Position numbers and translations under genes: made by a program. A DNA stretch of 64,000 bases. Origin: an uncultured Eubacterium sp. Lineage in GTDB: Bacteria > Bacillota > Clostridia > Oscillospirales > CAG-272. A model generated the notes under the pieces. The model was not told the origin of the DNA. It did no database searches and saw only the letters and a list, made by a program, of their open reading frames with translations. The stretch lies in NCBI GenBank assembly GCA_900544285.1, contig UQUT01000005.1:5251-69250 (forward strand). Reading direction: 5' to 3'. Below, in pieces: positions 1 to 64,000 of this stretch; position 1 is the stretch's first letter; each line of letters begins with the position of its first letter.

Positions 1-918
1 CATCTCTCCGTAGCCGGTGTTGTCCGCCAGCTTTTTCGCCTGCTCGCAAAGCACCTCCGGCGACTTTTCCCTCACCGGACGGAAAACCGCCCCCGCCTGA
101 CAGAACCGGCACCCTCTTATACAGCCCCTGTAAACCTCAAGAGTTATTCTGTCCTGAACCGTCTGAATGAACGGCACGATGAATTTTTCCGGATACGGCG
201 CCTTGTCCATATCCTCAACTATTCTCTTCTGTACCTTTTCCGGTACATCCGGATATTTCGGCTCGAAGCGGCTTATCGTGCCGTCGGCGTTGTAATCGAC
301 GTCGTAAAGCGACGGAACGTAAATCCCCTTTATATGCGAGGCTTCCCTCAGGAATTTTTCCTTTGAATAACCGGCTTTTTTATGCTTGATATAAAGCTCT
401 GTAAGTTCGATATTGACTTCTTCCCCCTCGCCGATTATGAAAAGATCGACAAAGTCCGCAAGGGGCTCACCGTTATAGGCGCAGGGTCCCCCGCAGATGA
501 CAAGCGGGTCGCCGTCTCCTCTTTCGCTTGCGAGGAGCTTGACCTTGCCGAGCTCAAGCATATTTACAAGAGTCGTATAGCAAAGCTCATACTGTATCGA
601 AAATGCGACCATATCGAATTCGCAGAGCGGATCGGACGATTCAAGCGAGCAGAGAGGAATATCATGCTCGCGGAGCTGCTCCTCCATGTCCTCCCATGGC
701 GCAAAGCACCTTTCGCAGGCGATGTTTTCGTGCTTATTGTAAATATCGTAAAGTATTCTCATGCCGAGATTCGACATTCCGATCTCGTATATATCGGGGA
801 AGCAAAAAACAATTCTTGCGTCAAGTCCTTCCTTTTTCTTTACGATCTGTCCCCATTCGCCGCCCGTATACCGCGCGGGCTTCTGAACTTTTTTAAGTAT
901 ACTCTCAGGAATTTTCAT
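1..918 (-). CDS. Radical SAM protein, TIGR03960-like (B12-binding-domain class); C-terminal part lies outside the window
   Basis: My own translation of the minus strand; it is absent from the ORF track because it runs off the edge. It reads MKIPESILKKVQKPARYTGGEWGQ...IGMSNLGMRILY...YRGCIRGCRFCQAG (CxxxCxxC). The ATG at 918-916 lies inside the last codons of addB, a 14-nt overlap. Confidence 0.75.
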   Translation of the reverse strand, partial: MKIPESILKKVQKPARYTGGEWGQIVKKKEGLDARIVFCFPDIYEIGMSNLGMRILYDIYNKHENIACERCFAPWEDMEEQLREHDIPLCSLESSDPLCEFDMVAFSIQYELCYTTLVNMLELGKVKLLASERGDGDPLVICGGPCAYNGEPLADFVDLFIIGEGEEVNIELTELYIKHKKAGYSKEKFLREASHIKGIYVPSLYDVDYNADGTISRFEPKYPDVPEKVQKRIVEDMDKAPYPEKFIVPFIQTVQDRITLEVYRGCIRGCRFCQAGAVFRPVREKSPEVLCEQAKKLADNTGYGEM

Positions 919-3900
919 CTTCCTCTTCCTCGTTACCTTTCATTTTTATTATTCTGCATATAGGCTTCATGCGGCAGTATTTGCATGGGTCGACGCCCTG
1001 GCAGTCAACGGGGACTGCCTGTGCCGCGCCGTTTTTCATTTCCGCGGCGCAGTCGAGCACCGTCTGAACGACGCTCTCCTTCAGCTCCTCAATCGCGTCA
1101 AGCCCCATTGGCTTTTCAGCGTACTTTCTTGACGTCGTCCCGAACGGAAGGAATTCCCCTTTCAGATCCGGCTCCATCGCGCGGGCAAGATCAAGCCTGT
1201 CATCTCCCATAGCCGTAACGAATCCGGAAACCGATTTTTTCTTTTCCCGCTCAGCGTCGAGCTTTATTTTTTCCGAATCCGTATCAAGGTTGACATAAAG
1301 CACGCCCGCGGGAACGGGCTTCTTCCCAAAGCACTTCTCCCCGTTTTCGCAAAGAGAGAAAAGATATAAAAGCATCTGCATGTCAAGTCCCTTTGAAACC
1401 TTACCGAAATCAAAAACTTTTGAGCCCGTTTTATAGTCGATTACGCGCAGATAAAGGTTTCCGTCGTCGGGATTATCGTATGTATCGATTCTGTCCACCC
1501 TGCCGAAAAGGCTGACGGCGCTTTTCCCGTCGTCTATTCTGAGCGCCCCGACGTCGCACCCCTCACCGATCGGAAATTCAAACCTTACCGGTCTGAACTT
1601 ACTTTCCGAAAATTCGCGGCGTATCCTCTGCGCAAATAGCTTTGCCTTTTCGCAGAGGTGATCCGTTATGTGACGGAGACGCGGCGAAAGCTCTCCGAGC
1701 GGTCTTCCCGTCACGGAGCGGATATAGCTCTCCGCGGCAAGCCTTACCGATTTTTCGATTTTCTCCTCCGGACAATCCGGATCGCAGGCGTAACGTGCCG
1801 CGGCTTCAAGCGCGGCATGCATGAAATTGCCGATGTTGACGGCAGAAAAATCCGCGCTGCCTTCATCCGAAATTCTGAGTTCGTAATCGCAGAAATATTT
1901 GAAATGACATTTTATATAGTTTTCGAGCCTTGAATAGCTCGTTTTCGTCTTTTCCCCGAAAAGCTCTTCCGCCGCGTCGCCGGAAATTCTGCACTCTCCC
2001 GCCGACACTGACTCCTTTGCATATGCAAGTCGCTCCGAATATTCCGGCTTTGACGAAAGATATTTCGCCATTGCGCGGGACGCACCGTCGCGCTCTGTCA
2101 ACACATATTCGAGCGCCGCCTCGGCACTGTATATCCTATCGGTTTTCGGAATATCGTCAAATTTCAGTTTCGACGCCTTCGGCAACAGCTTTTTCACCTG
2201 TCGCAGAGCGGCGGAGCCGTCCGTCTTTCCGACGGGAGCATATGTTATGAAAAGAATTTCGGAAGGGGCGCACACCGCCTGATAAAAATAATAATTTTCG
2301 TCAGAAATGCTCTTTTCAAGTGTTGATGAGAACTCAATTCCGCGCTTGCGGAGAAGATTCTTCTCAAACTCGGAGATAATTCCCTCCTCCGATATTCTTT
2401 TCGGAAAGACGCCGTCCGTCGCGCCGAGAATATAAACGATTTTCACTTTCGGGTGCGTGTTTGCCGCCCCGCCAATGACAACCTCGTCGACAGAGGTGGG
2501 TATCGAGCCTATGTCCGTTTCCGAAAACGCGAGTTTCAGAAGTCTCAGAAAGCCTTCCGCGTCCGTATTTTTTTCTCCCGCACTGCCGACGGTCTGGTCA
2601 AGAGCGTCCATCAGCGCGCGCCAGAGCTGGGCGAATTCCTCCGCGCCCTTCGCGTCGCCGACCTTTGCCGCAAGAGCGGCGTCACCCTTCAGCTTTGAAG
2701 GGATTTCCATGCTCATCAGAAAATCGTAAAGCGCCGTTGCGTGATCCTTGACCGTTGTGCAGTTTCCGATGAGTCCCGCAAAGGCAAGAAGCGGCTTGCG
2801 AACGGTCTCTCTCAAAGCATTCAGCGTTTCAAGCGCTTCTTCATCGCCATCGCGTATCCTGTCATCATAGCCCCGCAGGGGTGCCGTCCACGTCTCGTCC
2901 GACGTGAATTTCTTTCCCTGGAGCTTCCATTTTATAAGGTAATTTTCGAGCATATCACACTCATCGCCCGATATTCCCGCGTAGTCTGTTTTTATGTATT
3001 CGATTATGTCTCCGAGCCTGAATCCTCTTACGATGCACGCATAGGCGGAATAAATGAATTTGACGATTCCCCTCTCGTCTATATCCGTCCGATGGGAAAC
3101 ATAATAAGGTATGTCCGCCTTTTCAAGCTCCGAATCGATTATTCCGGCATAGCTTTCGGTATCGCGCGCGATAACAGCCATATCACGGTATCTGTAACCC
3201 TTCCGCACCCGCTTTGCAATATCGGTTGCAACGGCTTCCGCTTCCTCGTGCCTGTTTCGACATTCCACGATAAAGACCCCGTCGCCATATACGTCCGTTT
3301 CGCCGTCGCTCTTCCGGAGCAGAAACAGCCTGTCCGCAAGATATTCAATGCTCTTGTTCTTATATCCGAGCCTGCGGGAAAATTCAAGCGGCTTTGCGAT
3401 TTCCGTCCCCGCTTCTTTTGCGACGGCATGAAGAATCGCATCTGTTTTCGCAAGTGAAACAAACGCCGTACTGTCCCTGTCGTCCGCAGGCACATAGCCG
3501 AGGGTTATATATGTATCGCAGGCGCGGGAAAATATAAGCGAAAGCATGCCGTATTGCTGTTTTGTGAAGCTGATGAAAGAGTCTATGAAAACGTCGCTTC
3601 CGTCAAAAAAGTCGCCGCAGACCTCGCACGCCTTCGATATCGCCCCGTCCGGCTCCGACCATCTCTTTGCGATTTCTCCGTCATAAGCGGCGAAGATTTT
3701 CGCAAGATCACAGAGCTTTGCGCGGGTTTTCGGCGTTTCGGAAATGTCCTCAGCCGCCTCGGCAAGCTGCTCCGGCGTTATCATGTTTTTATAAAATTCC
3801 GAACGCTCCCCCGTCAGCTTTTCAACAGTTGAAAGGTCGGAAGGCGAGACTTTGCCGAAGCAGTCAAGCTCGGCTTTTATATCGCGCAGAACGCCGTACA

Positions 3901-4162
3901 TTATGATTTTCTTTGCGCCCGCTCCGATATAGCTTTGGCAAATGCTGCCCTTCTTGCGGAATATATAGTTTACGAGGCGGGAAAACGTGACGACGTCGAT
4001 ATTTTCTCCGCCTTCGAGCTCTGCGCATTTTCTTTCCGCCGCAACGGCTTCTCTGTCCGGCACGATGATGAAAACACGGCGGCTCTTTGCGGACTCGCTC
4101 GCCTTTGCATACAGCCAGTCGCTCTTTCCGGATGACGTTCTTCCGTATATGAAGTGAAGCAT
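905..4162 (-). CDS. addB: Helicase-exonuclease AddAB, subunit AddB
   Basis: 1085 aa. N-terminal P-loop GRTSSGKS; RecB-type nuclease motifs GRVDRID and IDYKTG; C-terminal Cys cluster CKYCRMKPIC typical of the AddB Fe-S domain. Confidence 0.85.
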   Translation of the reverse strand: MLHFIYGRTSSGKSDWLYAKASESAKSRRVFIIVPDREAVAAERKCAELEGGENIDVVTFSRLVNYIFRKKGSICQSYIGAGAKKIIMYGVLRDIKAELDCFGKVSPSDLSTVEKLTGERSEFYKNMITPEQLAEAAEDISETPKTRAKLCDLAKIFAAYDGEIAKRWSEPDGAISKACEVCGDFFDGSDVFIDSFISFTKQQYGMLSLIFSRACDTYITLGYVPADDRDSTAFVSLAKTDAILHAVAKEAGTEIAKPLEFSRRLGYKNKSIEYLADRLFLLRKSDGETDVYGDGVFIVECRNRHEEAEAVATDIAKRVRKGYRYRDMAVIARDTESYAGIIDSELEKADIPYYVSHRTDIDERGIVKFIYSAYACIVRGFRLGDIIEYIKTDYAGISGDECDMLENYLIKWKLQGKKFTSDETWTAPLRGYDDRIRDGDEEALETLNALRETVRKPLLAFAGLIGNCTTVKDHATALYDFLMSMEIPSKLKGDAALAAKVGDAKGAEEFAQLWRALMDALDQTVGSAGEKNTDAEGFLRLLKLAFSETDIGSIPTSVDEVVIGGAANTHPKVKIVYILGATDGVFPKRISEEGIISEFEKNLLRKRGIEFSSTLEKSISDENYYFYQAVCAPSEILFITYAPVGKTDGSAALRQVKKLLPKASKLKFDDIPKTDRIYSAEAALEYVLTERDGASRAMAKYLSSKPEYSERLAYAKESVSAGECRISGDAAEELFGEKTKTSYSRLENYIKCHFKYFCDYELRISDEGSADFSAVNIGNFMHAALEAAARYACDPDCPEEKIEKSVRLAAESYIRSVTGRPLGELSPRLRHITDHLCEKAKLFAQRIRREFSESKFRPVRFEFPIGEGCDVGALRIDDGKSAVSLFGRVDRIDTYDNPDDGNLYLRVIDYKTGSKVFDFGKVSKGLDMQMLLYLFSLCENGEKCFGKKPVPAGVLYVNLDTDSEKIKLDAEREKKKSVSGFVTAMGDDRLDLARAMEPDLKGEFLPFGTTSRKYAEKPMGLDAIEELKESVVQTVLDCAAEMKNGAAQAVPVDCQGVDPCKYCRMKPICRIIKMKGNEEEEDENS

Positions 4163-4177
4163 TTTCCCGTTCTCCTT

Positions 4178-4819
4178 TCAGAAAATTTCAACGATTCTTA
4201 TGTTCTCCCGTGAAGCAAGCGTCTTTACAAGCGAGAAAACAAAGCTGATATGAATATATATTTTTCCGTCATTCGGCTTTGACGCGCTGAGGAAACCGCA
4301 TTTGAAAATCGAGGCCGAAACGCACATCAGCGTGCCCTTCTTCTTCAGCTCCTCCGCATATCCTCCGTCGACATCCTCATAGACTATATAAACCGTGCCG
4401 GAAAGGTCGTCAAAGCGCTTTCTGCAATGCTTTCTTGAAAAAACAGCGATAAGCGCGCCGAGCAGGGAAATCAGAAAAGCCGCCGGCAGGAGCAACAGCG
4501 CAAGCACCGCCGCAATGGCGATAGTCGCACCGCTCTGAATAAGGATAATTATAAGATACGCAATTCTGACAACCGACGACGCCAGAAGAAATCTTTTCAG
4601 TCCGAAAAATATTTTGGAGCATATATCCGCCGTCGCGGACATGTTTATCGCGTTTTTCAGATATCCGACATAGCCCGAATTTCTTTCCGCGTTTGTTCTT
4701 CGCAGAAACTCCTTGACGGGCTCGTTATTTCTGCCCGTCAGACTTGCAAGCCTGCGCTTGTAATATGCGTTTTCGGTTTTCAGTATCGCATTTTCTATTT
4801 TCAGCTTTTCGTGACTCAT
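4178..4819 (-). CDS. Hypothetical membrane protein with an N-terminal coiled-coil segment
   Basis: ORF 4178..4843. I prefer the ATG at 4819 (MSHEKLKIEN...) because AAGGAGG lies about 9 nt upstream. A central hydrophobic stretch is present. No family recognised. Confidence 0.5.
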   Translation of the reverse strand: MSHEKLKIENAILKTENAYYKRRLASLTGRNNEPVKEFLRRTNAERNSGYVGYLKNAINMSATADICSKIFFGLKRFLLASSVVRIAYLIIILIQSGATIAIAAVLALLLLPAAFLISLLGALIAVFSRKHCRKRFDDLSGTVYIVYEDVDGGYAEELKKKGTLMCVSASIFKCGFLSASKPNDGKIYIHISFVFSLVKTLASRENIRIVEIF

Positions 4820-4867
4820 ATTCATCCCCCTCCTTCCGTGCATATTCCTTTGCAGTCGCCGCCCGAT

Positions 4868-5698
4868 TTAATCTTCCTCAAAGAGCAGCCGCAGGTTTCT
4901 TTCGACAGTCGCCCGCCCTCTCCATGAGAAAGCGCGCTTTTTGAATTCTTCATCCGTCATTTCCGAAAGCGCCTCCGGCGTCAGATTTTTTATTCTGTTC
5001 TCTCTGAAAAATTCAATCGGCGTTTCAGCCCCGCCGTCAATCGCTTTTTTCACAAGCGGACAGACAAGCTGGCAGATATCGCAGCCCCACGCGCTGCCGT
5101 ATTTTTTTATGTAAGCCTTTTCGTTCTCCGAAAGGTCGCCCTTTTTCTGAGTGACAGCCGAAAGACAGTCCATTCCGCTTTCCGTCATCGGGCAGGCGCG
5201 GCGGCACGCACCGCAATGCGGGCAATATGAAAGCGGAAAATCGCCCCGCGGGTCACAGCCGAAGTCTTCGGGAGGATTGTCCGTAAACACCTCCGCAAGG
5301 AAAACAAATGAGCCGTATTTTTCGTTTATGATGACGTAGCTGTCACCGACGACGCCGAGTCCCGCGCGGCAGGCGGCGTCCGCCTCTTCAATCGGGGACT
5401 TATCCGAAAAGCCAACAAACCTTCCGCCGAACTTCTCACCGAGCTTTCCGCAAAGCCGCGGAAAAAGCCCGTCGCAATAGGCGTGATAATCCATCGGGCG
5501 CGCATAGAGCGAAATATTGCCTTCCCCGTCACCCATATAATACGGAATGAGAAACATTATCGCCGTTTTTGCTTGTTCAGCCGGAAGACCGGCTCTCAAA
5601 AGAATATCCGGGCGGCGGACTTTGCATTTTTCAATCGGGAGCGGAGCAAAACACTCTATGTTTTCCGAAAGGAATATCCCGCGAAGCTCGTCTTTCAT
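4868..5698 (-). CDS. queG: Epoxyqueuosine reductase (QueG)-like 4Fe-4S protein, short form
   Basis: YARPMDYH motif plus two ferredoxin-type motifs (CPHCGACRRACP, CDICQLVCP). At 276 aa it is shorter than canonical QueG. Confidence 0.55.
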   Translation of the reverse strand: MKDELRGIFLSENIECFAPLPIEKCKVRRPDILLRAGLPAEQAKTAIMFLIPYYMGDGEGNISLYARPMDYHAYCDGLFPRLCGKLGEKFGGRFVGFSDKSPIEEADAACRAGLGVVGDSYVIINEKYGSFVFLAEVFTDNPPEDFGCDPRGDFPLSYCPHCGACRRACPMTESGMDCLSAVTQKKGDLSENEKAYIKKYGSAWGCDICQLVCPLVKKAIDGGAETPIEFFRENRIKNLTPEALSEMTDEEFKKRAFSWRGRATVERNLRLLFEED

Positions 5699-5737
5699 AT
5701 ACTTTATATCCTCATCATGCGTTTTTGCAAATTTTTC

Positions 5738-5766
5738 TTGAATAAAACATCAATATATGGTATAAT
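5738..5766 (+). promoter_or_regulatory. Sigma-A type promoter upstream of parE
   Basis: TTGAAT (5738-5743), a 17-nt spacer ending in TGg, then TATAAT (5761-5766). Confidence 0.55.
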
Positions 5767-5873
5767 AAATCAGATTGAAATAAGTTGCGCGTTCTGCGCC
5801 TATAAAGATATTATAACAAATTTTCATAATAAATCAACAGAAAATTCAGTAAAACATTGAGCGGAGTGATAAA

Positions 5874-7856
5874 ATGGCTGTCAAAAACAACACTTACAAC
5901 GACAACAGTATAACCATGCTGAAAGGGGCGGAACGCGTTCGTGCTCGTCCTGCCGTCATTTTCGGTTCGGACAGTATCGAAGGGTGCGAACATTCCGTTT
6001 TTGAGATTCTCTCAAACTCGGTCGACGAGGCACGCGAGGGCTACGGAGACAGAATAAACATAACCGTTTTCAGCGATCGCACCATCCGCATTGAGGACTT
6101 CGGGCGCGGCGTCCCGCTCGACTATAACGAAAAGGAGCACGCTTATAACTGGGAGCTTGTCTATTGCGAGCTTTATGCCGGCGGTAAATACAACAATAAC
6201 GAAAGCGGCTCAAACTATAAATATTCTCTCGGACTGAACGGTCTCGGCGCGGCGGCGACGCAGTGTTCATCGGAATTCATGAAGGTGCAGTCGTATCATA
6301 CGACGGAAATGCTCGAAATGAACTTCAAGAAGGGCGAGCCCGACGGCGAACTCATCCGCACCCCCCTTTCAAAAAAGGAGCAGAGGACGGGAACCGTTGT
6401 CACGTGGCGTCCCGACCTTGAAGTGTTCACGGATACGAACATCCCGAAGATATTCTTTGAAACAATGCTTGAACGTCAGGCTGTCGTCAATGCGGGACTG
6501 CATTTCGTTTTCCGCTGGCAGACGATGGAGGGCGATTTTGAAGAAAAAGAGTATTACTATGAATCCGGCATAAAGGATTATATCGCCCGCATGGCGGGAG
6601 CGGAAGCAATCACTCCTCCGCAGTATTATCAGATGGAGACAAGAGGTCGCGACCGTGCCGACAAGAACGATTACAGTCTGAAAGCCGAATTCGCGTTCTG
6701 CTTTTCAAATTCGTTCCAACTCATCGAATATTATCATAACTCCAGCTTTCTTGAACACGGCGGCTCGCCCGACAAGGCGGCAAGGGTAGCGTTTGTATAC
6801 GCCATCGACAAATATATAAAGCAGACCGGCAAATACAATAAAAACGATTCTAAGATAACCTTTGCGGACATTGAGGACTGCCTTGTCCTCGTCATAAACA
6901 GCTTTTCGACCGAAACGTCATATGCAAACCAGACAAAAAAGGCAATAACGAACGAATTCATAGCCGAGGCTATGACAGACTATCTCAAAAGCACGCTTGA
7001 AGTTTATTTCGCGGAAAATCCGCTCGACGCAGACAAAATCGCGGCGCAGGTGCTCGTCAACAAGCGCAGCCGCGAAACGGCGGAGAGCACCCGTCTCAAC
7101 CTCAAAAAGAAGCTCAGTACTTCAAACGACATAGCGTCCAGAGTTGAAAAATTCGTTTCGTGCCGCTCAAAAGACCCCGAAAGGCGCGAGCTTTATATCG
7201 TTGAGGGTGACTCGGCTCTCACATCCTGTAAGCTCGGCAGAGACGCGGAGTTTCAGGCGATAATCCCCGTCAGGGGCAAGACGCTGAACTGTCTCAAAGC
7301 GGGCTATGACAGAATCTTCAAGAGCGACATTATAACCGACCTTCTGAAAGTCATAGGCTGCGGAGTTGAAGTAAAACAAAAAGGCGAGGCAACCTTTGAC
7401 CTCGACTCTCTGAAATGGAGCAAAATCATCATCTGCACCGATGCCGACGAGGACGGCTTCCAGATAAGAACGCTCATTCTCACAATGTTTTATCGGCTCC
7501 TGCCGACTCTCATAAAGGAAGGCAGAGTCTATATTGCGGAGTCGCCGCTTTTTGAGATTGCGTCAAAGGACAAGATATATTTCGCATACAACGAAAAGGA
7601 AAAACTCGAAATACTGAAAAATATCGGAAACGCAAGATACACGCTGCAACGCTCAAAGGGTCTCGGCGAAAACGAGCCCGAGATGATGTGGCAAACGACG
7701 ATGAACCCCGCAACCCGCAGGCTGATAAAGATCTGCGAGGCGGACAGAGCGCAGACGGAATACATCTTTGAAACGCTCCTCGGAGACGACATCGTCGAAA
7801 GAAAGGATTTCATAGCGCGCAACGGCAAATTCTATCTTGCCGATGCGGATATTTAA
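5874..7856 (+). CDS. parE: Type IIA DNA topoisomerase subunit B (ParE/GyrB family, ParE-like)
   Basis: 660 aa. GHKL ATPase N-terminus (ERVRARPAVIFGS, EILSNSVDEA), Toprim EGDSA and PVRGK, and DADEDG motifs. Confidence 0.8.
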   Translation: MAVKNNTYNDNSITMLKGAERVRARPAVIFGSDSIEGCEHSVFEILSNSVDEAREGYGDRINITVFSDRTIRIEDFGRGVPLDYNEKEHAYNWELVYCELYAGGKYNNNESGSNYKYSLGLNGLGAAATQCSSEFMKVQSYHTTEMLEMNFKKGEPDGELIRTPLSKKEQRTGTVVTWRPDLEVFTDTNIPKIFFETMLERQAVVNAGLHFVFRWQTMEGDFEEKEYYYESGIKDYIARMAGAEAITPPQYYQMETRGRDRADKNDYSLKAEFAFCFSNSFQLIEYYHNSSFLEHGGSPDKAARVAFVYAIDKYIKQTGKYNKNDSKITFADIEDCLVLVINSFSTETSYANQTKKAITNEFIAEAMTDYLKSTLEVYFAENPLDADKIAAQVLVNKRSRETAESTRLNLKKKLSTSNDIASRVEKFVSCRSKDPERRELYIVEGDSALTSCKLGRDAEFQAIIPVRGKTLNCLKAGYDRIFKSDIITDLLKVIGCGVEVKQKGEATFDLDSLKWSKIIICTDADEDGFQIRTLILTMFYRLLPTLIKEGRVYIAESPLFEIASKDKIYFAYNEKEKLEILKNIGNARYTLQRSKGLGENEPEMMWQTTMNPATRRLIKICEADRAQTEYIFETLLGDDIVERKDFIARNGKFYLADADI

Positions 7857-7877
7857 TGAAAGGGAGGTAAAAAAACA

Positions 7878-10091
7878 ATGGCAAGAAAAAAGAAAAGCGA
7901 CCAGATCACATTTGACGACCTCCCGCCGGCAGAGCCGACGAATCAGCCCATAACGGAGACGATAGAAAAGAACTATATGCCATACGTTATGTCTGTCATA
8001 GTTTCCCGCGCGATACCGGAAATTGACGGCTTCAAGCCGTCGCACAGAAAACTCCTTTACACAATGTACAAGATGGGACTTCTGACCGGCGCAAGGACAA
8101 AGAGCGCAAACATCGTCGGTCAGACAATGCGCTTAAACCCTCACGGCGACGCCGCAATCTACGAAACGATGGTCAGACTGACGCGCGGAAACGAAGCGTT
8201 GCTTCATCCCTTCGTCGACTCCAAGGGCAGCTTCGGAAAGCAATACAGCCGCGATATGGCGTATGCCGCTTCGCGTTATACCGAGGCAAAGCTCGACCCG
8301 ATATGCGCGGAAATTTTCGGCGGTATAGACAGAAACGCCGTCGACCTTGTTCCCAACTACGACAACACGACAACCGAGCCGACCCTGCTCCCGACGTCGT
8401 TCCCGAATATTCTCGTTTCATCGAATATGGGTATTGCCGTCGGACTTCAGAGCCAGATATGCTCGTTCAATCTGGGCGAGGTCTGCGACGGAACGATTGC
8501 CGTCCTCCGCAATCCCGCTCTCCCGACGGACGAGCTTATGGACATAATCAAGGCGCCCGATTTTCCCGGCGGCGGAAGCCTTATCTACAATCGCGAGCAG
8601 ATGCGGGACATTTTTGAAACGGGCAGAGGCAAGCTGACGCTCCGTTCAAGATATGTTTATGACAAAAACTCCGGCTGTATCGAAATCGTTGAAATTCCTT
8701 ATTCAACGTCGATTGAGCTGATTTTCAAAAAGCTGACCGATATGATAAAAGAAGGGCAGCTCAAGGAAGTCACCGACGTGCGCGACGAAATTGACCTGCA
8801 CGGCTTCAAGCTCACCATTGACGTAAGGCGCGGAACAGACCCCGACATGCTGATGGCAAAGCTCTTCAGGAAAACGCCCCTGCAGGACGACTTTACCTGC
8901 AATTTCAACGTCCTCATCGACGGCGAGCCGAGGCTTCTCGGCGTTCGGGCGATAATTGAAGAATGGATAAAATTCAGAATGAAGTGCGTCGGCAGGACGC
9001 TCTCCTTTGACCTCGACAGAAAGTGCGAAAAGCTCCATCTGCTCCTCGGTCTCGGCGAGATACTGCTGGATATCGACAAGGCGATAAAAATCGTGCGCGA
9101 GACGGAAAAGGACGCGGACGTCGTGCCGAACCTTATGGAGGGCTTCGGAATTGACAGAGTTCAGGCGGAATACATTGCGGAGATAAAGCTCCGTCATCTC
9201 AACCGCGAATACATCATCGAGCGCATAAAGGAAATCGAAAGCCTCAAACGCGAAATCGAGGATCTGCGCGAGACGCTCGGCTCCGAAAAGAAGCTGAAAA
9301 AGCTCATCGCAACTCAGCTTGAGGAGGTCAAGAAGAAATACGCCGTGCCGAGAAAAACACGTCTCATCACGGACGATACGGTCGTCGAATACAAGGAAGA
9401 GGACTTTGTTGACAATTACAACGTCAAGTTCTATTTCACGAAGGGCGGATATTTCAAGAAAATCACGCTCACTTCCCTGCGCGGAGCCGACGAGCAAAAG
9501 CTCAAGGACGGAGATGAAATAGCACAGGTGACGGACGGAGAAAACATCTCCGAACTGCTCTTCGTTTCGGATAAGCAGCGCATTTACCGCGCGAAAGCCT
9601 CCGATTTCGATACCTGCAAGGCGTCCGCCCTCGGCGATTACATTCCCGCAAAGCTCGGCTTTGAAAAGGATGAAAAAGTCATCGCCATGGACGTCGACAC
9701 AAAGTATGACGAAAAGCATTTCATAGTCTATATTTTTGAAAACGGCAAGGGCGTCAAAATTCCGCTCTCGCTCTATGAGACAAAGGCGGCGAGAAAGAAG
9801 CTCGTCGCGGCTTATTCCGCGGCTTCGCCGATAGTTGCGGCGTTCTTCATTTCCGAAAATGAAGATATAATTCTTGTGAATTCGCAGAACAAAGCGATTG
9901 TCATAAACACAAAGCTCGTTCCCGAAAAGGCAACAAGGACGGCGGGCGGCGTCACCCTGTTCACCCTCAAGGCGGGACAGACGATAACCGAGGCGAGTCG
10001 CGAAATTCAGAAATACAAGGGCTCCGACCGTTGTAGAAAGATAAAAATTCCGGCAACCGGCACGGCACTTGATACGGCGGAAAAGTCATGA
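7878..10091 (+). CDS. parC: Type IIA DNA topoisomerase subunit A (ParC/GyrA family, ParC-like)
   Basis: 737 aa. MPYVMSVIVSRAIPEIDGFKPSHRKLLY and active-site region AASRYTEAKL. I saw no GyrA-box (QRRGGKG-like) in the C-terminal domain. Sits 21 nt after parE. Confidence 0.8.
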   Translation: MARKKKSDQITFDDLPPAEPTNQPITETIEKNYMPYVMSVIVSRAIPEIDGFKPSHRKLLYTMYKMGLLTGARTKSANIVGQTMRLNPHGDAAIYETMVRLTRGNEALLHPFVDSKGSFGKQYSRDMAYAASRYTEAKLDPICAEIFGGIDRNAVDLVPNYDNTTTEPTLLPTSFPNILVSSNMGIAVGLQSQICSFNLGEVCDGTIAVLRNPALPTDELMDIIKAPDFPGGGSLIYNREQMRDIFETGRGKLTLRSRYVYDKNSGCIEIVEIPYSTSIELIFKKLTDMIKEGQLKEVTDVRDEIDLHGFKLTIDVRRGTDPDMLMAKLFRKTPLQDDFTCNFNVLIDGEPRLLGVRAIIEEWIKFRMKCVGRTLSFDLDRKCEKLHLLLGLGEILLDIDKAIKIVRETEKDADVVPNLMEGFGIDRVQAEYIAEIKLRHLNREYIIERIKEIESLKREIEDLRETLGSEKKLKKLIATQLEEVKKKYAVPRKTRLITDDTVVEYKEEDFVDNYNVKFYFTKGGYFKKITLTSLRGADEQKLKDGDEIAQVTDGENISELLFVSDKQRIYRAKASDFDTCKASALGDYIPAKLGFEKDEKVIAMDVDTKYDEKHFIVYIFENGKGVKIPLSLYETKAARKKLVAAYSAASPIVAAFFISENEDIILVNSQNKAIVINTKLVPEKATRTAGGVTLFTLKAGQTITEASREIQKYKGSDRCRKIKIPATGTALDTAEKS

Positions 10092-10699
10092 CGGATGTTT
10101 ATATTGTTTGTTCGGACAGGATTTTTCGCCGCATGCTCTGCCTTGAGCTTTCGGAATGCGGAGCGAACGTCATGCCCGAAAAAAGTACTCCCGTTCCGCC
10201 CTGCGCCCTGCTCATCTCGGCGCCGGACGCGGGTAGCGTGACAATTCCGGAGGGCGACTGCCTTTCCGTTGTGTTCGGATATGCGGAGGAGCTTTCGGAT
10301 ATCGGCGGTCTTGACCCGACTGCGGTGCTTTCCAGACCTTTTGACACGGATGAGCTTATGCGCGTGCTCTTCGGCGACAGCGGCTCTTCTTCATCGCCGA
10401 CGATAAGAAAAATCACGGCGACGGGAAGGCTTTCCGTCGACAAAGAAAAGCGCACCGTCGTCTATCACGGGAGCTCATCGCGCCTGACAAAGCGCGAATT
10501 TGCCCTTTTTGAATATCTCTATTCCCGCAGGGGAACGGAGGTATCGCGCAGCGAACTCTATGACAATGTCTGGGGCGGAGGCGACGGAGAAAACGTCGTC
10601 GACGTTTACATCTGCTATCTGCGCGAAAAACTTGAAAACAAATTCGGCATAAAGCTCATACGCACCGTCAGGGGCAAGGGCTATATGTTTGAAGAATAG
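10088..10699 (+). CDS. OmpR/PhoB-type winged-helix DNA-binding protein with a degenerate receiver-like N-terminus
   Basis: C-terminal LTKREFALFEYL...VDVYICYLREKLE...IRTVRGKGYMF matches Trans_reg_C. The N-terminal ~100 aa is receiver-like, but the conserved Lys position reads RPF rather than KPF. The ATG overlaps the parC stop (ATGA). Confidence 0.65.
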   Translation: MTDVYIVCSDRIFRRMLCLELSECGANVMPEKSTPVPPCALLISAPDAGSVTIPEGDCLSVVFGYAEELSDIGGLDPTAVLSRPFDTDELMRVLFGDSGSSSSPTIRKITATGRLSVDKEKRTVVYHGSSSRLTKREFALFEYLYSRRGTEVSRSELYDNVWGGGDGENVVDVYICYLREKLENKFGIKLIRTVRGKGYMFEE

Positions 10700-10706
10700 A
10701 GGAAAA

Positions 10707-11180
10707 ATGAAACCTATCTCCCGTGACGAATATTTTATGAGTATAGCGCTGAGGGAAGCCGAAAAAGCGGCTGAAATCGGCGAGGTTCCCGTCGGGGCGG
10801 TTATTGTCTGCGGAGACAAGATTGTCGCGAGGACACATAACACCCGCGAAACGGACAAAAACGCACTCTGTCACGCGGAGGTGAAGGCAATCGACCTCGC
10901 CTGCAAAAGGCTCGGCGGCTGGAGGCTCTTTATGTGCGAGCTTTATGTCACGCTTGAGCCCTGCCCCATGTGCGCCGGCGCGATAATAAATTCGAGAATA
11001 AAGCGCGTCATTTTCGGCGCAAGGGACGAAAAAGCGGGCGCGGTTGTATCAAGGGAAAAAACGTTCTCACTCGGCTTCAATCACACTCCGGAGGTGACGG
11101 AAGGCGTCATGCGGGAGGAATGTGCCGAAAAGCTATCCCGTTTTTTCTCCGCATTGCGCGAAAAACGGAGAAAACGTTAA
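10707..11180 (+). CDS. tadA: tRNA adenosine(34) deaminase
   Basis: CHAEVKAI and LEPCPMCAGAI deaminase zinc motifs. I prefer the ATG at 10707 (GAGGA RBS) over the TTG at 10689. Confidence 0.85.
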   Translation: MKPISRDEYFMSIALREAEKAAEIGEVPVGAVIVCGDKIVARTHNTRETDKNALCHAEVKAIDLACKRLGGWRLFMCELYVTLEPCPMCAGAIINSRIKRVIFGARDEKAGAVVSREKTFSLGFNHTPEVTEGVMREECAEKLSRFFSALREKRRKR

Positions 11181-11344
11181 AATTCACAGAGAACCGAGCC
11201 GATTTTTGTACCTTTTTGCATGCAAATTGTATTTGACTTTTCGGGTGATGTGTGATAGTATATAAAGTACATCATGACACATATAAAAATCGGTGGGTAG
11301 CACCCGATATTATTCGCAAAGGAAAAAGAAAGGAAGTCCGTCAG

Positions 11345-12655
11345 ATGAAGAAAGAATTCAAACAAATTATACTCATGATCCTGACTGTGGCAATCATCGC
11401 GTCAATCTGCGCATCCGTCATCGGCTGCGGCGGAGGCAACAAGGAAACGTCAACAGACCCCGTGCTTACGCTCAAGCCCCAGACATCGGAAACAACAACA
11501 GTAAACACACCCACGACAACAACTCCGGGTTCAACCGCCCCCATTCAGACAACAGCTCCGACAACAACGACAACAACGACGACGGTCAGACCTCCGGTCA
11601 CAACAAGCCCGATAACTCCTCCCGAAACAGGAGCATACATAAATCCTCTCACAGGACTTAAAACAAGCAAGACCAATCCTTCAAACAAGCGTCCCGTTGC
11701 CATAGTAGTCGACAACATTCAGAACGCTTACAAAAACCAGAAGGGTATCTATCAGGCAGACATTCTTTATGAAGCGCTCGTCGCTCCCGGCATCACGCGT
11801 TACCTCGCCGTAATCGAGGATTACGAATCCGTTAGTGATATTTGCAACGTCCGTTCCGGCAGAGATTATCACATCGACATCGCTCAGGGTCATAACGCAA
11901 TTCTCGTCTGCCACGGCGGTTCCATAAATGAAACATACGATTTCTATGCAAACGTCAAGGCAAGACTCGGCGCGCGCTATGCCTTCGTCGACACAAAGGA
12001 CGAATACATAACAAGCTGGGCAGGCAAGGACTACAGCGATAAATACGGCACAATCCAGAACAAGGGCTCACGTTCCGACCTTCTTTACGATACAGTCGTA
12101 AACGGTTCTGCTCTCAAAGCAATGGTCACGGGCAAGTCCTCCAGATTTGCAAAGAGCGGCGCAGGCTACACAGGTGCACCGAACGGCTTCAAATTCGGAA
12201 CAAGCTCCGCAGTCGCGTCAAACATCTCCGCAAAGACCGTCAAGATCGACTTCACAATGGACAACAACGAGAGCAAGAAGGAAGTCACCTTCAATTATGA
12301 CGCAACCTCCGGAAAATATATCCGTTCGCAGGTTGAAATAAAGGGTACGAACATTTCCGGCGAGGAGCTTTCGTTTACAAACGTTATCTTCCTCGGCGTC
12401 GGCGTGACACAGGGCAAGGGTCCCAAAGAAGACCCGAAGATGGCTTTCATCTCCGTAACGGGAACAGGCAAGGGCTATTACTGCTGCGGCGGTAAAATGA
12501 TTGCCATCAACTGGACAAAAACAGCAAACGGCTCCCTCATCCTCACAACCGAAAGCGGCGCAGAGCTCACTCTCGCGGCAGGCAACACTTACATCGGTTA
12601 CCTTGAAAAGGGCTATGTGAGCGAGTTCCCCGCAAAGGGCTATCACGCAAACTGA
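11345..12655 (+). CDS. DUF3048-family lipoprotein with a Thr/Pro-rich linker
   Basis: Signal peptide plus lipobox (ASVIGC). Thr-rich linker. RPVAIVVDN...ADILYEALVAPGITRYLAVI resembles DUF3048. Start moved to the MKKEFKQ Met. Confidence 0.6.
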   Translation: MKKEFKQIILMILTVAIIASICASVIGCGGGNKETSTDPVLTLKPQTSETTTVNTPTTTTPGSTAPIQTTAPTTTTTTTTVRPPVTTSPITPPETGAYINPLTGLKTSKTNPSNKRPVAIVVDNIQNAYKNQKGIYQADILYEALVAPGITRYLAVIEDYESVSDICNVRSGRDYHIDIAQGHNAILVCHGGSINETYDFYANVKARLGARYAFVDTKDEYITSWAGKDYSDKYGTIQNKGSRSDLLYDTVVNGSALKAMVTGKSSRFAKSGAGYTGAPNGFKFGTSSAVASNISAKTVKIDFTMDNNESKKEVTFNYDATSGKYIRSQVEIKGTNISGEELSFTNVIFLGVGVTQGKGPKEDPKMAFISVTGTGKGYYCCGGKMIAINWTKTANGSLILTTESGAELTLAAGNTYIGYLEKGYVSEFPAKGYHAN

Positions 12656-12662
12656 ACAAATA

Positions 12663-12696
12663 AAAATCCACCCGCAAATCGGGTGGATTTTTTCTT
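12663..12696 (+). terminator. Rho-independent terminator after the DUF3048 gene
   Basis: AAAATCCACCC-gcaaatc-GGGTGGATTTT followed by a T run. Confidence 0.7.
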
Positions 12697-12771
12697 GTCT
12701 GACGAAGCCCGCGCGGCTATCGTACGGCTTTCTTTTCACAACAAAAAATCCCCGCCAGAGCGGGGATTTTT

Positions 12772-14445
12772 TCACATATCAAGAACGATGGGAAGAATCA
12801 TCGGGCGACGCTTTGTTTGCTGATAAATGAATTTGGAAAGGTCGTCCTTTATCTTGCCGCGGATTTGCGGAAAATCGCAGTTTTTGTGATCAAGAGCATC
12901 ATAAACGGAGCCGCGGACGACCTCCTTTATGCTGTCGATAAGCTCGGAGGAGTCCTTCTCGTAAACAAAGCCCCTTGAAACCACCTCAGGTCCGGAGACC
13001 ATATCGCGGATATCAAAATCTATCGCGACTGAAACAACGATAAGTCCGTCCTGCGAGAGATGACGTCTGTCGCTCAGAACAACGTTTCCGACATCGCCGA
13101 CGCCGCTGCCGTCCACCATAACGATACCGCTCGGCACCGTGCCGGCAAATCTTGCGCCCGCAGAGTCAATTTCAAGCACCCTGCCGACATCCATAACGAA
13201 AATATTTTCGGAGGACATACCCATCTGCTCGGCAAGCTCCTTGTGATGATAAAGATGACGGGCTTCACCATGTATCGGCACAAAATATTTCGGTTTCAGT
13301 AGCGCATGAAAAATTTTTATTTCCTCCGCGCATGCGTGACCGGAAACGTGAACCTCGGCGATTGCGTCGTTGAGAACAGTCACTCCTCTTCTGAACAGCT
13401 CGTTTATAATGTTTCCGACGAGCTTTTCGTTGCCCGGTATTGCGGAAGCAGAAATTATCACAAGGTCGGAGGGACCCAGCTCGATTTTATCGTGCATACC
13501 GAAGGTCATTCTGTAAAGCGCGGACATCGGCTCGCCCTGACTGCCCGTTGAGATAATTGTCGTCTTTTCGGGGGGATATTTCTTTATCTCGGAAATGTCG
13601 ACAAGCGCCCCTTCGGGGAATGACATATATCCAAGCTCCTCCGCCGCTCCGACAACGTTTATCATGCTTCTGCCCGTTATGGCAACCTTTCTGCCGTGCT
13701 TATGGGCAATGTCAATCACCTGCTGAACACGGTGAACGTTTGAAGAAAAGGTTGAAATGACTATGCGCTTGTCTTTGTATTCGTCAAAGAAGCGGACAAG
13801 CGACTGCCCGACCTTCTTTTCGGACGGAGTAAAGCCGGGACGCTCAACGTTCGTCGACTCGCACATAAGCAGCTTTACGCCCTCTTTGCCTATCTCGCCG
13901 AGACGCGTAAGGTCTGTCATTTCTCCGTCGACGGGCGTAGCGTCAATTTTGAAGTCGCCGGAGTGGACAACCGTTCCGACGGGGGTTCTTATCGCGACGC
14001 ACACAGCGCCGGCTATCGAATGGTTTACATGAATGAATTCGACGTCAAATATGCCGAGCTTTATTCTTTCTCCTGCGGAAACGCAATGAAGCTCCGGCTT
14101 GAAATCGAAGCGGAATTCCTTGAATTTGTTTTCAAGAATTCCGAGCGTCAGCCTTGTTCCGTAAACGGGGACGTTTATCCTCTGAAGAAGATACGGAACG
14201 CCGCCTATATGGTCCTCGTGACCGTGCGTAAGAATTACGCCCTTTATTTTTTCTCTGTTGTTTACAAGATATGTCACATCGGGAACAACGAGGTCAACTC
14301 CGAGCATGTCGTCGCTCGGGAAGCCGAGACCGCAGTCAATAACGATTATATTGTCGCTGTATTCAAGCACAGTTAGGTTCTTTGCAATCTCGCCGAGACC
14401 TCCCAATGCAAACACTTTCAGTTTTTTAGCTTTTGATCTTGCCAT
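12772..14445 (-). CDS. rnj: Ribonuclease J
   Basis: 557 aa. Metallo-beta-lactamase HGHEDHIGG motif, beta-CASP region and a typical RNase J N-terminus (KVFALGGLGEIAKN). A hairpin with a T run (12738-12772) follows the stop. Confidence 0.9.
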   Translation of the reverse strand: MARSKAKKLKVFALGGLGEIAKNLTVLEYSDNIIVIDCGLGFPSDDMLGVDLVVPDVTYLVNNREKIKGVILTHGHEDHIGGVPYLLQRINVPVYGTRLTLGILENKFKEFRFDFKPELHCVSAGERIKLGIFDVEFIHVNHSIAGAVCVAIRTPVGTVVHSGDFKIDATPVDGEMTDLTRLGEIGKEGVKLLMCESTNVERPGFTPSEKKVGQSLVRFFDEYKDKRIVISTFSSNVHRVQQVIDIAHKHGRKVAITGRSMINVVGAAEELGYMSFPEGALVDISEIKKYPPEKTTIISTGSQGEPMSALYRMTFGMHDKIELGPSDLVIISASAIPGNEKLVGNIINELFRRGVTVLNDAIAEVHVSGHACAEEIKIFHALLKPKYFVPIHGEARHLYHHKELAEQMGMSSENIFVMDVGRVLEIDSAGARFAGTVPSGIVMVDGSGVGDVGNVVLSDRRHLSQDGLIVVSVAIDFDIRDMVSGPEVVSRGFVYEKDSSELIDSIKEVVRGSVYDALDHKNCDFPQIRGKIKDDLSKFIYQQTKRRPMILPIVLDM

Positions 14446-14935
14446 AGCACACCAAGCCCATCCGAAAAAGATGGGATCCTTTCAAATAAATATTATGTAA
14501 TCCGGACAAAAAGCAGTCCACCCCCATAAAAACGGAAAAGTCCTCTTCACGATCCCGTCTTTCTTTGGGGAATATTAAAATAGAGTTTCCGCTTATCTCA
14601 CCGCCGCCGTCCGGCTCGATATACGGAAAAAATATATATAAAATAAAATTACATTTCAAAATTACGGGAATGATATCCACATCCGCGAACCCGAAAAAAA
14701 GGAAAATATATCGGGCGAAAAATATCCGCCGCCGTCCGCGATTGAAAAGTCGCTTATGTAAGTGACCTTATATATTATTATAACACAAAAATTTCCTGTG
14801 GGCAATAGTTTTTTGAAAAAATGACCTCTGTTTTTGATTTTAGCCCGTATTTGCGCACGGAAGGCGTTTTCTGCATAAAAATTTTTTCGGAAGGCAAATA
14901 ATCTTGCATATAAAATTCACGCAGGAGAGCCTTTT

Positions 14936-15199
14936 ATGATAACAAGAGCATATAAAAAGAACATGGTGATCGTCAGCGATATAGAAAGCGACACGGTTGA
15001 AGAAGCATATCTTTTCATACGGGAGGACGCGCCGAGCCCCGATGAAAGCGAGCTTGTGAAGGAAGCAGGACGGATAATCCGCGCCTGCGGCGGAGCAGGA
15101 AAGCCGAAACCGAAATTTCCCGCCGCACTGCTTTGGTTTCTCGCGGGAGTAAGCGTCACGGCACTCGCCGCCTCCGTTATATACCTTTTTATTCTGTGA
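14936..15199 (+). CDS. Hypothetical small protein with a C-terminal transmembrane helix
   Basis: 87 aa. AGGAGA RBS 7 nt upstream. C-terminal hydrophobic helix. No family recognised. Confidence 0.35.
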   Translation: MITRAYKKNMVIVSDIESDTVEEAYLFIREDAPSPDESELVKEAGRIIRACGGAGKPKPKFPAALLWFLAGVSVTALAASVIYLFIL

Positions 15200-15291
15200 C
15201 CCTTTTGTTGACGGCACAGCCCCCTTTTGCATATTATAAAGCAGGGAGGGATTTATTTTCTCCCCATTAAAAAAACAAGGGCGTGAAAACG

Positions 15292-15513
15292 ATGGATAAA
15301 TGCGTCATAACAATACCGTCGCCGACAATGGCGACAAAAGCGGCGCGATTGCTGAGCAAAAGCGGCATAAGCGCAAGATCCGTCCGTCTGAGCCCCGAAA
15401 AAAACAAAAGGGGCTGTACGTCGGGCGTTGCCGTCGGTGATTCCGACTGTGATACCGCAATGCTCATTCTGAAAAGAAACGGCATTGAGTATTCGGGCAC
15501 GGTGACGCTCTGA
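15292..15513 (+). CDS. DUF3343-like small protein (putative S/Se carrier-like)
   Basis: About 73 aa, MDKCVITIPSPTMATKAARLL...GCTSGVAV...AMLILKRNGIEY resembles DUF3343. Lies immediately upstream of a class V aminotransferase. Confidence 0.5.
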   Translation: MDKCVITIPSPTMATKAARLLSKSGISARSVRLSPEKNKRGCTSGVAVGDSDCDTAMLILKRNGIEYSGTVTL

Positions 15514-15532
15514 CGGTCACGGAGACGGCTTT

Positions 15533-16672
15533 ATGATATATCTCGACAACGCCGCCACAACCTTCCCAAAGCCCTCCTCGGTGGTAAGGTCGATGGCGAA
15601 ATGTATAAAGGAATACTGCGGAAACCCCGGAAGGAGCGCGCACGCGCTTGCATTGAAGTCCGCCGAGGCGGTATTTGATACGAGAAGCGGAATATGCGCC
15701 CTTTTCGGAACGTCAAAGCAGGAAAACGTAATTTTTTCATATAACGCGACGCATGCGATAAACAAAGTTCTTTCGGGACTTATACGTCCGGGGGACGGCG
15801 TCATAACAACAAATATGGAGCATAACAGCGTCCGTCGACCCGTGGCAAACATATGTGCCATGCGGGGCGCGGAATATTCCGTTATAAACGCGCTCGCACC
15901 TGATGACGCTCTTATCTCGGAGCTTGAAGCAAAAATCACACCGAGGACGAGAATCGTCGTGACGGTGCACGCGTCAAACATCTGCTCCCTCACCCTTCCG
16001 ATTGCGAAAATCGGGGAGGTCTGCCGCAGGCGAGGGCTGATTTACGTTGTCGACGCGTCGCAAAGCGCGGGAATATACGATATAAATATCCCCCGTGACG
16101 GAATAAGCGTGCTGTGTGCTCCGGGACATAAAGGGCTTTACGGTCCGCAGGGAACGGGCTTTGCCGTTTTCTGTGACGATTTCGATTTTTCTCTTCTTTC
16201 TCCTTCTGAATTCGGCGGGAGCGGCTTTGCTTCCGCCGATATAACGATGGGTCACACGCCTCCCGAATCATACGAGGCGGGGACTGTGAACGTGCCCGGT
16301 ATTGTCGGGCTGGGAGAAGGGATAAAATATATCCGCTCCGTCGGCACGGAAAATATTCTTTCACACGAGAAAAAACTTTTTGCTCTTGCGAGGGATGGAC
16401 TGTCCTCCGTCGACGGGATAAAAATTTATCTGCCGGAAAGGGCGGGCGGAGTTCTGCTTTTCAATTCGGACGGAATGAGCGGCTCAGCACTTTCGGCTTC
16501 TCTTGCGGAAAGCGGCATATGCACCCGCCCGGGGCTTCACTGTGCACCGACGGCTCACACCGCCGTCGGCACGGGTGGCGACGCTGTCCGTATCAGCTTC
16601 TCGGCTTTCACAAAGCCGGAGGATATTTATTCGCTCACCGCAGCTGTCAGACGGATAACAACAGACAACTGA
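15533..16672 (+). CDS. Cysteine desulfurase family protein (aminotransferase class V)
   Basis: 379 aa. IYLDNAATTFP N-terminus, the PLP-Lys region APGHKGLYGPQGTG, and a conserved C-terminal Cys region (RPGLHCAP). Confidence 0.8.
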   Translation: MIYLDNAATTFPKPSSVVRSMAKCIKEYCGNPGRSAHALALKSAEAVFDTRSGICALFGTSKQENVIFSYNATHAINKVLSGLIRPGDGVITTNMEHNSVRRPVANICAMRGAEYSVINALAPDDALISELEAKITPRTRIVVTVHASNICSLTLPIAKIGEVCRRRGLIYVVDASQSAGIYDINIPRDGISVLCAPGHKGLYGPQGTGFAVFCDDFDFSLLSPSEFGGSGFASADITMGHTPPESYEAGTVNVPGIVGLGEGIKYIRSVGTENILSHEKKLFALARDGLSSVDGIKIYLPERAGGVLLFNSDGMSGSALSASLAESGICTRPGLHCAPTAHTAVGTGGDAVRISFSAFTKPEDIYSLTAAVRRITTDN

Positions 16673-16698
16673 AAAGCCGCCCTGAGGCGGCTTTTTGT
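16672..16698. terminator. Bidirectional hairpin terminator between convergent genes
   Basis: AAAAGCCGCC-ctga-GGCGGCTTTTT. Confidence 0.7.
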
Positions 16699-18185
16699 TA
16701 TTTGGGATGATAAAGCTTTTTCGTCTGATACTGAGGCTCGCATGTGACGTTGACGCCGAGCTTTTTGAAGACATTTTCGTCAACTCTCGAAAGGATGACC
16801 GTCGAATGAGCCTCCGTGCATTTCAGCTTTTCAAGCTGGTCAAGTGCCTTTGCGGCAATCGGAGCCGTGACGGCACAGATTGAAAGCGCAATAAGCACTT
16901 CATCCATATGCAGACGGGGGTTCGTATTGCCCATATGCTCCGTTTTGAGCTTCTGAATCGGCTCGATGACAGCGGGAGAGATGAGAAGAATGTCATCATC
17001 TATGCCGGCGAGCTTTTTGAGGGCATTGAGGAGTGCGGCGGCAGACGAGCCGAGGAGAGACGATGTCTTTCCCGTAACTATCGTGCCATCCGGAAGTTCT
17101 ATCGCAACTGCGGGAGCGGAAGTCTCCTCCGCTTTCTTTCTTGCCTCGATTGCGCAGGTGCGGATTTCGGGAGTTATACCGAGTTTGCTCATTATCAGTT
17201 CAAGACGATAGATTTCGTCCTTTCCGCCCATGCCCTGACGTGCCGAGCAGAGAGCATTATAATAACGGCGGACAACCTCCTGCTTTGACGCTTCCCTTAC
17301 CGCATCGTCATCGCATATGCAGTTGCCGACCATATTTACGCCCATATCCGTTGGGCTTTTATAGGGTGAGGAACCGAAAATTTTAGTAAAAATAGTGTTC
17401 AGAACGGGGAAAATTTCTATATCGCGGTTATAGTTTACAGTAGACACGCCGTATGCTTCGAGATGGAACGGGTCTATCATATTGACGTCATCAAGGTCTG
17501 CCGTTGCGGCTTCATAAGCAAGATTGACGGGATGGCTTAAGGGGAGATTCCATATCGGGAATGTTTCAAACTTTGCATAACCGGATTTTATTCCGCGCTT
17601 ACTCTCGTGATACAGCTGTGAAAGGCAGGTTGCCATTTTGCCGCTGCCGGGGCCCGGCGCTGTCACCACTACGAGCGGGCGGGTGGTTTCGACGTATTCG
17701 TTTTTGCCGTAACCCTCGTCCGAAACGATGAGCGGAACGTTCGCGGGGTAATCGGGAATGATATAATGACGGTAAACCTTTATGCCGAGAGAGTCAAGCC
17801 TTTTTGAAAAGTTGACCGCGGCAGGCTGATCCTTGAAATGCGAGATGACAACCGAACCGACGTAAAGCCCGATGCTGCGGAAGGCGTCAATCAAGCGGAG
17901 AGCGTCAAGATCGTATGTGATGCCGAGGTCGCCTCTTATCTTGTTCTTTTCAATGTCGTCTGCGGAGATGACGATGATTATTTCCGCGCTATCCTTGAGT
18001 TTGAGCAGCATTTTGACCTTCGTATCGGGCAAGAAACCCGGAAGGACGCGCGCCGCGTGGAAATCGTCAAACAGCTTGCCGCCGAATTCAAGATAGAGCT
18101 TGCCTCCGAACGAAGCGATACGGTCACGAATGTTTTGCGATTGCATCTGAATGTATTTGTCATTATCAAAGCCGATTTTCTTCAT
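16698..18185 (-). CDS. DUF1846 (UPF0371) family protein
   Basis: [23 protein letters not shown]...[22 protein letters not shown] is typical of DUF1846. I prefer the ATG at 18185 (AAGGGGTG RBS). Confidence 0.65.
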
Positions 18186-18218
18186 AAACACCCCTTGGGA
18201 AAAAATATTACAGCGACA

Positions 18219-18247
18219 ATTATATCATATATTTCGGCACGTTTCCA
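18219..18247 (-). promoter_or_regulatory. Sigma-A type promoter for the DUF1846 gene
   Basis: On the minus strand: TGGAAA, a 17-nt spacer ending in TGa, then TATAAT. Confidence 0.45.
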
Positions 18248-18699
18248 CATATTTTTTCGTTTTTTTCAAAAAATTTTCCCGCAATTTCCGGCGGGAAATT
18301 TTATATTGGAAACAAGCCGCGGAATGCGACGCTTTCCCCGTTTTCCGGCAGCGAAAAACACGCTGTACGTCGCCAAAACTTTCCGAAAACTCGTTTCCCT
18401 TATGCACTTTCTTTTTTGAAAAGAAAGTACGAAAGAAAGCAATTCGGACGTTCCTTCCGAAACCTCCCTGTTGTTCGAGGCGGAACATTTCTGTCACGTC
18501 GGCTTTACCAAAGCAAAGGTGGGAGTACAGTTCGAATCTTGAAGTGCTTTTAATTGTGCGGGTCTTTGTTATCTGCAGTAACGGAGGAAAGCAAGAGGCT
18601 TTTAGCTTCTCTCTTTGAAAGAGAAGGCAATATAAAATTCGCACAAATAAATAACAAAAGCTTCTTTTGCCTTCTTTTCTTCTCGAATTGAAAATCAAA

Positions 18700-18831
18700 A
18701 AGGAGCGGAGATCCGCCCCTTTTATGATAATATAATATTTACACAAAGCAATTTATTAAAGTTTCTTTTGCCTACTTTTCTTTTCAAAGAAAAGTACGGT
18801 GCCTGCTTTTCTTTTCCAAAGAAAAGTAGGT
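18700..18831 (-). repeat. Copy C of the dispersed intergenic repeat family (two hairpin heads plus core), minus orientation, directly after the radA stop
   Basis: The reverse complement reads CCTACTTTTCTTTGGAAAAGAAAAGCAGG, then CCGTACTTTTCTTTGAAAAGAAAAGTAGGCAAAAGAAACTTTAATAAATTGCTTTGTGTAAATATTATATT... This aligns with the copies at 30052 and 60153. Confidence 0.7.
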
Positions 18832-20216
18832 CATTTGAGGATTGTCAGGACTTCAAATATGCTCTTTATGGGGATAAGCGTAACGCCGTCCGGCACCTTG
18901 CGGACAGCCTTTGCCGAGCGTGACGGCAGGATTATTTTCTTAAAACCCAGCCTTGCCGCCTCCGTAACTCTGCTTTCGATATGCGAAACGGCGCGAACCT
19001 CGCCGGAAAGTCCGAGCTCGCCTATGCAAAGAAGCTCGTCCGGAACGGGAATATCACGCACGGAGGAGATCAGCGCGAGCGCAACGCCGACGTCAGACGC
19101 GGTTTCCTCAATTCTTATGCCGCCGATAACGTTCAGGTAAACGTCAACAGAGGAAAAACGCAAGCCGAGCCGCTTTTCAAGCACGGCAAGGATGAGCGCC
19201 GCGCGATTGTAATCAATACCGTTTGACGTTCTTCTCGGCGCGGGGAAAACGGTGTTTGTTGCAAGCGCCTGAATCTCCGCAACAATGGGTCGCGTCCCTT
19301 CCACAACGCAAACGGCGCAGTTGCCCGAAACGTTCTGCGGGCGGTCGGAAAGGAGCATGGCGGAGGGGTTGTCCACCTCGCGGAGTCCTTCGTCCGTCAT
19401 TTCAAAAACGCCTATTTCGTTTGTTGAGCCGAAACGGTTCTTTATCGCGCGGATAAGCCGGCAGTTCTGCCTGCGCTCGCCCTCAAAATAGAGCACGGTA
19501 TCAACCATATGTTCAAGCACCTTGGGCCCCGCAATGCTGCCCTCTTTTGTGACGTGACCCACCAGAATTACCGATGTGCCCTCGGTTTTTGCCGTGTTTA
19601 TAAACATCGAAGCGCACTCGCGTATCTGCGTTATGCTGCCTGGGATTGTCGTGCTTTCCGTGTGATACATTGTCTGAATGGAATCGACTATTATCATATC
19701 CGGAGAGAGCTTTTTTGCACTTTCAAGTATCTTTTCGACATTTGTTTCCGTCAGCAGATAGACGCTTTTGCTCTTTATGCCGAGCCGCTTTGCACGCAGG
19801 GAGATCTGCGCCACGGATTCCTCGCCGGAAACGTAAAGCACCGTTTTCTCCTTGGACATTTCGGCGCATATCTGAAGGAGCAGAGTCGACTTTCCTATTC
19901 CCGGCTCGCCGGAAAGCAGTATGACCGAGCCGCAGACAAGCCCCCCGCCGAGGACTCTGTCAAACTCGCCAACGCCTGTCGACGAGCGCATATATTCGGG
20001 AATGTTTCCCTCTCCGAGAAGCACCGGCTCACTGTTTTCGCTCGCACGGACAAGCATATTCTGCCGTCCCGCACCCTTTTTCGGTTCCGTGACGGGCGCC
20101 TCATAGGTTTCCTCCGTCATTGTGTTCCACGCGCCGCACGACGGACAGCGACCGAGCCATTTTGCGCTCTGATAGTCGCATTCCGAGCACACATAGACCG
20201 TTTTCTGACCTTTCAA
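18831..20216 (-). CDS. radA: DNA repair protein RadA
   Basis: Zn ribbon CSECDYQSAKWLGRCPSCGAWNT, Walker A GEPGIGKST, KNRFG motif and a Lon-like C-terminus. My start is the TTG at 20216-20214, 4 nt after GGAGGAAG. The longer track ORF would overlap the upstream amidase by 150 nt. Confidence 0.85.
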   Translation of the reverse strand: MKGQKTVYVCSECDYQSAKWLGRCPSCGAWNTMTEETYEAPVTEPKKGAGRQNMLVRASENSEPVLLGEGNIPEYMRSSTGVGEFDRVLGGGLVCGSVILLSGEPGIGKSTLLLQICAEMSKEKTVLYVSGEESVAQISLRAKRLGIKSKSVYLLTETNVEKILESAKKLSPDMIIVDSIQTMYHTESTTIPGSITQIRECASMFINTAKTEGTSVILVGHVTKEGSIAGPKVLEHMVDTVLYFEGERRQNCRLIRAIKNRFGSTNEIGVFEMTDEGLREVDNPSAMLLSDRPQNVSGNCAVCVVEGTRPIVAEIQALATNTVFPAPRRTSNGIDYNRAALILAVLEKRLGLRFSSVDVYLNVIGGIRIEETASDVGVALALISSVRDIPVPDELLCIGELGLSGEVRAVSHIESRVTEAARLGFKKIILPSRSAKAVRKVPDGVTLIPIKSIFEVLTILK

Positions 20217-20959
20217 TTGACTTCCTCCGTAATAGTTTCTGACATATAATTTGCCGTCGCCGTAAAAATGCATGCGGCAACCTTTTTTCTGTATTCCTCT
20301 GTTTTGAGCATGGCAAGCTCGGTCGGGTTTGAAAGGAACCCGCATTCGACGAGGATTGCCGTGCACGGGGCATTGTCAAGAACGTATATCTCGCTCCCCG
20401 CTCCCTTTATCTGCCTGCCGTTTTCCTTTTGAAGATAAGTTGCAACGACCATGCGGACATCCTCCGCAAGCGCCGCCGAGCCCGCCGTTTTCTTTGAAAA
20501 ATACACGCAGAGCCCCGAATATTTCGGGACGGGAAATTTGTTCATATGTACGCTGATAAAAATCGCGTTTTTATATTGCTTTGCAAGCTCAACTCTCGCT
20601 TTCAGGTCTTCAAGCTTTTTATGGGACGAATTCTCGTCTCCGAGAGCGACATCCTCTGTTCTGGTCATAACCGTATCGTAGCCGGCGCCTTCAAAAAGGT
20701 CGCAGAGTTCCTTTGCGACTGCGAGGTTCAAGTCCTTTTCAAGCGTGCCGTCGTCAGCCGAGGCGCCGCCGTCCCTTCCGCCGTGACCGGCGTCGATTAT
20801 TACAGTCGGCAGCGGCTTTTTATCTTCGCCCGCCGCCGCGCTCTCCGCTTCGGAGATGAATATCCTCGCGCTGACAGTCGCAACGGCTGCCAAAAACGCC
20901 GATATGACAAGAAAACAGGAGACGAGAAAAGCCGCCCTTCCAAAACCGTATTTATTCAA
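20213..20959 (-). CDS. cwlD: N-acetylmuramoyl-L-alanine amidase, CwlD-like (germination-specific type)
   Basis: N-terminal TM helix, IIDAGHGGRDGGA, FISVHMN and ECGFLSN motifs. Size and architecture match CwlD. Confidence 0.6.
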   Translation of the reverse strand: MNKYGFGRAAFLVSCFLVISAFLAAVATVSARIFISEAESAAAGEDKKPLPTVIIDAGHGGRDGGASADDGTLEKDLNLAVAKELCDLFEGAGYDTVMTRTEDVALGDENSSHKKLEDLKARVELAKQYKNAIFISVHMNKFPVPKYSGLCVYFSKKTAGSAALAEDVRMVVATYLQKENGRQIKGAGSEIYVLDNAPCTAILVECGFLSNPTELAMLKTEEYRKKVAACIFTATANYMSETITEEVN

Positions 20960-21021
20960 AATATATCCTCCGCATAAGAGTTTTCGCTTGATACTATGCG
21001 CGGAGGACGATTTTTATTCCT

Positions 21022-21576
21022 TTACTTTTTCGGTCTGGGGATAATGGTGAATTCCACCGTGCCGCAGATATATGAAAATCCCGCAAACGCCGCAGCGATA
21101 AAGGGAGTGACAAGATAAAACCACGCGCCGCCGCTCTTACCGATAAGCGCCATCTTTACCCCCATAAACATTCCTTCCCACGTCTGCGTGATAAGGGCAA
21201 AAACGCCGTTTGCGGCAGAAAGCCCGTCGCTGTATTCTCTGAAATGATTCAATACAAAGAAAGCAATGCCGAGCACAAGATCCGGTATTGCGGCGAAAAG
21301 TCCCGCGACAAAGCCCTTTAAGGGGCTTGGCTTTGTGCCCGCGCCTCTCGCACTGACAGCGTCCCTTGCGCCCACATCCCACATATAAAGGTCGATGAGA
21401 TAATAATAAAAAATGATTGTGAATATGCTGAAAATAAGGGTCAGTATCTGTCTGCTTTTTGTTTCAACGCCGACGGGAAGATACACCATCACGCCGAATA
21501 TCATCATAACAATGTGCGTCTGTATCAACTTCCAGACGCCGCCCCCGATTGATTTTATCATGCTTCTGTTTTCCAT
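21022..21576 (-). CDS. Hypothetical polytopic membrane protein
   Basis: 184 aa with 4-5 hydrophobic helices. No family recognised. Confidence 0.45.
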   Translation of the reverse strand: MENRSMIKSIGGGVWKLIQTHIVMMIFGVMVYLPVGVETKSRQILTLIFSIFTIIFYYYLIDLYMWDVGARDAVSARGAGTKPSPLKGFVAGLFAAIPDLVLGIAFFVLNHFREYSDGLSAANGVFALITQTWEGMFMGVKMALIGKSGGAWFYLVTPFIAAAFAGFSYICGTVEFTIIPRPKK

Positions 21577-21665
21577 TTGCTATCCTTCCGTAGCGGAGCT
21601 ATTGACTATATTATAGCTTTTATTTTGCCTTTCTTCAATATAAATAACATTTTTTTCGCCGAAAG

Positions 21666-21694
21666 TTTACATTTTTCTTTTTCCGTGATATAAT
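21666..21694 (+). promoter_or_regulatory. Sigma-A type promoter upstream of the recombinase gene
   Basis: TTTACA, a 17-nt spacer ending in TGa, then TATAAT. Confidence 0.5.
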
Positions 21695-21735
21695 CAGCTT
21701 GTGACAGTATCATCAAAAGAGAAAGGAGAGCCGCA

Positions 21736-22740
21736 ATGGAAGAAAGAAAAGCGAATGAGACCTCGCCCCTGCTTGAAAGATTTCTGCGCTATAAGCTCGT
21801 CATTCAGGGCAGATCAAAAACGACGGTCTTTGAATATCACCTCGATCTGTATCTGTTTTTCAGATTTGTCATTGCGAGACGGAGCGGCATACCAACGGAC
21901 AGCGAGGAATTTGAAAAGATAGATATCTCCTGCACAAACGAAGAATTTTCAAAGAGCATAAAGACGATAGATATTCTTGAATTCATGGCGTATCTTGCCT
22001 CGGAAAGGGGTTGCGGAGCGTCAGCCAGAAGCCGTAAACTCTCGGCAATAAAGGCATTTTTCAAATATCTGACCTCCGTTGAAAGAGTGATGGAGAAAAA
22101 CCCCGCAGTCGATATAGAATCGCCGAAGATAAAAAGAGCCCTGCCGAAGTTTCTTTCCCTTGACGAAAGCGTTTCCCTTCTGGACAGCGTCTATGCGGAC
22201 GAGGAGTCCAAAACGAAGGAAAGGGATTACTGCATACTGACCCTCTTTCTCAACTGCGGAATGCGACTTTCGGAGCTTGTCGGCATAAATCTGACGGATA
22301 TCGACCCGCAGATGAGGTCGCTGCGCGTTGTGGGAAAGGGCAATAAGGAGCGCATTGTTTACTTAAATGACGCCTGCCGCACCGCCATAAGAGATTATAT
22401 TCCCGTCCGCGGGCGTGACGGAAAGGAAATAAAGGATAAAAACGCGCTGTTTCTTTCGCGCCTGCATAAAAGAATAAGCGTAAAGACGGTGCAATGGCTT
22501 GTCTATAAATACCTCGGCGAAGCAGGACTTGAAAACAAGCATTATTCAACCCATAAGCTACGTCATACGGCAGCAACGCTGATGTATCAGGAGGGCGGAG
22601 TCGACGTGCTCGCGCTGAAAGAAATTCTGGGTCACGAACAGCTCAATACCACCCAGATATATACCCATATAAGCAACGCTTCGCTTGAAGAAGCCGTCAG
22701 CGCAAATCCGCTTGCAAAGATGAAAACGCCGAAAAAATAA
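21736..22740 (+). CDS. Tyrosine recombinase, XerC/XerD family
   Basis: N-terminal SAM-like domain. GMRLSEL, VVGKGNKERIVYL, HKLRHTAAT, LGHEQLNTTQIYTH (R..H-x-x-R..Y catalytic set). Confidence 0.8.
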   Translation: MEERKANETSPLLERFLRYKLVIQGRSKTTVFEYHLDLYLFFRFVIARRSGIPTDSEEFEKIDISCTNEEFSKSIKTIDILEFMAYLASERGCGASARSRKLSAIKAFFKYLTSVERVMEKNPAVDIESPKIKRALPKFLSLDESVSLLDSVYADEESKTKERDYCILTLFLNCGMRLSELVGINLTDIDPQMRSLRVVGKGNKERIVYLNDACRTAIRDYIPVRGRDGKEIKDKNALFLSRLHKRISVKTVQWLVYKYLGEAGLENKHYSTHKLRHTAATLMYQEGGVDVLALKEILGHEQLNTTQIYTHISNASLEEAVSANPLAKMKTPKK

Positions 22741-22947
22741 CCTGCCCGATGTTTAAGGACAGGCATCCTGTGGCGCAGACTCAAAAACAAAGTGACCGCG
22801 CCGCAGGCGCACCGCTTCTCTTCGAGTTGTCCGTTTTTATTATACAACTTTCCGCTTTTCAATTTTAACTCTTCACTTATGAATAACTCTCCTCCCGCAT
22901 GGCGAAAATTCTGTTACATAGATTTTTGCTATCCGGGAGGAATTTTT

Positions 22948-24168
22948 ATGAAAAAATTATTTGTTGTTCTGTACGCGCTCTGCCTTGTTTTCTGCATTTC
23001 GCTGACAGCCTTTGCCGTCAGTCTTTCGCCGGGGCTTGATGCTATCCGTTCGTCGATGAAAATGGTCAAAACGAGCGTCGGAGAAAATTCCGTTTCGTTC
23101 ACAGCCGCCGATTTTGAAAGCTTTCTCGGCGTGAAGCCCGAAAAAATCAAAATCGTTTCCCTACCGAGCGAAAAAGCGGGCAAGCTGATGTTCGGCGAAA
23201 AGGAGGTCTCGGCGGGAGACGAAATCGACATTTCGTCCGTTTCCGCCCTGCGGTTCGTCCCCGCGGCAAAGGAGGTTTCATCCGGATTTGAGTTTTCTGC
23301 GGGAAATGATGACGAAGCCTTCATCTGCTCCGTCAGCACCCTGCCCTCGCTAAACTTTGCGCCGACCGTAACCGACGGGGCGCTCTCCGTCGAAAAGGAA
23401 ATTCCCTGTTTCGGAACTCTTTCTTCCGTTGACAAAGAAGGAGACGCCGTAACGTATTTTCTCACCTCCGAGCCGAAGCACGGCGAGCTGACCCTTGATA
23501 ATATCACAGGCAAATTTGTCTATTCGCCGGACGAAAGTTTCAGCGGCAAGGATCGCTTCAGATTCGTTGCAAAGGATTATTACGGCAACATCTCCGGCGA
23601 GGCGGAAATCAAAATCACCGTCTCGAAAAACAGCATAAAATACAGCGATATGGCGGGAAATGACGCATATACTGCGGCATCTGTTCTCGGTGGGAAGGAA
23701 ATTCTTCTCGGAGAGACGATCGGCGGAGAAAAATATTTTTATCCCGAAAAAACCGTCACAAGGGGCGAATTTCTCGTTATGACAATGAGTGCCCTTGACC
23801 TCCCGACCGCAGAGGCCGCCGCAACAACCTTCGCCGATGACTCCGACATTTCCGCATATCAGAGAAAATATGTAACGGCGGCGGTGTCCGGAGGAATAAT
23901 CTTCGGCGTTGATTATGAGGACGGCAAACGCTTTGACGGGAACGCCCCGATAACCGCGCGTCAGGCGGCAACAATCGTTTCAAGGCTGATGTCAAAAACA
24001 TCGCCTTCTCTTTCCGAATCGCTTCCCGTTGCGGCGTCCTGCGGCGACGAAGTGACAGACGAGGGGCTTGCGGCAATGGCGTCGCTCGGATATTTTTCGG
24101 GTATGAAAGCGGACGACACCATCACCCGCGCCGACGCGGCAAAGATAATTTATAAGATGATGAAATGA
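22948..24168 (+). CDS. Secreted cell-surface protein: cadherin/Ig-like domain plus C-terminal SLH repeats
   Basis: Signal peptide MKKLFVVLYALCLVFCISLTAFA, GGGAGG RBS. VDKEGDAVTYFLTSEPKHGELTLD...FVYSPDESFSGKDRFRFVAKD. SLH-like YSDMAGNDAY...TRGEFLVM and FADDSDISAYQRKYV. Confidence 0.65.
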   Translation: MKKLFVVLYALCLVFCISLTAFAVSLSPGLDAIRSSMKMVKTSVGENSVSFTAADFESFLGVKPEKIKIVSLPSEKAGKLMFGEKEVSAGDEIDISSVSALRFVPAAKEVSSGFEFSAGNDDEAFICSVSTLPSLNFAPTVTDGALSVEKEIPCFGTLSSVDKEGDAVTYFLTSEPKHGELTLDNITGKFVYSPDESFSGKDRFRFVAKDYYGNISGEAEIKITVSKNSIKYSDMAGNDAYTAASVLGGKEILLGETIGGEKYFYPEKTVTRGEFLVMTMSALDLPTAEAAATTFADDSDISAYQRKYVTAAVSGGIIFGVDYEDGKRFDGNAPITARQAATIVSRLMSKTSPSLSESLPVAASCGDEVTDEGLAAMASLGYFSGMKADDTITRADAAKIIYKMMK

Positions 24169-24169
24169 A

Positions 24170-24210
24170 TGCAAAAAGAAAAGCACCCAAATTGGTGCTT
24201 TTCTTTTTTA
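24170..24210. repeat. Left copy of a ~41-bp imperfect direct repeat; also a hairpin terminator
   Basis: TGCAAAAAGAAAAGCACCCaaattGGTGCTTTTCTTTTT. The first 19 nt are identical to 25395-25413 and the 3' arm is near-identical. Confidence 0.7.
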
Positions 24211-24438
24211 TTTTTGGCTTTCAGTTATTTCTTCCCTGCCAAGTAAATAATCCAATGACACGTGAAAATAGTCGGCAAATCGAATCAGCGTTTCATAATC
24301 CGCTTGTCGCTCCATATTTTCATATCTGGATATGGTATTCTGATTCATATTCAATTCCGTCGCCAATCTCAACTGCGATATTTTTCGCTGTTTACGCAAT
24401 TCTTTGAGCCGAAATTCCATAAAACTTTCTGTCTCCAA
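24208..24438 (-). CDS. XRE-family helix-turn-helix transcriptional regulator
   Basis: 76 aa. LKELRKQRKISQLRLATELNMNQNTISRYENMERQADYETLIRFADYF matches HTH_3. Confidence 0.8.
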   Translation of the reverse strand: METESFMEFRLKELRKQRKISQLRLATELNMNQNTISRYENMERQADYETLIRFADYFHVSLDYLLGREEITESQK

Positions 24439-24456
24439 AATAATTTTTTAACCCTC

Positions 24457-24485
24457 TTGACAAAATTATACCAAAGCGGTATAAT
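24457..24485 (+). promoter_or_regulatory. Consensus sigma-A promoter inside the islet
   Basis: TTGACA (24457-24462), 17 nt, TATAAT (24480-24485). Divergent from the XRE gene. Confidence 0.6.
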
Positions 24486-24656
24486 CAAAATATCCCATTT
24501 TGGTATATATGCGGCGGTATGATATTTTTAAGATGCGAAAAAACTTTTGAACAAAATGTCAGTATGCCTACAATGTCGCAATCTGTACGAAAGCAAAACA
24601 CTAGCAAGAAAATGTTCATTTTGTTTCAAAGACGATTAAAAGAAAGGACTTATGAA

Positions 24657-25280
24657 ATGAAAAAAATATCTTTATTGGCGATTTTATTGGCTATTGTAGT
24701 ATTATTTGCAGCGTGCGGGACAACTGCTCAAAATTCAGTTGCAGAAACAGAACTCAAGCTATATAAGACTTTGAACACAATATACTCTGCCGAAGCACTC
24801 AATATGCAATATATTCTCCGTGCGTGGGAGTTCACCAATAGTTATAGCAACAGCTCGTACTATGACGATTATGAATATTGGAAAGCATACGCAAAAGAAT
24901 TATCAATGAGCAAAAACGATATAAAGGAAGGCATACGCTTAATACTGCCAAATGCAAAAGTTGATAGCTTTGATGATAAAACTTTGTCGCAGTGTCTCAG
25001 AGTTCTTGATTGTGCAATCACAGTTGCGGCAAATAAAATAAACAAAGGCACATCAGAAACGATTACTTCTCTTATGACAGATGCCAAAACATATCTAAAA
25101 GAAATCAAGGGTAAATCCGAAGCTTATGAAACCTTTCAAGATTATTACATAATGATATGCGAAATGAACGATTGGACGACATCTCCGAGCGGCACATATG
25201 TAAGCTCATCGGCGAAATTTTCAGGGTATAATAATAAGGCTTCGGCATATCAACGGGAGCTCCAGTTCATCGTAGAATGA
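24657..25280 (+). CDS. Hypothetical lipoprotein
   Basis: MKKISLLAILLAIVVLFAAC has a signal peptide and lipobox. AT-rich codon usage. No family recognised. Start moved from 24519 to the signal-peptide Met. Confidence 0.55.
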   Translation: MKKISLLAILLAIVVLFAACGTTAQNSVAETELKLYKTLNTIYSAEALNMQYILRAWEFTNSYSNSSYYDDYEYWKAYAKELSMSKNDIKEGIRLILPNAKVDSFDDKTLSQCLRVLDCAITVAANKINKGTSETITSLMTDAKTYLKEIKGKSEAYETFQDYYIMICEMNDWTTSPSGTYVSSSAKFSGYNNKASAYQRELQFIVE

Positions 25281-25394
25281 ACCGCTTTATAAACACCTCA
25301 AAGCAAAAATTCATACGAAAACATTCTACGCATCCATATATACCATACAGTACAGTCAAATACGCCCGATGAGAATCGATTCCCCCTTTATGAT

Positions 25395-25435
25395 TGCAAA
25401 AAGAAAAGCACCCCTTTTGGGTGCTTTCCTTTTTG
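25395..25435. repeat. Right copy of the direct repeat; also the ssrA terminator hairpin
   Basis: TGCAAAAAGAAAAGCACCCcttttGGGTGCTTTCCTTTTT. On the minus strand this is a hairpin plus T run immediately after the tmRNA CCA end. Confidence 0.7.
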
Positions 25436-25786
25436 GTGGACCCGAGGAGAATCGAACTCCTGTCCGAAAAACGATCCGCGGGGCTTTCTCCGAGCGCATT
25501 CCGTCTTTTGAAATTCCCTCCTCACAGCGCCGGCAGACAGGCTCTGTGTTTCGGTAGCTTTTTAATGCGTGACGGCGTCAAAAACTAAAAAGCCGTTCAC
25601 GTTCATCGCTGTGTTATGCCCAAACCGAAGCCGCGATACTCATCGGCAGGACACCCGCGCCCTTAGGCAGCGAGAGCTAATTTATTATTGTTAGCGTTTA
25701 ATTTTAGGTTGCACAGTTTTTGGGAGCTTGTGCGGCTCCGCTCGCTTACCCTGTTTCATATTCCCCGTCGAAACCTTTACGGGCCC
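25434..25786 (-). ncRNA. ssrA: tmRNA (SsrA)
   Basis: Minus-strand 5' end GGGCCCGTAAAGGTTTCGACGGGG and 3' end GGAGTTCGATTCTCCTCGGGTCCACCA. The acceptor stem has the G3:U pair. Internal tag frame GCT AAC AAT AAT AAA TTA GCT CTC GCT GCC TAA (25695-25663). Lies directly downstream of smpB. Confidence 0.9.
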
Positions 25787-25790
25787 TTGA

Positions 25791-26261
25791 TTATTTTGTT
25801 CTTTGCCGTTCAAAGCGGTCGACGTAGCGCGCCTCCGCCTTTTTGGCTTCGGTTTCGCGCTTGTCATAGAGCTTTTTGCCCTTGCAAAGCCCGATCTCCG
25901 CCTTTACGTTCCTTCCGGAAAAGTAAAGCGAAAGCGGAACAAGCGTCAACCCTTCCTGACCGATCTTCGCAAGCAACCGGATGATCTCCTTCTTATGCAT
26001 CAGCAGTTTTCTGTCTCGCATAGGATCTCGATTGAAAATGTTTCCCTTTTCATAAGGACTGATATGGACGCCCGTCATAAAAAGCTCGCCCTTTTCAATA
26101 TAACAATACGAATCTTTAAGGTTTACCGCGCCCAGCCGCAGGCTCTTTACCTCCGTACCGAGAAGCTCAATCCCCGCCTCATATGTGTCAAGGACAAAAT
26201 AGTCGTGGCGGGCTTTTTTGTTCTGCGCTATTATTTTATGAGCATAATTTTCGCCTGCCAT
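25791..26261 (-). CDS. smpB: SsrA-binding protein SmpB
   Basis: 156 aa. IAQNKKARHDYFVLDTYEAGIELLGTEVKSLR and a basic C-terminal tail. Confidence 0.9.
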   Translation of the reverse strand: MAGENYAHKIIAQNKKARHDYFVLDTYEAGIELLGTEVKSLRLGAVNLKDSYCYIEKGELFMTGVHISPYEKGNIFNRDPMRDRKLLMHKKEIIRLLAKIGQEGLTLVPLSLYFSGRNVKAEIGLCKGKKLYDKRETEAKKAEARYVDRFERQRTK

Positions 26262-26354
26262 AACATTTTCTCCTTTCCTTTTTGTGCTTCATATTTTATC
26301 ACATCGAAGAGGGCTTGTCAAGCGCAAACCAATCGACGTTTTTTGCCGATTTTT

Positions 26355-27170
26355 TCAGCTCTTGCCCTTGTTTTTCGGGCTTATCTGCGAAAACAGTGTG
26401 CGGAAGAACGAATCGATTTTGTCATCAATTGTTGTCGGCTTTTCGCTTTGAGTCGGTTTTTTCTCTGCTTTTTCAGTTGACTTGCCGCTCGCGGCTGTCA
26501 TTTCAGCGGTCAGCTTTCTTATCTGCTCGCAATAATCCTCCGCCGCCGAACTGTACATTTTCTTTATCTTGCCCTCCTCCGCTCCCGCGCGGACTCTGGC
26601 ATCGTTTATAATCGCGTCCGCTTTTTCGCTCGCGACGGAGACCATCTCTGCGGCTTTTTCCTCGGCTGTCGAAATTATTCTTCCCGCCTCTTCTCCTGCA
26701 TGACGGAGCAACTCCTCCGTTTTATTGCGGATTTTTTCCGCAACCTCCTCGGAAAGCTCTTCCCCGCTCTCGCGGCTTTCGTACCCGGCAATGCGGTCTG
26801 CCATGCCCGCGAGTGCGGCTTTCAGCTCCTCTTCGCGTTTTTCCGCGGCATAAAGACGGCAGGCAAGCTCATCAAGCATTTGCGAAAGTTCTTTTCCGTG
26901 CTCCTCTGCGGCAACTTTTCCGTCATTTGCGAGGGACGCGGCGTTTTCGGAGGAATACGCCTCGCATGCAAGCTCGTCCAGCATGCGCGTAAGCTCGTCT
27001 ATGCGGCTTTTCGCCTCCGAGACCTTGCGCTTTTCGCTTTCGATGTCGCTCTTCAGTTCTTCCTCTCTGCGCGCAAAATCAATACTTATCTGTTCTATAT
27101 ATTTGTTTACGTCCTTTTTTGAGTAACCGCCCATTGCGCCTCTGAATTTGACCATTTTCACGTCGCTCAT
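26355..27170 (-). CDS. DivIVA-domain coiled-coil protein
   Basis: FRGAMGGYSKKDVNKYIEQI at the N-terminus. The rest is Glu/Ala-rich coiled coil with a duplicated MLDELAC segment. Confidence 0.6.
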   Translation of the reverse strand: MSDVKMVKFRGAMGGYSKKDVNKYIEQISIDFARREEELKSDIESEKRKVSEAKSRIDELTRMLDELACEAYSSENAASLANDGKVAAEEHGKELSQMLDELACRLYAAEKREEELKAALAGMADRIAGYESRESGEELSEEVAEKIRNKTEELLRHAGEEAGRIISTAEEKAAEMVSVASEKADAIINDARVRAGAEEGKIKKMYSSAAEDYCEQIRKLTAEMTAASGKSTEKAEKKPTQSEKPTTIDDKIDSFFRTLFSQISPKNKGKS

Positions 27171-27258
27171 AAAAACCTCCGAAAAGCTGTTCTTTCATTT
27201 CATTATATCATCATCCGACCCCGATTGTAAATATAAACCGCAAAATTGTTAAAAACTC

Positions 27259-27287
27259 TTTACATAAAATCGCTTTTGGGCTATAAT
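27259..27287 (+). promoter_or_regulatory. Sigma-A type promoter upstream of the SGNH hydrolase gene
   Basis: TTTACA, 17 nt, TATAAT. Confidence 0.5.
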
Positions 27288-27325
27288 TAGCCCGTAACAA
27301 AACTCAAAAAGAGAGGTTATTTTTT

Positions 27326-27979
27326 ATGGAAAAACAGGTTATCCGCGTTATGTTCACGGGCGACAGCATTACAGACTGTCAGAGGGCGCGTCCCGTCGGC
27401 GACGGAGTCGGCACGCTCGGCAACAGCTATGTCGGCAATCTTTTCTGTATGACTTGGGCTGAAAACCCGGAGTGCAGGGCTCGTTTTATGAATTCCGCAA
27501 CCTCCGGCGATACGAGCCGTCAGCTCCTTGCCCGCTTTGATGACGAAGTTCTTGCGTACAACCCCGATTATCTTTTCATAATGATCGGCGTAAACGACGC
27601 CTGGCGAATTGCGGAGCTCCCCGTAAACACGGAGGTGCATATTTCCTCCGAGGAAACCGCCGCAAATATGGAGAAAATGATCTTAAAAGCCCGCGAAAAG
27701 GGCGCAGAGCCGATAATCCTTTCGCCGTTCTTTATGGATCTTGACAAAAATGAATTCATGCGCTATCACGTCGACGAGATAAACGCTCTTTATAAAAAGC
27801 TCGCGGAAAAATATTCCGTCGGATATATTGATATTCAGTCCGCGATAGACGGTTGGATTTCCAAAGCAAGCTCGTATATCCTTTCAAGCGACCGCGTTCA
27901 CCCGAAGGCAATCGGCGTTTCGCTCATAGCAAGAACGATCTTCGAGCATCCTGTCTTCCGCGGAGTTATTGACAGATGA
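27326..27979 (+). CDS. SGNH/GDSL-family hydrolase
   Basis: FTGDSITD block I, GVNDA block III and a C-terminal D..H (SDRVHP). Confidence 0.75.
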   Translation: MEKQVIRVMFTGDSITDCQRARPVGDGVGTLGNSYVGNLFCMTWAENPECRARFMNSATSGDTSRQLLARFDDEVLAYNPDYLFIMIGVNDAWRIAELPVNTEVHISSEETAANMEKMILKAREKGAEPIILSPFFMDLDKNEFMRYHVDEINALYKKLAEKYSVGYIDIQSAIDGWISKASSYILSSDRVHPKAIGVSLIARTIFEHPVFRGVIDR

Positions 27980-29067
27980 CAAGAACCGTTTTCGGTGAAG
28001 AAGAGCTCTGGTCGGCTCTTGCAGACACCTCCTCGCCCATTCTTCTCTACGGCACGGGCGACGGAGCGGACAAAATCCTCTCCGTTATGGAGAAAAAAGG
28101 ACTGCGGGCAAGCGGATTTTTCGCCTCGGACGGCTTTGTACGCGACAGATATTTTCGCGGCGAGCACGTTATGTCCCTCTCTGAAGCGGAAGAAAAATTC
28201 GGCGATTTTACGGTCATCGTTGCGTTCGGCTCCTCGCGCGATGACGTGATTGAAAACGTAAAGCGTATTGCTTCCCGTCACCGCCTGTTCATCGCGGACG
28301 TTCCCGTTTGCGGTGGCGAGATTTTTGATGCGGATTTCTATGAAAATCATCTTTTTGAAATCAACGAGGCGCGCGGGCTTTTTTCGGACGATGAGTCGAA
28401 AAGGGTTTATGACAGTATCATAAAATTCCGTCTTTCGGGCAAGCCGGAATATCTTTGGGACTGCTCTTGCAATGAAGAGGAGACGTTTTCGCTCCTTTCC
28501 GGCGGCTACGGCGCATACGTCGACCTCGGCGCATACACGGGAGACACCGTCAAAAAGGCAATATCGCTTTGTCCGTCGATTAAAAAGGTCTGCGCCTTCG
28601 AGCCGGCAAAAAAGCCTTTTGAAAAGCTGTCAGCTTTCTGTTCCGGCACGGAAAACGTCGATTTTTCTCTCATAAACGCCTGCGCCCGGGACAAAACGGA
28701 GTCAATCGTCATCGCCGACGGCGGCGGCAGAGGGACGCACATTTCATCGGACAGCTCGCTTTCCGGCGCGAAAAGCCGCACGGTTGACTGCGTCTCCCCC
28801 GATGAAGCCTGCAATTTTTCCGGCGAAAAGCTGCTGATAAAATATGACGTTGAGGGTGCGGAGCGGCAGGCTCTCCTCGGCTCGCTTTCCCTTATAAAAA
28901 ACAATGACACCGAGCTTGCGGTGTCACTGTATCACAGAAGCGGTGATATTTTTTCGCTTGCTGCACTTGTTCATCAAATTCTTCCCGAAAGGGCGCTTTA
29001 TCTGCGACGTCTGAAAGGCTTTCCCGCATGGGACATAAACCTTTTCGCTTCAAAAAAGCTCATATAG
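27976..29067 (+). CDS. FkbM-family methyltransferase
   Basis: VDLGAYTGDT SAM-binding motif, FEPAKKPFEKL, IKYDVEGAERQAL. The start overlaps the previous stop (ATGA). Confidence 0.65.
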   Translation: MTRTVFGEEELWSALADTSSPILLYGTGDGADKILSVMEKKGLRASGFFASDGFVRDRYFRGEHVMSLSEAEEKFGDFTVIVAFGSSRDDVIENVKRIASRHRLFIADVPVCGGEIFDADFYENHLFEINEARGLFSDDESKRVYDSIIKFRLSGKPEYLWDCSCNEEETFSLLSGGYGAYVDLGAYTGDTVKKAISLCPSIKKVCAFEPAKKPFEKLSAFCSGTENVDFSLINACARDKTESIVIADGGGRGTHISSDSSLSGAKSRTVDCVSPDEACNFSGEKLLIKYDVEGAERQALLGSLSLIKNNDTELAVSLYHRSGDIFSLAALVHQILPERALYLRRLKGFPAWDINLFASKKLI

Positions 29068-29986
29068 ACGAAACCAGAACGGTTGCGTTGCCGGAAAGAG
29101 TAACTTTTCCGGAGGCGGCGGCGACAAAAACGCTTCCGCCTTTTTTCGCGCTTATTATTTCGTTTCCGCAGGAAATTATGCAGTCTCCCGTCGCAACGAG
29201 CAGGTGAAGAAAACTGTCATCTCCCGCAAAAACCTCAGCCTCGCCCGCGACCTTCTTTTCGCGGACGGAAAAATACTTGCAGGACGCGATAACCTCGCCT
29301 TCGTGCTTTGCCTTGACGGCAGACGGGTCGAACCGCTCGATAACGTCAAGTGCCGGCTCGATATGAAGCTGGCGGAGCGAGCCGTCCGGCTGGCGGCGGT
29401 TATAGTCGTAAACGCGATACGTCACGTTTGAATTCTGCTGTATTTCGGCTATGAAAATTCCCGCGCCGATAGCGTGTACAAGTCCGGACGGGATAAAATA
29501 CGTTTCCCCCGCCTTCACCTCAACATAGTTCATGAGGCTTTCAAGCGTGCCGTCGGCAATGGCTTTTTTCAGCGTTTCTCTTGTGTATTTTTCTTTCATT
29601 CCGTATATAAGCCTTGCGCCGGGTGCGGCGTCGACTATATACCACATTTCCGTTTTTCCCATATCGTCCGTATGCTCTGCGGCATATTCGTCGTCCGGAT
29701 GGACCTGAATTGAAAGGTCCGCCTCCGCGTCTATCAGCTTTATGAGCAGCGGAAAGCGGTCGCCCTTATAATTTTTTCCGAGAGCCGACGGATTTTCGCG
29801 CACGAATTCCGAAAGCAGTCTCCCGTCATATTCCCCGCCGATTATCGTATTATCGCCGTCGGGACGGCACGTCAGCTCCCATGCCTCCGCGATTTTCTCT
29901 CCCGATTCGCCCATTCCGTAGTCACGGGAAAGTCGTTCTCCGCCCCAGATTATATGCTTTGTTACAGGCTTCAGTTCAAACATCAT
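29060..29986 (-). CDS. manA: Mannose-6-phosphate isomerase, class I
   Basis: FELKPVTKHIIWGG, LSIQVHPDDEYA, GETYFIPSGLVHAIG. I chose the ATG at 29986 because GGAGGA directly abuts the ATG at 29995. Confidence 0.8.
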   Translation of the reverse strand: MMFELKPVTKHIIWGGERLSRDYGMGESGEKIAEAWELTCRPDGDNTIIGGEYDGRLLSEFVRENPSALGKNYKGDRFPLLIKLIDAEADLSIQVHPDDEYAAEHTDDMGKTEMWYIVDAAPGARLIYGMKEKYTRETLKKAIADGTLESLMNYVEVKAGETYFIPSGLVHAIGAGIFIAEIQQNSNVTYRVYDYNRRQPDGSLRQLHIEPALDVIERFDPSAVKAKHEGEVIASCKYFSVREKKVAGEAEVFAGDDSFLHLLVATGDCIISCGNEIISAKKGGSVFVAAASGKVTLSGNATVLVSSI

Positions 29987-30051
29987 TTCTTTCATTCCTC
30001 CGACTGATTGCTTTTCATAAGCATCATATCACAACGCTCCCCTTTTTTCAA

Positions 30052-30397
30052 CCTACTTTTCTTTGAAAAGAAAAGTAGGCAAAAGAAACTTCAGTTATCG
30101 GGGAGCATGTGCAGATTTTTAATTATCTGCACAGACAGGGCTTTTGCAAAAAGGCAAAAGAGACTTCAATTATCGGGGATGATATACAGATTTTTAATTA
30201 TCTACGCAGACAGGGCTTTTGCAAAAAGGCAAAAGAAACTTCGGTTATCGGGGGTGATATACAGATTTTTAATTATCTGCACAGACGTGGTTTTTGCAAA
30301 AAGGCAAAAGAGACTTCAATTATCGGGGAGCCTTTTCAATCAATCCGCGCCGCAGACGCACCGCTTCTATTCGATCTTCTCTCTTATCTTTTATCTC
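30052..30397 (+). repeat. Copy A of the dispersed intergenic repeat family (hairpin head, amplified core, tail)
   Basis: Head CCTACTTTTCTTTGAAAAGAAAAGTAGG, then GCAAAAGAAACTT... Tail CCGCGCCGCAGACGCACCGCTTCTATTCGAT... aligns with 60287 onward and 22796-22826. Confidence 0.75.
30078..30321 (+). repeat. Tandem repeat, 75-bp unit x about 3.3
   Basis: Units start at 30078, 30153, 30228 and 30303 and are about 90 percent identical. Each unit contains the inverted repeat GCAGAT-ttttaatt-ATCTGC and the palindrome CTTTTGCAAAAG. Confidence 0.9.
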
Positions 30398-30424
30398 AAA
30401 AAAGCCGCCCGAAGGCGGCTTTTT
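30392..30424 (-). terminator. Rho-independent terminator of the GH94-like gene
   Basis: Minus strand: AAGCCGCC-ttcg-GGCGGCTTTTTT. Confidence 0.75.
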
Positions 30425-32707
30425 TCATCCTATATATACCGTTAAATTCATCTTTTCGCCGACAGGCGCGATAATATTTCCCTGCGGATTTATTTCTTTT
30501 CCGTCAAGCTCAATTCTGCTGACCTTATCGCTCTTTCCGGAGCAAATGAATTTTATATCGTATTCGCAACCGCGGAAAATCTTCTTTATCGAACACTCTC
30601 TCCACGAAAGTGGCAGGCACGGCTCGATACGCAAGCCTTCAAGCTCCGGATGCAGTCCGAATATATATTCGACGGTGCTCTTGAGCAGCCACGAGCTTGC
30701 CGCCGTTCTCCAGCTCTGCCCGGGCGTTGCGTAACGATAGCCCGTTTCGGGAGCAAAATATGAGTTGTAAAGCGCGTAGGGCTCGCCGCATTTCGTTTCG
30801 TATTCGGTGTTTGTCACGAGTATCTTCTTCAGCCCCTCTTCAACCTTGTCCGGACGATGGAGCATACTGTCCGCCGCCAGCTTCCACGCGGAGGGGTGCA
30901 GATAGATACCGCCGTTATCCTGAACGCCGGGCGCCTTCTCCGCCATTGAGCCTATGTATGAATACTGATGCGAATATGCGGGATATGCAAGGCGGGTGCC
31001 GAGCTTCGTTTCAAGCAGTCTGTCCGCACTTTCCATAGCGATTCTGTCCTTGCCGTCCTTTGCGGCACCGGAAAGCACCGCCCAGAGCTGAGAAATGAGG
31101 AATATCTTTCCCTCCTCGCAGTCCTTTGACCCCATAATTATATCGTCGTCTGTGCGGGCATAGATATAATATTCGCCGTCCCAGCCGTATTTATCGATAC
31201 GCTCACGCATTGTCTCTCCTCTTTCGGCGGCGGTTTTTGCGTCGTTATCTCTGCCCATAGCCTTTGCGAGCCTGCCGAAGGTTGCATTCGCTCTGTACCA
31301 CGCAAGCGTAAGCCAAACGGAAACGCCCTTGCCTTCAAGTCCCGCATAGTTTACGCAGTCGTTCCAGTCGCCGCCCCATATGCGGACGAGCCCGTAAAGC
31401 CCGGTAAAATTCCAGAGGAAGTCGACAGAGCGACGGAGATGCTCATACACGCTTGCAACGGAGCCGTTATTGAAGGCGACTTCTTCGTTTAAGAGGTTTA
31501 TATCACCGATTTCCTTTATTATCGTGTCTGCGGCAAACGTCATCCAGACAGTGTTATCCGCAAATTTTCTGTCGCGCACCGCGCCGTCGATTATCGTTCT
31601 CGGTGCATAGCCGTTCTCATACTGATACGAAAGAATTCTTTTCAGTCTTTCCCACGCGAGTCGGGGATTTACACAGGCAAGACATTCCGTATCGCTTGTC
31701 AGGTCTCTGTAACCGTTGTGACGGACTCTTGCCCATCTGCTGCCCATATCCGCCGCGTATTTCATCCAGCCGTTTATGAGCTTGTCATAGTCGCCCCACG
31801 GGGTCTTTATTTCAACGCCGCGGAGTCTCTCCGCATATTTTGCCTCCATACGGGCAAATTCCTTTTCCGTTTCCTCTGCGGAAAGTGCGCGGATTTCTCC
31901 TCTGTCATAAGCCACACCGACGGTTATATGAACCGTCCTTTTTTCGCCGGGGAGGAGGGTCATATCGTTCTGCAAAACAAGGCAGAGCTTTTCGGAGTTG
32001 CAATCGGTATTCTGACATTTCAGCCCCTTTTCGAGTGCCGACGGGTGCTGCTCGTCACCGTAAGGACCTATGAACGCATTGCGCCTTGAATCAAAGCCCG
32101 AAATTTTGTCGCTCGACGCCATAAAAGCGAACATCTCGCGGTTTCGGGGAAGGTCGGGGTCGGGATAGAATTCCGTATAAAACCGCCCCCAGACAGCATT
32201 TTTATCTTCGTCTCCGCCGCCGATGCAGGTGTTATATCCCTGCGGGCGATACGTTCCGTCAACCTCTGTTTTTGCATAGGAAACAAGCGAAAGATGTCTC
32301 TCTTTATCTGATACGTTTTCAAGCGTTACGCTCCATACCTCGTGCATACCCTCGCACGGGACGAATATCCTCAGCGCGCTTTTTATACTGTTTTTCTGCT
32401 GACTTATAACGGTCGAGCCGTTTTTATGGGCGCAGAGATAGTCAGTATAGCCGGAGTGCATGGGCAAAGCGCAGATGCTGAAATATTTTCCGTCCTCACA
32501 GACAAAAAGGTTTCTGTTTGAAAGAAGAAACACCCTCCTGCCCATATCGTCCTGCGCGATACCTTCTCCGTAGCCGACCTGCGAGGTAAACGTTATGTAT
32601 TCGTCGTTATACATATAGTTATACCAATGGCGCGGAGTTTCGGGCTCCGTTATGAAAAATGTTTCTCCTTTTTCGGAAAAATGACCGTACTGCTTTGTTC
32701 TGTCCAT
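30425..32707 (-). CDS. GH94-like glycoside phosphorylase (cellobiose/chitobiose phosphorylase superfamily)
   Basis: 760 aa. The N-terminus GHFSEKGETFFITEPETPRHWYNYM resembles the GH94 N-domain. Has an (alpha/alpha)6-type C-terminal region. Substrate not assignable. Confidence 0.55.
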   Translation of the reverse strand: MDRTKQYGHFSEKGETFFITEPETPRHWYNYMYNDEYITFTSQVGYGEGIAQDDMGRRVFLLSNRNLFVCEDGKYFSICALPMHSGYTDYLCAHKNGSTVISQQKNSIKSALRIFVPCEGMHEVWSVTLENVSDKERHLSLVSYAKTEVDGTYRPQGYNTCIGGGDEDKNAVWGRFYTEFYPDPDLPRNREMFAFMASSDKISGFDSRRNAFIGPYGDEQHPSALEKGLKCQNTDCNSEKLCLVLQNDMTLLPGEKRTVHITVGVAYDRGEIRALSAEETEKEFARMEAKYAERLRGVEIKTPWGDYDKLINGWMKYAADMGSRWARVRHNGYRDLTSDTECLACVNPRLAWERLKRILSYQYENGYAPRTIIDGAVRDRKFADNTVWMTFAADTIIKEIGDINLLNEEVAFNNGSVASVYEHLRRSVDFLWNFTGLYGLVRIWGGDWNDCVNYAGLEGKGVSVWLTLAWYRANATFGRLAKAMGRDNDAKTAAERGETMRERIDKYGWDGEYYIYARTDDDIIMGSKDCEEGKIFLISQLWAVLSGAAKDGKDRIAMESADRLLETKLGTRLAYPAYSHQYSYIGSMAEKAPGVQDNGGIYLHPSAWKLAADSMLHRPDKVEEGLKKILVTNTEYETKCGEPYALYNSYFAPETGYRYATPGQSWRTAASSWLLKSTVEYIFGLHPELEGLRIEPCLPLSWRECSIKKIFRGCEYDIKFICSGKSDKVSRIELDGKEINPQGNIIAPVGEKMNLTVYIG

Positions 32708-32744
32708 AAAAGCGAGTCCTTTCAGAAATGTTTATATAAATTTT

Positions 32745-34196
32745 TCAGTTCGGGTACGGCAGGTAGTCCCTCGGATTTACTCTGACATATGAACCTGAAA
32801 TATATTTCCTTATCTCGAAATGCAGGTGCGTTCCCGCATAAGGGTTTGATGTTGTCGGCGACGGGCTGACCCTTCCCGTGTTTCCGCTGTAACCGATGAT
32901 ATCCCCCTGCGAGACCCTGTCTCCGACGGATACCGTTTTCGATTTCAGATGTGCGTAATATGTAAGGTAGCCGTTTCTGTGGTCGATGACTACATACGTT
33001 CCGTATGTCCAGCGGAGATCGGATTTTGAAAAATATCCGTCGTTATAAGCACAGATGACCGTACCGCTCATCGAAGCGGTTATAGGCGCGCCGTAATAAA
33101 CACCGAAGTCGATGCCGCCGTGCGAGTTTGAGCCGCCGTAATACTGGGTGACGCCGTAATTTGCGCCGCCCTGAGCGGCTGTCCGGAACGGCATTGCAAA
33201 AGTTTCCTCTTTTTTCTTTGTGCCGATTGCGATGACCTTTGCGACGGGCTCCGTCACGGAGGAGGAGACAAGCTCGCTCTTCGTCTCGACCCCGCGCTCA
33301 TAGGTTATTTTATATGTATTTTCCGTGTATCCGTCCTTGCCCTTTGCGCGCGTCCTGCGCTCGCCCTCGGGGATGGTATCGTCATAGACGTATCTGACGG
33401 GATAAGCGACCGTGTTTTCCTTTTTGGTTACTGTTTCGTATGTAAAAACTGGCTTTGTCCCGACGCGAACCTTCGCCGCTTCCGGGGAAAGTGTTTTTTC
33501 GGATATCACCCTGCGGGAGATTTCCTTCCCCCTCTCATAGGTGACCTCATAAACCGCGGTTTTTCTTCCGTTTCTCCCTGCGGACACGGTTATCCGATCG
33601 TCCTCATAAAGTGAAGAGTCCTTTATGAGCTCCGTTTCAAACGGCACTTCCTCCGTCTCCGTGACGGTCTCACTTGTATAAATCGGCTTTGTGCCGATGA
33701 TAATGACTCTCTTCTCCGCCTCGGATATCACGGTTTCAACCGTCTCCGTGCCGATGAGAATTCCGTCCTCGTAAATGCTCTTCTCGGTTATCTGCAAAAG
33801 CCCCGATCTGCCGTTCACGGAAACATACCGGAAGTCCTCATATTCCTCGTCCGACCGGACATATTCGGTATCAAAAGGGATTTTTTCGATGCGGGAGATT
33901 TCCCTCTCCTCGGTCACGGGCGTCCTCGCCGTGGTCGTCTGCGCGGGCTCTGCCGGCTCGTCTTGCCCTGCGGGCGCTGTCGACGTAAACTGCGCGTCCC
34001 TTTCGGGCTCGGTCGTCGCAGGGGTAACCCTCTCCGTTGACGCAGTCTGCCCTGCTCTGTCCGTAAATTCATGCGCGCTCTGCGTCTCAGTCATGCGTCC
34101 CGAAACGTCCCTACATGATGCAAAAACCGTCGCCGCAAGCATGGCGGCGGAAAACAAAAGGAATATCCTTTCCCGTTTTTTTCTTTGTTCTGACAT
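32745..34196 (-). CDS. Secreted M23 metallopeptidase with repeated G5-like domains
   Basis: Signal peptide from the MSEQRKKRERIFLLFSAAMLAATVFASC Met. Three G5-like repeats (...GRNGRKT.VYEVTYE.G...). C-terminal HGGIDF and GTHLHFEIR. Confidence 0.75.
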   Translation of the reverse strand: MSEQRKKRERIFLLFSAAMLAATVFASCRDVSGRMTETQSAHEFTDRAGQTASTERVTPATTEPERDAQFTSTAPAGQDEPAEPAQTTTARTPVTEEREISRIEKIPFDTEYVRSDEEYEDFRYVSVNGRSGLLQITEKSIYEDGILIGTETVETVISEAEKRVIIIGTKPIYTSETVTETEEVPFETELIKDSSLYEDDRITVSAGRNGRKTAVYEVTYERGKEISRRVISEKTLSPEAAKVRVGTKPVFTYETVTKKENTVAYPVRYVYDDTIPEGERRTRAKGKDGYTENTYKITYERGVETKSELVSSSVTEPVAKVIAIGTKKKEETFAMPFRTAAQGGANYGVTQYYGGSNSHGGIDFGVYYGAPITASMSGTVICAYNDGYFSKSDLRWTYGTYVVIDHRNGYLTYYAHLKSKTVSVGDRVSQGDIIGYSGNTGRVSPSPTTSNPYAGTHLHFEIRKYISGSYVRVNPRDYLPYPN

Positions 34197-34465
34197 AATA
34201 AAATACCGCTTTCCTTCCGTAAATACAGCACAACCGTATTTACCTGCTCTGACAAAATTATATAATAGCGCAGAGCACCTTTTCAAGCGATAAATTGAGG
34301 GTGCGGAGGCACAATATTCCTTCTCCGCGGTATCCCGCGGGAGTATCCCCTTCCGCGGCACATATTATATCACATTTCCTTCCGAAAATCAAGACTTGTA
34401 TTTTCCCCCTCGGCGATTTATAATCTAAAATACTATAATACGATCAGAAAATATAAAAGGACGTG

Positions 34466-36454
34466 ATGAAAATGAACCGCCCACCGAAAGACCAAGGACT
34501 TATGAAAAGTCCCATGGACAAAATGCGCGAGCCGAAGCCGAAAAACATAAAAGAGGTTCCTGGGTATCTGAAAAGAGTAATCTCCAAATTCTTTTACAGA
34601 CTCTTCTATATTTTCACCCTCGTCTGGGAGGCAAAGCCGAGCGTCCTGTTTCTTATTTCGCTCTTCTCGATAATCCTCGGAATTCTGCCGGCGGTGTCTG
34701 CGTCGATAGCAAAGGACATCTTAAACCGCCTTGCGGTCGATTATGCGCTGGTTAAAGCCGGAGAAGGCAGCGCCGACGCAATGCTCAATGAAATACTTAT
34801 GCTGCTCGTATGGCAGTTTGCGATAATCTTCGCAACGTCCGTCGTTTCAAGCCTGAAAACCTACACAACGAGAATCGCAAGCGAGCTCGTTGCGCACAGG
34901 ACAAACGTCAAAATAATGGAAAAGGCAAAGAATATCGATGTTTCGAGCTTTGACCGCCCCGATTTTTATGAAAAGCTGGAAAATGCTTCGCGCGAGGCGG
35001 GCAACCGACCGATGCAGATCCTTTCCGCAACGTTCTCCTGCATCTCCGCCGTAATCAGTATGGTTTCGTTTATCGTTATCCTTGCCGGAATTCCGGGCGA
35101 AATACATATTGCGGGCCTGAGTATGAAAACGGGCGGCTTTGCGCCCGTGGCAGTTGCCCTCGTTGCGATACCCTCTGCTGTCATTTCCTTTGTTTACAGG
35201 CGCAAGGTGTTTGATTTTGCCCGCCGCCGCTCAAAGGACAGGCGACAGTTCAATTATTATAAAGGCCTTATGACGAACAAGGATATGGTCAAAGAGATCC
35301 GCCTTTTCGGTCTTTCGGATACCTTCATTGAAAGATATAAAAGCATCTTCGGGCATTATTTCAAGGGGCTGCGCCACATATATTTTTCGGAGGGCGCATG
35401 GAATCTTCTGATGTCGATGTTGTCTTCGGCTGTCAACTGCGTGCTCTTTCTGCTGATTGCAAAGGGCGTCATCGCGGGCGACTTTGAAGTCGGTAACTAT
35501 TCGCTTTATACCGGCGCGCTGAACTCGATCGCAAGCGGAATTTCAACCCTCATAAACGCCACGGCGTCTATTTACGAAGGCACTCTCTTCATCGACAATC
35601 TCATAACATTTATAGACGAAAAAACCGAGATAGTGCCTTCGCTTCCCGTCCCTCGCCATCCGCAGCGTCACATCGCTCATAAAATCGAGCTGAAAAACGT
35701 TTCCTTCCGCTATCCGGGCACGGAGCGGGACGTTATAAAGAATATGTCCGTTACCTTCGAGCCGGGGGAGACGGTCGTTTTAGTCGGGCTGAACGGCGCG
35801 GGAAAGACGACCCTCATAAAACTCATAACCAGGCTTTACGACCCGACGGAGGGCGTCATTCTTCTGGACGGGCACGACATAAGAGAATACGACACAAGCG
35901 AGCTTTATTCGATATACGGAATAATATTTCAGGATTTCGGCAGGTACGCCGTTTCCGTGCGCGAGAATGTTTCGTTTTCGGATATAAACGCCCCGACAGA
36001 CGAGGAGAGAGTTTCAAAGGCGGCGAAGGAAAGCGGCGCCGAGGACTTTATAAAAAATCTGCCCCACGGCTACGATACGGCTCTGATGAGATATTTCGAG
36101 GAGGACGGCATCGAGCTTTCAACGGGTCAATGGCAGAAGCTCTCGGTTGCGAGAGCGTTCTATTCGGATTCCGATATTCTCATTCTTGACGAGCCGACGG
36201 CGGCTCTTGACGCCATTGCGGAACAGGAGATATATTCCCAGTTTGACAGTCTCCGCCGCGACAAGACGACGGTTTTCGTTTCACACCGTCTTTCCAGCGC
36301 AACAACGGCAGATAAGATCCTCGTCCTTGAAAACGGGCAGATCATCGAGAGCGGAACGCACCGGGAGCTTATGCAGAAGGGCGGCAGATATTGCGAGCTT
36401 TTCTCAACTCAGGCGCAGAGATATATCGATTCTGAAAGCGAAATCATGAAGTAA
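34466..36454 (+). CDS. ABC exporter, fused permease/ATPase
   Basis: Six-TM N-domain. Walker A GLNGAGKTT, signature LSTGQWQK, Walker B ILILDEPT. Exact start uncertain (34463, 34466 or 34472). Confidence 0.85.
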   Translation: MKMNRPPKDQGLMKSPMDKMREPKPKNIKEVPGYLKRVISKFFYRLFYIFTLVWEAKPSVLFLISLFSIILGILPAVSASIAKDILNRLAVDYALVKAGEGSADAMLNEILMLLVWQFAIIFATSVVSSLKTYTTRIASELVAHRTNVKIMEKAKNIDVSSFDRPDFYEKLENASREAGNRPMQILSATFSCISAVISMVSFIVILAGIPGEIHIAGLSMKTGGFAPVAVALVAIPSAVISFVYRRKVFDFARRRSKDRRQFNYYKGLMTNKDMVKEIRLFGLSDTFIERYKSIFGHYFKGLRHIYFSEGAWNLLMSMLSSAVNCVLFLLIAKGVIAGDFEVGNYSLYTGALNSIASGISTLINATASIYEGTLFIDNLITFIDEKTEIVPSLPVPRHPQRHIAHKIELKNVSFRYPGTERDVIKNMSVTFEPGETVVLVGLNGAGKTTLIKLITRLYDPTEGVILLDGHDIREYDTSELYSIYGIIFQDFGRYAVSVRENVSFSDINAPTDEERVSKAAKESGAEDFIKNLPHGYDTALMRYFEEDGIELSTGQWQKLSVARAFYSDSDILILDEPTAALDAIAEQEIYSQFDSLRRDKTTVFVSHRLSSATTADKILVLENGQIIESGTHRELMQKGGRYCELFSTQAQRYIDSESEIMK

Positions 36455-36456
36455 CG

Positions 36457-36499
36457 AAAAATCGGAGAAAGCCGAAAGCCTTCTCCGATTTTCTTTTTT
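36457..36499 (+). terminator. Hairpin terminator after the ABC gene; overlaps the oadG-like stop
   Basis: ATCGGAGAA-11 nt-TTCTCCGAT followed by TTTTCTTTTTT. Confidence 0.6.
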
Positions 36500-36647
36500 A
36501 TTGTTTGTCTCCGCCGTTTTTCGGCTTTGTCAGCACTCCGAGGAGCACGACTGCGAGAATTATCACGATTGTTACGATAAATATTCCCGCCATCCCTTTT
36601 GCCATAATCGGCAAGGTCTTGAGAAACGCATTAAAATCTATATTCAT
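36498..36647 (-). CDS. OadG-like small membrane subunit of the Na+-translocating decarboxylase (49 aa; below the ORF-track cut-off)
   Basis: My own translation: MNIDFNAFLKTLPIMAKGMAGIFIVTIVIILAVVLLGVLTKPKNGGDKQ. Single TM helix. Sits 14 nt downstream of oadB. Confidence 0.55.
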   Translation of the reverse strand: MNIDFNAFLKTLPIMAKGMAGIFIVTIVIILAVVLLGVLTKPKNGGDKQ

Positions 36648-36661
36648 ACCACTTCACCACC

Positions 36662-37789
36662 TTAACCGAGCAATGTCAGCAGAAGTCCGCCTGCGATGAC
36701 GGAGGCAATCTGCCCCGAAACGTTTACGCCTATCGAATGCATAAGAAGGAAGTTCTGCGGATCCTCCTTAAGCCCCATTTTGTGAATTACTCTTGCGGAC
36801 ATCGGGAATGCCGAAATGCCCGCCGCGCCGATCATCGGGTTTATCTTCTTACCATGCGGCAGGAAGATGTTTATCAGCTTTGCGATTATAACGCCGCCAG
36901 CCGTATCGAATATGAATGCGACAAGTCCGAGCGCGATTATGATCAGGGTGTCTGCCGTGAGGAAATATTCAGCCTGCATCCTTGATGCGATAGTGATTCC
37001 GAGAAGAATCGTCACAAGGTTTGAAAGCACCTTCTGCGCCGTTTCGGAGAGCGAATCGAGCACGCCGCATTCGCGGAGCAGGTTTCCGAACATAAGAAAT
37101 CCGATGAGCGCAACGCTTCTCGGAGAAACGATGCCCGTTATCATCGTTATGATTATCGGGAAAAGAATTTTGGTCGTTTTTGAAACGGACTTTTCCTGAT
37201 AAGGCATACGGATGAGACGTTCCTTTTTCGTTGTCAGCAGCTTGATGACGGGCGGCTGAATGATCGGAACGAGAGCCATATAAGAATACGCCGCAACCAT
37301 TATCGCGCCGAGATATTTCGAGCCGAGGAAGTTTGCAACAAAGATCGATGTCGGCCCGTCCGCCGTACCGATAACGCCGATGGACGCAGCGTCCTTCAGA
37401 TCAAAGCCGAGGAGCGCCGCAAGGCTGAACGTAAAGAAAATACCGAATTGCGCCGCCGCGCCGAAGATCATCAGCTTGGGGTTTGAAAGAAGCGGCTCGA
37501 AATCGATCATCGCTCCGATGCCGATGAAGAGCAGGAGCGGAAAAAGCTCGTTCGCTATGCCCGATTCGAAGAGAACGTCGATAACGCCGATTTCTTTTAC
37601 GCCGTCATAAATCTGCGTGACCGCGCCGGAAAGCGGCAGGTTGACGAGAATCGCACCGAAGCCCATCGGCAGAAGAAGCGTCGGCTCCATATCCTTTTTT
37701 ATTGCGAGGTATATCAGCACCCCGCCGATTATCCACATAACGACCATTTGCCACGTTATGTTTGTAATGTTTGAAAACAATGCTCCCAT
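36662..37789 (-). CDS. Sodium ion-translocating decarboxylase, beta subunit (OadB/GcdB/MmdB family)
   Basis: 375 aa, polytopic. MVVMWIIGGVLIYLAIKKDMEPTLLLPMGFGAILVN... is typical of the beta subunit. Confidence 0.85.
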   Translation of the reverse strand: MGALFSNITNITWQMVVMWIIGGVLIYLAIKKDMEPTLLLPMGFGAILVNLPLSGAVTQIYDGVKEIGVIDVLFESGIANELFPLLLFIGIGAMIDFEPLLSNPKLMIFGAAAQFGIFFTFSLAALLGFDLKDAASIGVIGTADGPTSIFVANFLGSKYLGAIMVAAYSYMALVPIIQPPVIKLLTTKKERLIRMPYQEKSVSKTTKILFPIIITMITGIVSPRSVALIGFLMFGNLLRECGVLDSLSETAQKVLSNLVTILLGITIASRMQAEYFLTADTLIIIALGLVAFIFDTAGGVIIAKLINIFLPHGKKINPMIGAAGISAFPMSARVIHKMGLKEDPQNFLLMHSIGVNVSGQIASVIAGGLLLTLLG

Positions 37790-38013
37790 GAATGTCCTCC
37801 GAATATTTTGTCAGGGAATTGAAAAATGATGAGTGAATATTATCATATTTCTCCGTATTTTTCAAGTATATTCCGGACAATATTTTTTATCCGCCGGATT
37901 TATTTGAATTTTATGTAATGCCGACGTCCGAAATGAGGGAAAATCAGTGCATAATGAACAAATTTCCCGTTTAAAAAACCTTCTCCGCGGCGGATTTCTG
38001 TGATTAAGCCCTC

Positions 38014-38031
38014 TGCATATCGATATATGCA
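38014..38031. promoter_or_regulatory. Inverted repeat, possible operator upstream of the mdh operon promoter
   Basis: TGCATAT-cgat-ATATGCA, about 24 nt upstream of the -35. Confidence 0.2.
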
Positions 38032-38054
38032 TAACCGATATGAAAAATCAGCAA

Positions 38055-38083
38055 TTGCATAATCGCTCGATTTATGATAGAAT
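38055..38083 (+). promoter_or_regulatory. Sigma-A type promoter of the mdh-fumC-hdr-flx-frd operon
   Basis: TTGCAT, a 17-nt spacer ending in TGa, then TAGAAT. Confidence 0.45.
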
Positions 38084-38115
38084 ATGTAAAACAAATATTT
38101 TGGGAGGTATTTTTT

Positions 38116-39060
38116 ATGAACAAAATCTCAATCATCGGAACCGGAAGCGTAGGTTCCACAATCGCGTATTCCCTTGCGATACTCGGAATGGCGTCTGAAA
38201 TAGTCATGATAGACATAAACAGCGAGAAGGCTCTCGGCGAAGCGCTCGATATCAGACAGGGCACTCCCTTCTGCAGTCCCTGCTCCATTTATGCCGGAAG
38301 CTACCCCGACGCGGCAGGCTCGAACATCGTCATTCTCACATCGGGCATTGCAAGAAAACCCGGTCAGTCGCGCCTTGAGCTCGCGCAGACAAACGTAAAC
38401 ATAACAAAGAGTATTATCCCCGAGATAACAAAATACGCTCCGGACGCAACATACATAATCGTAAGCAACCCCGTGGATATCCTTACTTATACATTCCACA
38501 AATTTTCGGACCTGCCCGAAAACCGCATAATCGGCTCGGGAACAATCCTCGACACCGCACGTCTCCGCGCAAGACTCTCCGAATATTACAACATCAGCCA
38601 GAGCAACGTTCACGCTTATGTTTTCGGCGAGCACGGCGATTCCTCATTCATTCCGTGGTCGGTTGCGAACATCTCAAACGTGCCGATTTCAAAATGCAAT
38701 GAACTGATTTCCCTTCCGGGCATGGAAAGCCCCGCTCTCAATTTTGACGAAATCGAACAGTACGTAAGAAAGTCCGGCGGCAGAGTCATCGCGCGCAAGG
38801 GCGCAACCTTCTATGCGGTATCGATTTCCGTTTGCCACATATGCAAATGCCTGCTTGCGGGAATAGATACAACGATGACCGTTTCCACAATGATGCACGG
38901 CGAATACGGCATAGACGACGTCTGCCTCAGCACTCTCAACCTTGTCGGTCACGACGGCATAAGAGGCAAGGTAAACGTACCGCTGACGGATGAAGAAACC
39001 GCAAAGCTCCGTTTCAGCGCGGACACCCTCAAGGGCGTAATCAAGAACCTCAATATCTGA
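38116..39060 (+). CDS. mdh: LDH-family 2-hydroxyacid dehydrogenase, predicted malate dehydrogenase
   Basis: IIGTGSVGST Rossmann motif and GEHGDS catalytic loop. The substrate-selectivity position reads GIARKPGQSR, with Arg where LDHs have Gln102. GGGAGG RBS. Start moved to MNKISI. Confidence 0.6.
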   Translation: MNKISIIGTGSVGSTIAYSLAILGMASEIVMIDINSEKALGEALDIRQGTPFCSPCSIYAGSYPDAAGSNIVILTSGIARKPGQSRLELAQTNVNITKSIIPEITKYAPDATYIIVSNPVDILTYTFHKFSDLPENRIIGSGTILDTARLRARLSEYYNISQSNVHAYVFGEHGDSSFIPWSVANISNVPISKCNELISLPGMESPALNFDEIEQYVRKSGGRVIARKGATFYAVSISVCHICKCLLAGIDTTMTVSTMMHGEYGIDDVCLSTLNLVGHDGIRGKVNVPLTDEETAKLRFSADTLKGVIKNLNI

Positions 39061-39090
39061 TAATATCCGGTAAAAGGACGGTAAGCAAAG

Positions 39091-40467
39091 ATGGAATATC
39101 GCATTGAACACGACTCTATGGGCGAGGTCAAAGTCCCCGCCGACCGCCTGTGGGCAGCACAGACGGAAAGAAGTCATGAAAACTTCAGAATAGGCGTTGA
39201 CATCGAAACAATGCCGAGAGAAATAACACACGCATTCGGTATCCTCAAAAAGGCGGCGGCAATGGCAAACGCCGAGCTCCGCCCCGAAAAAATGACGGCG
39301 GAAAAGCTCGCTGTCATCTCGCAGGCGTGCGACGAGGTGATATCCGGAAGTCTCAATGACCACTTCCCTCTCGTCGTATGGCAGACGGGCTCGGGCACGC
39401 AATCGAACATGAACGCAAACGAGGTCATCGCAAACAGAGCAAACCAGCTCGCCGGAGCAAAGCTCTGCCACCCGAACGACGATATAAACATGAGCCAGTC
39501 GTCAAACGACACCTTCCCGACGGCGATGCACATCTCCGCCGTCACCGCAATAGAGGATAAGCTCCTCCCCGCCATTGAAGCTCTCATCGCAACCTTCAAA
39601 CGCCTTGAAGAGGAAAACGAAGGCATAGTCAAGTCCGGCAGAACGCACCTTCAGGACGCAACGCCGATTAAATTCAGCCAGGAAATTTCGGGCTGGAGGT
39701 CAAGCCTTGAAAGAGACGCGGAGCTTCTCCGCATGGCGGTAAAGCCGCTTTATGAGCTTGCTCTCGGCGGAACGGCTGTCGGCACGGGACTCAATGCTCC
39801 CAAGGGCTTTGCGGAGCTCGTTGCGGAAAAGGTTGCTCTTTTGACGGGCAAGCCCTTTGTGACGGCTGAAAACAAATTCCACGCGCTCACCTCAAAGGAT
39901 GAGCTTGTATTCGCTCACGGCGCAATAAAAGCCACCGCATGCGATATGATGAAAATAGCAAACGACGTCCGCTGGCTGGCATCCGGTCCGCGTGACGGTC
40001 TCGGCGAGATACACATTCCCGAAAACGAGCCCGGCTCGTCGATAATGCCCGGAAAGGTCAACCCGACGCAATGTGAAGCCGTAACGATGGTTGCCGTTCA
40101 GGTCATGGGCAATGACGTTGCCGTCGGCATGGCGGCTTCGCAGGGCAACTTTGAGCTCAACGTTTTCATGCCCGTCGCCGCATATAATTTCCTTCAGTCC
40201 GCCCGCCTGCTCGCGGAAGCAATAGTTTCCTTCAACGTAAACTGCGCTGTCGGCATAACGGCAAACAAGGAAAAAATGTATCACAATCTGCACAATTCCC
40301 TCATGCTCGTCACGGCGCTCAACCCTTACATCGGTTATGAAAACGCCGCAAAAACGGCAAAGAAGGCTTTCAAGGACAACATTTCGCTGAAAGAAGCGTG
40401 CGTTGAGCTCGGCTTCCTCACGGCGGAAAAATTCGATGAGGTGTTCCATCCCGAGCAGATGGTATAA
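39091..40467 (+). CDS. fumC: Class II fumarate hydratase
   Basis: 458 aa. MEYRIEHDSMGEVKVPADRLWAAQT and the GSSIMPGKVNPTQCEA signature. Confidence 0.9.
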   Translation: MEYRIEHDSMGEVKVPADRLWAAQTERSHENFRIGVDIETMPREITHAFGILKKAAAMANAELRPEKMTAEKLAVISQACDEVISGSLNDHFPLVVWQTGSGTQSNMNANEVIANRANQLAGAKLCHPNDDINMSQSSNDTFPTAMHISAVTAIEDKLLPAIEALIATFKRLEEENEGIVKSGRTHLQDATPIKFSQEISGWRSSLERDAELLRMAVKPLYELALGGTAVGTGLNAPKGFAELVAEKVALLTGKPFVTAENKFHALTSKDELVFAHGAIKATACDMMKIANDVRWLASGPRDGLGEIHIPENEPGSSIMPGKVNPTQCEAVTMVAVQVMGNDVAVGMAASQGNFELNVFMPVAAYNFLQSARLLAEAIVSFNVNCAVGITANKEKMYHNLHNSLMLVTALNPYIGYENAAKTAKKAFKDNISLKEACVELGFLTAEKFDEVFHPEQMV

Positions 40468-40485
40468 CAATTGACGGAGGTAAAT

Positions 40486-41298
40486 ATGAAAGTAAGTTAT
40501 TTCCCCGGCTGCACTCTCAAAACAAAGGCGAAGGATCTTGATCTTTATGCCCGCAGGAGCGCGGAGGCGCTCGGCATTGAGATGTGCGAAATTGAAAACT
40601 GGCAGTGCTGCGGAGGGGTATTCGTTTCGGCAAAGGACGAAATCGCTTCAAAGTTGTCAAGCGTTCGCGCGCTTATTGCCGCGCGTGACTCCGGCACTCC
40701 GCTTGTAACGGTATGCTCCGCGTGTCACAACATCATAAAGCAGACGAACGCCGCAATGCGGACGGATGAAGACTTTGCAAAAAAGGTCAACCTTTATATG
40801 TCGCAGGACAAAAACCCTTCCGAGCCTTATCACGGCGAGACTGCGGTATATCATTATCTTGAACTTCTGCGGGACACCGTCGGCTTTGACAAAATAAAAG
40901 AGGCTGTCAGAAATCCGCTCACCGGAAAGAAAATCGCCGCATATTACGGCTGTATGCTTCTCCGCCCGAACAAGGTAATGCGTTTTGACGACCCCGAAAA
41001 TCCGACGCTTATGGAAAACTTCATAAGAGCTATCGGTGCGGAGCCCGTCATCTATCCGCAGAGAAACGAATGTTGCGGCGGATACGTTGCTCTTGAAGAC
41101 GCAGAGCTTGCAAAGAAGAAGAGTCTTTCCGTAAGCGAAGGCGCAAAGGATCACGGCGCAGAGATGATTGTCACCGCATGCCCGCTCTGCAAATACAATC
41201 TTGTAAAGAGCGGAAGCGAAATTCCCGTTATATACTTTACCGAGCTTCTGGCAGGGGCGCTCGGCGTAAAGGAGGATAAAAATGCAGAACAAAAATGA
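40486..41298 (+). CDS. hdrB: Heterodisulfide reductase subunit B-like protein (two CCG domains)
   Basis: YFPGC...WQCCGG...VCSAC and YYGC...NECCGG...ACPLC, both CCG motifs complete. GGAGG RBS. Confidence 0.8.
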   Translation: MKVSYFPGCTLKTKAKDLDLYARRSAEALGIEMCEIENWQCCGGVFVSAKDEIASKLSSVRALIAARDSGTPLVTVCSACHNIIKQTNAAMRTDEDFAKKVNLYMSQDKNPSEPYHGETAVYHYLELLRDTVGFDKIKEAVRNPLTGKKIAAYYGCMLLRPNKVMRFDDPENPTLMENFIRAIGAEPVIYPQRNECCGGYVALEDAELAKKKSLSVSEGAKDHGAEMIVTACPLCKYNLVKSGSEIPVIYFTELLAGALGVKEDKNAEQK

Positions 41299-41674
41299 GC
41301 TTGTGCGCGAGCAGGTTCTCCGCATGAGCGGAGTAAATCCGAGAAAATGCATGCGTTGCGGCAAATGCTCGGCAACATGCCCGTCGTATGACGAAATGGA
41401 ATATCATCCTCATCAGTTTGTCTATATGGTCGAAAACGGCGATATCGAAACGCTGATGAATTCCCCCTCCGTTTACAAATGTCTTTCGTGCTTTGCCTGC
41501 GTCGACCGTTGTCCGAGAGACGTTGAGCCCGCAAAGCTGATCGAGGCGCTTCGCCTCTGCGTCATTCGCGAGAAGGACAAAAATCATATGACGGCGGACG
41601 ACATTCCGTCGCTTATAGACGAGGATATGCCCCAGCAGGCACTCGTCAGCGCTATGAGAAAATATTCAAAATAA
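41282..41674 (+). CDS. hdrC: Heterodisulfide reductase subunit C-like 2x[4Fe-4S] protein
   Basis: CMRCGKCSATCP and CLSCFACVDRCP. Overlaps hdrB by 17 nt. Confidence 0.75.
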   Translation: MQNKNELVREQVLRMSGVNPRKCMRCGKCSATCPSYDEMEYHPHQFVYMVENGDIETLMNSPSVYKCLSCFACVDRCPRDVEPAKLIEALRLCVIREKDKNHMTADDIPSLIDEDMPQQALVSAMRKYSK

Positions 41675-41692
41675 GAGAGGAGAAAACGATAA

Positions 41693-43687
41693 ATGCAGAG
41701 AATCGGAGTTTTTGTCTGCCATTGCGGCACTAACATTGCCGGCACGGTGGACGTCAAAGCCGTGGCGGAAGCACTGAAAAACGAACAGGGCGTTGTTTTC
41801 TCCACGGATTATCAGTATATGTGTTCCCAGTCGGGACAGAACATAATAAAAGAAGCAATCGCAGAGCACCATCTGACGGGTATCGTCGTATGCTCCTGCT
41901 CGCCCCGTATGCACGAGGTAACCTTCCGCAAAACGGCGGCTGCCGCAGGACTCAACCCCTATATGGTTGAAATTGCAAACATCCGTGAGCAGTGCTCGTG
42001 GGTACATAAGGATATGCCTATCGGAACGGAAAAGGCAATCATCCTTGCAAAAGCGGCTGTGGCAAAGGTCAACCTCAACGCTCCGCTGACACCGGGAGAA
42101 AGCCCCGTGACAAAGCGTGCGCTTGTTATCGGCGGCGGTATTGCCGGAATTCAGACAGCGCTTGACATTGCCGACGCGGGCTTCCCCGTCGACATTGTCG
42201 AAACAAAGCCGACAATCGGCGGCAAGATGGCGCAGCTTGACAAAACCTTCCCCACCCTTGACTGCGCGGCTTGTATCCTCACACCGAAAATGGTTGACGT
42301 TGCGCAGAATGAGAAGATACGCATTTTCTCATATTCCGAGGTTACGGACGTAAAAGGCTTCGTCGGCAATTTTGACGTAACGATAAAGCGCAAAGCGCGC
42401 TATGTAAAAGAGGATATCTGCACGGGTTGCGGACTCTGCACGGAAAAATGCCCGCAGAAGAAGGTTCCGAACGAATTCAACCTCGGTATGGATAATCGCC
42501 ATGCAATCTATATTCCCTTTGCGCAGGCAGTACCGAAGGTTGCAACAATCGACCCCAATTACTGCACAATGCTGAAAACAGGCAAATGCGGCGTATGCTC
42601 CAAGGTCTGCACCGCGGGCGCAATCGACTACAACGCAAAGGACGAATTCATTGAAGAAAAATACGGCGCAATCGTCGTCGCAACGGGCTTCAACCCCATT
42701 TCAATGGAAAAATTCGACGAGTTCGCATATTCGCAGTCAAAGGACGTCATCACCTCGCTTGAGCTCGAACGTCTGATGAACGCGGCAGGACCCACTGGCG
42801 GCACGCTTCTCCGTCCGTCCGACGGCAAGCACCCGCACACGATAGTTTTCGTTCAGTGCGTCGGTTCGCGTTGCGCGGCTTGCTCCGAAAAGGGCAAGGA
42901 ATACTGCTCAAAGATATGCTGTATGTACACGGCAAAGCATGCCATGCTCATACGCGACAAATATCCCGATACGGACGTATACGTTTTCTATATAGACGTC
43001 CGTACACCCGGCAAGAATTTTGATGAATTCTATCGCCGCGCCGTTGAAGAATACGGCGTGCATTATATAAAAGGTATGGTCGGCAAGGTCTGTCCGGACG
43101 GCGACAAGCTGAAGGTTCAGGCTTCGGACCTTATCTACGGAAAACAGCTCCATATCGACGCCGACCTCGTCGTTCTTGCGGCGGCTATCGAACCCGATAA
43201 GTCCGCAAGACACCTTGCAACTCTCCTTACGGCGAGCATGGACACAAACGACTTCTTCACGGAGGCTCATCCCAAGCTCCGTCCCGTTGAAAGTCCGACG
43301 GCGGGCGTGTTCCTCTCCGGAACATGTCAGGGCCCGAAGGACATTCCGGAAACGGTCGCTCAGGCAGGAGCCGCGGCTTCAAAGGTAATCGGGCTTCTCT
43401 GCAAAGACAAGCTGACAGGTAACCCCTGCGTCGCCCATCCGGACGAAATGATGTGCAACGGCTGCTCGACCTGCGAAAAGGTCTGCCCTTACGGCGCGAT
43501 CTCGTATATCGACAAGGAATTCCGCATGCCGGACAGAACAACAAAGGTTCGCCGCGTTGCAACGGTAAACGAGGCGGTATGTCAGGGCTGCGGCGCGTGC
43601 ACGGTCGCTTGTATGTCGGGCGCGATGGATCTGAGAGGCTTCTCAAGCAAACAAATAATGGCGGAGGTTGACGCAATATGCAAGTAA
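41693..43687 (+). CDS. hdrA: Heterodisulfide reductase subunit A-like flavoprotein
   Basis: 664 aa. N-terminal Cys domain (VFVCHCGTN...CSCSPRMHE...REQCSW), FAD fold VIGGGIAGIQTALDIADAG, inserted ferredoxin (CTGCGLCTEKCP, CGVCSKVC) and C-terminal ferredoxin (CNGCSTCEKVCP, CQGCGACTVAC). Confidence 0.85.
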   Translation: MQRIGVFVCHCGTNIAGTVDVKAVAEALKNEQGVVFSTDYQYMCSQSGQNIIKEAIAEHHLTGIVVCSCSPRMHEVTFRKTAAAAGLNPYMVEIANIREQCSWVHKDMPIGTEKAIILAKAAVAKVNLNAPLTPGESPVTKRALVIGGGIAGIQTALDIADAGFPVDIVETKPTIGGKMAQLDKTFPTLDCAACILTPKMVDVAQNEKIRIFSYSEVTDVKGFVGNFDVTIKRKARYVKEDICTGCGLCTEKCPQKKVPNEFNLGMDNRHAIYIPFAQAVPKVATIDPNYCTMLKTGKCGVCSKVCTAGAIDYNAKDEFIEEKYGAIVVATGFNPISMEKFDEFAYSQSKDVITSLELERLMNAAGPTGGTLLRPSDGKHPHTIVFVQCVGSRCAACSEKGKEYCSKICCMYTAKHAMLIRDKYPDTDVYVFYIDVRTPGKNFDEFYRRAVEEYGVHYIKGMVGKVCPDGDKLKVQASDLIYGKQLHIDADLVVLAAAIEPDKSARHLATLLTASMDTNDFFTEAHPKLRPVESPTAGVFLSGTCQGPKDIPETVAQAGAAASKVIGLLCKDKLTGNPCVAHPDEMMCNGCSTCEKVCPYGAISYIDKEFRMPDRTTKVRRVATVNEAVCQGCGACTVACMSGAMDLRGFSSKQIMAEVDAICK

Positions 43688-44112
43688 ACGAATATAAGCC
43701 CCTTATCGTGGCGTTTTGCTGTAACTGGTGCTCATATGCGGGAGCAGACCTTGCGGGAAATAACCGCCTGAATTACCCCGCCGATGTCAAAATCATCCGT
43801 GTTCCCTGCTCGTGCAGAGTAAACCCGATGTTCATTCTCCGCGCTTTTCAGAGAGGCGCGGACGGAGTTATAATCTGCGGTTGCCATCCGGGCGACTGCC
43901 ATTACACCTCCGGAAACTACTATACCCGAAGACGTATGTCTCTGCTCTTCTCCATGCTCGATTATCTCGGCATTGAAAGAGAGAGAACAAGAGTTGAGTG
44001 GGTATCGGCGGCGGAAGGCGCAAAATTCGCCGCAACAATGAACGATTTTGCGGAAAAAGTCGCCGCACTCGGCGAAAACAAGAGATTGGAGGACTTAAGA
44101 TGCAAGAAATAA
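43678..44112 (+). CDS. mvhD: MvhD/FlxD-like iron-sulfur protein
   Basis: VAFCCNWCSYAGADLAG...IRVPCSCRV...GADGVIICGCHPGDCHY. Overlaps hdrA by 10 nt. Confidence 0.8.
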   Translation: MQVNEYKPLIVAFCCNWCSYAGADLAGNNRLNYPADVKIIRVPCSCRVNPMFILRAFQRGADGVIICGCHPGDCHYTSGNYYTRRRMSLLFSMLDYLGIERERTRVEWVSAAEGAKFAATMNDFAEKVAALGENKRLEDLRCKK

Positions 44113-45092
44113 AACGTGCAGCTCTTATAAAAAGAGCTTCTGAACTGCTTTCAGACGGCACAGCGGACAGAGTCCTCGGCTGGAAGGCAGGCGAATTTGA
44201 CTATGACGTCACCCCTGCGGTGTTCCATAGCGCAGAGGAGCTTGAAAAGGATTTTGTATGGGGCGACTTCTGCGGCGCAAACTTTTCAAAATATCTCATA
44301 AAAGAAACTCAGAAGGGCGACGGAAAGGTTATCGTTTTTCTCAAGCCCTGCGACACATACAGTTTTAATCAGCTCCTCACCGAGCACCGCTTTGACCGCG
44401 AAAAGGTCTATGCAATCGGCATCCCCTGCGACGGTATGCTCGATATCACAAAGATAAAGTCCATGGCGGACGGCGTTTTATCCGTAAAGAGCGAAGGCGA
44501 CGAGGTTGAAATCGAAACGCTTTATGACGGCGTCATAAAAGAAAATAGAGAAAACCTCCTTCCCGACAGATGCGTTCATTGCAAGTCCAAAAAGCACGTT
44601 TCGTATGACGAGCTTATGGGAGAGGACGGAGAGGTTCTCGACGGCGGACGCTTCGACGAGGTTGAAAAGCTGGAAAAAATGACGGCTGACGAGCGCTTCG
44701 CGTTCTGGCAGGAAGAGCTCTCCCGTTGCATACGCTGCAACGCCTGCCGCGACGTCTGCCCCGCATGCACATGCGAAAAATGCGTTTTCGACAATCCGAA
44801 TTCCGGCGTTGAAAACAAAGCGGCGGCAAACTCCTTTGAGGACAGCATGTTCCACATCATCCGCGCGTTCCACGTTGCGGGAAGATGCACGGACTGCGGC
44901 GAATGCTCCCGGGTATGCCCTCAGCACATTCCGCTTCACCTCCTCAACCGCAAATTCATAAAGGATATAAACAGCTTCTACGGCGACTATCAGGCGGGAG
45001 AGACCGTCGGCAGTCGCGCGCCCGTCGTCAACTATTCGCAGGACGATATCGAGCCCTCGGAGGCTGTCGAAAGGGGTGGCGACAATGCGTAA
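44100..45092 (+). CDS. Fe-S protein, FlxB/FlxC / HydB / AsrA-like (2x[4Fe-4S])
   Basis: CIRCNACRDVCPACTCEKC and CTDCGECSRVCP. ATG at 44100, 6 nt after GGAGGA. Overlaps mvhD by 13 nt. Confidence 0.6.
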   Translation: MQEIKRAALIKRASELLSDGTADRVLGWKAGEFDYDVTPAVFHSAEELEKDFVWGDFCGANFSKYLIKETQKGDGKVIVFLKPCDTYSFNQLLTEHRFDREKVYAIGIPCDGMLDITKIKSMADGVLSVKSEGDEVEIETLYDGVIKENRENLLPDRCVHCKSKKHVSYDELMGEDGEVLDGGRFDEVEKLEKMTADERFAFWQEELSRCIRCNACRDVCPACTCEKCVFDNPNSGVENKAAANSFEDSMFHIIRAFHVAGRCTDCGECSRVCPQHIPLHLLNRKFIKDINSFYGDYQAGETVGSRAPVVNYSQDDIEPSEAVERGGDNA

Positions 45093-46110
45093 AATCTCAA
45101 TTGACAAACTGAATTCGCTTTTCTCCGCCATTGCGGAAAATGAAACGCTTTATCTCCCCGTCGACACGAAGGCGGGCGCGAGATTTGAAAAATGGCATGA
45201 CGGCGCAGTCCTTTCGGACGCGCTGAACACAGTCCGCAGCGCAAAGGACTTCTTCTTCCCGCAGACGGAAAATCTCATGGATTTCAAGGTCGACGGAAAG
45301 AATATAGAAATTATCGACACGAGAGAGGAATGTGAGGATTTCGTCCTCTTCGGCGTGCGCGCGTGCGACGTCAAAAGCTTTGAAATTCTGGACAGAGTAT
45401 TCCTCGCCGAGCCTGTCGACAGTTATTATAAAAACCGTCGCGAGCACGGCGTGATAATGTCGCTCGCATGCACAAAGCCGCACGAAACGTGCTTTTGCGG
45501 AACGTTCGGCATAGACGCTTCCTCCCCCGAGGGAGATATCGTCTGCCACATGACAGGCGACGCCCTCTGTATGGACGCAAAAACCGAAAAGGGCAAGGCT
45601 CTGCTTTCAAGGCTCGATTCTCTCACGGAGGAAACGGACGGAAAAGCCGTCGAAGAGCAGAAAAAGGTCACAAAGGAACGCCTTGCAAAGCTCCCGCTCG
45701 CGAGCCTTTCGGCGGACAGCTTCGGCGCGGGCAAAACGGAGAAATTCTTCGGCGCTCCCGAATGGAAGGAGCTTTCGCAGGCGTGTCTCGGTTGCGGAAC
45801 GTGTACCTTCGTCTGCCCGACGTGTCAGTGCTACGACATAAAGGACTTCAACACCGGTCACGGCGTAAAACGCTTCCGTTGCTGGGACTCGTGCATGTAT
45901 TCGGACTTTACGAAAATGTCCGCAGGTCAGCCGAGACTCACCCAGCTCGAACGCTTCCGTCAGAGATTCATGCATAAACTTGTGTATTATCCCACGAACA
46001 ACGGCGGACTCTTTTCGTGCGTCGGCTGCGGAAGATGTCTTTCCAAATGCCCCATTCAGATGAACATTGTAAAGGTAATGAAAAAGCTGGGAGGAAAAGA
46101 AAATGATTGA
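45085..46110 (+). CDS. Fe-S protein, HydB/AsrA/FlxB-C-like (2x[4Fe-4S])
   Basis: CLGCGTCTFVCPTCQCYD and CVGCGRCLSKCP. Overlaps the previous gene by 8 nt. An alternative GTG start is at 45076. Confidence 0.6.
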   Translation: MRKISIDKLNSLFSAIAENETLYLPVDTKAGARFEKWHDGAVLSDALNTVRSAKDFFFPQTENLMDFKVDGKNIEIIDTREECEDFVLFGVRACDVKSFEILDRVFLAEPVDSYYKNRREHGVIMSLACTKPHETCFCGTFGIDASSPEGDIVCHMTGDALCMDAKTEKGKALLSRLDSLTEETDGKAVEEQKKVTKERLAKLPLASLSADSFGAGKTEKFFGAPEWKELSQACLGCGTCTFVCPTCQCYDIKDFNTGHGVKRFRCWDSCMYSDFTKMSAGQPRLTQLERFRQRFMHKLVYYPTNNGGLFSCVGCGRCLSKCPIQMNIVKVMKKLGGKEND

Positions 46111-46936
46111 TGTAAAAGAACCTCTTATCCCGAAAATCGGCGTCGTTACCGATATCCGCATAGACACGCCCGACGTAAAGACTTTCAGAGTCGTTACGCC
46201 GGACGGCAAAAAGGCTTTTGAACACAAGCCCGGTCAGTGCGCAATGCTCTCCGTTCCCGGTGTGGGCGAGGCGATGTTTTCGATAACCTCCTCGCCGACA
46301 AATGAGGAATATATGGAATTCTCCATCAAAAAATGCGGCTGTGTGACAGAATGGCTCCATTCAATGGAAGTAGGTCAGCAGATAACAATCAGAGGTCCCT
46401 ACGGCAGACCGTTCCCCGTCGATACGGAATTTGTCGGCAAGGATATGCTCTTTATCGCGGGCGGTATCGGTCTTGCTCCGCTCCGCTCCGTCATAAACTA
46501 CTGCCGTCACTACCGCGACCGCTACGGAAAAATCGACATTGTTTACGGCTCCCGCAGCATGCAGGACCTTGTCGACTATAAAGAAATAATCGACGAATGG
46601 GCAAACGACGCAGGCGTGACCGTACACCTGACAATCGACCGCGAACAGCCCGAGTGGACGGGCCACGTCGGCTTTGTACCGAACTACGTAAAGGAGCTGG
46701 CATTCTCTCCGGATAAAATCGCAATTCTCTGCGGTCCCCCGATAATGATCAAGTTCACCCTTGCGGGACTTACGGAGCTCGGCTTTGAAAAAACGCAGGT
46801 CTATACAACGCTTGAGCTTCGCATGAAATGCGGTATCGGCAAATGCGGAAGATGCAACGTCGGCGCAAAATACGTCTGCAAGGACGGTCCCGTATTCCGT
46901 CTCGACGAGCTTGACGAGCTTCCCGACGAATATTGA
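46103..46936 (+). CDS. FAD/NAD(P)H-binding [2Fe-2S] oxidoreductase subunit (FlxA / HydG / AsrB / PyrK-like)
   Basis: FNR-like fold (AMFSITSSP, MLFIAGGIGLAPLRS) and C-terminal CGIGKCGRCNV...C. Overlaps the previous gene by 8 nt. Confidence 0.7.
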   Translation: MIDVKEPLIPKIGVVTDIRIDTPDVKTFRVVTPDGKKAFEHKPGQCAMLSVPGVGEAMFSITSSPTNEEYMEFSIKKCGCVTEWLHSMEVGQQITIRGPYGRPFPVDTEFVGKDMLFIAGGIGLAPLRSVINYCRHYRDRYGKIDIVYGSRSMQDLVDYKEIIDEWANDAGVTVHLTIDREQPEWTGHVGFVPNYVKELAFSPDKIAILCGPPIMIKFTLAGLTELGFEKTQVYTTLELRMKCGIGKCGRCNVGAKYVCKDGPVFRLDELDELPDEY

Positions 46937-46954
46937 TAAAAGGAGATATGCCAT

Positions 46955-47629
46955 ATGGAAAACATGGTTGATATATATCTGTTCGGCAAAAAATATTCCG
47001 TTCCGGACGATCTGACTATTATGCGCGCAATGGAATATGCGGGCTATCAGCTCGTGCGCGGTTGCGGCTGTCGTAACGGCTTTTGCGGCGCGTGCGCAAC
47101 AATCTATCGCATAAAGGGAGACAGAACTCTCCGCACCTGCCTTGCATGTCAGACGAAGGTTGAAAACAACATGTATGTTGCAACTCTTCCCTTCTTCCCT
47201 CTCATAAAGCAGGTTTACGACATTGAAAAAATCAAGCCGACAGAGCAGATAATGATGCAGCTCTATCCGGAAATATACGCATGCGTCGGCTGTAATGCCT
47301 GCACAAAGGCTTGCCCTCAGGGACTGAACGTAATGCAGTATATCGCTTACGCTCAGAGAGGCGAATACGAAAAGTGCGCGGAAGAGTCGTTTGACTGCGT
47401 AATGTGCGGAATATGCTCGTCACGCTGTCCTGCCGGAATATCTCATCCGCAGGTTGCAATGCTCGCGCGCCGTCTCAACGGCAAGTATCTCGCGCCGAAG
47501 TCCGAGCATCTTGAAAACCGCGTAAAAGAGATAAAGGACGGCACATTTACGGAGCTTCTCGAATCGCTCATGGGCAAGCCCATTGAAGAGATGAAAGAGC
47601 TTTACAACAACAGAGATATTGAAAAATAA
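46955..47629 (+). CDS. Succinate dehydrogenase/fumarate reductase iron-sulfur subunit-like protein
   Basis: N-terminal plant-type 2Fe-2S motif CRNGFCGACATIY...C, then CVGCNACTKACP and CVMCGICSSRCP. Confidence 0.7.
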   Translation: MENMVDIYLFGKKYSVPDDLTIMRAMEYAGYQLVRGCGCRNGFCGACATIYRIKGDRTLRTCLACQTKVENNMYVATLPFFPLIKQVYDIEKIKPTEQIMMQLYPEIYACVGCNACTKACPQGLNVMQYIAYAQRGEYEKCAEESFDCVMCGICSSRCPAGISHPQVAMLARRLNGKYLAPKSEHLENRVKEIKDGTFTELLESLMGKPIEEMKELYNNRDIEK

Positions 47630-47643
47630 GGGAGGGCAAAAAG

Positions 47644-49239
47644 ATGTATCCGGAAAAATTTCAGAAATCGCTTGCGGCTGTCGAAGCGGCAAGAGAAGCA
47701 AACACAGCGTATGAGCCCGCCCGTATGACGGCAAAGGAAAAGGAAGATCTGCTTGCGGCATATCATCCCGACTATAAAAAGAGCGAGTTTGCCACACTCA
47801 AAATCGGCGCAAACAAGGGAGAGTCCGTGCCGCACGAGCTTTGCGAAATGCTTCAGGCTCACAGCCGCATTTCCGCATCGGACGTCGACCTTTCGGACGT
47901 TGCGTATGACGTCGACGTTCTCATAATCGGCGGCGGCGGCGCGGGTGCCTCCGCAGCTATCGAAGCCGACAATGTCGGCGCAAAGACGATGATTGTCACA
48001 AAGCTGCGCATAGGCGACGCAAACACAATGATGGCAGAGGGCGGAATTCAGGCGGCGGACAAGCCGAACGACTCGCCCGCAATTCACTTTCTCGACGCTT
48101 TCGGAGGCGGTCATTTTGCCGCGAAAAAAGAGCTTCTCGAAAAGCTCGTATGCGACGCACCGGAAGCAATTCAGTGGCTCAACGACCTCGGGGTCGAGTT
48201 TGACAAGGCTCCCGACGGCACAATGATTACAACTCACGGCGGCGGCACGTCGCGCAAGCGCATGCACGCGGCAAAGGACTATTCCGGCGCAGAAATTATG
48301 AGAACGCTCCGCGACGAGGTTCTCAATCGCGGAATTCCCGTTGTCGACTTCACATCAGCCATCGAGCTTATCCTTGACGAAAACGGCAAGGCGGCAGGCG
48401 CGGTGCTTATGAATATGGAAACAAAAGAGCTGATGGTGGCAAGAGCAAAGACTGTCATCATCGCGACGGGCGGCGCGGGACGTATGCATTATCAGGGCTT
48501 CCCCACGTCAAACCATTACGGCGCGACGGCGGACGGTCTCGTTCTCGGTTACAGGGTCGGCGCAAAGCTGCTCTATGCGGATACGCTTCAGTATCACCCG
48601 ACGGGCGCGGCGTTCCCCCAGCAGATTTTCGGCGCACTTGTGACGGAAAAGGTACGTTCTCTCGGCGCAAAGCTCGTCAACCGTGACGGCAAGGTGTTCA
48701 TGCACCCGCTTGAAACGCGTGACGTTGCGGCGGCGTCGATCATCAGAGAATGTTCCGACCGTGACGAAGGCATAGACACGGGCAACGGCAAGGCTGTATG
48801 GCTTGACACGCCGATGATTGAAAAAATCGGCGGCGAGGGCACGATTGAGCGCAGAATTCCCGCAATGATGCGTATGTTCGGAACATACGGCATCGACATA
48901 AGAAAAGAGCCTATTCTCGTTTATCCGACGCTCCATTATCAGAACGGCGGACTTGACATTGACGTGAGCGGAATGACGACGAACGTCGAAAATCTCTTTG
49001 TCGCGGGAGAGGCTGTCGGCGGAATACACGGCAGGAACCGCCTTATGGGCAACTCCCTGCTCGATATAATCGTTTTCGGAAGAAGCGCCGGAAAGAACGC
49101 AGCCGAAAAATCAAAGGACGTGAAGGTCGGCGCGCTCACGCTTGACCATATCGCAAAATTCGACGCGGAGCGCGAGGCGGCAGGCATTGTCACAGACGCT
49201 GTTTCACCCAAACTCCTGCCCGATTACAGAAGAAAATAA
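47644..49239 (+). CDS. Fumarate reductase/succinate dehydrogenase flavoprotein-like subunit (soluble type)
   Basis: 531 aa. DVLIIGGGGAGASAA, TKLRIGDANTMMAEGGIQAA, LQYHPTG, GLFVAGEAVGGIHGRNRLMGNSL. Confidence 0.7.
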   Translation: MYPEKFQKSLAAVEAAREANTAYEPARMTAKEKEDLLAAYHPDYKKSEFATLKIGANKGESVPHELCEMLQAHSRISASDVDLSDVAYDVDVLIIGGGGAGASAAIEADNVGAKTMIVTKLRIGDANTMMAEGGIQAADKPNDSPAIHFLDAFGGGHFAAKKELLEKLVCDAPEAIQWLNDLGVEFDKAPDGTMITTHGGGTSRKRMHAAKDYSGAEIMRTLRDEVLNRGIPVVDFTSAIELILDENGKAAGAVLMNMETKELMVARAKTVIIATGGAGRMHYQGFPTSNHYGATADGLVLGYRVGAKLLYADTLQYHPTGAAFPQQIFGALVTEKVRSLGAKLVNRDGKVFMHPLETRDVAAASIIRECSDRDEGIDTGNGKAVWLDTPMIEKIGGEGTIERRIPAMMRMFGTYGIDIRKEPILVYPTLHYQNGGLDIDVSGMTTNVENLFVAGEAVGGIHGRNRLMGNSLLDIIVFGRSAGKNAAEKSKDVKVGALTLDHIAKFDAEREAAGIVTDAVSPKLLPDYRRK

Positions 49240-49260
49240 TCCAACCGGGGGAATGAAAAA

Positions 49261-49593
49261 ATGATAGTTGATCTTCTTGAAGCACTCACAATTTTCTGTT
49301 TCGGTCTTTCATGGCCGATATCGATCCGCAAGTCGCTCGTTTCACGCACAGCGAAGGGCAAAAGCCTCTTCTTTGAGGTATTCCTTCTCGTCGGTTACGC
49401 ATGCGGTATTGCAAAAAAGATTATTGAAGCAACAGGCGCATTCGGTGTAACGCCCAAATCCGGATTTATATTCATACTCAGCTTCTTCTTCTATGTGCTC
49501 AACTTTATTGAAATTTCAATTGACGTTGCGCTCTATTTCAGAAACAAAAAGCTGGACGAAGAAGCCGATCGCCTTGTAGCAGAAAATAAATAA
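49261..49593 (+). CDS. Small 3-TM membrane protein, PQ-loop/SemiSWEET-like
   Basis: 110 aa. GLSWPISIRKSLVSRTAKGKSLFF resembles the PQ-loop motif region. GGGGGA RBS. 21 nt after the frdA-like gene, with no intervening terminator. Confidence 0.35.
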   Translation: MIVDLLEALTIFCFGLSWPISIRKSLVSRTAKGKSLFFEVFLLVGYACGIAKKIIEATGAFGVTPKSGFIFILSFFFYVLNFIEISIDVALYFRNKKLDEEADRLVAENK

Positions 49594-49596
49594 AAC

Positions 49597-49636
49597 AAAG
49601 CGTCCCCGCATTTCTGCGGGGACGCTTTTATTTTAT
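49597..49636. terminator. Bidirectional terminator closing the operon
   Basis: GCGTCCCCGCA-tttc-TGCGGGGACGC followed by TTTTATTTT. Confidence 0.8.
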
Positions 49637-50307
49637 TCCGTTTGTTTTTTCTCTCTGAAAATCACCTTATAGATTATCACCCACCAGATAAATCCGAGGG
49701 GAATTGCGGCGAAAATATCAAGTATGGAATGTTGCTTTACGAAAACCGTCGACACGCATATGAGCACGCCGAGGACTATCGCCGCCGCAAGAAGCCACTT
49801 GTGCCGGCGGAGGGACTTGCAGTCTATGACCGCAAAAACTATCGCCATTGCGCCGAAGACGTGCGCACTGGGAAGGACGTTTGTATATGTATCGGCTGTG
49901 TAAATGCGCTTCATCATGAAGCAGAAAATGTTTTCTTTTCCCGTTATATCGGGGCGCATATCCTGATAGTTCGGGAAAATCGCGCAGATGAAAATCATCG
50001 TGAAAAACGTCGCGCCTATGTATATCATATATTTTTTGAAGCCCTTTGCGTCGCGGAAGATGAGATAAAGTCCGATAGCCGCAAGCGCGGGATACCAAAG
50101 CGAATACGGTATTGCAAAGTATTCGCAGAAAGGAATCTTGTCATCGAGCGGAATATGCGAAAGGAACATTTTGTCCGCCGGAAAGTCGTTCGGTATCAGC
50201 TTTTCAAGGATGAAAAAAGCGATGAGGTATGCGGGGAATATCAATACATACCAAATGTGCTTATAATATTTGTTTTTTATCGGATAAGAGTTTATTTCTT
50301 CTGTCAT
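49633..50307 (-). CDS. PAP2-superfamily membrane phosphatase
   Basis: 224 aa with 5-6 TM helices and a PSAH motif. Confidence 0.55.
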   Translation of the reverse strand: MTEEINSYPIKNKYYKHIWYVLIFPAYLIAFFILEKLIPNDFPADKMFLSHIPLDDKIPFCEYFAIPYSLWYPALAAIGLYLIFRDAKGFKKYMIYIGATFFTMIFICAIFPNYQDMRPDITGKENIFCFMMKRIYTADTYTNVLPSAHVFGAMAIVFAVIDCKSLRRHKWLLAAAIVLGVLICVSTVFVKQHSILDIFAAIPLGFIWWVIIYKVIFREKKQTE

Positions 50308-50444
50308 TCGGGTTCTCCTTCTCGTTTGGTGCAGTATAAGAATATCATATTCGGGAGCGGGATGTCAATAGACGATTTTTTTCTTTTGCATATTGTAAAT
50401 AAAGGGGCATTGTGTTATCATTATTCTGAAAGGAAGGTGCTTTT

Positions 50445-52079
50445 ATGAAGATTACGTTTATCGGTGCGGCTCATGAGGTCACAGGCTCGTGCACGCTCAT
50501 CGAAACGGGAAAAACAAAATTCCTCGTCGACTGCGGCATGGAGCAGGGTCCCGATATGTATGAAAACCGCAACCTGCCCGTCTCACCTACGGAAATCGAC
50601 TTCCTATTTCTCACTCACGCACACATAGACCATTCCGGAAAGCTGCCGCTTCTTGTGAAGAACGGCTTCCGCGGAAAAATATATTCGACAGACGCCACCC
50701 GTCGCCTCTGCTCCGTTATGCTTTCGGACTCCGCGCATATTCAGATGTCGGACGCGGAATGGAAAAACAGAAAGGCAAAACGCTCCGGCAAGGGCGCATA
50801 TGAGCCGCTTTATGACCAGAACGACGTCGACGCGACGATGTCTCTCTTTGAAAGCTACGGTTATAATAAGGATTTCGCCGTCACAGAAGGTATCTCGGCA
50901 AGATTTTTTGATGCGGGACACCTGCTCGGTTCCTCCTCCGTCAAGCTCCGTCTGACAGAGGACGGAAAGGAATGCACCGTCATCTTCTCAGGCGATATAG
51001 GCAATTCCGAGCGACCGCTCCTGTGCGACCCGCAGATGCCGGACGAGGCTGACGTCGTTATAACCGAATCGACCTACGGCGACAGGGCACACGACGCTGT
51101 CCGTCCCGATTATGAAAAAAAACTTACGGAGCTCCTTACCGAAACCTTTGAAAAGGGCGGCAATCTCGTCATTCCGTCGTTTGCCGTCGGCAGGACACAG
51201 GAGCTGCTGTATCTTCTGCGGGGAATAAAGGAGCGTCATGCCGTAAAATATGATTTTCCCGTCTATCTTGACAGCCCGCTCGCCGTTGAAGCGACGAAAA
51301 TCTATGCTTCACCCGACATGCGCGACTATTATGACGAGGAAACCCTCACTCTGCTTTCCCGCGGCATAAACCCGATAACCTTTGACGGTCTGCACGTCAG
51401 CGTTACGACGGAGGACTCAAAGGCGATAAACACAGACCCGACGCCGAAGGTCATAATCGCGTCGTCCGGAATGTGCGAGGCGGGCAGAATACGTCATCAC
51501 CTAAAATATAATCTCTGGCGCAAGGAATGTACGGTTCTCTTCATCGGTTATCAGGTTGAAGGGACGCTTGGCAGGCGACTGCTCGACGGTGAAAAGACCG
51601 TAAACATTCTCGGCGAGGAGATAAATGTCGCGGCGAAGATAGACCGTCTGGACGGCATTTCCGCCCATGCGGACAAGGAAGGGCTGCTTCATTGGCTCGG
51701 CTCGATGAAAAAACGCCCGCGCAGGGTCTATGTCAATCACGGCGATGACACCGCCTGCGAGGCGTACGCAAAGGCTGTCGGCAGGAAGCTGCTGATAAAT
51801 GCCGTCGCGCCTTACAGCGGAGGCTGCTATGACCTTTTAAGCGACGTCTGCTATGATCCCGGCAACATGCAAAAGCTACAGAAACGCACTGCGCTCCCCG
51901 CAAAAAACAAGCCGTCCGTCGCATGGACAAAGCTATTCGCCGCCGGCGTGCGACTCTCCGATCTGATTGAAAGATCGCGCGGAATGAAGAGCAAGGAGCT
52001 CATGCAGCTGACAAATCAGATAAACTCCCTCTGCAATAAATGGGGAAAAACCGTGAAAAACAAAAAGAAAAAACGATAA
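50445..52079 (+). CDS. MBL-fold beta-CASP ribonuclease-like hydrolase
   Basis: HAHIDHSG motif. Domain order resembles CPSF/RNase J-like beta-CASP proteins. Basic C-terminal extension. Confidence 0.7.
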   Translation: MKITFIGAAHEVTGSCTLIETGKTKFLVDCGMEQGPDMYENRNLPVSPTEIDFLFLTHAHIDHSGKLPLLVKNGFRGKIYSTDATRRLCSVMLSDSAHIQMSDAEWKNRKAKRSGKGAYEPLYDQNDVDATMSLFESYGYNKDFAVTEGISARFFDAGHLLGSSSVKLRLTEDGKECTVIFSGDIGNSERPLLCDPQMPDEADVVITESTYGDRAHDAVRPDYEKKLTELLTETFEKGGNLVIPSFAVGRTQELLYLLRGIKERHAVKYDFPVYLDSPLAVEATKIYASPDMRDYYDEETLTLLSRGINPITFDGLHVSVTTEDSKAINTDPTPKVIIASSGMCEAGRIRHHLKYNLWRKECTVLFIGYQVEGTLGRRLLDGEKTVNILGEEINVAAKIDRLDGISAHADKEGLLHWLGSMKKRPRRVYVNHGDDTACEAYAKAVGRKLLINAVAPYSGGCYDLLSDVCYDPGNMQKLQKRTALPAKNKPSVAWTKLFAAGVRLSDLIERSRGMKSKELMQLTNQINSLCNKWGKTVKNKKKKR

Positions 52080-52085
52080 ACTCCG

Positions 52086-52121
52086 AAAATCCCGCGTTTT
52101 TGCGGGATTTTCTGCTTTTTT
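52086..52121 (+). terminator. Rho-independent terminator
   Basis: AAAATCCCGC-gttttt-GCGGGATTTT followed by CTGCTTTTTT. Confidence 0.75.
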
Positions 52122-52136
52122 GCGGTCATTTACCCG

Positions 52137-52165
52137 TTGACACGGATTTTTATATATGATATAAT
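52137..52165 (+). promoter_or_regulatory. Perfect consensus extended -10 sigma-A promoter
   Basis: TTGACA (52137-52142), a 17-nt spacer ending in TGa, then TATAAT (52160-52165). Confidence 0.7.
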
Positions 52166-52171
52166 TCACTT

Positions 52172-52356
52172 AATTACAATTTATCGAAAGGATTTTTCAG
52201 AGTGGAAAGCAGTACGGGCGACAGTCCTTACCGAAGTACATATTCGGACAGATATTCAGCATAACCCGCTCACTTTTGTGAGGCAAACGGGCTATGCTTT
52301 TTTGCGTTTCACAGAAAAATTCACATAACAAAATTTCTCGGAGGAATTCATTTTTT
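52172..52356 (+). promoter_or_regulatory. ~185-nt leader with an intrinsic terminator (attenuator or riboswitch candidate, class not recognised)
   Basis: Nested hairpin at 52258-52298: AGCATAACCCG...CGGGCTATGCT enclosing CTCAC-tttt-GTGAG. It is followed by TTTTTTGCGTTT, about 55 nt before the ATG at 52357. Confidence 0.45.
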
Positions 52357-53787
52357 ATGTCAGACCCTTATCCCTTATCCAATCTTATAACACCCGTCCT
52401 TCTCGACGCGTCTGCTTCGACAGCCAACGGCAACGGGAACACACTTATCCTGCAGATACTTTTTCAGATACTTCTGATATTCCTTAACGCCGTTTTCGCA
52501 TGCGCGGAAATTGCCGTTATTTCAATGAATCAGACAAAGCTTGATCAGCTCGTCGCAAAGGGCGATAAAAGAGCGAAAAAGCTTTCAAAGCTGACGGAAC
52601 AGCCCGCAAAATTTCTTTCGACCATTCAGGTTGCGATAACACTCGCAGGCTTCCTCGGAAGTGCTTTTGCGGCAGACAACTTCGCAGGCTATATAGTCAA
52701 CTGGCTTTATAAAGAAGGCGGCCCCGTTTCAAAAGAGGTGATAAATTCCGTCTCCGTCATTCTCGTAACGCTTATTCTTTCATACTTTACTCTCATCTTC
52801 GGCGAGCTTGTTCCGAAAAGAATCGCGATGAAGAAAACAGAGCAGCTTGCGCTCGGCATGTCCGGCATGCTCCGCTTCGTTTCGATAATTTTTGCCCCGA
52901 TAGTATGGCTTCTCACCGTTTCCACAAACGGCGTTCTCAAGCTGCTGGGTATCGATCCCAACGCAGAGGAAGACGAGGTGACAGAAGAGGAGATCCGCAT
53001 GATGGTTGACGCCGGCAGTGAAAAGGGCGCAATCGACGTTGAGGAAAAAGAGCTCATTCAGAACGTGTTCGAGTTTGACGACCTCACAGCGGACGAAATC
53101 GCAACCCACCGCACGGAAATCTCCCTGCTCTGGATGGACGAAACCGCAGAGGAATGGGAAGAGACCATTCACGATAGCCGTCACACGTATTTCCCGATAT
53201 GCGAGGAAAGCGTTGACAACGTTATCGGTGTGCTCAACGCAAAGGATTATTTCCGCCTGACGGATAAGAGCCGTGAAAACGTGATCAAAGAAGCGGTCAA
53301 GCCCGCATATCTCGTTCCGGAAGCCGTCAAAGCCGACGTACTTTTCAAAAATATGAAAAAGACGCACAATTATTTTGCGGTTGTTCTTGACGAATACGGC
53401 GGTATGAGCGGCATTGTCACAATGACAGACCTCATCGAATGTATCGTCGGCGACCTTGAAGAAAACACAGAGACAAATGCCGAGCCCGAGAAGGATATCG
53501 AACCCATCGACTCGAAAACGTGGAAAATAAGCGGCAGCGCGCCGATGGACGACGTTGTCGAGGCGCTCGGAATAACGCTTGAAGAAGAGAGCGACTGCGA
53601 TACCTTCGGCGGTTATGTCATGGGCATAATCGGCACAATTCCCGAGGACGGCACGACCCTGACAGCCGAAACCGAACACCTTTCCATAAAGGTTACGGAG
53701 ATAAAAGATCACAGAATTGAAAAAACCGTCGTCTGCCTGCTGGATCCTCCCGCAGATGAAGACGAGGAAAAGAAAGATAAAGAATAA
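52357..53787 (+). CDS. CNNM/CorC-HlyC family protein (DUF21 TM domain + CBS pair + CorC_HlyC)
   Basis: Start moved to MSDPYPL (GGAGGA RBS). TM domain, then CBS-pair region (VMTDLIECIVGDL is typical) and a C-terminal transporter-associated domain. Confidence 0.75.
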   Translation: MSDPYPLSNLITPVLLDASASTANGNGNTLILQILFQILLIFLNAVFACAEIAVISMNQTKLDQLVAKGDKRAKKLSKLTEQPAKFLSTIQVAITLAGFLGSAFAADNFAGYIVNWLYKEGGPVSKEVINSVSVILVTLILSYFTLIFGELVPKRIAMKKTEQLALGMSGMLRFVSIIFAPIVWLLTVSTNGVLKLLGIDPNAEEDEVTEEEIRMMVDAGSEKGAIDVEEKELIQNVFEFDDLTADEIATHRTEISLLWMDETAEEWEETIHDSRHTYFPICEESVDNVIGVLNAKDYFRLTDKSRENVIKEAVKPAYLVPEAVKADVLFKNMKKTHNYFAVVLDEYGGMSGIVTMTDLIECIVGDLEENTETNAEPEKDIEPIDSKTWKISGSAPMDDVVEALGITLEEESDCDTFGGYVMGIIGTIPEDGTTLTAETEHLSIKVTEIKDHRIEKTVVCLLDPPADEDEEKKDKE

Positions 53788-53825
53788 AACACAAAGCCCC
53801 CGCCTTCCGGCAGGGGCTTTTCTTT

Positions 53826-55922
53826 TCAATACGTTTCAACATTCTTGACGGTTCCGTCAGGATTATATTCCGTGACTCTGTAAAGCGCGCCGCCGACATA
53901 TTCATACATCACGCAGAGCACGCCGCTTCCGTCATATTCTCTTGCGACGTCGTTTCCGTCGCCCGAACGTTCGTAAACGATATATCCGTTAAGAACGCCG
54001 TTTTCGTCATAATATTCTTCTCTTATTCTGGAATTCCAATAGCTGTCCGTTTCGCCCGTGTATTCGATCACCGTCTGCAAAACGTCCGCCGAATTATATA
54101 TTCTTTCTATCTTGCGGAAGCCCTTTTCGCTGTATTCATAGGCATAGGTTGTGGATTTTTTGCCCTCTTCGTCATAGATGATACATTTCATCATATGACT
54201 CCAATAATCAAGACTGTCGCCGGAATATTCCTTTCTCGTCCTGATTATGCCCGCCGGACTGTATTCGCTGTCGGCAATTCTGAATCCCGCGTCATTATAT
54301 TCATAAACATAGACGGCTTCCAGCTCGCCGGAAATACTGTATATCTCCTCCCGCGTGATTGTGTTTATGTCCTCGCCACCCGTGCCGTCAAACTCGATTG
54401 CACTGCGGATAATTCCGCTCCCGTTATACCTTTTCTGCGAAATTTTCTTGCCGATTTCGTTATAGCCGTAAACGGTTACGCTTTCAACCGCGCCGCCATA
54501 GCCGTATTGCGTCTCTTTTATGACGTTTCTGTCCGTTCCGCCGGTGTATTCGCTTTCGGAGACAAGCGTGCCGTCCGCCGAATACGTCTTTTTGACGGCA
54601 AGCAGATTGTTTTCGTTATATTCAAAGAGCGAATAAAATGTCAGATTTCCGCTTTCGTCATAAAACATTTCCTTTGTCTCCGTGAGAGTGCCTTCTATGC
54701 TCAGCCCCGGAAATTCATATGCATGACGTATAACTCCCTGCGGAGTATATTGCTTTTCGCCTGTTCTGTGATTGTTTTCGTTGCGTTCGATGATTGTGTA
54801 TCCTGTCTCGGCACCGCTCTCGTCGTAATGCGTTTCCTTCTTTGCGTAGCCGCTTTCGTTATATTCCGTGCAAAGTCTGACGCCGCCGCCCGGATAATAT
54901 TCAAGGCTCTTTATCTTTGCGCCGCCACGATAATCGGACGACGTTCCGGAATAGATAATCTCGGTTTTGAGCGTGCCGTCCGCAGAGTACGTCTTTCCCG
55001 ACGTTATATACCCCGCGTCATTCCATTCCTGCGTTGAATATGATACAAGCGCGCCGTCCGAGCCGTAGGTCTCGCTTTTTATAATTCTTCCCTTTTCGTC
55101 GTGCTCATAGGTAAATACCTTTTCAACAGAGCCGTAGATTGAATATACCGTATACTTGACGGTATTGCCGTTCTCGTCCTCCTCAACCATATAGTTTCTC
55201 GATGAAGAAAACTCGTCCGGATAGCGCACAGCCCGCTTCTGCTGCCCGTTTTTCTGGTATTCGATTATATACTCAGTGCCCGTAATTTCGCTTGTCTTTT
55301 CCTCTTTGATTATGTCCCAATCGCTGTCATAATATCTTTCGGTCACGCTTTTTTTCTCGCCGGAGCGGTATTTTTCCGTTTCGGTGATTTTTCTCGCGAC
55401 CTCGTCATAAACAAATTCGCCGTAATAGAGGGGGTCTGCGTCCTCGCCGTAGGTATATGAAATCCGGATGACCTTGCCCTCTTCGTCATATTCGCATCTT
55501 TCAAAAAGCGGGTCGCCGCCGGAATAGACAATCTTCCGCTCGGTCATTTTTCCGCGTTCGTCATAAGAAAAATATCTTGTTTCCTTATAGCCGTATATCC
55601 CGTTTGACCGTATCATGGAGGAGACCTTGTCTCCGTCATATGAGTATTCATGATAGATCGGGCGATCGGAGGAAAGCGTGCTGTATGTCTGCTTTATCAG
55701 CTTCCCGTCCGCGTCAAACGTGCTTGTGACGGTATATTTTCCGCGCTTTTCTTCGTATGTTCCCGCCTCTTTTTTCGGGACGTTCGGGTCACCCGAAAGC
55801 TCAAATGCCGCCGCAAGGAGCTTTTCTCTGTCCGTTTCGTTCTTCGTTTTTCCGCAACCGCAAAGCAGGATTGAAGACAGCAAAATCACAAAGCAAAGAA
55901 TAAAAACGGTTGTTTTTTTCAT
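53826..55922 (-). CDS. Repetitive YD-repeat-like lipoprotein
   Basis: MKKTTVFILCFVILLSSILLCGC lipobox. About 25 iterations of a Y-x-Y-D/N-E-x-G-type beta-hairpin repeat (YSYDGDK, FSYDERGK, CEYDEEGK, FYDESGN...). No recognisable toxin or enzymatic domain. Confidence 0.6.
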   Translation of the reverse strand: MKKTTVFILCFVILLSSILLCGCGKTKNETDREKLLAAAFELSGDPNVPKKEAGTYEEKRGKYTVTSTFDADGKLIKQTYSTLSSDRPIYHEYSYDGDKVSSMIRSNGIYGYKETRYFSYDERGKMTERKIVYSGGDPLFERCEYDEEGKVIRISYTYGEDADPLYYGEFVYDEVARKITETEKYRSGEKKSVTERYYDSDWDIIKEEKTSEITGTEYIIEYQKNGQQKRAVRYPDEFSSSRNYMVEEDENGNTVKYTVYSIYGSVEKVFTYEHDEKGRIIKSETYGSDGALVSYSTQEWNDAGYITSGKTYSADGTLKTEIIYSGTSSDYRGGAKIKSLEYYPGGGVRLCTEYNESGYAKKETHYDESGAETGYTIIERNENNHRTGEKQYTPQGVIRHAYEFPGLSIEGTLTETKEMFYDESGNLTFYSLFEYNENNLLAVKKTYSADGTLVSESEYTGGTDRNVIKETQYGYGGAVESVTVYGYNEIGKKISQKRYNGSGIIRSAIEFDGTGGEDINTITREEIYSISGELEAVYVYEYNDAGFRIADSEYSPAGIIRTRKEYSGDSLDYWSHMMKCIIYDEEGKKSTTYAYEYSEKGFRKIERIYNSADVLQTVIEYTGETDSYWNSRIREEYYDENGVLNGYIVYERSGDGNDVAREYDGSGVLCVMYEYVGGALYRVTEYNPDGTVKNVETY

Positions 55923-56009
55923 ATTATCGTGTTTCCTTTCGGTAGGTTTTTGCATTCTTAAAGCCTTTCTTTAATTATATCGTAAAAATATGAACTTTTC
56001 AAGAACGGC

Positions 56010-56049
56010 TCCGAAAAAGCAAAAAGCGGCGGTGAATATTCACCGCCGC
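56010..56049 (-). terminator. Rho-independent terminator after the DUF896 gene
   Basis: GCGGCGGTG-aatatt-CACCGCCGC, followed on the minus strand by TTTTTGCTTTTT. Confidence 0.7.
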
Positions 56050-56053
56050 CGTG

Positions 56054-56272
56054 TTATTTGTCCTCTTTTTTTCTTATATCGGACAGCTTTTCGATTGTTC
56101 CGTCCGGACGCTTTATGACGGTGTTTTCAAGCTGACCCGCAAAACTCGCGCGGAAACGGAGACGGAATTCGTTGCGGAGCTTTGTCTGTTCCGCCTTTTC
56201 TTCCTCCGTCAATCCTTCGGATTTTTCTTTATGAGCAAGCTCGTTTATTCTTCTTGTAAGTTCGTCTTTCAT
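56054..56272 (-). CDS. DUF896 (UPF0291) family protein
   Basis: 72 aa. RINELAHKEKSEGLTEEEKAEQTKLRNEF is typical of DUF896. Confidence 0.6.
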   Translation of the reverse strand: MKDELTRRINELAHKEKSEGLTEEEKAEQTKLRNEFRLRFRASFAGQLENTVIKRPDGTIEKLSDIRKKEDK

Positions 56273-56329
56273 AAAATCATCTCCTTTTACCCTCCGGCAT
56301 GATGATTTATTATATCACGTTCCGCAGAA

Positions 56330-56902
56330 TTATTCAATCCCCTTCGACGCAATATATCCCGCAAAAAGATATGTGCAAAATATCAGAAGGGTGACGTTTT
56401 CCGCCGTATAAAAAAAGATATAGACGGCAAGTATCCATAAAAAGAACAGTGAAACGGAGGTCGTAAACCTCACAGCCTTCTCTCCCGCGCCTTCGCCGAA
56501 CGCAAGAGATATCAGCGCCGAAAGTATCCGTCCGCCGTCGAGGGTCGCCATGGGAAGGAGGTTCAGAATGAGTGTTATCCGGGAAAAAAGCCGCACCGAC
56601 CCGCCGCACGGCAGAAGCGGGGAAAGCAGAATGAGAAGAATATTTTCAAACGGGCCCGCAAAGGCTATCAGTATCTCCTCATAATATGACGCCGCCGCAC
56701 TTATCTTCATGCTTATTCCGACGGGCATAAGAGTTACTTTTTCAATCCTTTTTCCAAGAAGAAGCGCCGCCGTCCCATGCCCGAGCTCATGCAGGACGGT
56801 AACCGTTATGACCGCAAAGCTCTGCGACCGCGGCACGGCAAAAATCAGGAGAAATATCCCCGCCGCGGCAAAAGGGTGGACAGAAAATCGCGTTGCCCTC
56901 AT
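56330..56902 (-). CDS. M50 site-2 protease family protein (short, SpoIVFB-like, no CBS domain)
   Basis: HELGH in a TM helix and LNLLPMATLDGGRIL (NxxPxxxLDG). Confidence 0.65.
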   Translation of the reverse strand: MRATRFSVHPFAAAGIFLLIFAVPRSQSFAVITVTVLHELGHGTAALLLGKRIEKVTLMPVGISMKISAAASYYEEILIAFAGPFENILLILLSPLLPCGGSVRLFSRITLILNLLPMATLDGGRILSALISLAFGEGAGEKAVRFTTSVSLFFLWILAVYIFFYTAENVTLLIFCTYLFAGYIASKGIE

Positions 56903-57942
56903 TTTCTCTCCCTCCCCGCCCCGATATATACGGAGGCGACCGTCAAAAACAATGGAGAGACGAGCGCTCCCGCCGCCCCGAACAGCTTTATGCAGGCGTA
57001 CATCACAAAAAGCGAGACCACCGCGGGCACTCCCAGCCCCTCGCCGACGAGCTTCGGTTCGGTCAGCTGCCTGGCAAGGGACGTCACCGCCCAGATAATG
57101 AGCAATATTATTGCCGTTTTTCTTTCGCCCGTAAAAAACATCACCGCCGCATACGGCGCAATGACTATCCCCGTGCCGATTGCGGGGAGCGCGTCAAAAA
57201 TTGCCGTAATGAGCGCAAGCGCAAGCGAATATCTCACCCTCGCAAGCGAAAAGCCGAGATACAGCACCGAAAAAATCAGGAATGATATCAAAAGCTCGCT
57301 CTTCGCCGTTTTCATCACAGCCGCCGTCATTCCCCGCCCGAGCTTCCCCTCCGGAAAATATTTTCCGAAAAACCGGGGCAGACTGTCATAGCAGAAGCAG
57401 AACAGAATTCCCGAAAAAACAGCGACAACGGAGAAAAACAGCGCGGATGGCACCTGCGCCGCCGCCTTTCCGAGAAATGACGAAAACGCGGAAAAGAGCT
57501 TTTCCGTCAGACTTTTTATTATAAGAGAAAGCGTCTCGCCCGTGTCCTCCGAAAAACCCGGAAACAGCTTTTCGGATATAAAATCCGGCACAAGACGGAG
57601 CTTTTTTATCAGTCCGATTATCTTCCCCTCGTCGCGCGACCAGGCGATATAAAGCTCACTTATCTGGCGGTATATCAGCTTTCCGAGAAGGGCGAGGAGC
57701 GCAATCGAAACGGAATAAATCAGCACGGAAAAAGCGGCGGCAAGCCTTTCCCCCGCCTTTTTCCTCTTTACGCCGAGCTTTCTCACGGCTTTTACGGAAA
57801 CCGTGGACACTGCAAGCCCGATTATAAACGGCGCGCAGGGCGCAAAAAAATATTTTATCCCGACAAGCACGCAAAAAGCCCCGATAATCGCCGTCACAGC
57901 TGATTTTTTCGCCTCCGCCATATGCTCCGTCCTCCCAATCAT
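56899..57942 (-). CDS. AI-2E family transporter, YtvI-like
   Basis: 347 aa, polytopic. The stop overlaps the M50 gene start by 4 nt. Confidence 0.55.
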   Translation of the reverse strand: MIGRTEHMAEAKKSAVTAIIGAFCVLVGIKYFFAPCAPFIIGLAVSTVSVKAVRKLGVKRKKAGERLAAAFSVLIYSVSIALLALLGKLIYRQISELYIAWSRDEGKIIGLIKKLRLVPDFISEKLFPGFSEDTGETLSLIIKSLTEKLFSAFSSFLGKAAAQVPSALFFSVVAVFSGILFCFCYDSLPRFFGKYFPEGKLGRGMTAAVMKTAKSELLISFLIFSVLYLGFSLARVRYSLALALITAIFDALPAIGTGIVIAPYAAVMFFTGERKTAIILLIIWAVTSLARQLTEPKLVGEGLGVPAVVSLFVMYACIKLFGAAGALVSPLFLTVASVYIGAGRERK

Positions 57943-57965
57943 ATTTTAACTTTTGGTTAACTTCC

Positions 57966-57994
57966 TTGACAAAATCCTTTGTTTGTGATATTAT
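57966..57994 (+). promoter_or_regulatory. Sigma-A type promoter upstream of the LRR lipoprotein gene
   Basis: TTGACA, a 17-nt spacer ending in TGa, then TATTAT. Confidence 0.5.
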
Positions 57995-58046
57995 TTATAA
58001 GCACACGAGCTTTCGGCTTAAATAACTTATAAGGATAGATAAATAT

Positions 58047-58814
58047 ATGAAAAAGATTATTGCTTTATTTCTCGTTCTTACTCTCGTAGTAGCTTTTGCG
58101 GCGTCATGCGGAAAGGATCCCGTAAATCCTCCGGATGTGACAGTCGGCACAACGACCACCGCCTCGACAGACGGCACCGGATCGACATCCGGCACGGAGA
58201 CGACAACCGGAACGGAAACAACAGCACCCGACCTCGATAAATATAAAGAATTCAAGGACGGCGCCTTCCTTTACAGAATCGTCCGCGATGAAAACGGCAA
58301 CTTCTCCCATGTTGAAATAAACAAGTATTACGGAGAGGACGAGTCACTCATCATTCCTTCGACATACAAATATAAAGACTCATATTTCAACGTTACGGTT
58401 ATCGGTGTTCTCGGAAACATCGGCGCTCAGCAGGGACTGACTTCGGTCAAAGAGCTCACAATCCCCGGAACTGTCAAGGTTATAAATTCGATTGCCTTCT
58501 TCAGCGCAATCAATCTTGAAAGAATCAACTTTGCGGAAGGTCTTGAAACAATCAGCGATATGGCATTCTGGTGCTGCACGGGACTTAAGGAATTCACCCT
58601 TCCCTCAACGCTCAAGGAAATCGGCGCGAATGCGTTTTCCGGTTGTGAATCGCTTGAAACGCTCGTCATTCCTTCCTCCGTTGAAACAATCGGTGCAGGC
58701 GCGTTCTCCGGTTGCACGGCTCTCAAAACCGTAACAATCCCCGAAAAGTTCCGCGCTCAGGAAGCAGAAATCTTTAACGGTTGCCCGAATGTAACAATAA
58801 CCTACGTCGGCTGA
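58047..58814 (+). CDS. BspA-type leucine-rich-repeat lipoprotein
   Basis: Lipobox (FAASC), Thr-rich linker, and repeated IPxxVxxIGxxAFxxCxxL units. Confidence 0.7.
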   Translation: MKKIIALFLVLTLVVAFAASCGKDPVNPPDVTVGTTTTASTDGTGSTSGTETTTGTETTAPDLDKYKEFKDGAFLYRIVRDENGNFSHVEINKYYGEDESLIIPSTYKYKDSYFNVTVIGVLGNIGAQQGLTSVKELTIPGTVKVINSIAFFSAINLERINFAEGLETISDMAFWCCTGLKEFTLPSTLKEIGANAFSGCESLETLVIPSSVETIGAGAFSGCTALKTVTIPEKFRAQEAEIFNGCPNVTITYVG

Positions 58815-58874
58815 TAACAGAAATCTTCACCCCTTCATAGTATGGTATAAACCATGTTATAAAGGGGTGTTTTT

Positions 58875-60152
58875 TTGACCTTATATATAGTTACAGCAGG
58901 CGACTCGCTCTATTCAATTGCGGAAAAATTCGGCGTCACTGCGGCTTTTCTTGCCGAATGGAACGGTATCTCCCCGCCATATCCGCTGACGGTCGGTCAG
59001 TGTCTGCTCATTCTTTCGCCGACGCTTACCCACACCGTTTCAAGAGGCGAGACGATATTTTCGATATGCTCGCGTTACGGTATAACGCAGAACGACCTTT
59101 TCCGTCGCAATCCATCCCTCTGCGGCGGCTATGTTCCGCTCTCCGCAGGGCAGACGCTCGTCATCGACTTCGGCGAAACGCCTGTCGCGGATTATTTTTC
59201 ATACGCCTATGCTTACACCTTCATCGAGGAACGTATTCTCCGACAGACCCTGCCGTATCTTTCGTCGCTTGCGCCGTTTACATACGGTTTCACGGGTGAC
59301 GGCACGCTTCTTTCCCTTCCGGACGCAGTTCTCCTCTCCGCCTGTCGGGATTACGGAGTCATGCCGCTCATGCACCTTTCAACCCTCACCGAAAGCGGCA
59401 ACTTTTCAAATGAGCTTGCAAGCGAGCTTTTTTCATCGCCCGAAGCGGAGGACAATCTCATCGGCGAAATCATCGCGGAAATGACGGAAAAGGGTTACGA
59501 CGGGCTTGATATCGACTTTGAATTTGTCTATGTGTCGGACGCGGAAGCATATGCGGACTTCATTGCAAAAGCCCGTCGCGCCCTGAGTCCCTACGGATAT
59601 ACGGTCTATGCCGCGCTTGCGCCGAAAACCTCCGCCACTCAGCCGGGACTTCTTTATCAGGGTCACCTCTATGACAAAATCGGCGCGGCGGCAGACAAGG
59701 TTTTTCTGATGACCTATGAATGGGGCTATACATACGGCCCGCCGATGGCTGTCGCACCGATAAATTCCGTGCGCCGCGTTCTTGACTATGCCGTCACGGA
59801 AATTCCTCCGGAAAAGATAATCATGGGTATTCCGAACTACGGTTACGACTGGGCACTGCCGTACAAATCGGGAGAAACCCGCGCGACTCTCATTTCAAAT
59901 GAGGACGCGCCGCGCATAGCCGCTGAAAACAATGCCGAAATCAGATTTGACGAAGCGGCACAGTCACCTTATTTCAATTACTATAAAAACGGCATCATGC
60001 ACGAGGTCTGGTTTGAGGATCCGCGCTCCGTAACGGCAAAACTCGCCCTGCCGCAGGAATACGGCTTTTTCGGAGTCGGCTATTGGAACGCCATGCGCCC
60101 GTTCAATTCAAACTGGCTGATTCTCTCACGGCTTTATCGCTCCTCCCCCTGA
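58875..60152 (+). CDS. LysM x2 + GH18 domain protein, SleL/YaaH-like spore cortex-lytic enzyme
   Basis: TTG start after AAAGGGGTG. Two LysM motifs (YIVTAGDSLYSIAEKFGV, HTVSRGETIFSICSRYGI). GH18 motif GYDGLDIDFE. Confidence 0.7.
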   Translation: MTLYIVTAGDSLYSIAEKFGVTAAFLAEWNGISPPYPLTVGQCLLILSPTLTHTVSRGETIFSICSRYGITQNDLFRRNPSLCGGYVPLSAGQTLVIDFGETPVADYFSYAYAYTFIEERILRQTLPYLSSLAPFTYGFTGDGTLLSLPDAVLLSACRDYGVMPLMHLSTLTESGNFSNELASELFSSPEAEDNLIGEIIAEMTEKGYDGLDIDFEFVYVSDAEAYADFIAKARRALSPYGYTVYAALAPKTSATQPGLLYQGHLYDKIGAAADKVFLMTYEWGYTYGPPMAVAPINSVRRVLDYAVTEIPPEKIIMGIPNYGYDWALPYKSGETRATLISNEDAPRIAAENNAEIRFDEAAQSPYFNYYKNGIMHEVWFEDPRSVTAKLALPQEYGFFGVGYWNAMRPFNSNWLILSRLYRSSP

Positions 60153-60326
60153 CCTACTTTTCTTCGAGAAGAAAAGTAGGCAAAAGAAACTTTAATTATT
60201 GGTTTGCACAAGATTTATATTCTCATCAAAAAGGGCAGTGGCGCACGAAATGCGTCGGAGTGGGATTTGCAAATGCGCAAGCGTTTGCAGGCGCACCTCT
60301 TCCGCTTTTCTCTTTTCTCTTAACTT
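60153..60326 (+). repeat. Copy B of the dispersed intergenic repeat family, starting 1 nt after the stop codon
   Basis: CCTACTTTTCTTCGAGAAGAAAAGTAGGCAAAAGAAACTTTAATTATTGGTTTGCACAAGATTTATATT...GCAGGCGCACC... Confidence 0.7.
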
Positions 60327-60356
60327 AAAAAAGCCCCGCCGGAGCGGAGCTTTTTG
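60327..60356. terminator. Bidirectional hairpin terminator
   Basis: AAAAAAGCCCCGC-cgga-GCGGAGCTTTTT. Confidence 0.65.
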
Positions 60357-60362
60357 CTTTTA

Positions 60363-61637
60363 TTATTTTCTTTTTATCTTCATAACGCCCTTGCGCAGCA
60401 TATCAAGAACGGTATACATCGTGATAAGTCCGAGCGCTATCGCCCCCGCGACCATAAGGGTTAAATTGAAAGCGGAAGAGGCAAGCGGGTCGCCGCTGAT
60501 GAGATAATAGACGGCTCTGTAAATACCCGCTCCGGGCACAAGCGGAATTATTCCGCAGATGAGGAAAATCGTTTCGGGTGCTTTCAGCGCTCTTGCGAAA
60601 ATGTAAGCAAGGAGCTCCGCAAGCAACGCGCCGAGGAACGCACCCCAGACGTCACCCATGCCGTTATAAAATCCGAAAAGGTTTGCCGTCCAGCCGATTG
60701 CCGCCGTGAAAGCTGACGCAATGATGAACTTCTTCGGCACTTCAAGTATAAACGAAAAGCCGACGATTGAAAATGCCGCCGCGGCAAAACCGACCGCGTA
60801 ACCGACAAAACCGCTCCTTGTGATGTTCGTTATAAATCCGATTGTTTCGGGTGCAAAGCCGACCTTCTGCCCGAAAAATATTCCCGCGCCGACGCCGACA
60901 GCAACCGCCGCCGCTATCATAAACGCCTCAACCATTCTCGCGCATGCGGAAATAAAGTCTCCCTGAAGCACGTCACGGACAGCGTTTGTTATCGCAACGC
61001 CGGGCACAAGCGGCATTATTCCGCCGACGATTATGTACTGCGGGTGAAGTTCTATCCCCGCCTTCATCGACCCGAAAACGCACAAAAGCGAAACAATCGT
61101 TATCGTTGCGGCGCAGAGCACATCCGAAAGAAAGTCCATTCCGATGAACTTGCGCAGATAGTAGTTTTCAAATGACATAACAAGTCCGGCAATGAGCGCA
61201 ACCGTTGCGTCAAGAAGCGAGCCGCCGTAAAGCAACGCAAACATGCTCGTTGCAAACATAACTCCGATTATTTTCATAACCGTGCCGTAGATATGCTCGT
61301 TTTTTATCTTTTCAAGGCGTAATTTTGCCTCTTCAATCGTAATCTTTCCGCTGCAGAAATCGCGGGAAACATTGTTTACAAGGTATATCCTCGAAAGATT
61401 GTTCGACCCCGGCATTATTCTGCGCGTGACGGACAGCGTTTCCTTTTTATCGTCCGAAAGGGTGACGGTTATTCCCGTCGGCAGAACAAAAGCGTCCGCC
61501 TGAGAGAAACCCGTCGTCTGAAGTATTCTTGATATGGTGTCCTCAACACGGTGCGTTTCGGCGCCCGCGCTCATCATTATCTGCCCCGCAAGTATCGCCA
61601 TATCGACAAGTTCGCGGTAATAAAACGAGTCCTCCAT
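60363..61637 (-). CDS. Threonine/serine exporter family protein (ThrE; DUF1212 + DUF3815)
   Basis: AILAGQIMMSAGAETHRVEDTISRI at the N-terminus, followed by about 10 TM helices. Confidence 0.7.
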   Translation of the reverse strand: MEDSFYYRELVDMAILAGQIMMSAGAETHRVEDTISRILQTTGFSQADAFVLPTGITVTLSDDKKETLSVTRRIMPGSNNLSRIYLVNNVSRDFCSGKITIEEAKLRLEKIKNEHIYGTVMKIIGVMFATSMFALLYGGSLLDATVALIAGLVMSFENYYLRKFIGMDFLSDVLCAATITIVSLLCVFGSMKAGIELHPQYIIVGGIMPLVPGVAITNAVRDVLQGDFISACARMVEAFMIAAAVAVGVGAGIFFGQKVGFAPETIGFITNITRSGFVGYAVGFAAAAFSIVGFSFILEVPKKFIIASAFTAAIGWTANLFGFYNGMGDVWGAFLGALLAELLAYIFARALKAPETIFLICGIIPLVPGAGIYRAVYYLISGDPLASSAFNLTLMVAGAIALGLITMYTVLDMLRKGVMKIKRK

Positions 61638-61649
61638 AATTCCTCCGAT

Positions 61650-62600
61650 TTATTTTGTGTTTTTTCTTTCTTCTATCATTTTTGCGACAAATCCCTCGCG
61701 CACGCCGGCCCCGCTTATCACGAGCCTTTCGACGCCGCAATAGCGTATGACCTCGCACAGTGCGCACGCCCCGGGAGCGACTGTTGCCGTTCTGTCCGGA
61801 GAATATTTCTTTATCGCCGCGCCGCCGTCGGAAAGGACTGTATCGCGGACGGAGAAAAGGTCGTCTGCCGTCATTTCAAAGCCGTCAAGCGAGGACGGTC
61901 CCGAGCGGACACCCATGAATATCTTTGCGACGGCTCTCGCCGTCCCGCCGATGAGATATGCCGTCCCGCCGATATTTTCAAATTCAGGATGTGTTGAAAG
62001 CTCCGAGAGAACGTAATTTTTTATATCGGCAAGCTCGCCCTCCGCAACCGAAAGAGGATTTTCGGCAAACCGCTTTGAAAGCGCAAGACAGCCAATCCGG
62101 AAGCTGTGCCCGCAGGTTTTCCGTCCGTCCTCAAAGCCGACTATCTCCGTGCTGCCGCCGCCCATATCGACGGTTATTCCCTTCTTTGCAATGTCCGCGC
62201 CGAAGCGCTTTACCGTTGCAAAAAAGTCAAGCTCCGCCTCCTCGTCTCCGGAGATAACGTTGACATCCACTCCGAGCCGCCTTTTTATCGACGCAAGCAC
62301 CTTGTGCGTATTTGAAAGCCCGCGCAGGCTTGCCGTCGCAAAGGCATAAAAAGCATCCGTCGGCACGGAATTCGCCCGCGCAAGATATTCGCGCAGCACG
62401 GCAAAAAGCCTGCCTTCGCCGTCCGGCGATAGTCTCCCGCCGACCGAATACGCCGCAAGACCGAGCATGCTGCGCGCCGAATCGCAAACGGAAAATTCCC
62501 CCGTCTCGATATTTATATCGTATATGTTCATTCTGACGCTGTTCGCGCCGATATCGACCACCGCAATTTTTTCGGTGGACTCTGAAAATCTGTCATTCAT
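61650..62600 (-). CDS. ppx: Ppx/GppA family phosphatase
   Basis: IAVVDIGANSVRMNIY and DMGGGSTE ASKHA-fold motifs. Confidence 0.75.
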   Translation of the reverse strand: MNDRFSESTEKIAVVDIGANSVRMNIYDINIETGEFSVCDSARSMLGLAAYSVGGRLSPDGEGRLFAVLREYLARANSVPTDAFYAFATASLRGLSNTHKVLASIKRRLGVDVNVISGDEEAELDFFATVKRFGADIAKKGITVDMGGGSTEIVGFEDGRKTCGHSFRIGCLALSKRFAENPLSVAEGELADIKNYVLSELSTHPEFENIGGTAYLIGGTARAVAKIFMGVRSGPSSLDGFEMTADDLFSVRDTVLSDGGAAIKKYSPDRTATVAPGACALCEVIRYCGVERLVISGAGVREGFVAKMIEERKNTK

Positions 62601-62917
62601 ATCACAAAAGAAATAAACTCCGTTCCTCTGACCGTCACCGTGCCCTCGTCGCCCTCGGCAAAATAAAGATAGGCATCGTCCGACACGCGATATTCCGACC
62701 TGTCCCCCGTTTTGAATTCAAACGTCATGAAATAGGCTTTGCCTTCCTTTGACATTGAAAACGTTCTCTTTGAAACAACCTTTGCGGGAGCGGATATTCT
62801 GGGCAGGTTCACATTCTTTTTTGAAAAGCCCGCCGCGCGGGAAACTGTCACCGCCATTATAATCAGCAAGACGGCAAATGCGGAAAACATAAGTATCCCG
62901 CCCAATGTGAAGTTCAT
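62597..62917 (-). CDS. DUF2500-like single-TM protein
   Basis: Start at MNFTLGG (GGAGG RBS). One TM helix followed by a small beta domain. Confidence 0.45.
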   Translation of the reverse strand: MNFTLGGILMFSAFAVLLIIMAVTVSRAAGFSKKNVNLPRISAPAKVVSKRTFSMSKEGKAYFMTFEFKTGDRSEYRVSDDAYLYFAEGDEGTVTVRGTEFISFVI

Positions 62918-63051
62918 TTCAAACCTCCGGAAAATTATTGCTATATGATTATACACCATAAAATCAAAAATCGCAAGAGGATTACGAAAAAGTACTTGCC
63001 CTGCGGAATATAATTTTACAAACCCCTTGAAACGGAGGCATTTTACACAAA

Positions 63052-63744
63052 ATGATGGGCTTTTTTTCGGCGCTTATGTCGAATTTTCTTTATCTTTTCC
63101 TCAAAATATCATATTCGCAGAGCTTTCCTCCTCCCCTTTCGCCGAAGGAGGAAGAAGAATGTTTTGAAAAAATGCGCTCCGGCGATATGGCGGCAAGAGG
63201 AAAGCTGATAGAACACAATCTCCGCCTTGTGGCGCATATCGTCAAAAAATATTATTCCATGTCCAAAAATCAGGATGACCTCATCTCCATCGGCACGATC
63301 GGGCTGATAAAAGCAATCGACTCTTTTGACAGTCGCAACGGCACGCGCTTTGCAACCTATGCGAGTAAATGCCTGCAAAATGAGATACTTATGTATTTCC
63401 GGTCGCAGAAGAAAACGGCGTGCGAGGTCAGCATAAGCGAGCCGATAGACATAGATAAGGACGGCAACCCGCTGACTTATATCGACGTTATCAGCACGGA
63501 GGACACAATCGCAGACGATATCGACTGTAAAATAAAAACGTCGAAAGCCAAAAAAGCGATTCTCACGGTGCTGGACGAAAGGGAGAGGGAAATAATCATC
63601 CTGCGTTACGGGCTTTCCGGCTCGCGCGCGATAACACAGCGCGAGGTTGCGGAAAAACTGGGAATATCACGCTCGTATGTTTCGCGGATTGAAAAATCGG
63701 CGCTGAAAAAAATGAGCGGTTATCTTTCCTCCGGCATATTCTGA
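63052..63744 (+). CDS. sigK: Sporulation sigma factor SigK (pro-sigma-K), uninterrupted
   Basis: The pro-sequence ending ...LKISYSQSFPPPLS parallels B. subtilis ...LVSYVKNNAFPQPLS. LIEHNLRLVAHIVKKY, GTIGLIKAIDSF and ELGISRSYVSRIEKSAL are also present. Confidence 0.85.
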   Translation: MMGFFSALMSNFLYLFLKISYSQSFPPPLSPKEEEECFEKMRSGDMAARGKLIEHNLRLVAHIVKKYYSMSKNQDDLISIGTIGLIKAIDSFDSRNGTRFATYASKCLQNEILMYFRSQKKTACEVSISEPIDIDKDGNPLTYIDVISTEDTIADDIDCKIKTSKAKKAILTVLDEREREIIILRYGLSGSRAITQREVAEKLGISRSYVSRIEKSALKKMSGYLSSGIF

Positions 63745-63850
63745 GCGTCGTCCGCATATATCTTTTATCGGATAAATAAAGCTCTTGCCGTCGGCGGCGA
63801 CAGGAGCCGAATATCACAGAAAAATCCGTCGGGAAAGAGGTTACACATTT

Positions 63851-64000
63851 ATGTTCAGTTACACAGACGACGGCGCAAAAAACTGCGTCGTGATAAAGAC
63901 CTTTGAGGACACAGCGATAAAGGAAGTGAGCGCGGAATACAATCTGCCGGATTATCTCCCCGATGTCAGCCGCATACTGCGCACCGACGCAAGGGTCTGC
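63851..64000 (+). CDS. DUF3794 (SPOCS)-like protein; only the N-terminal 50 aa are in the window
   Basis: My own translation: MFSYTDDGAKNCVVIKTFEDTAIKEVSAEYNLPDYLPDVSRILRTDARVC. The LPDYLPD..RIL motif is present. GAGG RBS. Confidence 0.45.
   Translation, partial: MFSYTDDGAKNCVVIKTFEDTAIKEVSAEYNLPDYLPDVSRILRTDARVC

What the first reader, a model, noticed from the sequence alone, without database searches (positions are those of the whole stretch)
38055..49636. 12-gene operon joining Mdh-FumC-soluble FrdBA to HdrBCA-MvhD and Flx-like NADH modules: candidate electron-bifurcating NADH:fumarate reductase
Seen in the sequence:
- One promoter-like site (38055) and one strong terminator (49597) bracket twelve plus-strand genes.
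- Gene order is: mdh-like, fumC, hdrB, hdrC, hdrA, mvhD, two HydB/AsrA-like 2x[4Fe-4S] proteins, a HydG/AsrB/FlxA-like FAD/NAD [2Fe-2S] protein, frdB-like, frdA-like, and a small PQ-loop-like membrane protein.
- Gaps are at most 30 nt. Five junctions overlap (41282-41298, 43678-43687, 44100-44112, 45085-45092, 46103-46110), which suggests translational coupling and stoichiometric assembly.
- No membrane anchor (FrdC/D or a cytochrome b) is present.

Established knowledge:
- HdrA carries the bifurcating FAD in MvhADG-HdrABC.
- FlxABCD-HdrABC is an NADH-linked Hdr complex in anaerobic bacteria.
- HdrB-type CCG domains replace the membrane anchor in archaeal thiol:fumarate reductase (TfrB) and in type E succinate dehydrogenases (SdhE).
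- Fumarate/succinate is a high-potential acceptor comparable to crotonyl-CoA in Bcd-Etf.

Inference:
- The operon encodes oxaloacetate to malate to fumarate to succinate.
- The last step would be driven by NADH through Flx-Hdr, possibly with coupled ferredoxin reduction.
- Alternatively a thiol/disulfide shuttle could act at the intact HdrB CCG site.
- I do not know of a characterised bacterial enzyme with this composition.
Basis: partly seen in the sequence, partly recalled or inferred. Interest (0 to 1): 0.8.

Follow-up and report, generated by a model that had tools for sequence, protein, structure and literature searches.

The report
Soluble fumarate reductase wired to Flx-Hdr
This is a real, highly conserved operon of gut Clostridia that joins malate dehydrogenase, fumarase and an anchor-less fumarate reductase to an NADH-oxidising Flx-Hdr module; it probably lets quinone-free bacteria make succinate while charging ferredoxin, but the same operon and idea were already published for Pseudoclostridium thermosuccinogenes and nobody has yet tested it biochemically.

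Summary
Twelve plus-strand genes (38116-49593) run mdh, fumC, hdrB, hdrC, hdrA, flxD/mvhD, flxC, flxB, flxA, frdB, frdA and a small membrane protein. Gaps are at most 30 nt, five junctions overlap, and one strong terminator follows.

HMM, PDB and fold searches support every label except "PQ-loop". Catalytic and cluster-binding residues are invariant across relatives:
- FrdA keeps its His/Arg/His/Arg set and has Asn in place of the covalent-FAD His.
- FrdB keeps all 15 Cys and HdrB keeps its 10 CCG Cys.
- The Mdh carries the MDH-type Arg.

In 52 species-level genomes of gut and rumen Clostridia, the nine hdr/flx/frd genes are present in 52/52. All eleven enzyme genes are colinear in 47/52.

It is not new. 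The same operon is the co-regulated "succinate operon" of Pseudoclostridium thermosuccinogenes, with matching gene count, order and near-identical sizes. It was proposed in 2019-2020 to couple fumarate reduction to ferredoxin reduction. An analogous Hdr-Flx/TfrAB link was proposed for tubeworm symbionts.

I found no biochemical proof and no solved structure.

Verdict: new member of a known, still hypothetical kind. Electron bifurcation is likely but unproven.

The parts
38017..38041 (+). Two conserved ATCGATA-type boxes just upstream of the -35: a perfect 10-bp palindrome ATATCGATAT (38017-38026) and ACCGATAT (38034-38041). Candidate operator.
   Evidence: Sequence read. The same boxes at the same distance from the -10 appear in about a dozen related species in the alignment. 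Function not tested.
38055..38083 (+). Promoter-like site: TTGCAT, 17 nt, TG-extended TAGAAT.
   Evidence: Read. Not listed by the consensus scan (the -35 matches only 3/6). A TGnTATAAT element with an upstream TTGCA is conserved in position in close relatives.
38116..39060 (+). LDH-family dehydrogenase with MDH-type Arg (GIARKPGQSR). Inferred NADH malate dehydrogenase (oxaloacetate -> malate).
   Evidence: Pfam Ldh_1_N/Ldh_1_C. The LDH HMMs are above cut-off and the MDH HMMs below. Arg aligns with the Gln of LDH 4m1q. Arg is invariant in 47/47 orthologues. Substrate inferred, not shown.
39091..40467 (+). Class II fumarate hydratase (FumC).
   Evidence: TIGR00979 701 bits, above cut-off 665. 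Lyase_1 + FumaraseC_C.
40486..41298 (+). HdrB-like protein with two complete CCG motifs (the ORF is open from TTG 40471).
   Evidence: Pfam CCG x2. Similar scores to HdrB (148 bits) and to SdhE of methylmenaquinol:fumarate reductase (143 bits), both below cut-off. The ten motif Cys are invariant in 55/55.
41282..41674 (+). HdrC-like 2x[4Fe-4S] protein.
   Evidence: Fer4_17/Fer4_8. HdrC and QmoC models are the best hits.
41693..43687 (+). HdrA: FAD plus multiple [4Fe-4S], full length, of the type that carries the bifurcating flavin in methanogen enzymes.
   Evidence: 790 bits to the HdrA2 model. 687 bits, residues 3-661 aligned to 5-648 of the heterodisulfide reductase subunit A chain 5odc_A, with the Cys motifs visibly kept in the printed alignment.
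43678..44112 (+). MvhD/FlxD [2Fe-2S] protein.
   Evidence: Pfam FlpD 187 bits, full model.
44100..45092 (+). FlxC-like Fe-S protein (2x[4Fe-4S]; distant AsrA/HydB relative).
   Evidence: Fer4_8/Fer4_9. Weak AsrA hit. ATG 44100 with a GGAGG RBS.
45085..46110 (+). FlxB-like Fe-S protein (AsrA/HydB/ShyB family).
   Evidence: Fer4_22 102 bits. ShyB 191, HydB 170, AsrA 145 bits.
46103..46936 (+). FlxA-like FAD/NAD(P)H-binding [2Fe-2S] protein. Inferred NADH entry site.
   Evidence: FAD_binding_6 + NAD_binding_1 + DHODB_Fe-S_bind. HydG and AsrB models.
46955..47629 (+). FrdB-like iron-sulfur subunit. It has an SdhB-type [2Fe-2S] motif (CRNGFCGAC...C) plus two CxxCxxCxxxCP motifs. It has no 3-Cys cluster motif and no CCG domain.
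   Evidence: Sequence. Fer2_4 + Fer4. TfrB and dhsB N-terminal matches. SdhB chains at E~1e-6. All 15 Cys invariant in 75/75.
47644..49239 (+). FrdA-like flavoprotein. It has an ~87-aa N-terminal extension, no Succ_DH_flav_C domain, and Asn in place of the covalent-FAD His.
   Evidence: FAD_binding_2 229 bits. TfrA is the best NCBIfam hit but below cut-off (326 vs 718). Alignments to FrdA/SdhA. AF2 model pLDDT 94.5. Best fold match E. coli FrdA 1kf6_A, E 5e-38. Catalytic H318/R359/H431/R466 invariant in 81/81; Asn127 in 80/81.
49261..49593 (+). Small three-helix membrane protein of unknown function. Accessory to the Frd module.
   Evidence: Hydropathy. AF2 model with three helices, pLDDT 82. 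No Pfam family. No fold match. 2855 homologues, none with a Pfam domain and all named ones called hypothetical. Present in ~18/52 operons. It also follows a fused FrdB-FrdA gene that has no Hdr/Flx upstream.
49597..49628 (.). Bidirectional intrinsic terminator.
   Evidence: 14-bp stem, 9 G-C pairs, T runs on both strands.

Best explanation
One operon encodes the reductive C4 branch oxaloacetate -> malate -> fumarate -> succinate. The steps are an LDH-family malate dehydrogenase, FumC, and a soluble two-subunit fumarate reductase (FrdA with non-covalent FAD; FrdB with one [2Fe-2S] and two [4Fe-4S]). This reductase has no membrane anchor. It is instead built into a FlxABCD-HdrABC module.

Most likely mechanism:
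1. NADH is oxidised at FlxA.
2. Electrons pass through FlxB, FlxC and FlxD to the FAD of HdrA.
3. They are split there. One goes uphill to ferredoxin through HdrA's ferredoxin domains. The other goes downhill through HdrC and HdrB to FrdB, the FrdA FAD and fumarate.
4. Net reaction: 2 NADH + fumarate + Fd(ox) -> 2 NAD+ + succinate + Fd(red).

Reduced ferredoxin could then feed Rnf or a hydrogenase. That would give quinone-free Clostridia an energy yield from fumarate reduction.

Shown here: the genes, their domains, the conserved catalytic and cluster ligands, and the conserved linkage. Inferred: the substrates, physical assembly, the route of electrons, and bifurcation itself.

The operon is the gut-Clostridia counterpart of the published 'succinate operon' of Pseudoclostridium thermosuccinogenes.
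For: Domains and residues:
- Domain assignments for all subunits.
- FrdA fold and active site: HPTG His, Arg359, His431 and Arg466 align with the E. coli FrdA/SdhA catalytic residues. The best structural match is E. coli FrdA. These residues are invariant in 81 sequences.
- Asn replaces the covalent-FAD His in 80/81. By established knowledge of complex II this fits a reductase-only enzyme.
- HdrA is full length relative to the structurally solved heterodisulfide reductase HdrA (5odc), with the cluster Cys motifs visibly kept in the alignment.

Linkage:
- Translational overlaps link hdrB through flxA, and 14-21-nt gaps link flxA, frdB, frdA and orf12.
- hdr/flx/frd co-occur in 52/52 species-level genomes. 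All 11 enzyme genes are colinear in 47/52.
- An independent lineage carries hdrA-mvhD-hdrC-hdrB-frdB-frdA.
- FrdB, HdrC and HdrB map consecutively onto the single TfrB polypeptide model: positions 19-94, 133-221 and 374-469. This is a natural fusion that argues for physical contact.
- In marine Gammaproteobacteria the same FrdBA pair is fused operonically to a NuoF-like NADH module. This shows the pair takes electrons from NADH-oxidising partners.

Literature:
- The P. thermosuccinogenes operon has the same gene number, order and sizes. It is highly expressed and co-regulated, and H2 suppresses succinate formation there (PMC7282089).

Thermodynamics (my calculation): with E0' of -320 mV for NADH, +33 mV for fumarate and about -450 mV for ferredoxin, the net reaction is about -43 kJ/mol.
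Against: - No biochemical data exist for any member, and there is no solved structure of such a complex.
- Flx-Hdr itself has only genetic support for bifurcation, as far as I know.
- The intact HdrB CCG site normally handles a disulfide, so its role as a pure electron relay is an assumption.
- A three-gene FrdBA-NuoF-like version shows that fumarate reduction by NADH does not in principle need bifurcation.
- NADH versus NADPH specificity, and the presence of Rnf or a hydrogenase in this genome, were not testable from the window.
Confidence: 0.55

Rival explanations
1. Non-bifurcating NADH:fumarate reductase. Flx-Hdr serves only as a long electron wire from NADH to FrdBA, with no ferredoxin reduction.
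For: Fumarate reduction by NADH is exergonic by itself. Relatives of FrdBA pair with a simple NuoF-like NADH module. Bifurcation has not been demonstrated for any Flx-Hdr-Frd.
Against: It would need seven extra subunits. These include a complete HdrA whose N-terminal, inserted and C-terminal ferredoxin-domain Cys motifs are visibly kept, all under strong conservation (87-95% identity for HdrA among relatives). That is hard to explain for a mere wire. In P. thermosuccinogenes H2 suppresses succinate formation.
Confidence: 0.2
2. Thiol/disulfide shuttle. Flx-Hdr reduces a soluble disulfide (bifurcating to ferredoxin), and a Tfr-like FrdBA re-oxidises the thiols with fumarate.
For: The HdrB CCG motifs are intact and invariant. 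The best NCBIfam hit for FrdA is TfrA. A DsrC-like carrier was considered for Endoriftia.
Against: In TfrB the thiol site is its own CCG domains. FrdB here has none, and the operon holds a single CCG protein, so one of the two half-reactions lacks a site. No carrier gene is in the operon. CoM/CoB are not known in Clostridia (own knowledge).
Confidence: 0.1
3. Two independent enzymes that are merely co-transcribed. Flx-Hdr works on an unknown acceptor, and FrdBA receives electrons from another donor such as ferredoxin.
For: FrdBA occurs without Hdr/Flx in other lineages: Prochlorococcus and a fused FrdB-FrdA with no Hdr/Flx upstream on a short contig. Physical contact is not shown.
Against: Co-occurrence is 52/52 with fixed order. 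A second lineage places frdBA directly after hdrB. The TfrB fusion links FrdB-like and CCG domains.
Confidence: 0.1
4. The FrdA-like protein acts on another substrate (L-aspartate oxidase-like, or another enoate reductase). The operon is then not a fumarate reductase system.
For: NadB models score nearly as well as Frd models (267 vs 277-326 bits), and all are below cut-off. The protein lacks the C-terminal domain of FrdA/SdhA.
Against: It is paired with an SdhB-like Fe-S subunit, which NadB never has (own knowledge). fumC and mdh lie in the same operon in 50/52 and 47/52 genomes. The top structural match is E. coli FrdA.
Confidence: 0.05

Closest known systems
'Succinate operon' of Pseudoclostridium thermosuccinogenes (CDQ83_RS03365-03315; Koendjbiharie et al. 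2020, PMC7282089; preprint 10.20944/preprints201912.0288.v1)
   Same: Same order and count: fumC, seven Flx-Hdr genes, two fumarate reductase genes, and a small hypothetical protein. Gene sizes nearly match: frdB 675 vs 675 nt, frdA 1602 vs 1596 nt, fumC 1365 vs 1377 nt, and the five-gene block 5347 vs 5244 nt. It was proposed there to couple fumarate reduction to ferredoxin reduction.
   Different: The window's operon starts with an extra mdh. The small last gene is 110 aa here versus ~82 aa there. The host here is a mesophilic gut bacterium. Sequence-level identity to the P. thermosuccinogenes proteins could not be computed here because those sequences were not retrievable.
FlxABCD-HdrABC of Desulfovibrio vulgaris (Ramos et al. 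2015, as cited)
   Same: All seven subunit types are present: FlxA (FAD/NAD/[2Fe-2S]), FlxB and FlxC (AsrA/HydB-like), FlxD (MvhD), and HdrA, HdrB, HdrC.
   Different: The gene order is hdrBCA-flxDCBA. The neighbours are fumarate-pathway genes, not alcohol dehydrogenases. The proposed acceptor is FrdBA/fumarate rather than DsrC.
Thiol:fumarate reductase TfrAB of Methanothermobacter (Heim et al. 1998, cited)
   Same: A soluble, anchor-less fumarate reductase. TfrA is the best NCBIfam match for FrdA. The TfrB model is covered piecewise by FrdB, HdrC and HdrB.
   Different: Scores are far below the equivalog cut-offs. The FrdA C-terminal domain is missing and an N-terminal extension is added. The CCG domains sit on a separate protein. 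No CoM/CoB is expected.
rTCA clusters of Endoriftia and Thioflavicoccus with hdr-flx, korABCD and tfrAB (PMC6315080; PMC11636981)
   Same: Hdr-Flx genes are interspersed with fumarate reductase genes, and direct electron delivery to the reductase has been proposed. A 55%-identical FrdA sits in a kor-hdrA-mvhD-hdrC-hdrB-frdB-frdA cluster (L088).
   Different: The context there is autotrophic CO2 fixation with OGOR, not fermentative succinate formation. No mdh-fumC is in the same unit.
MvhADG-HdrABC of methanogens (PDB 5odc)
   Same: HdrA is full length (687 bits) with the cluster Cys motifs visibly kept in the alignment. MvhD, HdrB and HdrC are all present.
   Different: The electron donor module is Flx (NADH), not a [NiFe] hydrogenase. 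The terminal acceptor is proposed to be fumarate via FrdBA, not CoM-S-S-CoB.
Quinol:fumarate reductase / complex II (E. coli FrdABCD, PDB 1kf6)
   Same: The FrdA fold and catalytic residues match. FrdB has an SdhB-type [2Fe-2S] motif.
   Different: There is no anchor and no covalent-FAD His. The Succ_DH_flav_C domain is absent. There are two 4-Cys cluster motifs instead of one [4Fe-4S] plus one [3Fe-4S].

Membership tests
Flx-Hdr-linked fumarate reductase operon ('succinate operon', P. thermosuccinogenes type) | One transcription unit with fumC, hdrBCA, flxDCBA, frdBA and a small hypothetical gene. | tested here: met
   for the window. for the published operon (gene count, order, sizes).
Flx-Hdr-linked fumarate reductase operon ('succinate operon', P. 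thermosuccinogenes type) | Sequence orthology to the P. thermosuccinogenes proteins. | not testable with these tools
The protein searches were saturated by closer gut homologues.
Flx-Hdr-linked fumarate reductase operon ('succinate operon', P. thermosuccinogenes type) | Fumarate reduction coupled to ferredoxin reduction. | not testable with these tools
   Needs enzyme assays. No published assay was found.
FlxABCD-HdrABC | All seven subunit types are encoded together. | tested here: met
FlxABCD-HdrABC | HdrB has two complete CCG (Cx31-39CCx35-36CxxC) motifs. | tested here: met
   Sequence. Ten Cys invariant in 55/55.
Bifurcating-type HdrA | Full-length HdrA whose N-terminal, inserted and C-terminal Fe-S domains and FAD domain align to structurally solved HdrA. 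| tested here: met
   Residues 3-661 aligned to 5-648 of 5odc_A, 687 bits, with the Cys motifs visibly kept in the printed alignment.
Complex II (QFR/SQR) | Flavoprotein with FAD_binding_2 plus the Succ_DH_flav_C domain. | tested here: not met
   Only FAD_binding_2 is found. The alignment to FrdA ends at FrdA residue ~416.
Complex II (QFR/SQR) | His for the covalent 8-alpha-FAD linkage. | tested here: not met
   Asn aligns with the His of SHT in FrdA/SdhA. Asn in 80/81 relatives.
Complex II (QFR/SQR) | Catalytic His/Arg/His/Arg for fumarate/succinate. | tested here: met
Complex II (QFR/SQR) | Membrane anchor subunits (FrdC/D, SdhC/D, or cytochrome b). | tested here: not met
   None in the operon. 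The only membrane protein is the accessory 110-aa ORF.
Thiol:fumarate reductase TfrAB | TfrA equivalog-level similarity. | tested here: not met
   326 bits against a cut-off of 718, covering model positions 5-410 of 546.
Thiol:fumarate reductase TfrAB | Fe-S subunit carrying its own two CCG domains. | tested here: not met
   FrdB (224 aa) has no CCG domain. The CCG domains are on the separate HdrB.
PQ-loop / SemiSWEET (gene 12) | Match to the PQ-loop profile, or a SemiSWEET-like fold. | tested here: not met
   No Pfam PQ-loop hit at E<=10. Foldseek best E=1.2, with no SemiSWEET among the hits.
Malate dehydrogenase (LDH-like type) | Arg at the substrate-discriminating position (Gln102 in LDH). 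| tested here: met
   GIARKPGQSR aligned to GAAQKPGETR of LDH 4m1q. Arg in 47/47. The MDH HMM cut-offs are not reached, while the LDH ones are.

The most novel reading that the evidence does not exclude
The nine Hdr/Flx/Frd proteins form a single soluble particle that is a flavin-based electron-bifurcating NADH:fumarate/ferredoxin oxidoreductase. HdrB's non-cubane clusters are repurposed as an electron relay to an anchor-less FrdBA. This would be the main way that hundreds of quinone-free gut and rumen Clostridia species conserve energy from succinate formation. FrdBA would be a portable acceptor module that different lineages plug into Flx-Hdr, Hdr-Kor or NuoF-like donors.
Probability: 0.5. 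Interest if true: 0.7.

Novelty: new member of a known kind. Interest (0 to 1): 0.5.

Why it matters
Succinate is a major cross-feeding metabolite in the gut. Textbook fumarate respiration needs menaquinone and a membrane-anchored reductase, which, to my knowledge (not checked here), most Clostridia lack.

If this complex bifurcates, it would explain how such bacteria both dispose of NADH and gain energy, through reduced ferredoxin feeding Rnf or a hydrogenase, while making succinate. It would also add fumarate to the short list of high-potential acceptors that drive flavin-based bifurcation.

The operon is very common:
- At least 595 species-level genomes hold a close FrdA relative.
- The exact protein from this window is listed in 845 blocks of the assembly collection.
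- A cultured carrier exists, Yeguia hominis NSJ-40 (L013), so the hypothesis can be tested directly.

The idea itself is already in the literature. The value here is breadth and a tractable test case, not a new concept.

Tried and rejected
- Literature searches for a biochemically characterised bifurcating fumarate reductase found none. The 2019 preprint itself is not in the held library.
- PDB sequence searches with FrdA and HdrA found no Flx-Hdr-Frd entry.
- The PQ-loop/SemiSWEET identity of gene 12 is rejected.
- I considered gene 12 as a FrdC/D-like anchor because of its size (110 aa, three helices). This is unlikely because it is missing from about two thirds of the operons. It is not excluded.
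- The Na+-decarboxylase beta-subunit gene next door (36662-37789) is not part of the system. It is adjacent only in this species.
- Succinate oxidation (the reverse direction) is rejected. The FAD is non-covalent, and my calculation puts the reverse reaction at about +43 kJ/mol.
- A riboswitch or other known RNA element in the leader: Rfam finds only a tmRNA elsewhere in the window.
I compared gene sizes from the paper's supplement instead.

Full report

Yes. The ORF list shows twelve consecutive plus-strand genes between 38074 and 49593. Each has a Shine-Dalgarno-like sequence 5-10 nt before an ATG.

With the best starts, the gaps in order are 30, 3 (or 18 if hdrB starts at ATG 40486), -17, 18, -10, -13, -8, -8, 18, 14 and 21 nt.

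The terminator at 49597-49628 has a 14-bp stem with 9 G-C pairs and T runs on both strands. It is the strongest site in a 16-kb scan and also ends the convergent PAP2 gene at 49633-50307.

The promoter-like site is TTGCAT (38055-38060), 17 nt, then a TG-extended TAGAAT (38078-38083). It fails the scan's threshold. However, an alignment of the regions upstream of mdh from related species shows a TGnTATAAT element with TTGCA upstream at the same place in about a dozen of them. Two conserved ATCGATA-type boxes precede it.

The first ORF should start at 38116, not 38074.

**2. What the genes are**

Pfam and NCBIfam results give the following.

| Gene | Main evidence |
|---|---|
| mdh | LDH/MDH-family dehydrogenase |
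| fumC | Class II fumarase, above its equivalog cut-off |
| hdrB | Two CCG domains |
| hdrC | HdrC-like 2x[4Fe-4S] |
| hdrA | 790 bits to the HdrA2 model |
| flxD | MvhD/FlpD |
| flxC, flxB | AsrA/HydB-like Fe-S proteins |
| flxA | AsrB/HydG-like FAD/NAD/[2Fe-2S] |
| frdB | 224 aa, [2Fe-2S] + 2x[4Fe-4S] |
| frdA | 531 aa, FAD_binding_2 |
| orf12 | 110 aa, no family |

Points worth detail:

- *mdh.* It scores above the cut-off of L-lactate dehydrogenase models and below those of MDH models. It nevertheless has Arg where LDHs have the substrate-discriminating Gln: GIARKPGQSR against GAAQKPGETR in 4m1q. That Arg is invariant in 47/47 orthologues. I read it as an LDH-like malate dehydrogenase. This is an inference from the classic Gln102Arg rule.
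- *hdrA.* It aligns over its whole length (residues 3-661) to HdrA of the heterodisulfide reductase complex in PDB entry 5odc. The score is 687 bits, and the Cys motifs are visibly kept in the printed alignment.
- *hdrB.* It has both Cx(n)CCx(n)CxxC motifs, and the ten Cys are invariant in 55/55. It scores about equally against HdrB and against SdhE, the CCG subunit of methylmenaquinol:fumarate reductase (148 vs 143 bits).

**3. The fumarate reductase module**

FrdA is a divergent member of the FrdA/SdhA/NadB superfamily:

- Its best NCBIfam hit is TfrA, but far below cut-off (326 vs 718 bits).
- It lacks the C-terminal Succ_DH_flav_C domain.
- It has an ~87-residue N-terminal extension with no counterpart in solved structures. 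PDB chains begin aligning at query residue 81-92.

Alignments to M. smegmatis and E. coli SdhA and to E. coli FrdA show the catalytic His (QYHPTG), Arg (ETRDV), His (LHYQNGG) and Arg (GRNRL) in place. Asn aligns with the His that carries covalent FAD. These positions are invariant in 81 sequences, and Asn is present in 80/81.

An AlphaFold2 model built on a 27-sequence alignment is confident throughout, including the extension (pLDDT 94.5, pTM 0.93). Its best structural match is E. coli FrdA (1kf6_A, E 5e-38, TM 0.71).

FrdB has an SdhB-type CxxxxCxxC...C [2Fe-2S] motif and two CxxCxxCxxxCP motifs. It therefore binds two [4Fe-4S] clusters rather than one [4Fe-4S] plus one [3Fe-4S]. It has no CCG domain. 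All 15 Cys are invariant in 75/75.

By established knowledge of complex II, non-covalent FAD fits an enzyme that only reduces fumarate.

**4. Is the linkage more than chance?**

A scan of one genome per species found at least 595 genomes with a close FrdA relative. The best 80 (81-92% identity) are all gut, rumen or caecal Clostridia. They include cultured Yeguia hominis NSJ-40, Congzhengia, Ructibacterium, Acutalibacteraceae and Oscillospiraceae MAGs.

In the 52 loci with enough upstream sequence:

- hdrB, hdrC, hdrA, mvhD, flxC, flxB, flxA, frdB and frdA are present in 52/52
- fumC is present in 50/52
- mdh is present in 47/52
- all eleven are colinear on one strand in 47/52
- gene 12 is present in only about 18/52

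The exact FrdA protein of the window is listed in 845 blocks of the assembly collection, so the host is a very common gut organism.

**5. The FrdBA pair elsewhere**

An all-against-library search shows that full-length relatives sharing the N-terminal extension fall into few clusters. Their genomic contexts are informative.

| Locus | Relative | Context |
|---|---|---|
| L088 | 55% identical FrdA | korDABG-hdrA-mvhD-hdrC-hdrB-frdB-frdA |
| L085 | 46-47% identical, marine Gammaproteobacteria/Thiotrichales | frdB-frdA followed, with overlapping stops, by a NuoF-like gene (Complex1_51K + NADH_4Fe-4S) |
| L089 | Prochlorococcus sp. MIT 1201 | frdA-frdB alone |
| L087 | Fused FrdB-FrdA, 727 aa | Followed by a 70%-identical gene-12 homologue; no Hdr/Flx upstream on a short contig |

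So FrdBA looks like a portable soluble acceptor module that different lineages attach to different NADH- or Hdr-type donors. Gene 12 travels with Frd rather than with Hdr/Flx.

The NCBIfam TfrB model is matched piecewise by three separate window proteins: FrdB (positions 19-94), HdrC (133-221) and HdrB (374-469). A natural fusion therefore already joins these parts in one polypeptide.

**6. Mechanism**

The best-supported reading is this:

1. NADH is oxidised at FlxA.
2. Electrons travel via FlxB, FlxC and FlxD to the HdrA flavin.
3. There they bifurcate, to ferredoxin on one side and via HdrC and HdrB to FrdB, FrdA and fumarate on the other.

With standard potentials of -320, +33 and about -450 mV, the net reaction 2 NADH + fumarate + Fd(ox) -> 2 NAD+ + succinate + Fd(red) is about -43 kJ/mol (my calculation). 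That is comparable to Bcd-Etf.

What is shown is the parts list, the conserved ligands and the conserved linkage. The electron route, physical assembly and bifurcation are inference.

Rivals:

- *Plain NADH:fumarate reductase.* This is possible. It makes the cost and conservation of a complete HdrA hard to explain.
- *Thiol shuttle.* This is weakened because only one CCG protein exists and FrdB lacks TfrB's thiol site.
- *Two unrelated enzymes.* This is weakened by 52/52 co-occurrence and by the second lineage with frdBA directly after hdrB.
- *Another substrate for FrdA.* This is weakened by the SdhB-like partner, by fumC and mdh in the operon, and by the FrdA-like active site.

**7. Comparison with what is known**

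The operon matches the "succinate operon" of Pseudoclostridium thermosuccinogenes. That operon comprises fumarate hydratase, a seven-gene Flx-Hdr complex, a two-gene fumarate reductase and a small hypothetical protein. Those authors proposed that it couples succinate formation to ferredoxin reduction (PMC7282089, citing preprint 10.20944/preprints201912.0288.v1).

The paper's RNA-seq table gives the gene spans below. All are co-regulated, with FPKM values of 2400-12700 in the higher-expressing of the two CO2 conditions.

| Published gene | Span (nt) | Window counterpart (nt) |
|---|---|---|
| fumC | 1365 | 1377 |
| RS03360 | 783 | hdrB |
| RS03355 | 324 | hdrC |
| five-gene block | 5347 | 5244 |
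| RS03325 | 675 | 675 (frdB) |
| RS03320 | 1602 | 1596 (frdA) |
| RS03315 | 249 | 333 (orf12) |

Independently, Hdr-Flx genes interspersed with tfrAB and korABCD in tubeworm symbionts and Thioflavicoccus were proposed to pass electrons directly to the fumarate reductase (PMC6315080; PMC11636981).

I found no paper with enzyme assays. I also found no PDB entry of such a complex.

The system is not a member of canonical complex II. It has no anchor, no covalent-FAD His, no C-terminal flavoprotein domain and no 3-Cys cluster motif. It is not a member of TfrAB either, because scores are below cut-off and FrdB carries no CCG domains.

**8. Gene 12**

It is predicted to form three helices. It has 2855 homologues, none with a Pfam domain and all named ones called hypothetical. 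There is no Pfam match and no significant fold match. The PQ-loop label is not supported.

A role in succinate export was suggested for the P. thermosuccinogenes counterpart. A role in tethering the complex to the membrane is also possible. Both remain speculation.

**9. Verdict**

Its central idea is already published as a hypothesis in two other lineages, so it is a new member of a known, still uncharacterised kind.

What this analysis adds:

- the breadth of the operon in gut and rumen Clostridia
- the attached mdh
- the residue-level conservation
- the view of FrdBA as a portable module

Interest is moderate (0.5). A specialist would not be surprised. The system is abundant, a cultured carrier exists, and a single enzymological experiment would settle an open question.

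Noticed in passing
window 36662-37789 (-): A lone Na+-translocating decarboxylase beta subunit (OAD_beta, 511 bits) lies divergent from mdh, with no alpha or gamma subunit genes beside it. It is adjacent in same-species contigs, but in 80 related loci it was found only once, far from the operon.
   Followed up: partly
window 38017-38041 (+): A perfect 10-bp palindrome ATATCGATAT and a second ACCGATAT box sit just upstream of the -35. Both are conserved in position in about a dozen related species. This is a candidate operator for an unknown regulator of the operon.
   Followed up: partly
L085 9366-12891: Marine Gammaproteobacteria/Thiotrichales MAGs carry frdB-frdA (same family, 46-47% identity, same N-terminal extension) followed by a NuoF-like gene with overlapping stops. 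This is a candidate three-subunit soluble NADH:fumarate reductase.
   Followed up: partly
L089 8001-10357: Prochlorococcus sp. MIT 1201 (WP_413360575.1) has a frdA-frdB pair of this family (42-43% identity), with no obvious donor module next to it. This is unexpected in a cyanobacterium.
   Followed up: no
L087 5250-7682: A MAG encodes a fused FrdB-FrdA protein (727 aa) followed directly by a 70%-identical homologue of gene 12. No Hdr/Flx genes lie upstream. This links gene 12 to the Frd module.
   Followed up: partly
L088 811-9771: A contig of unknown origin (Logan SRR24270839) carries korDABG-hdrA-mvhD-hdrC-hdrB-frdB-frdA. This resembles the rTCA/Hdr clusters described for tubeworm symbionts, but with a different gene order.
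   Followed up: partly
window 25434-25786 (-): A tmRNA gene (Rfam 149 bits; tag peptide ANNNKLALAA).
   Followed up: yes
window 30425-32707 (-): A GH94-family glycoside phosphorylase (cellobiose/cellodextrin phosphorylase type). It fits a carbohydrate-fermenting host. The remaining neighbours looked at are mostly housekeeping: an AddB-like nuclease (ADDB_N/PD-(D/E)XK domains), gyrase/topoisomerase IV-type subunits, RNase J, a RadA-like ATPase, and a few unannotated proteins.
   Followed up: no
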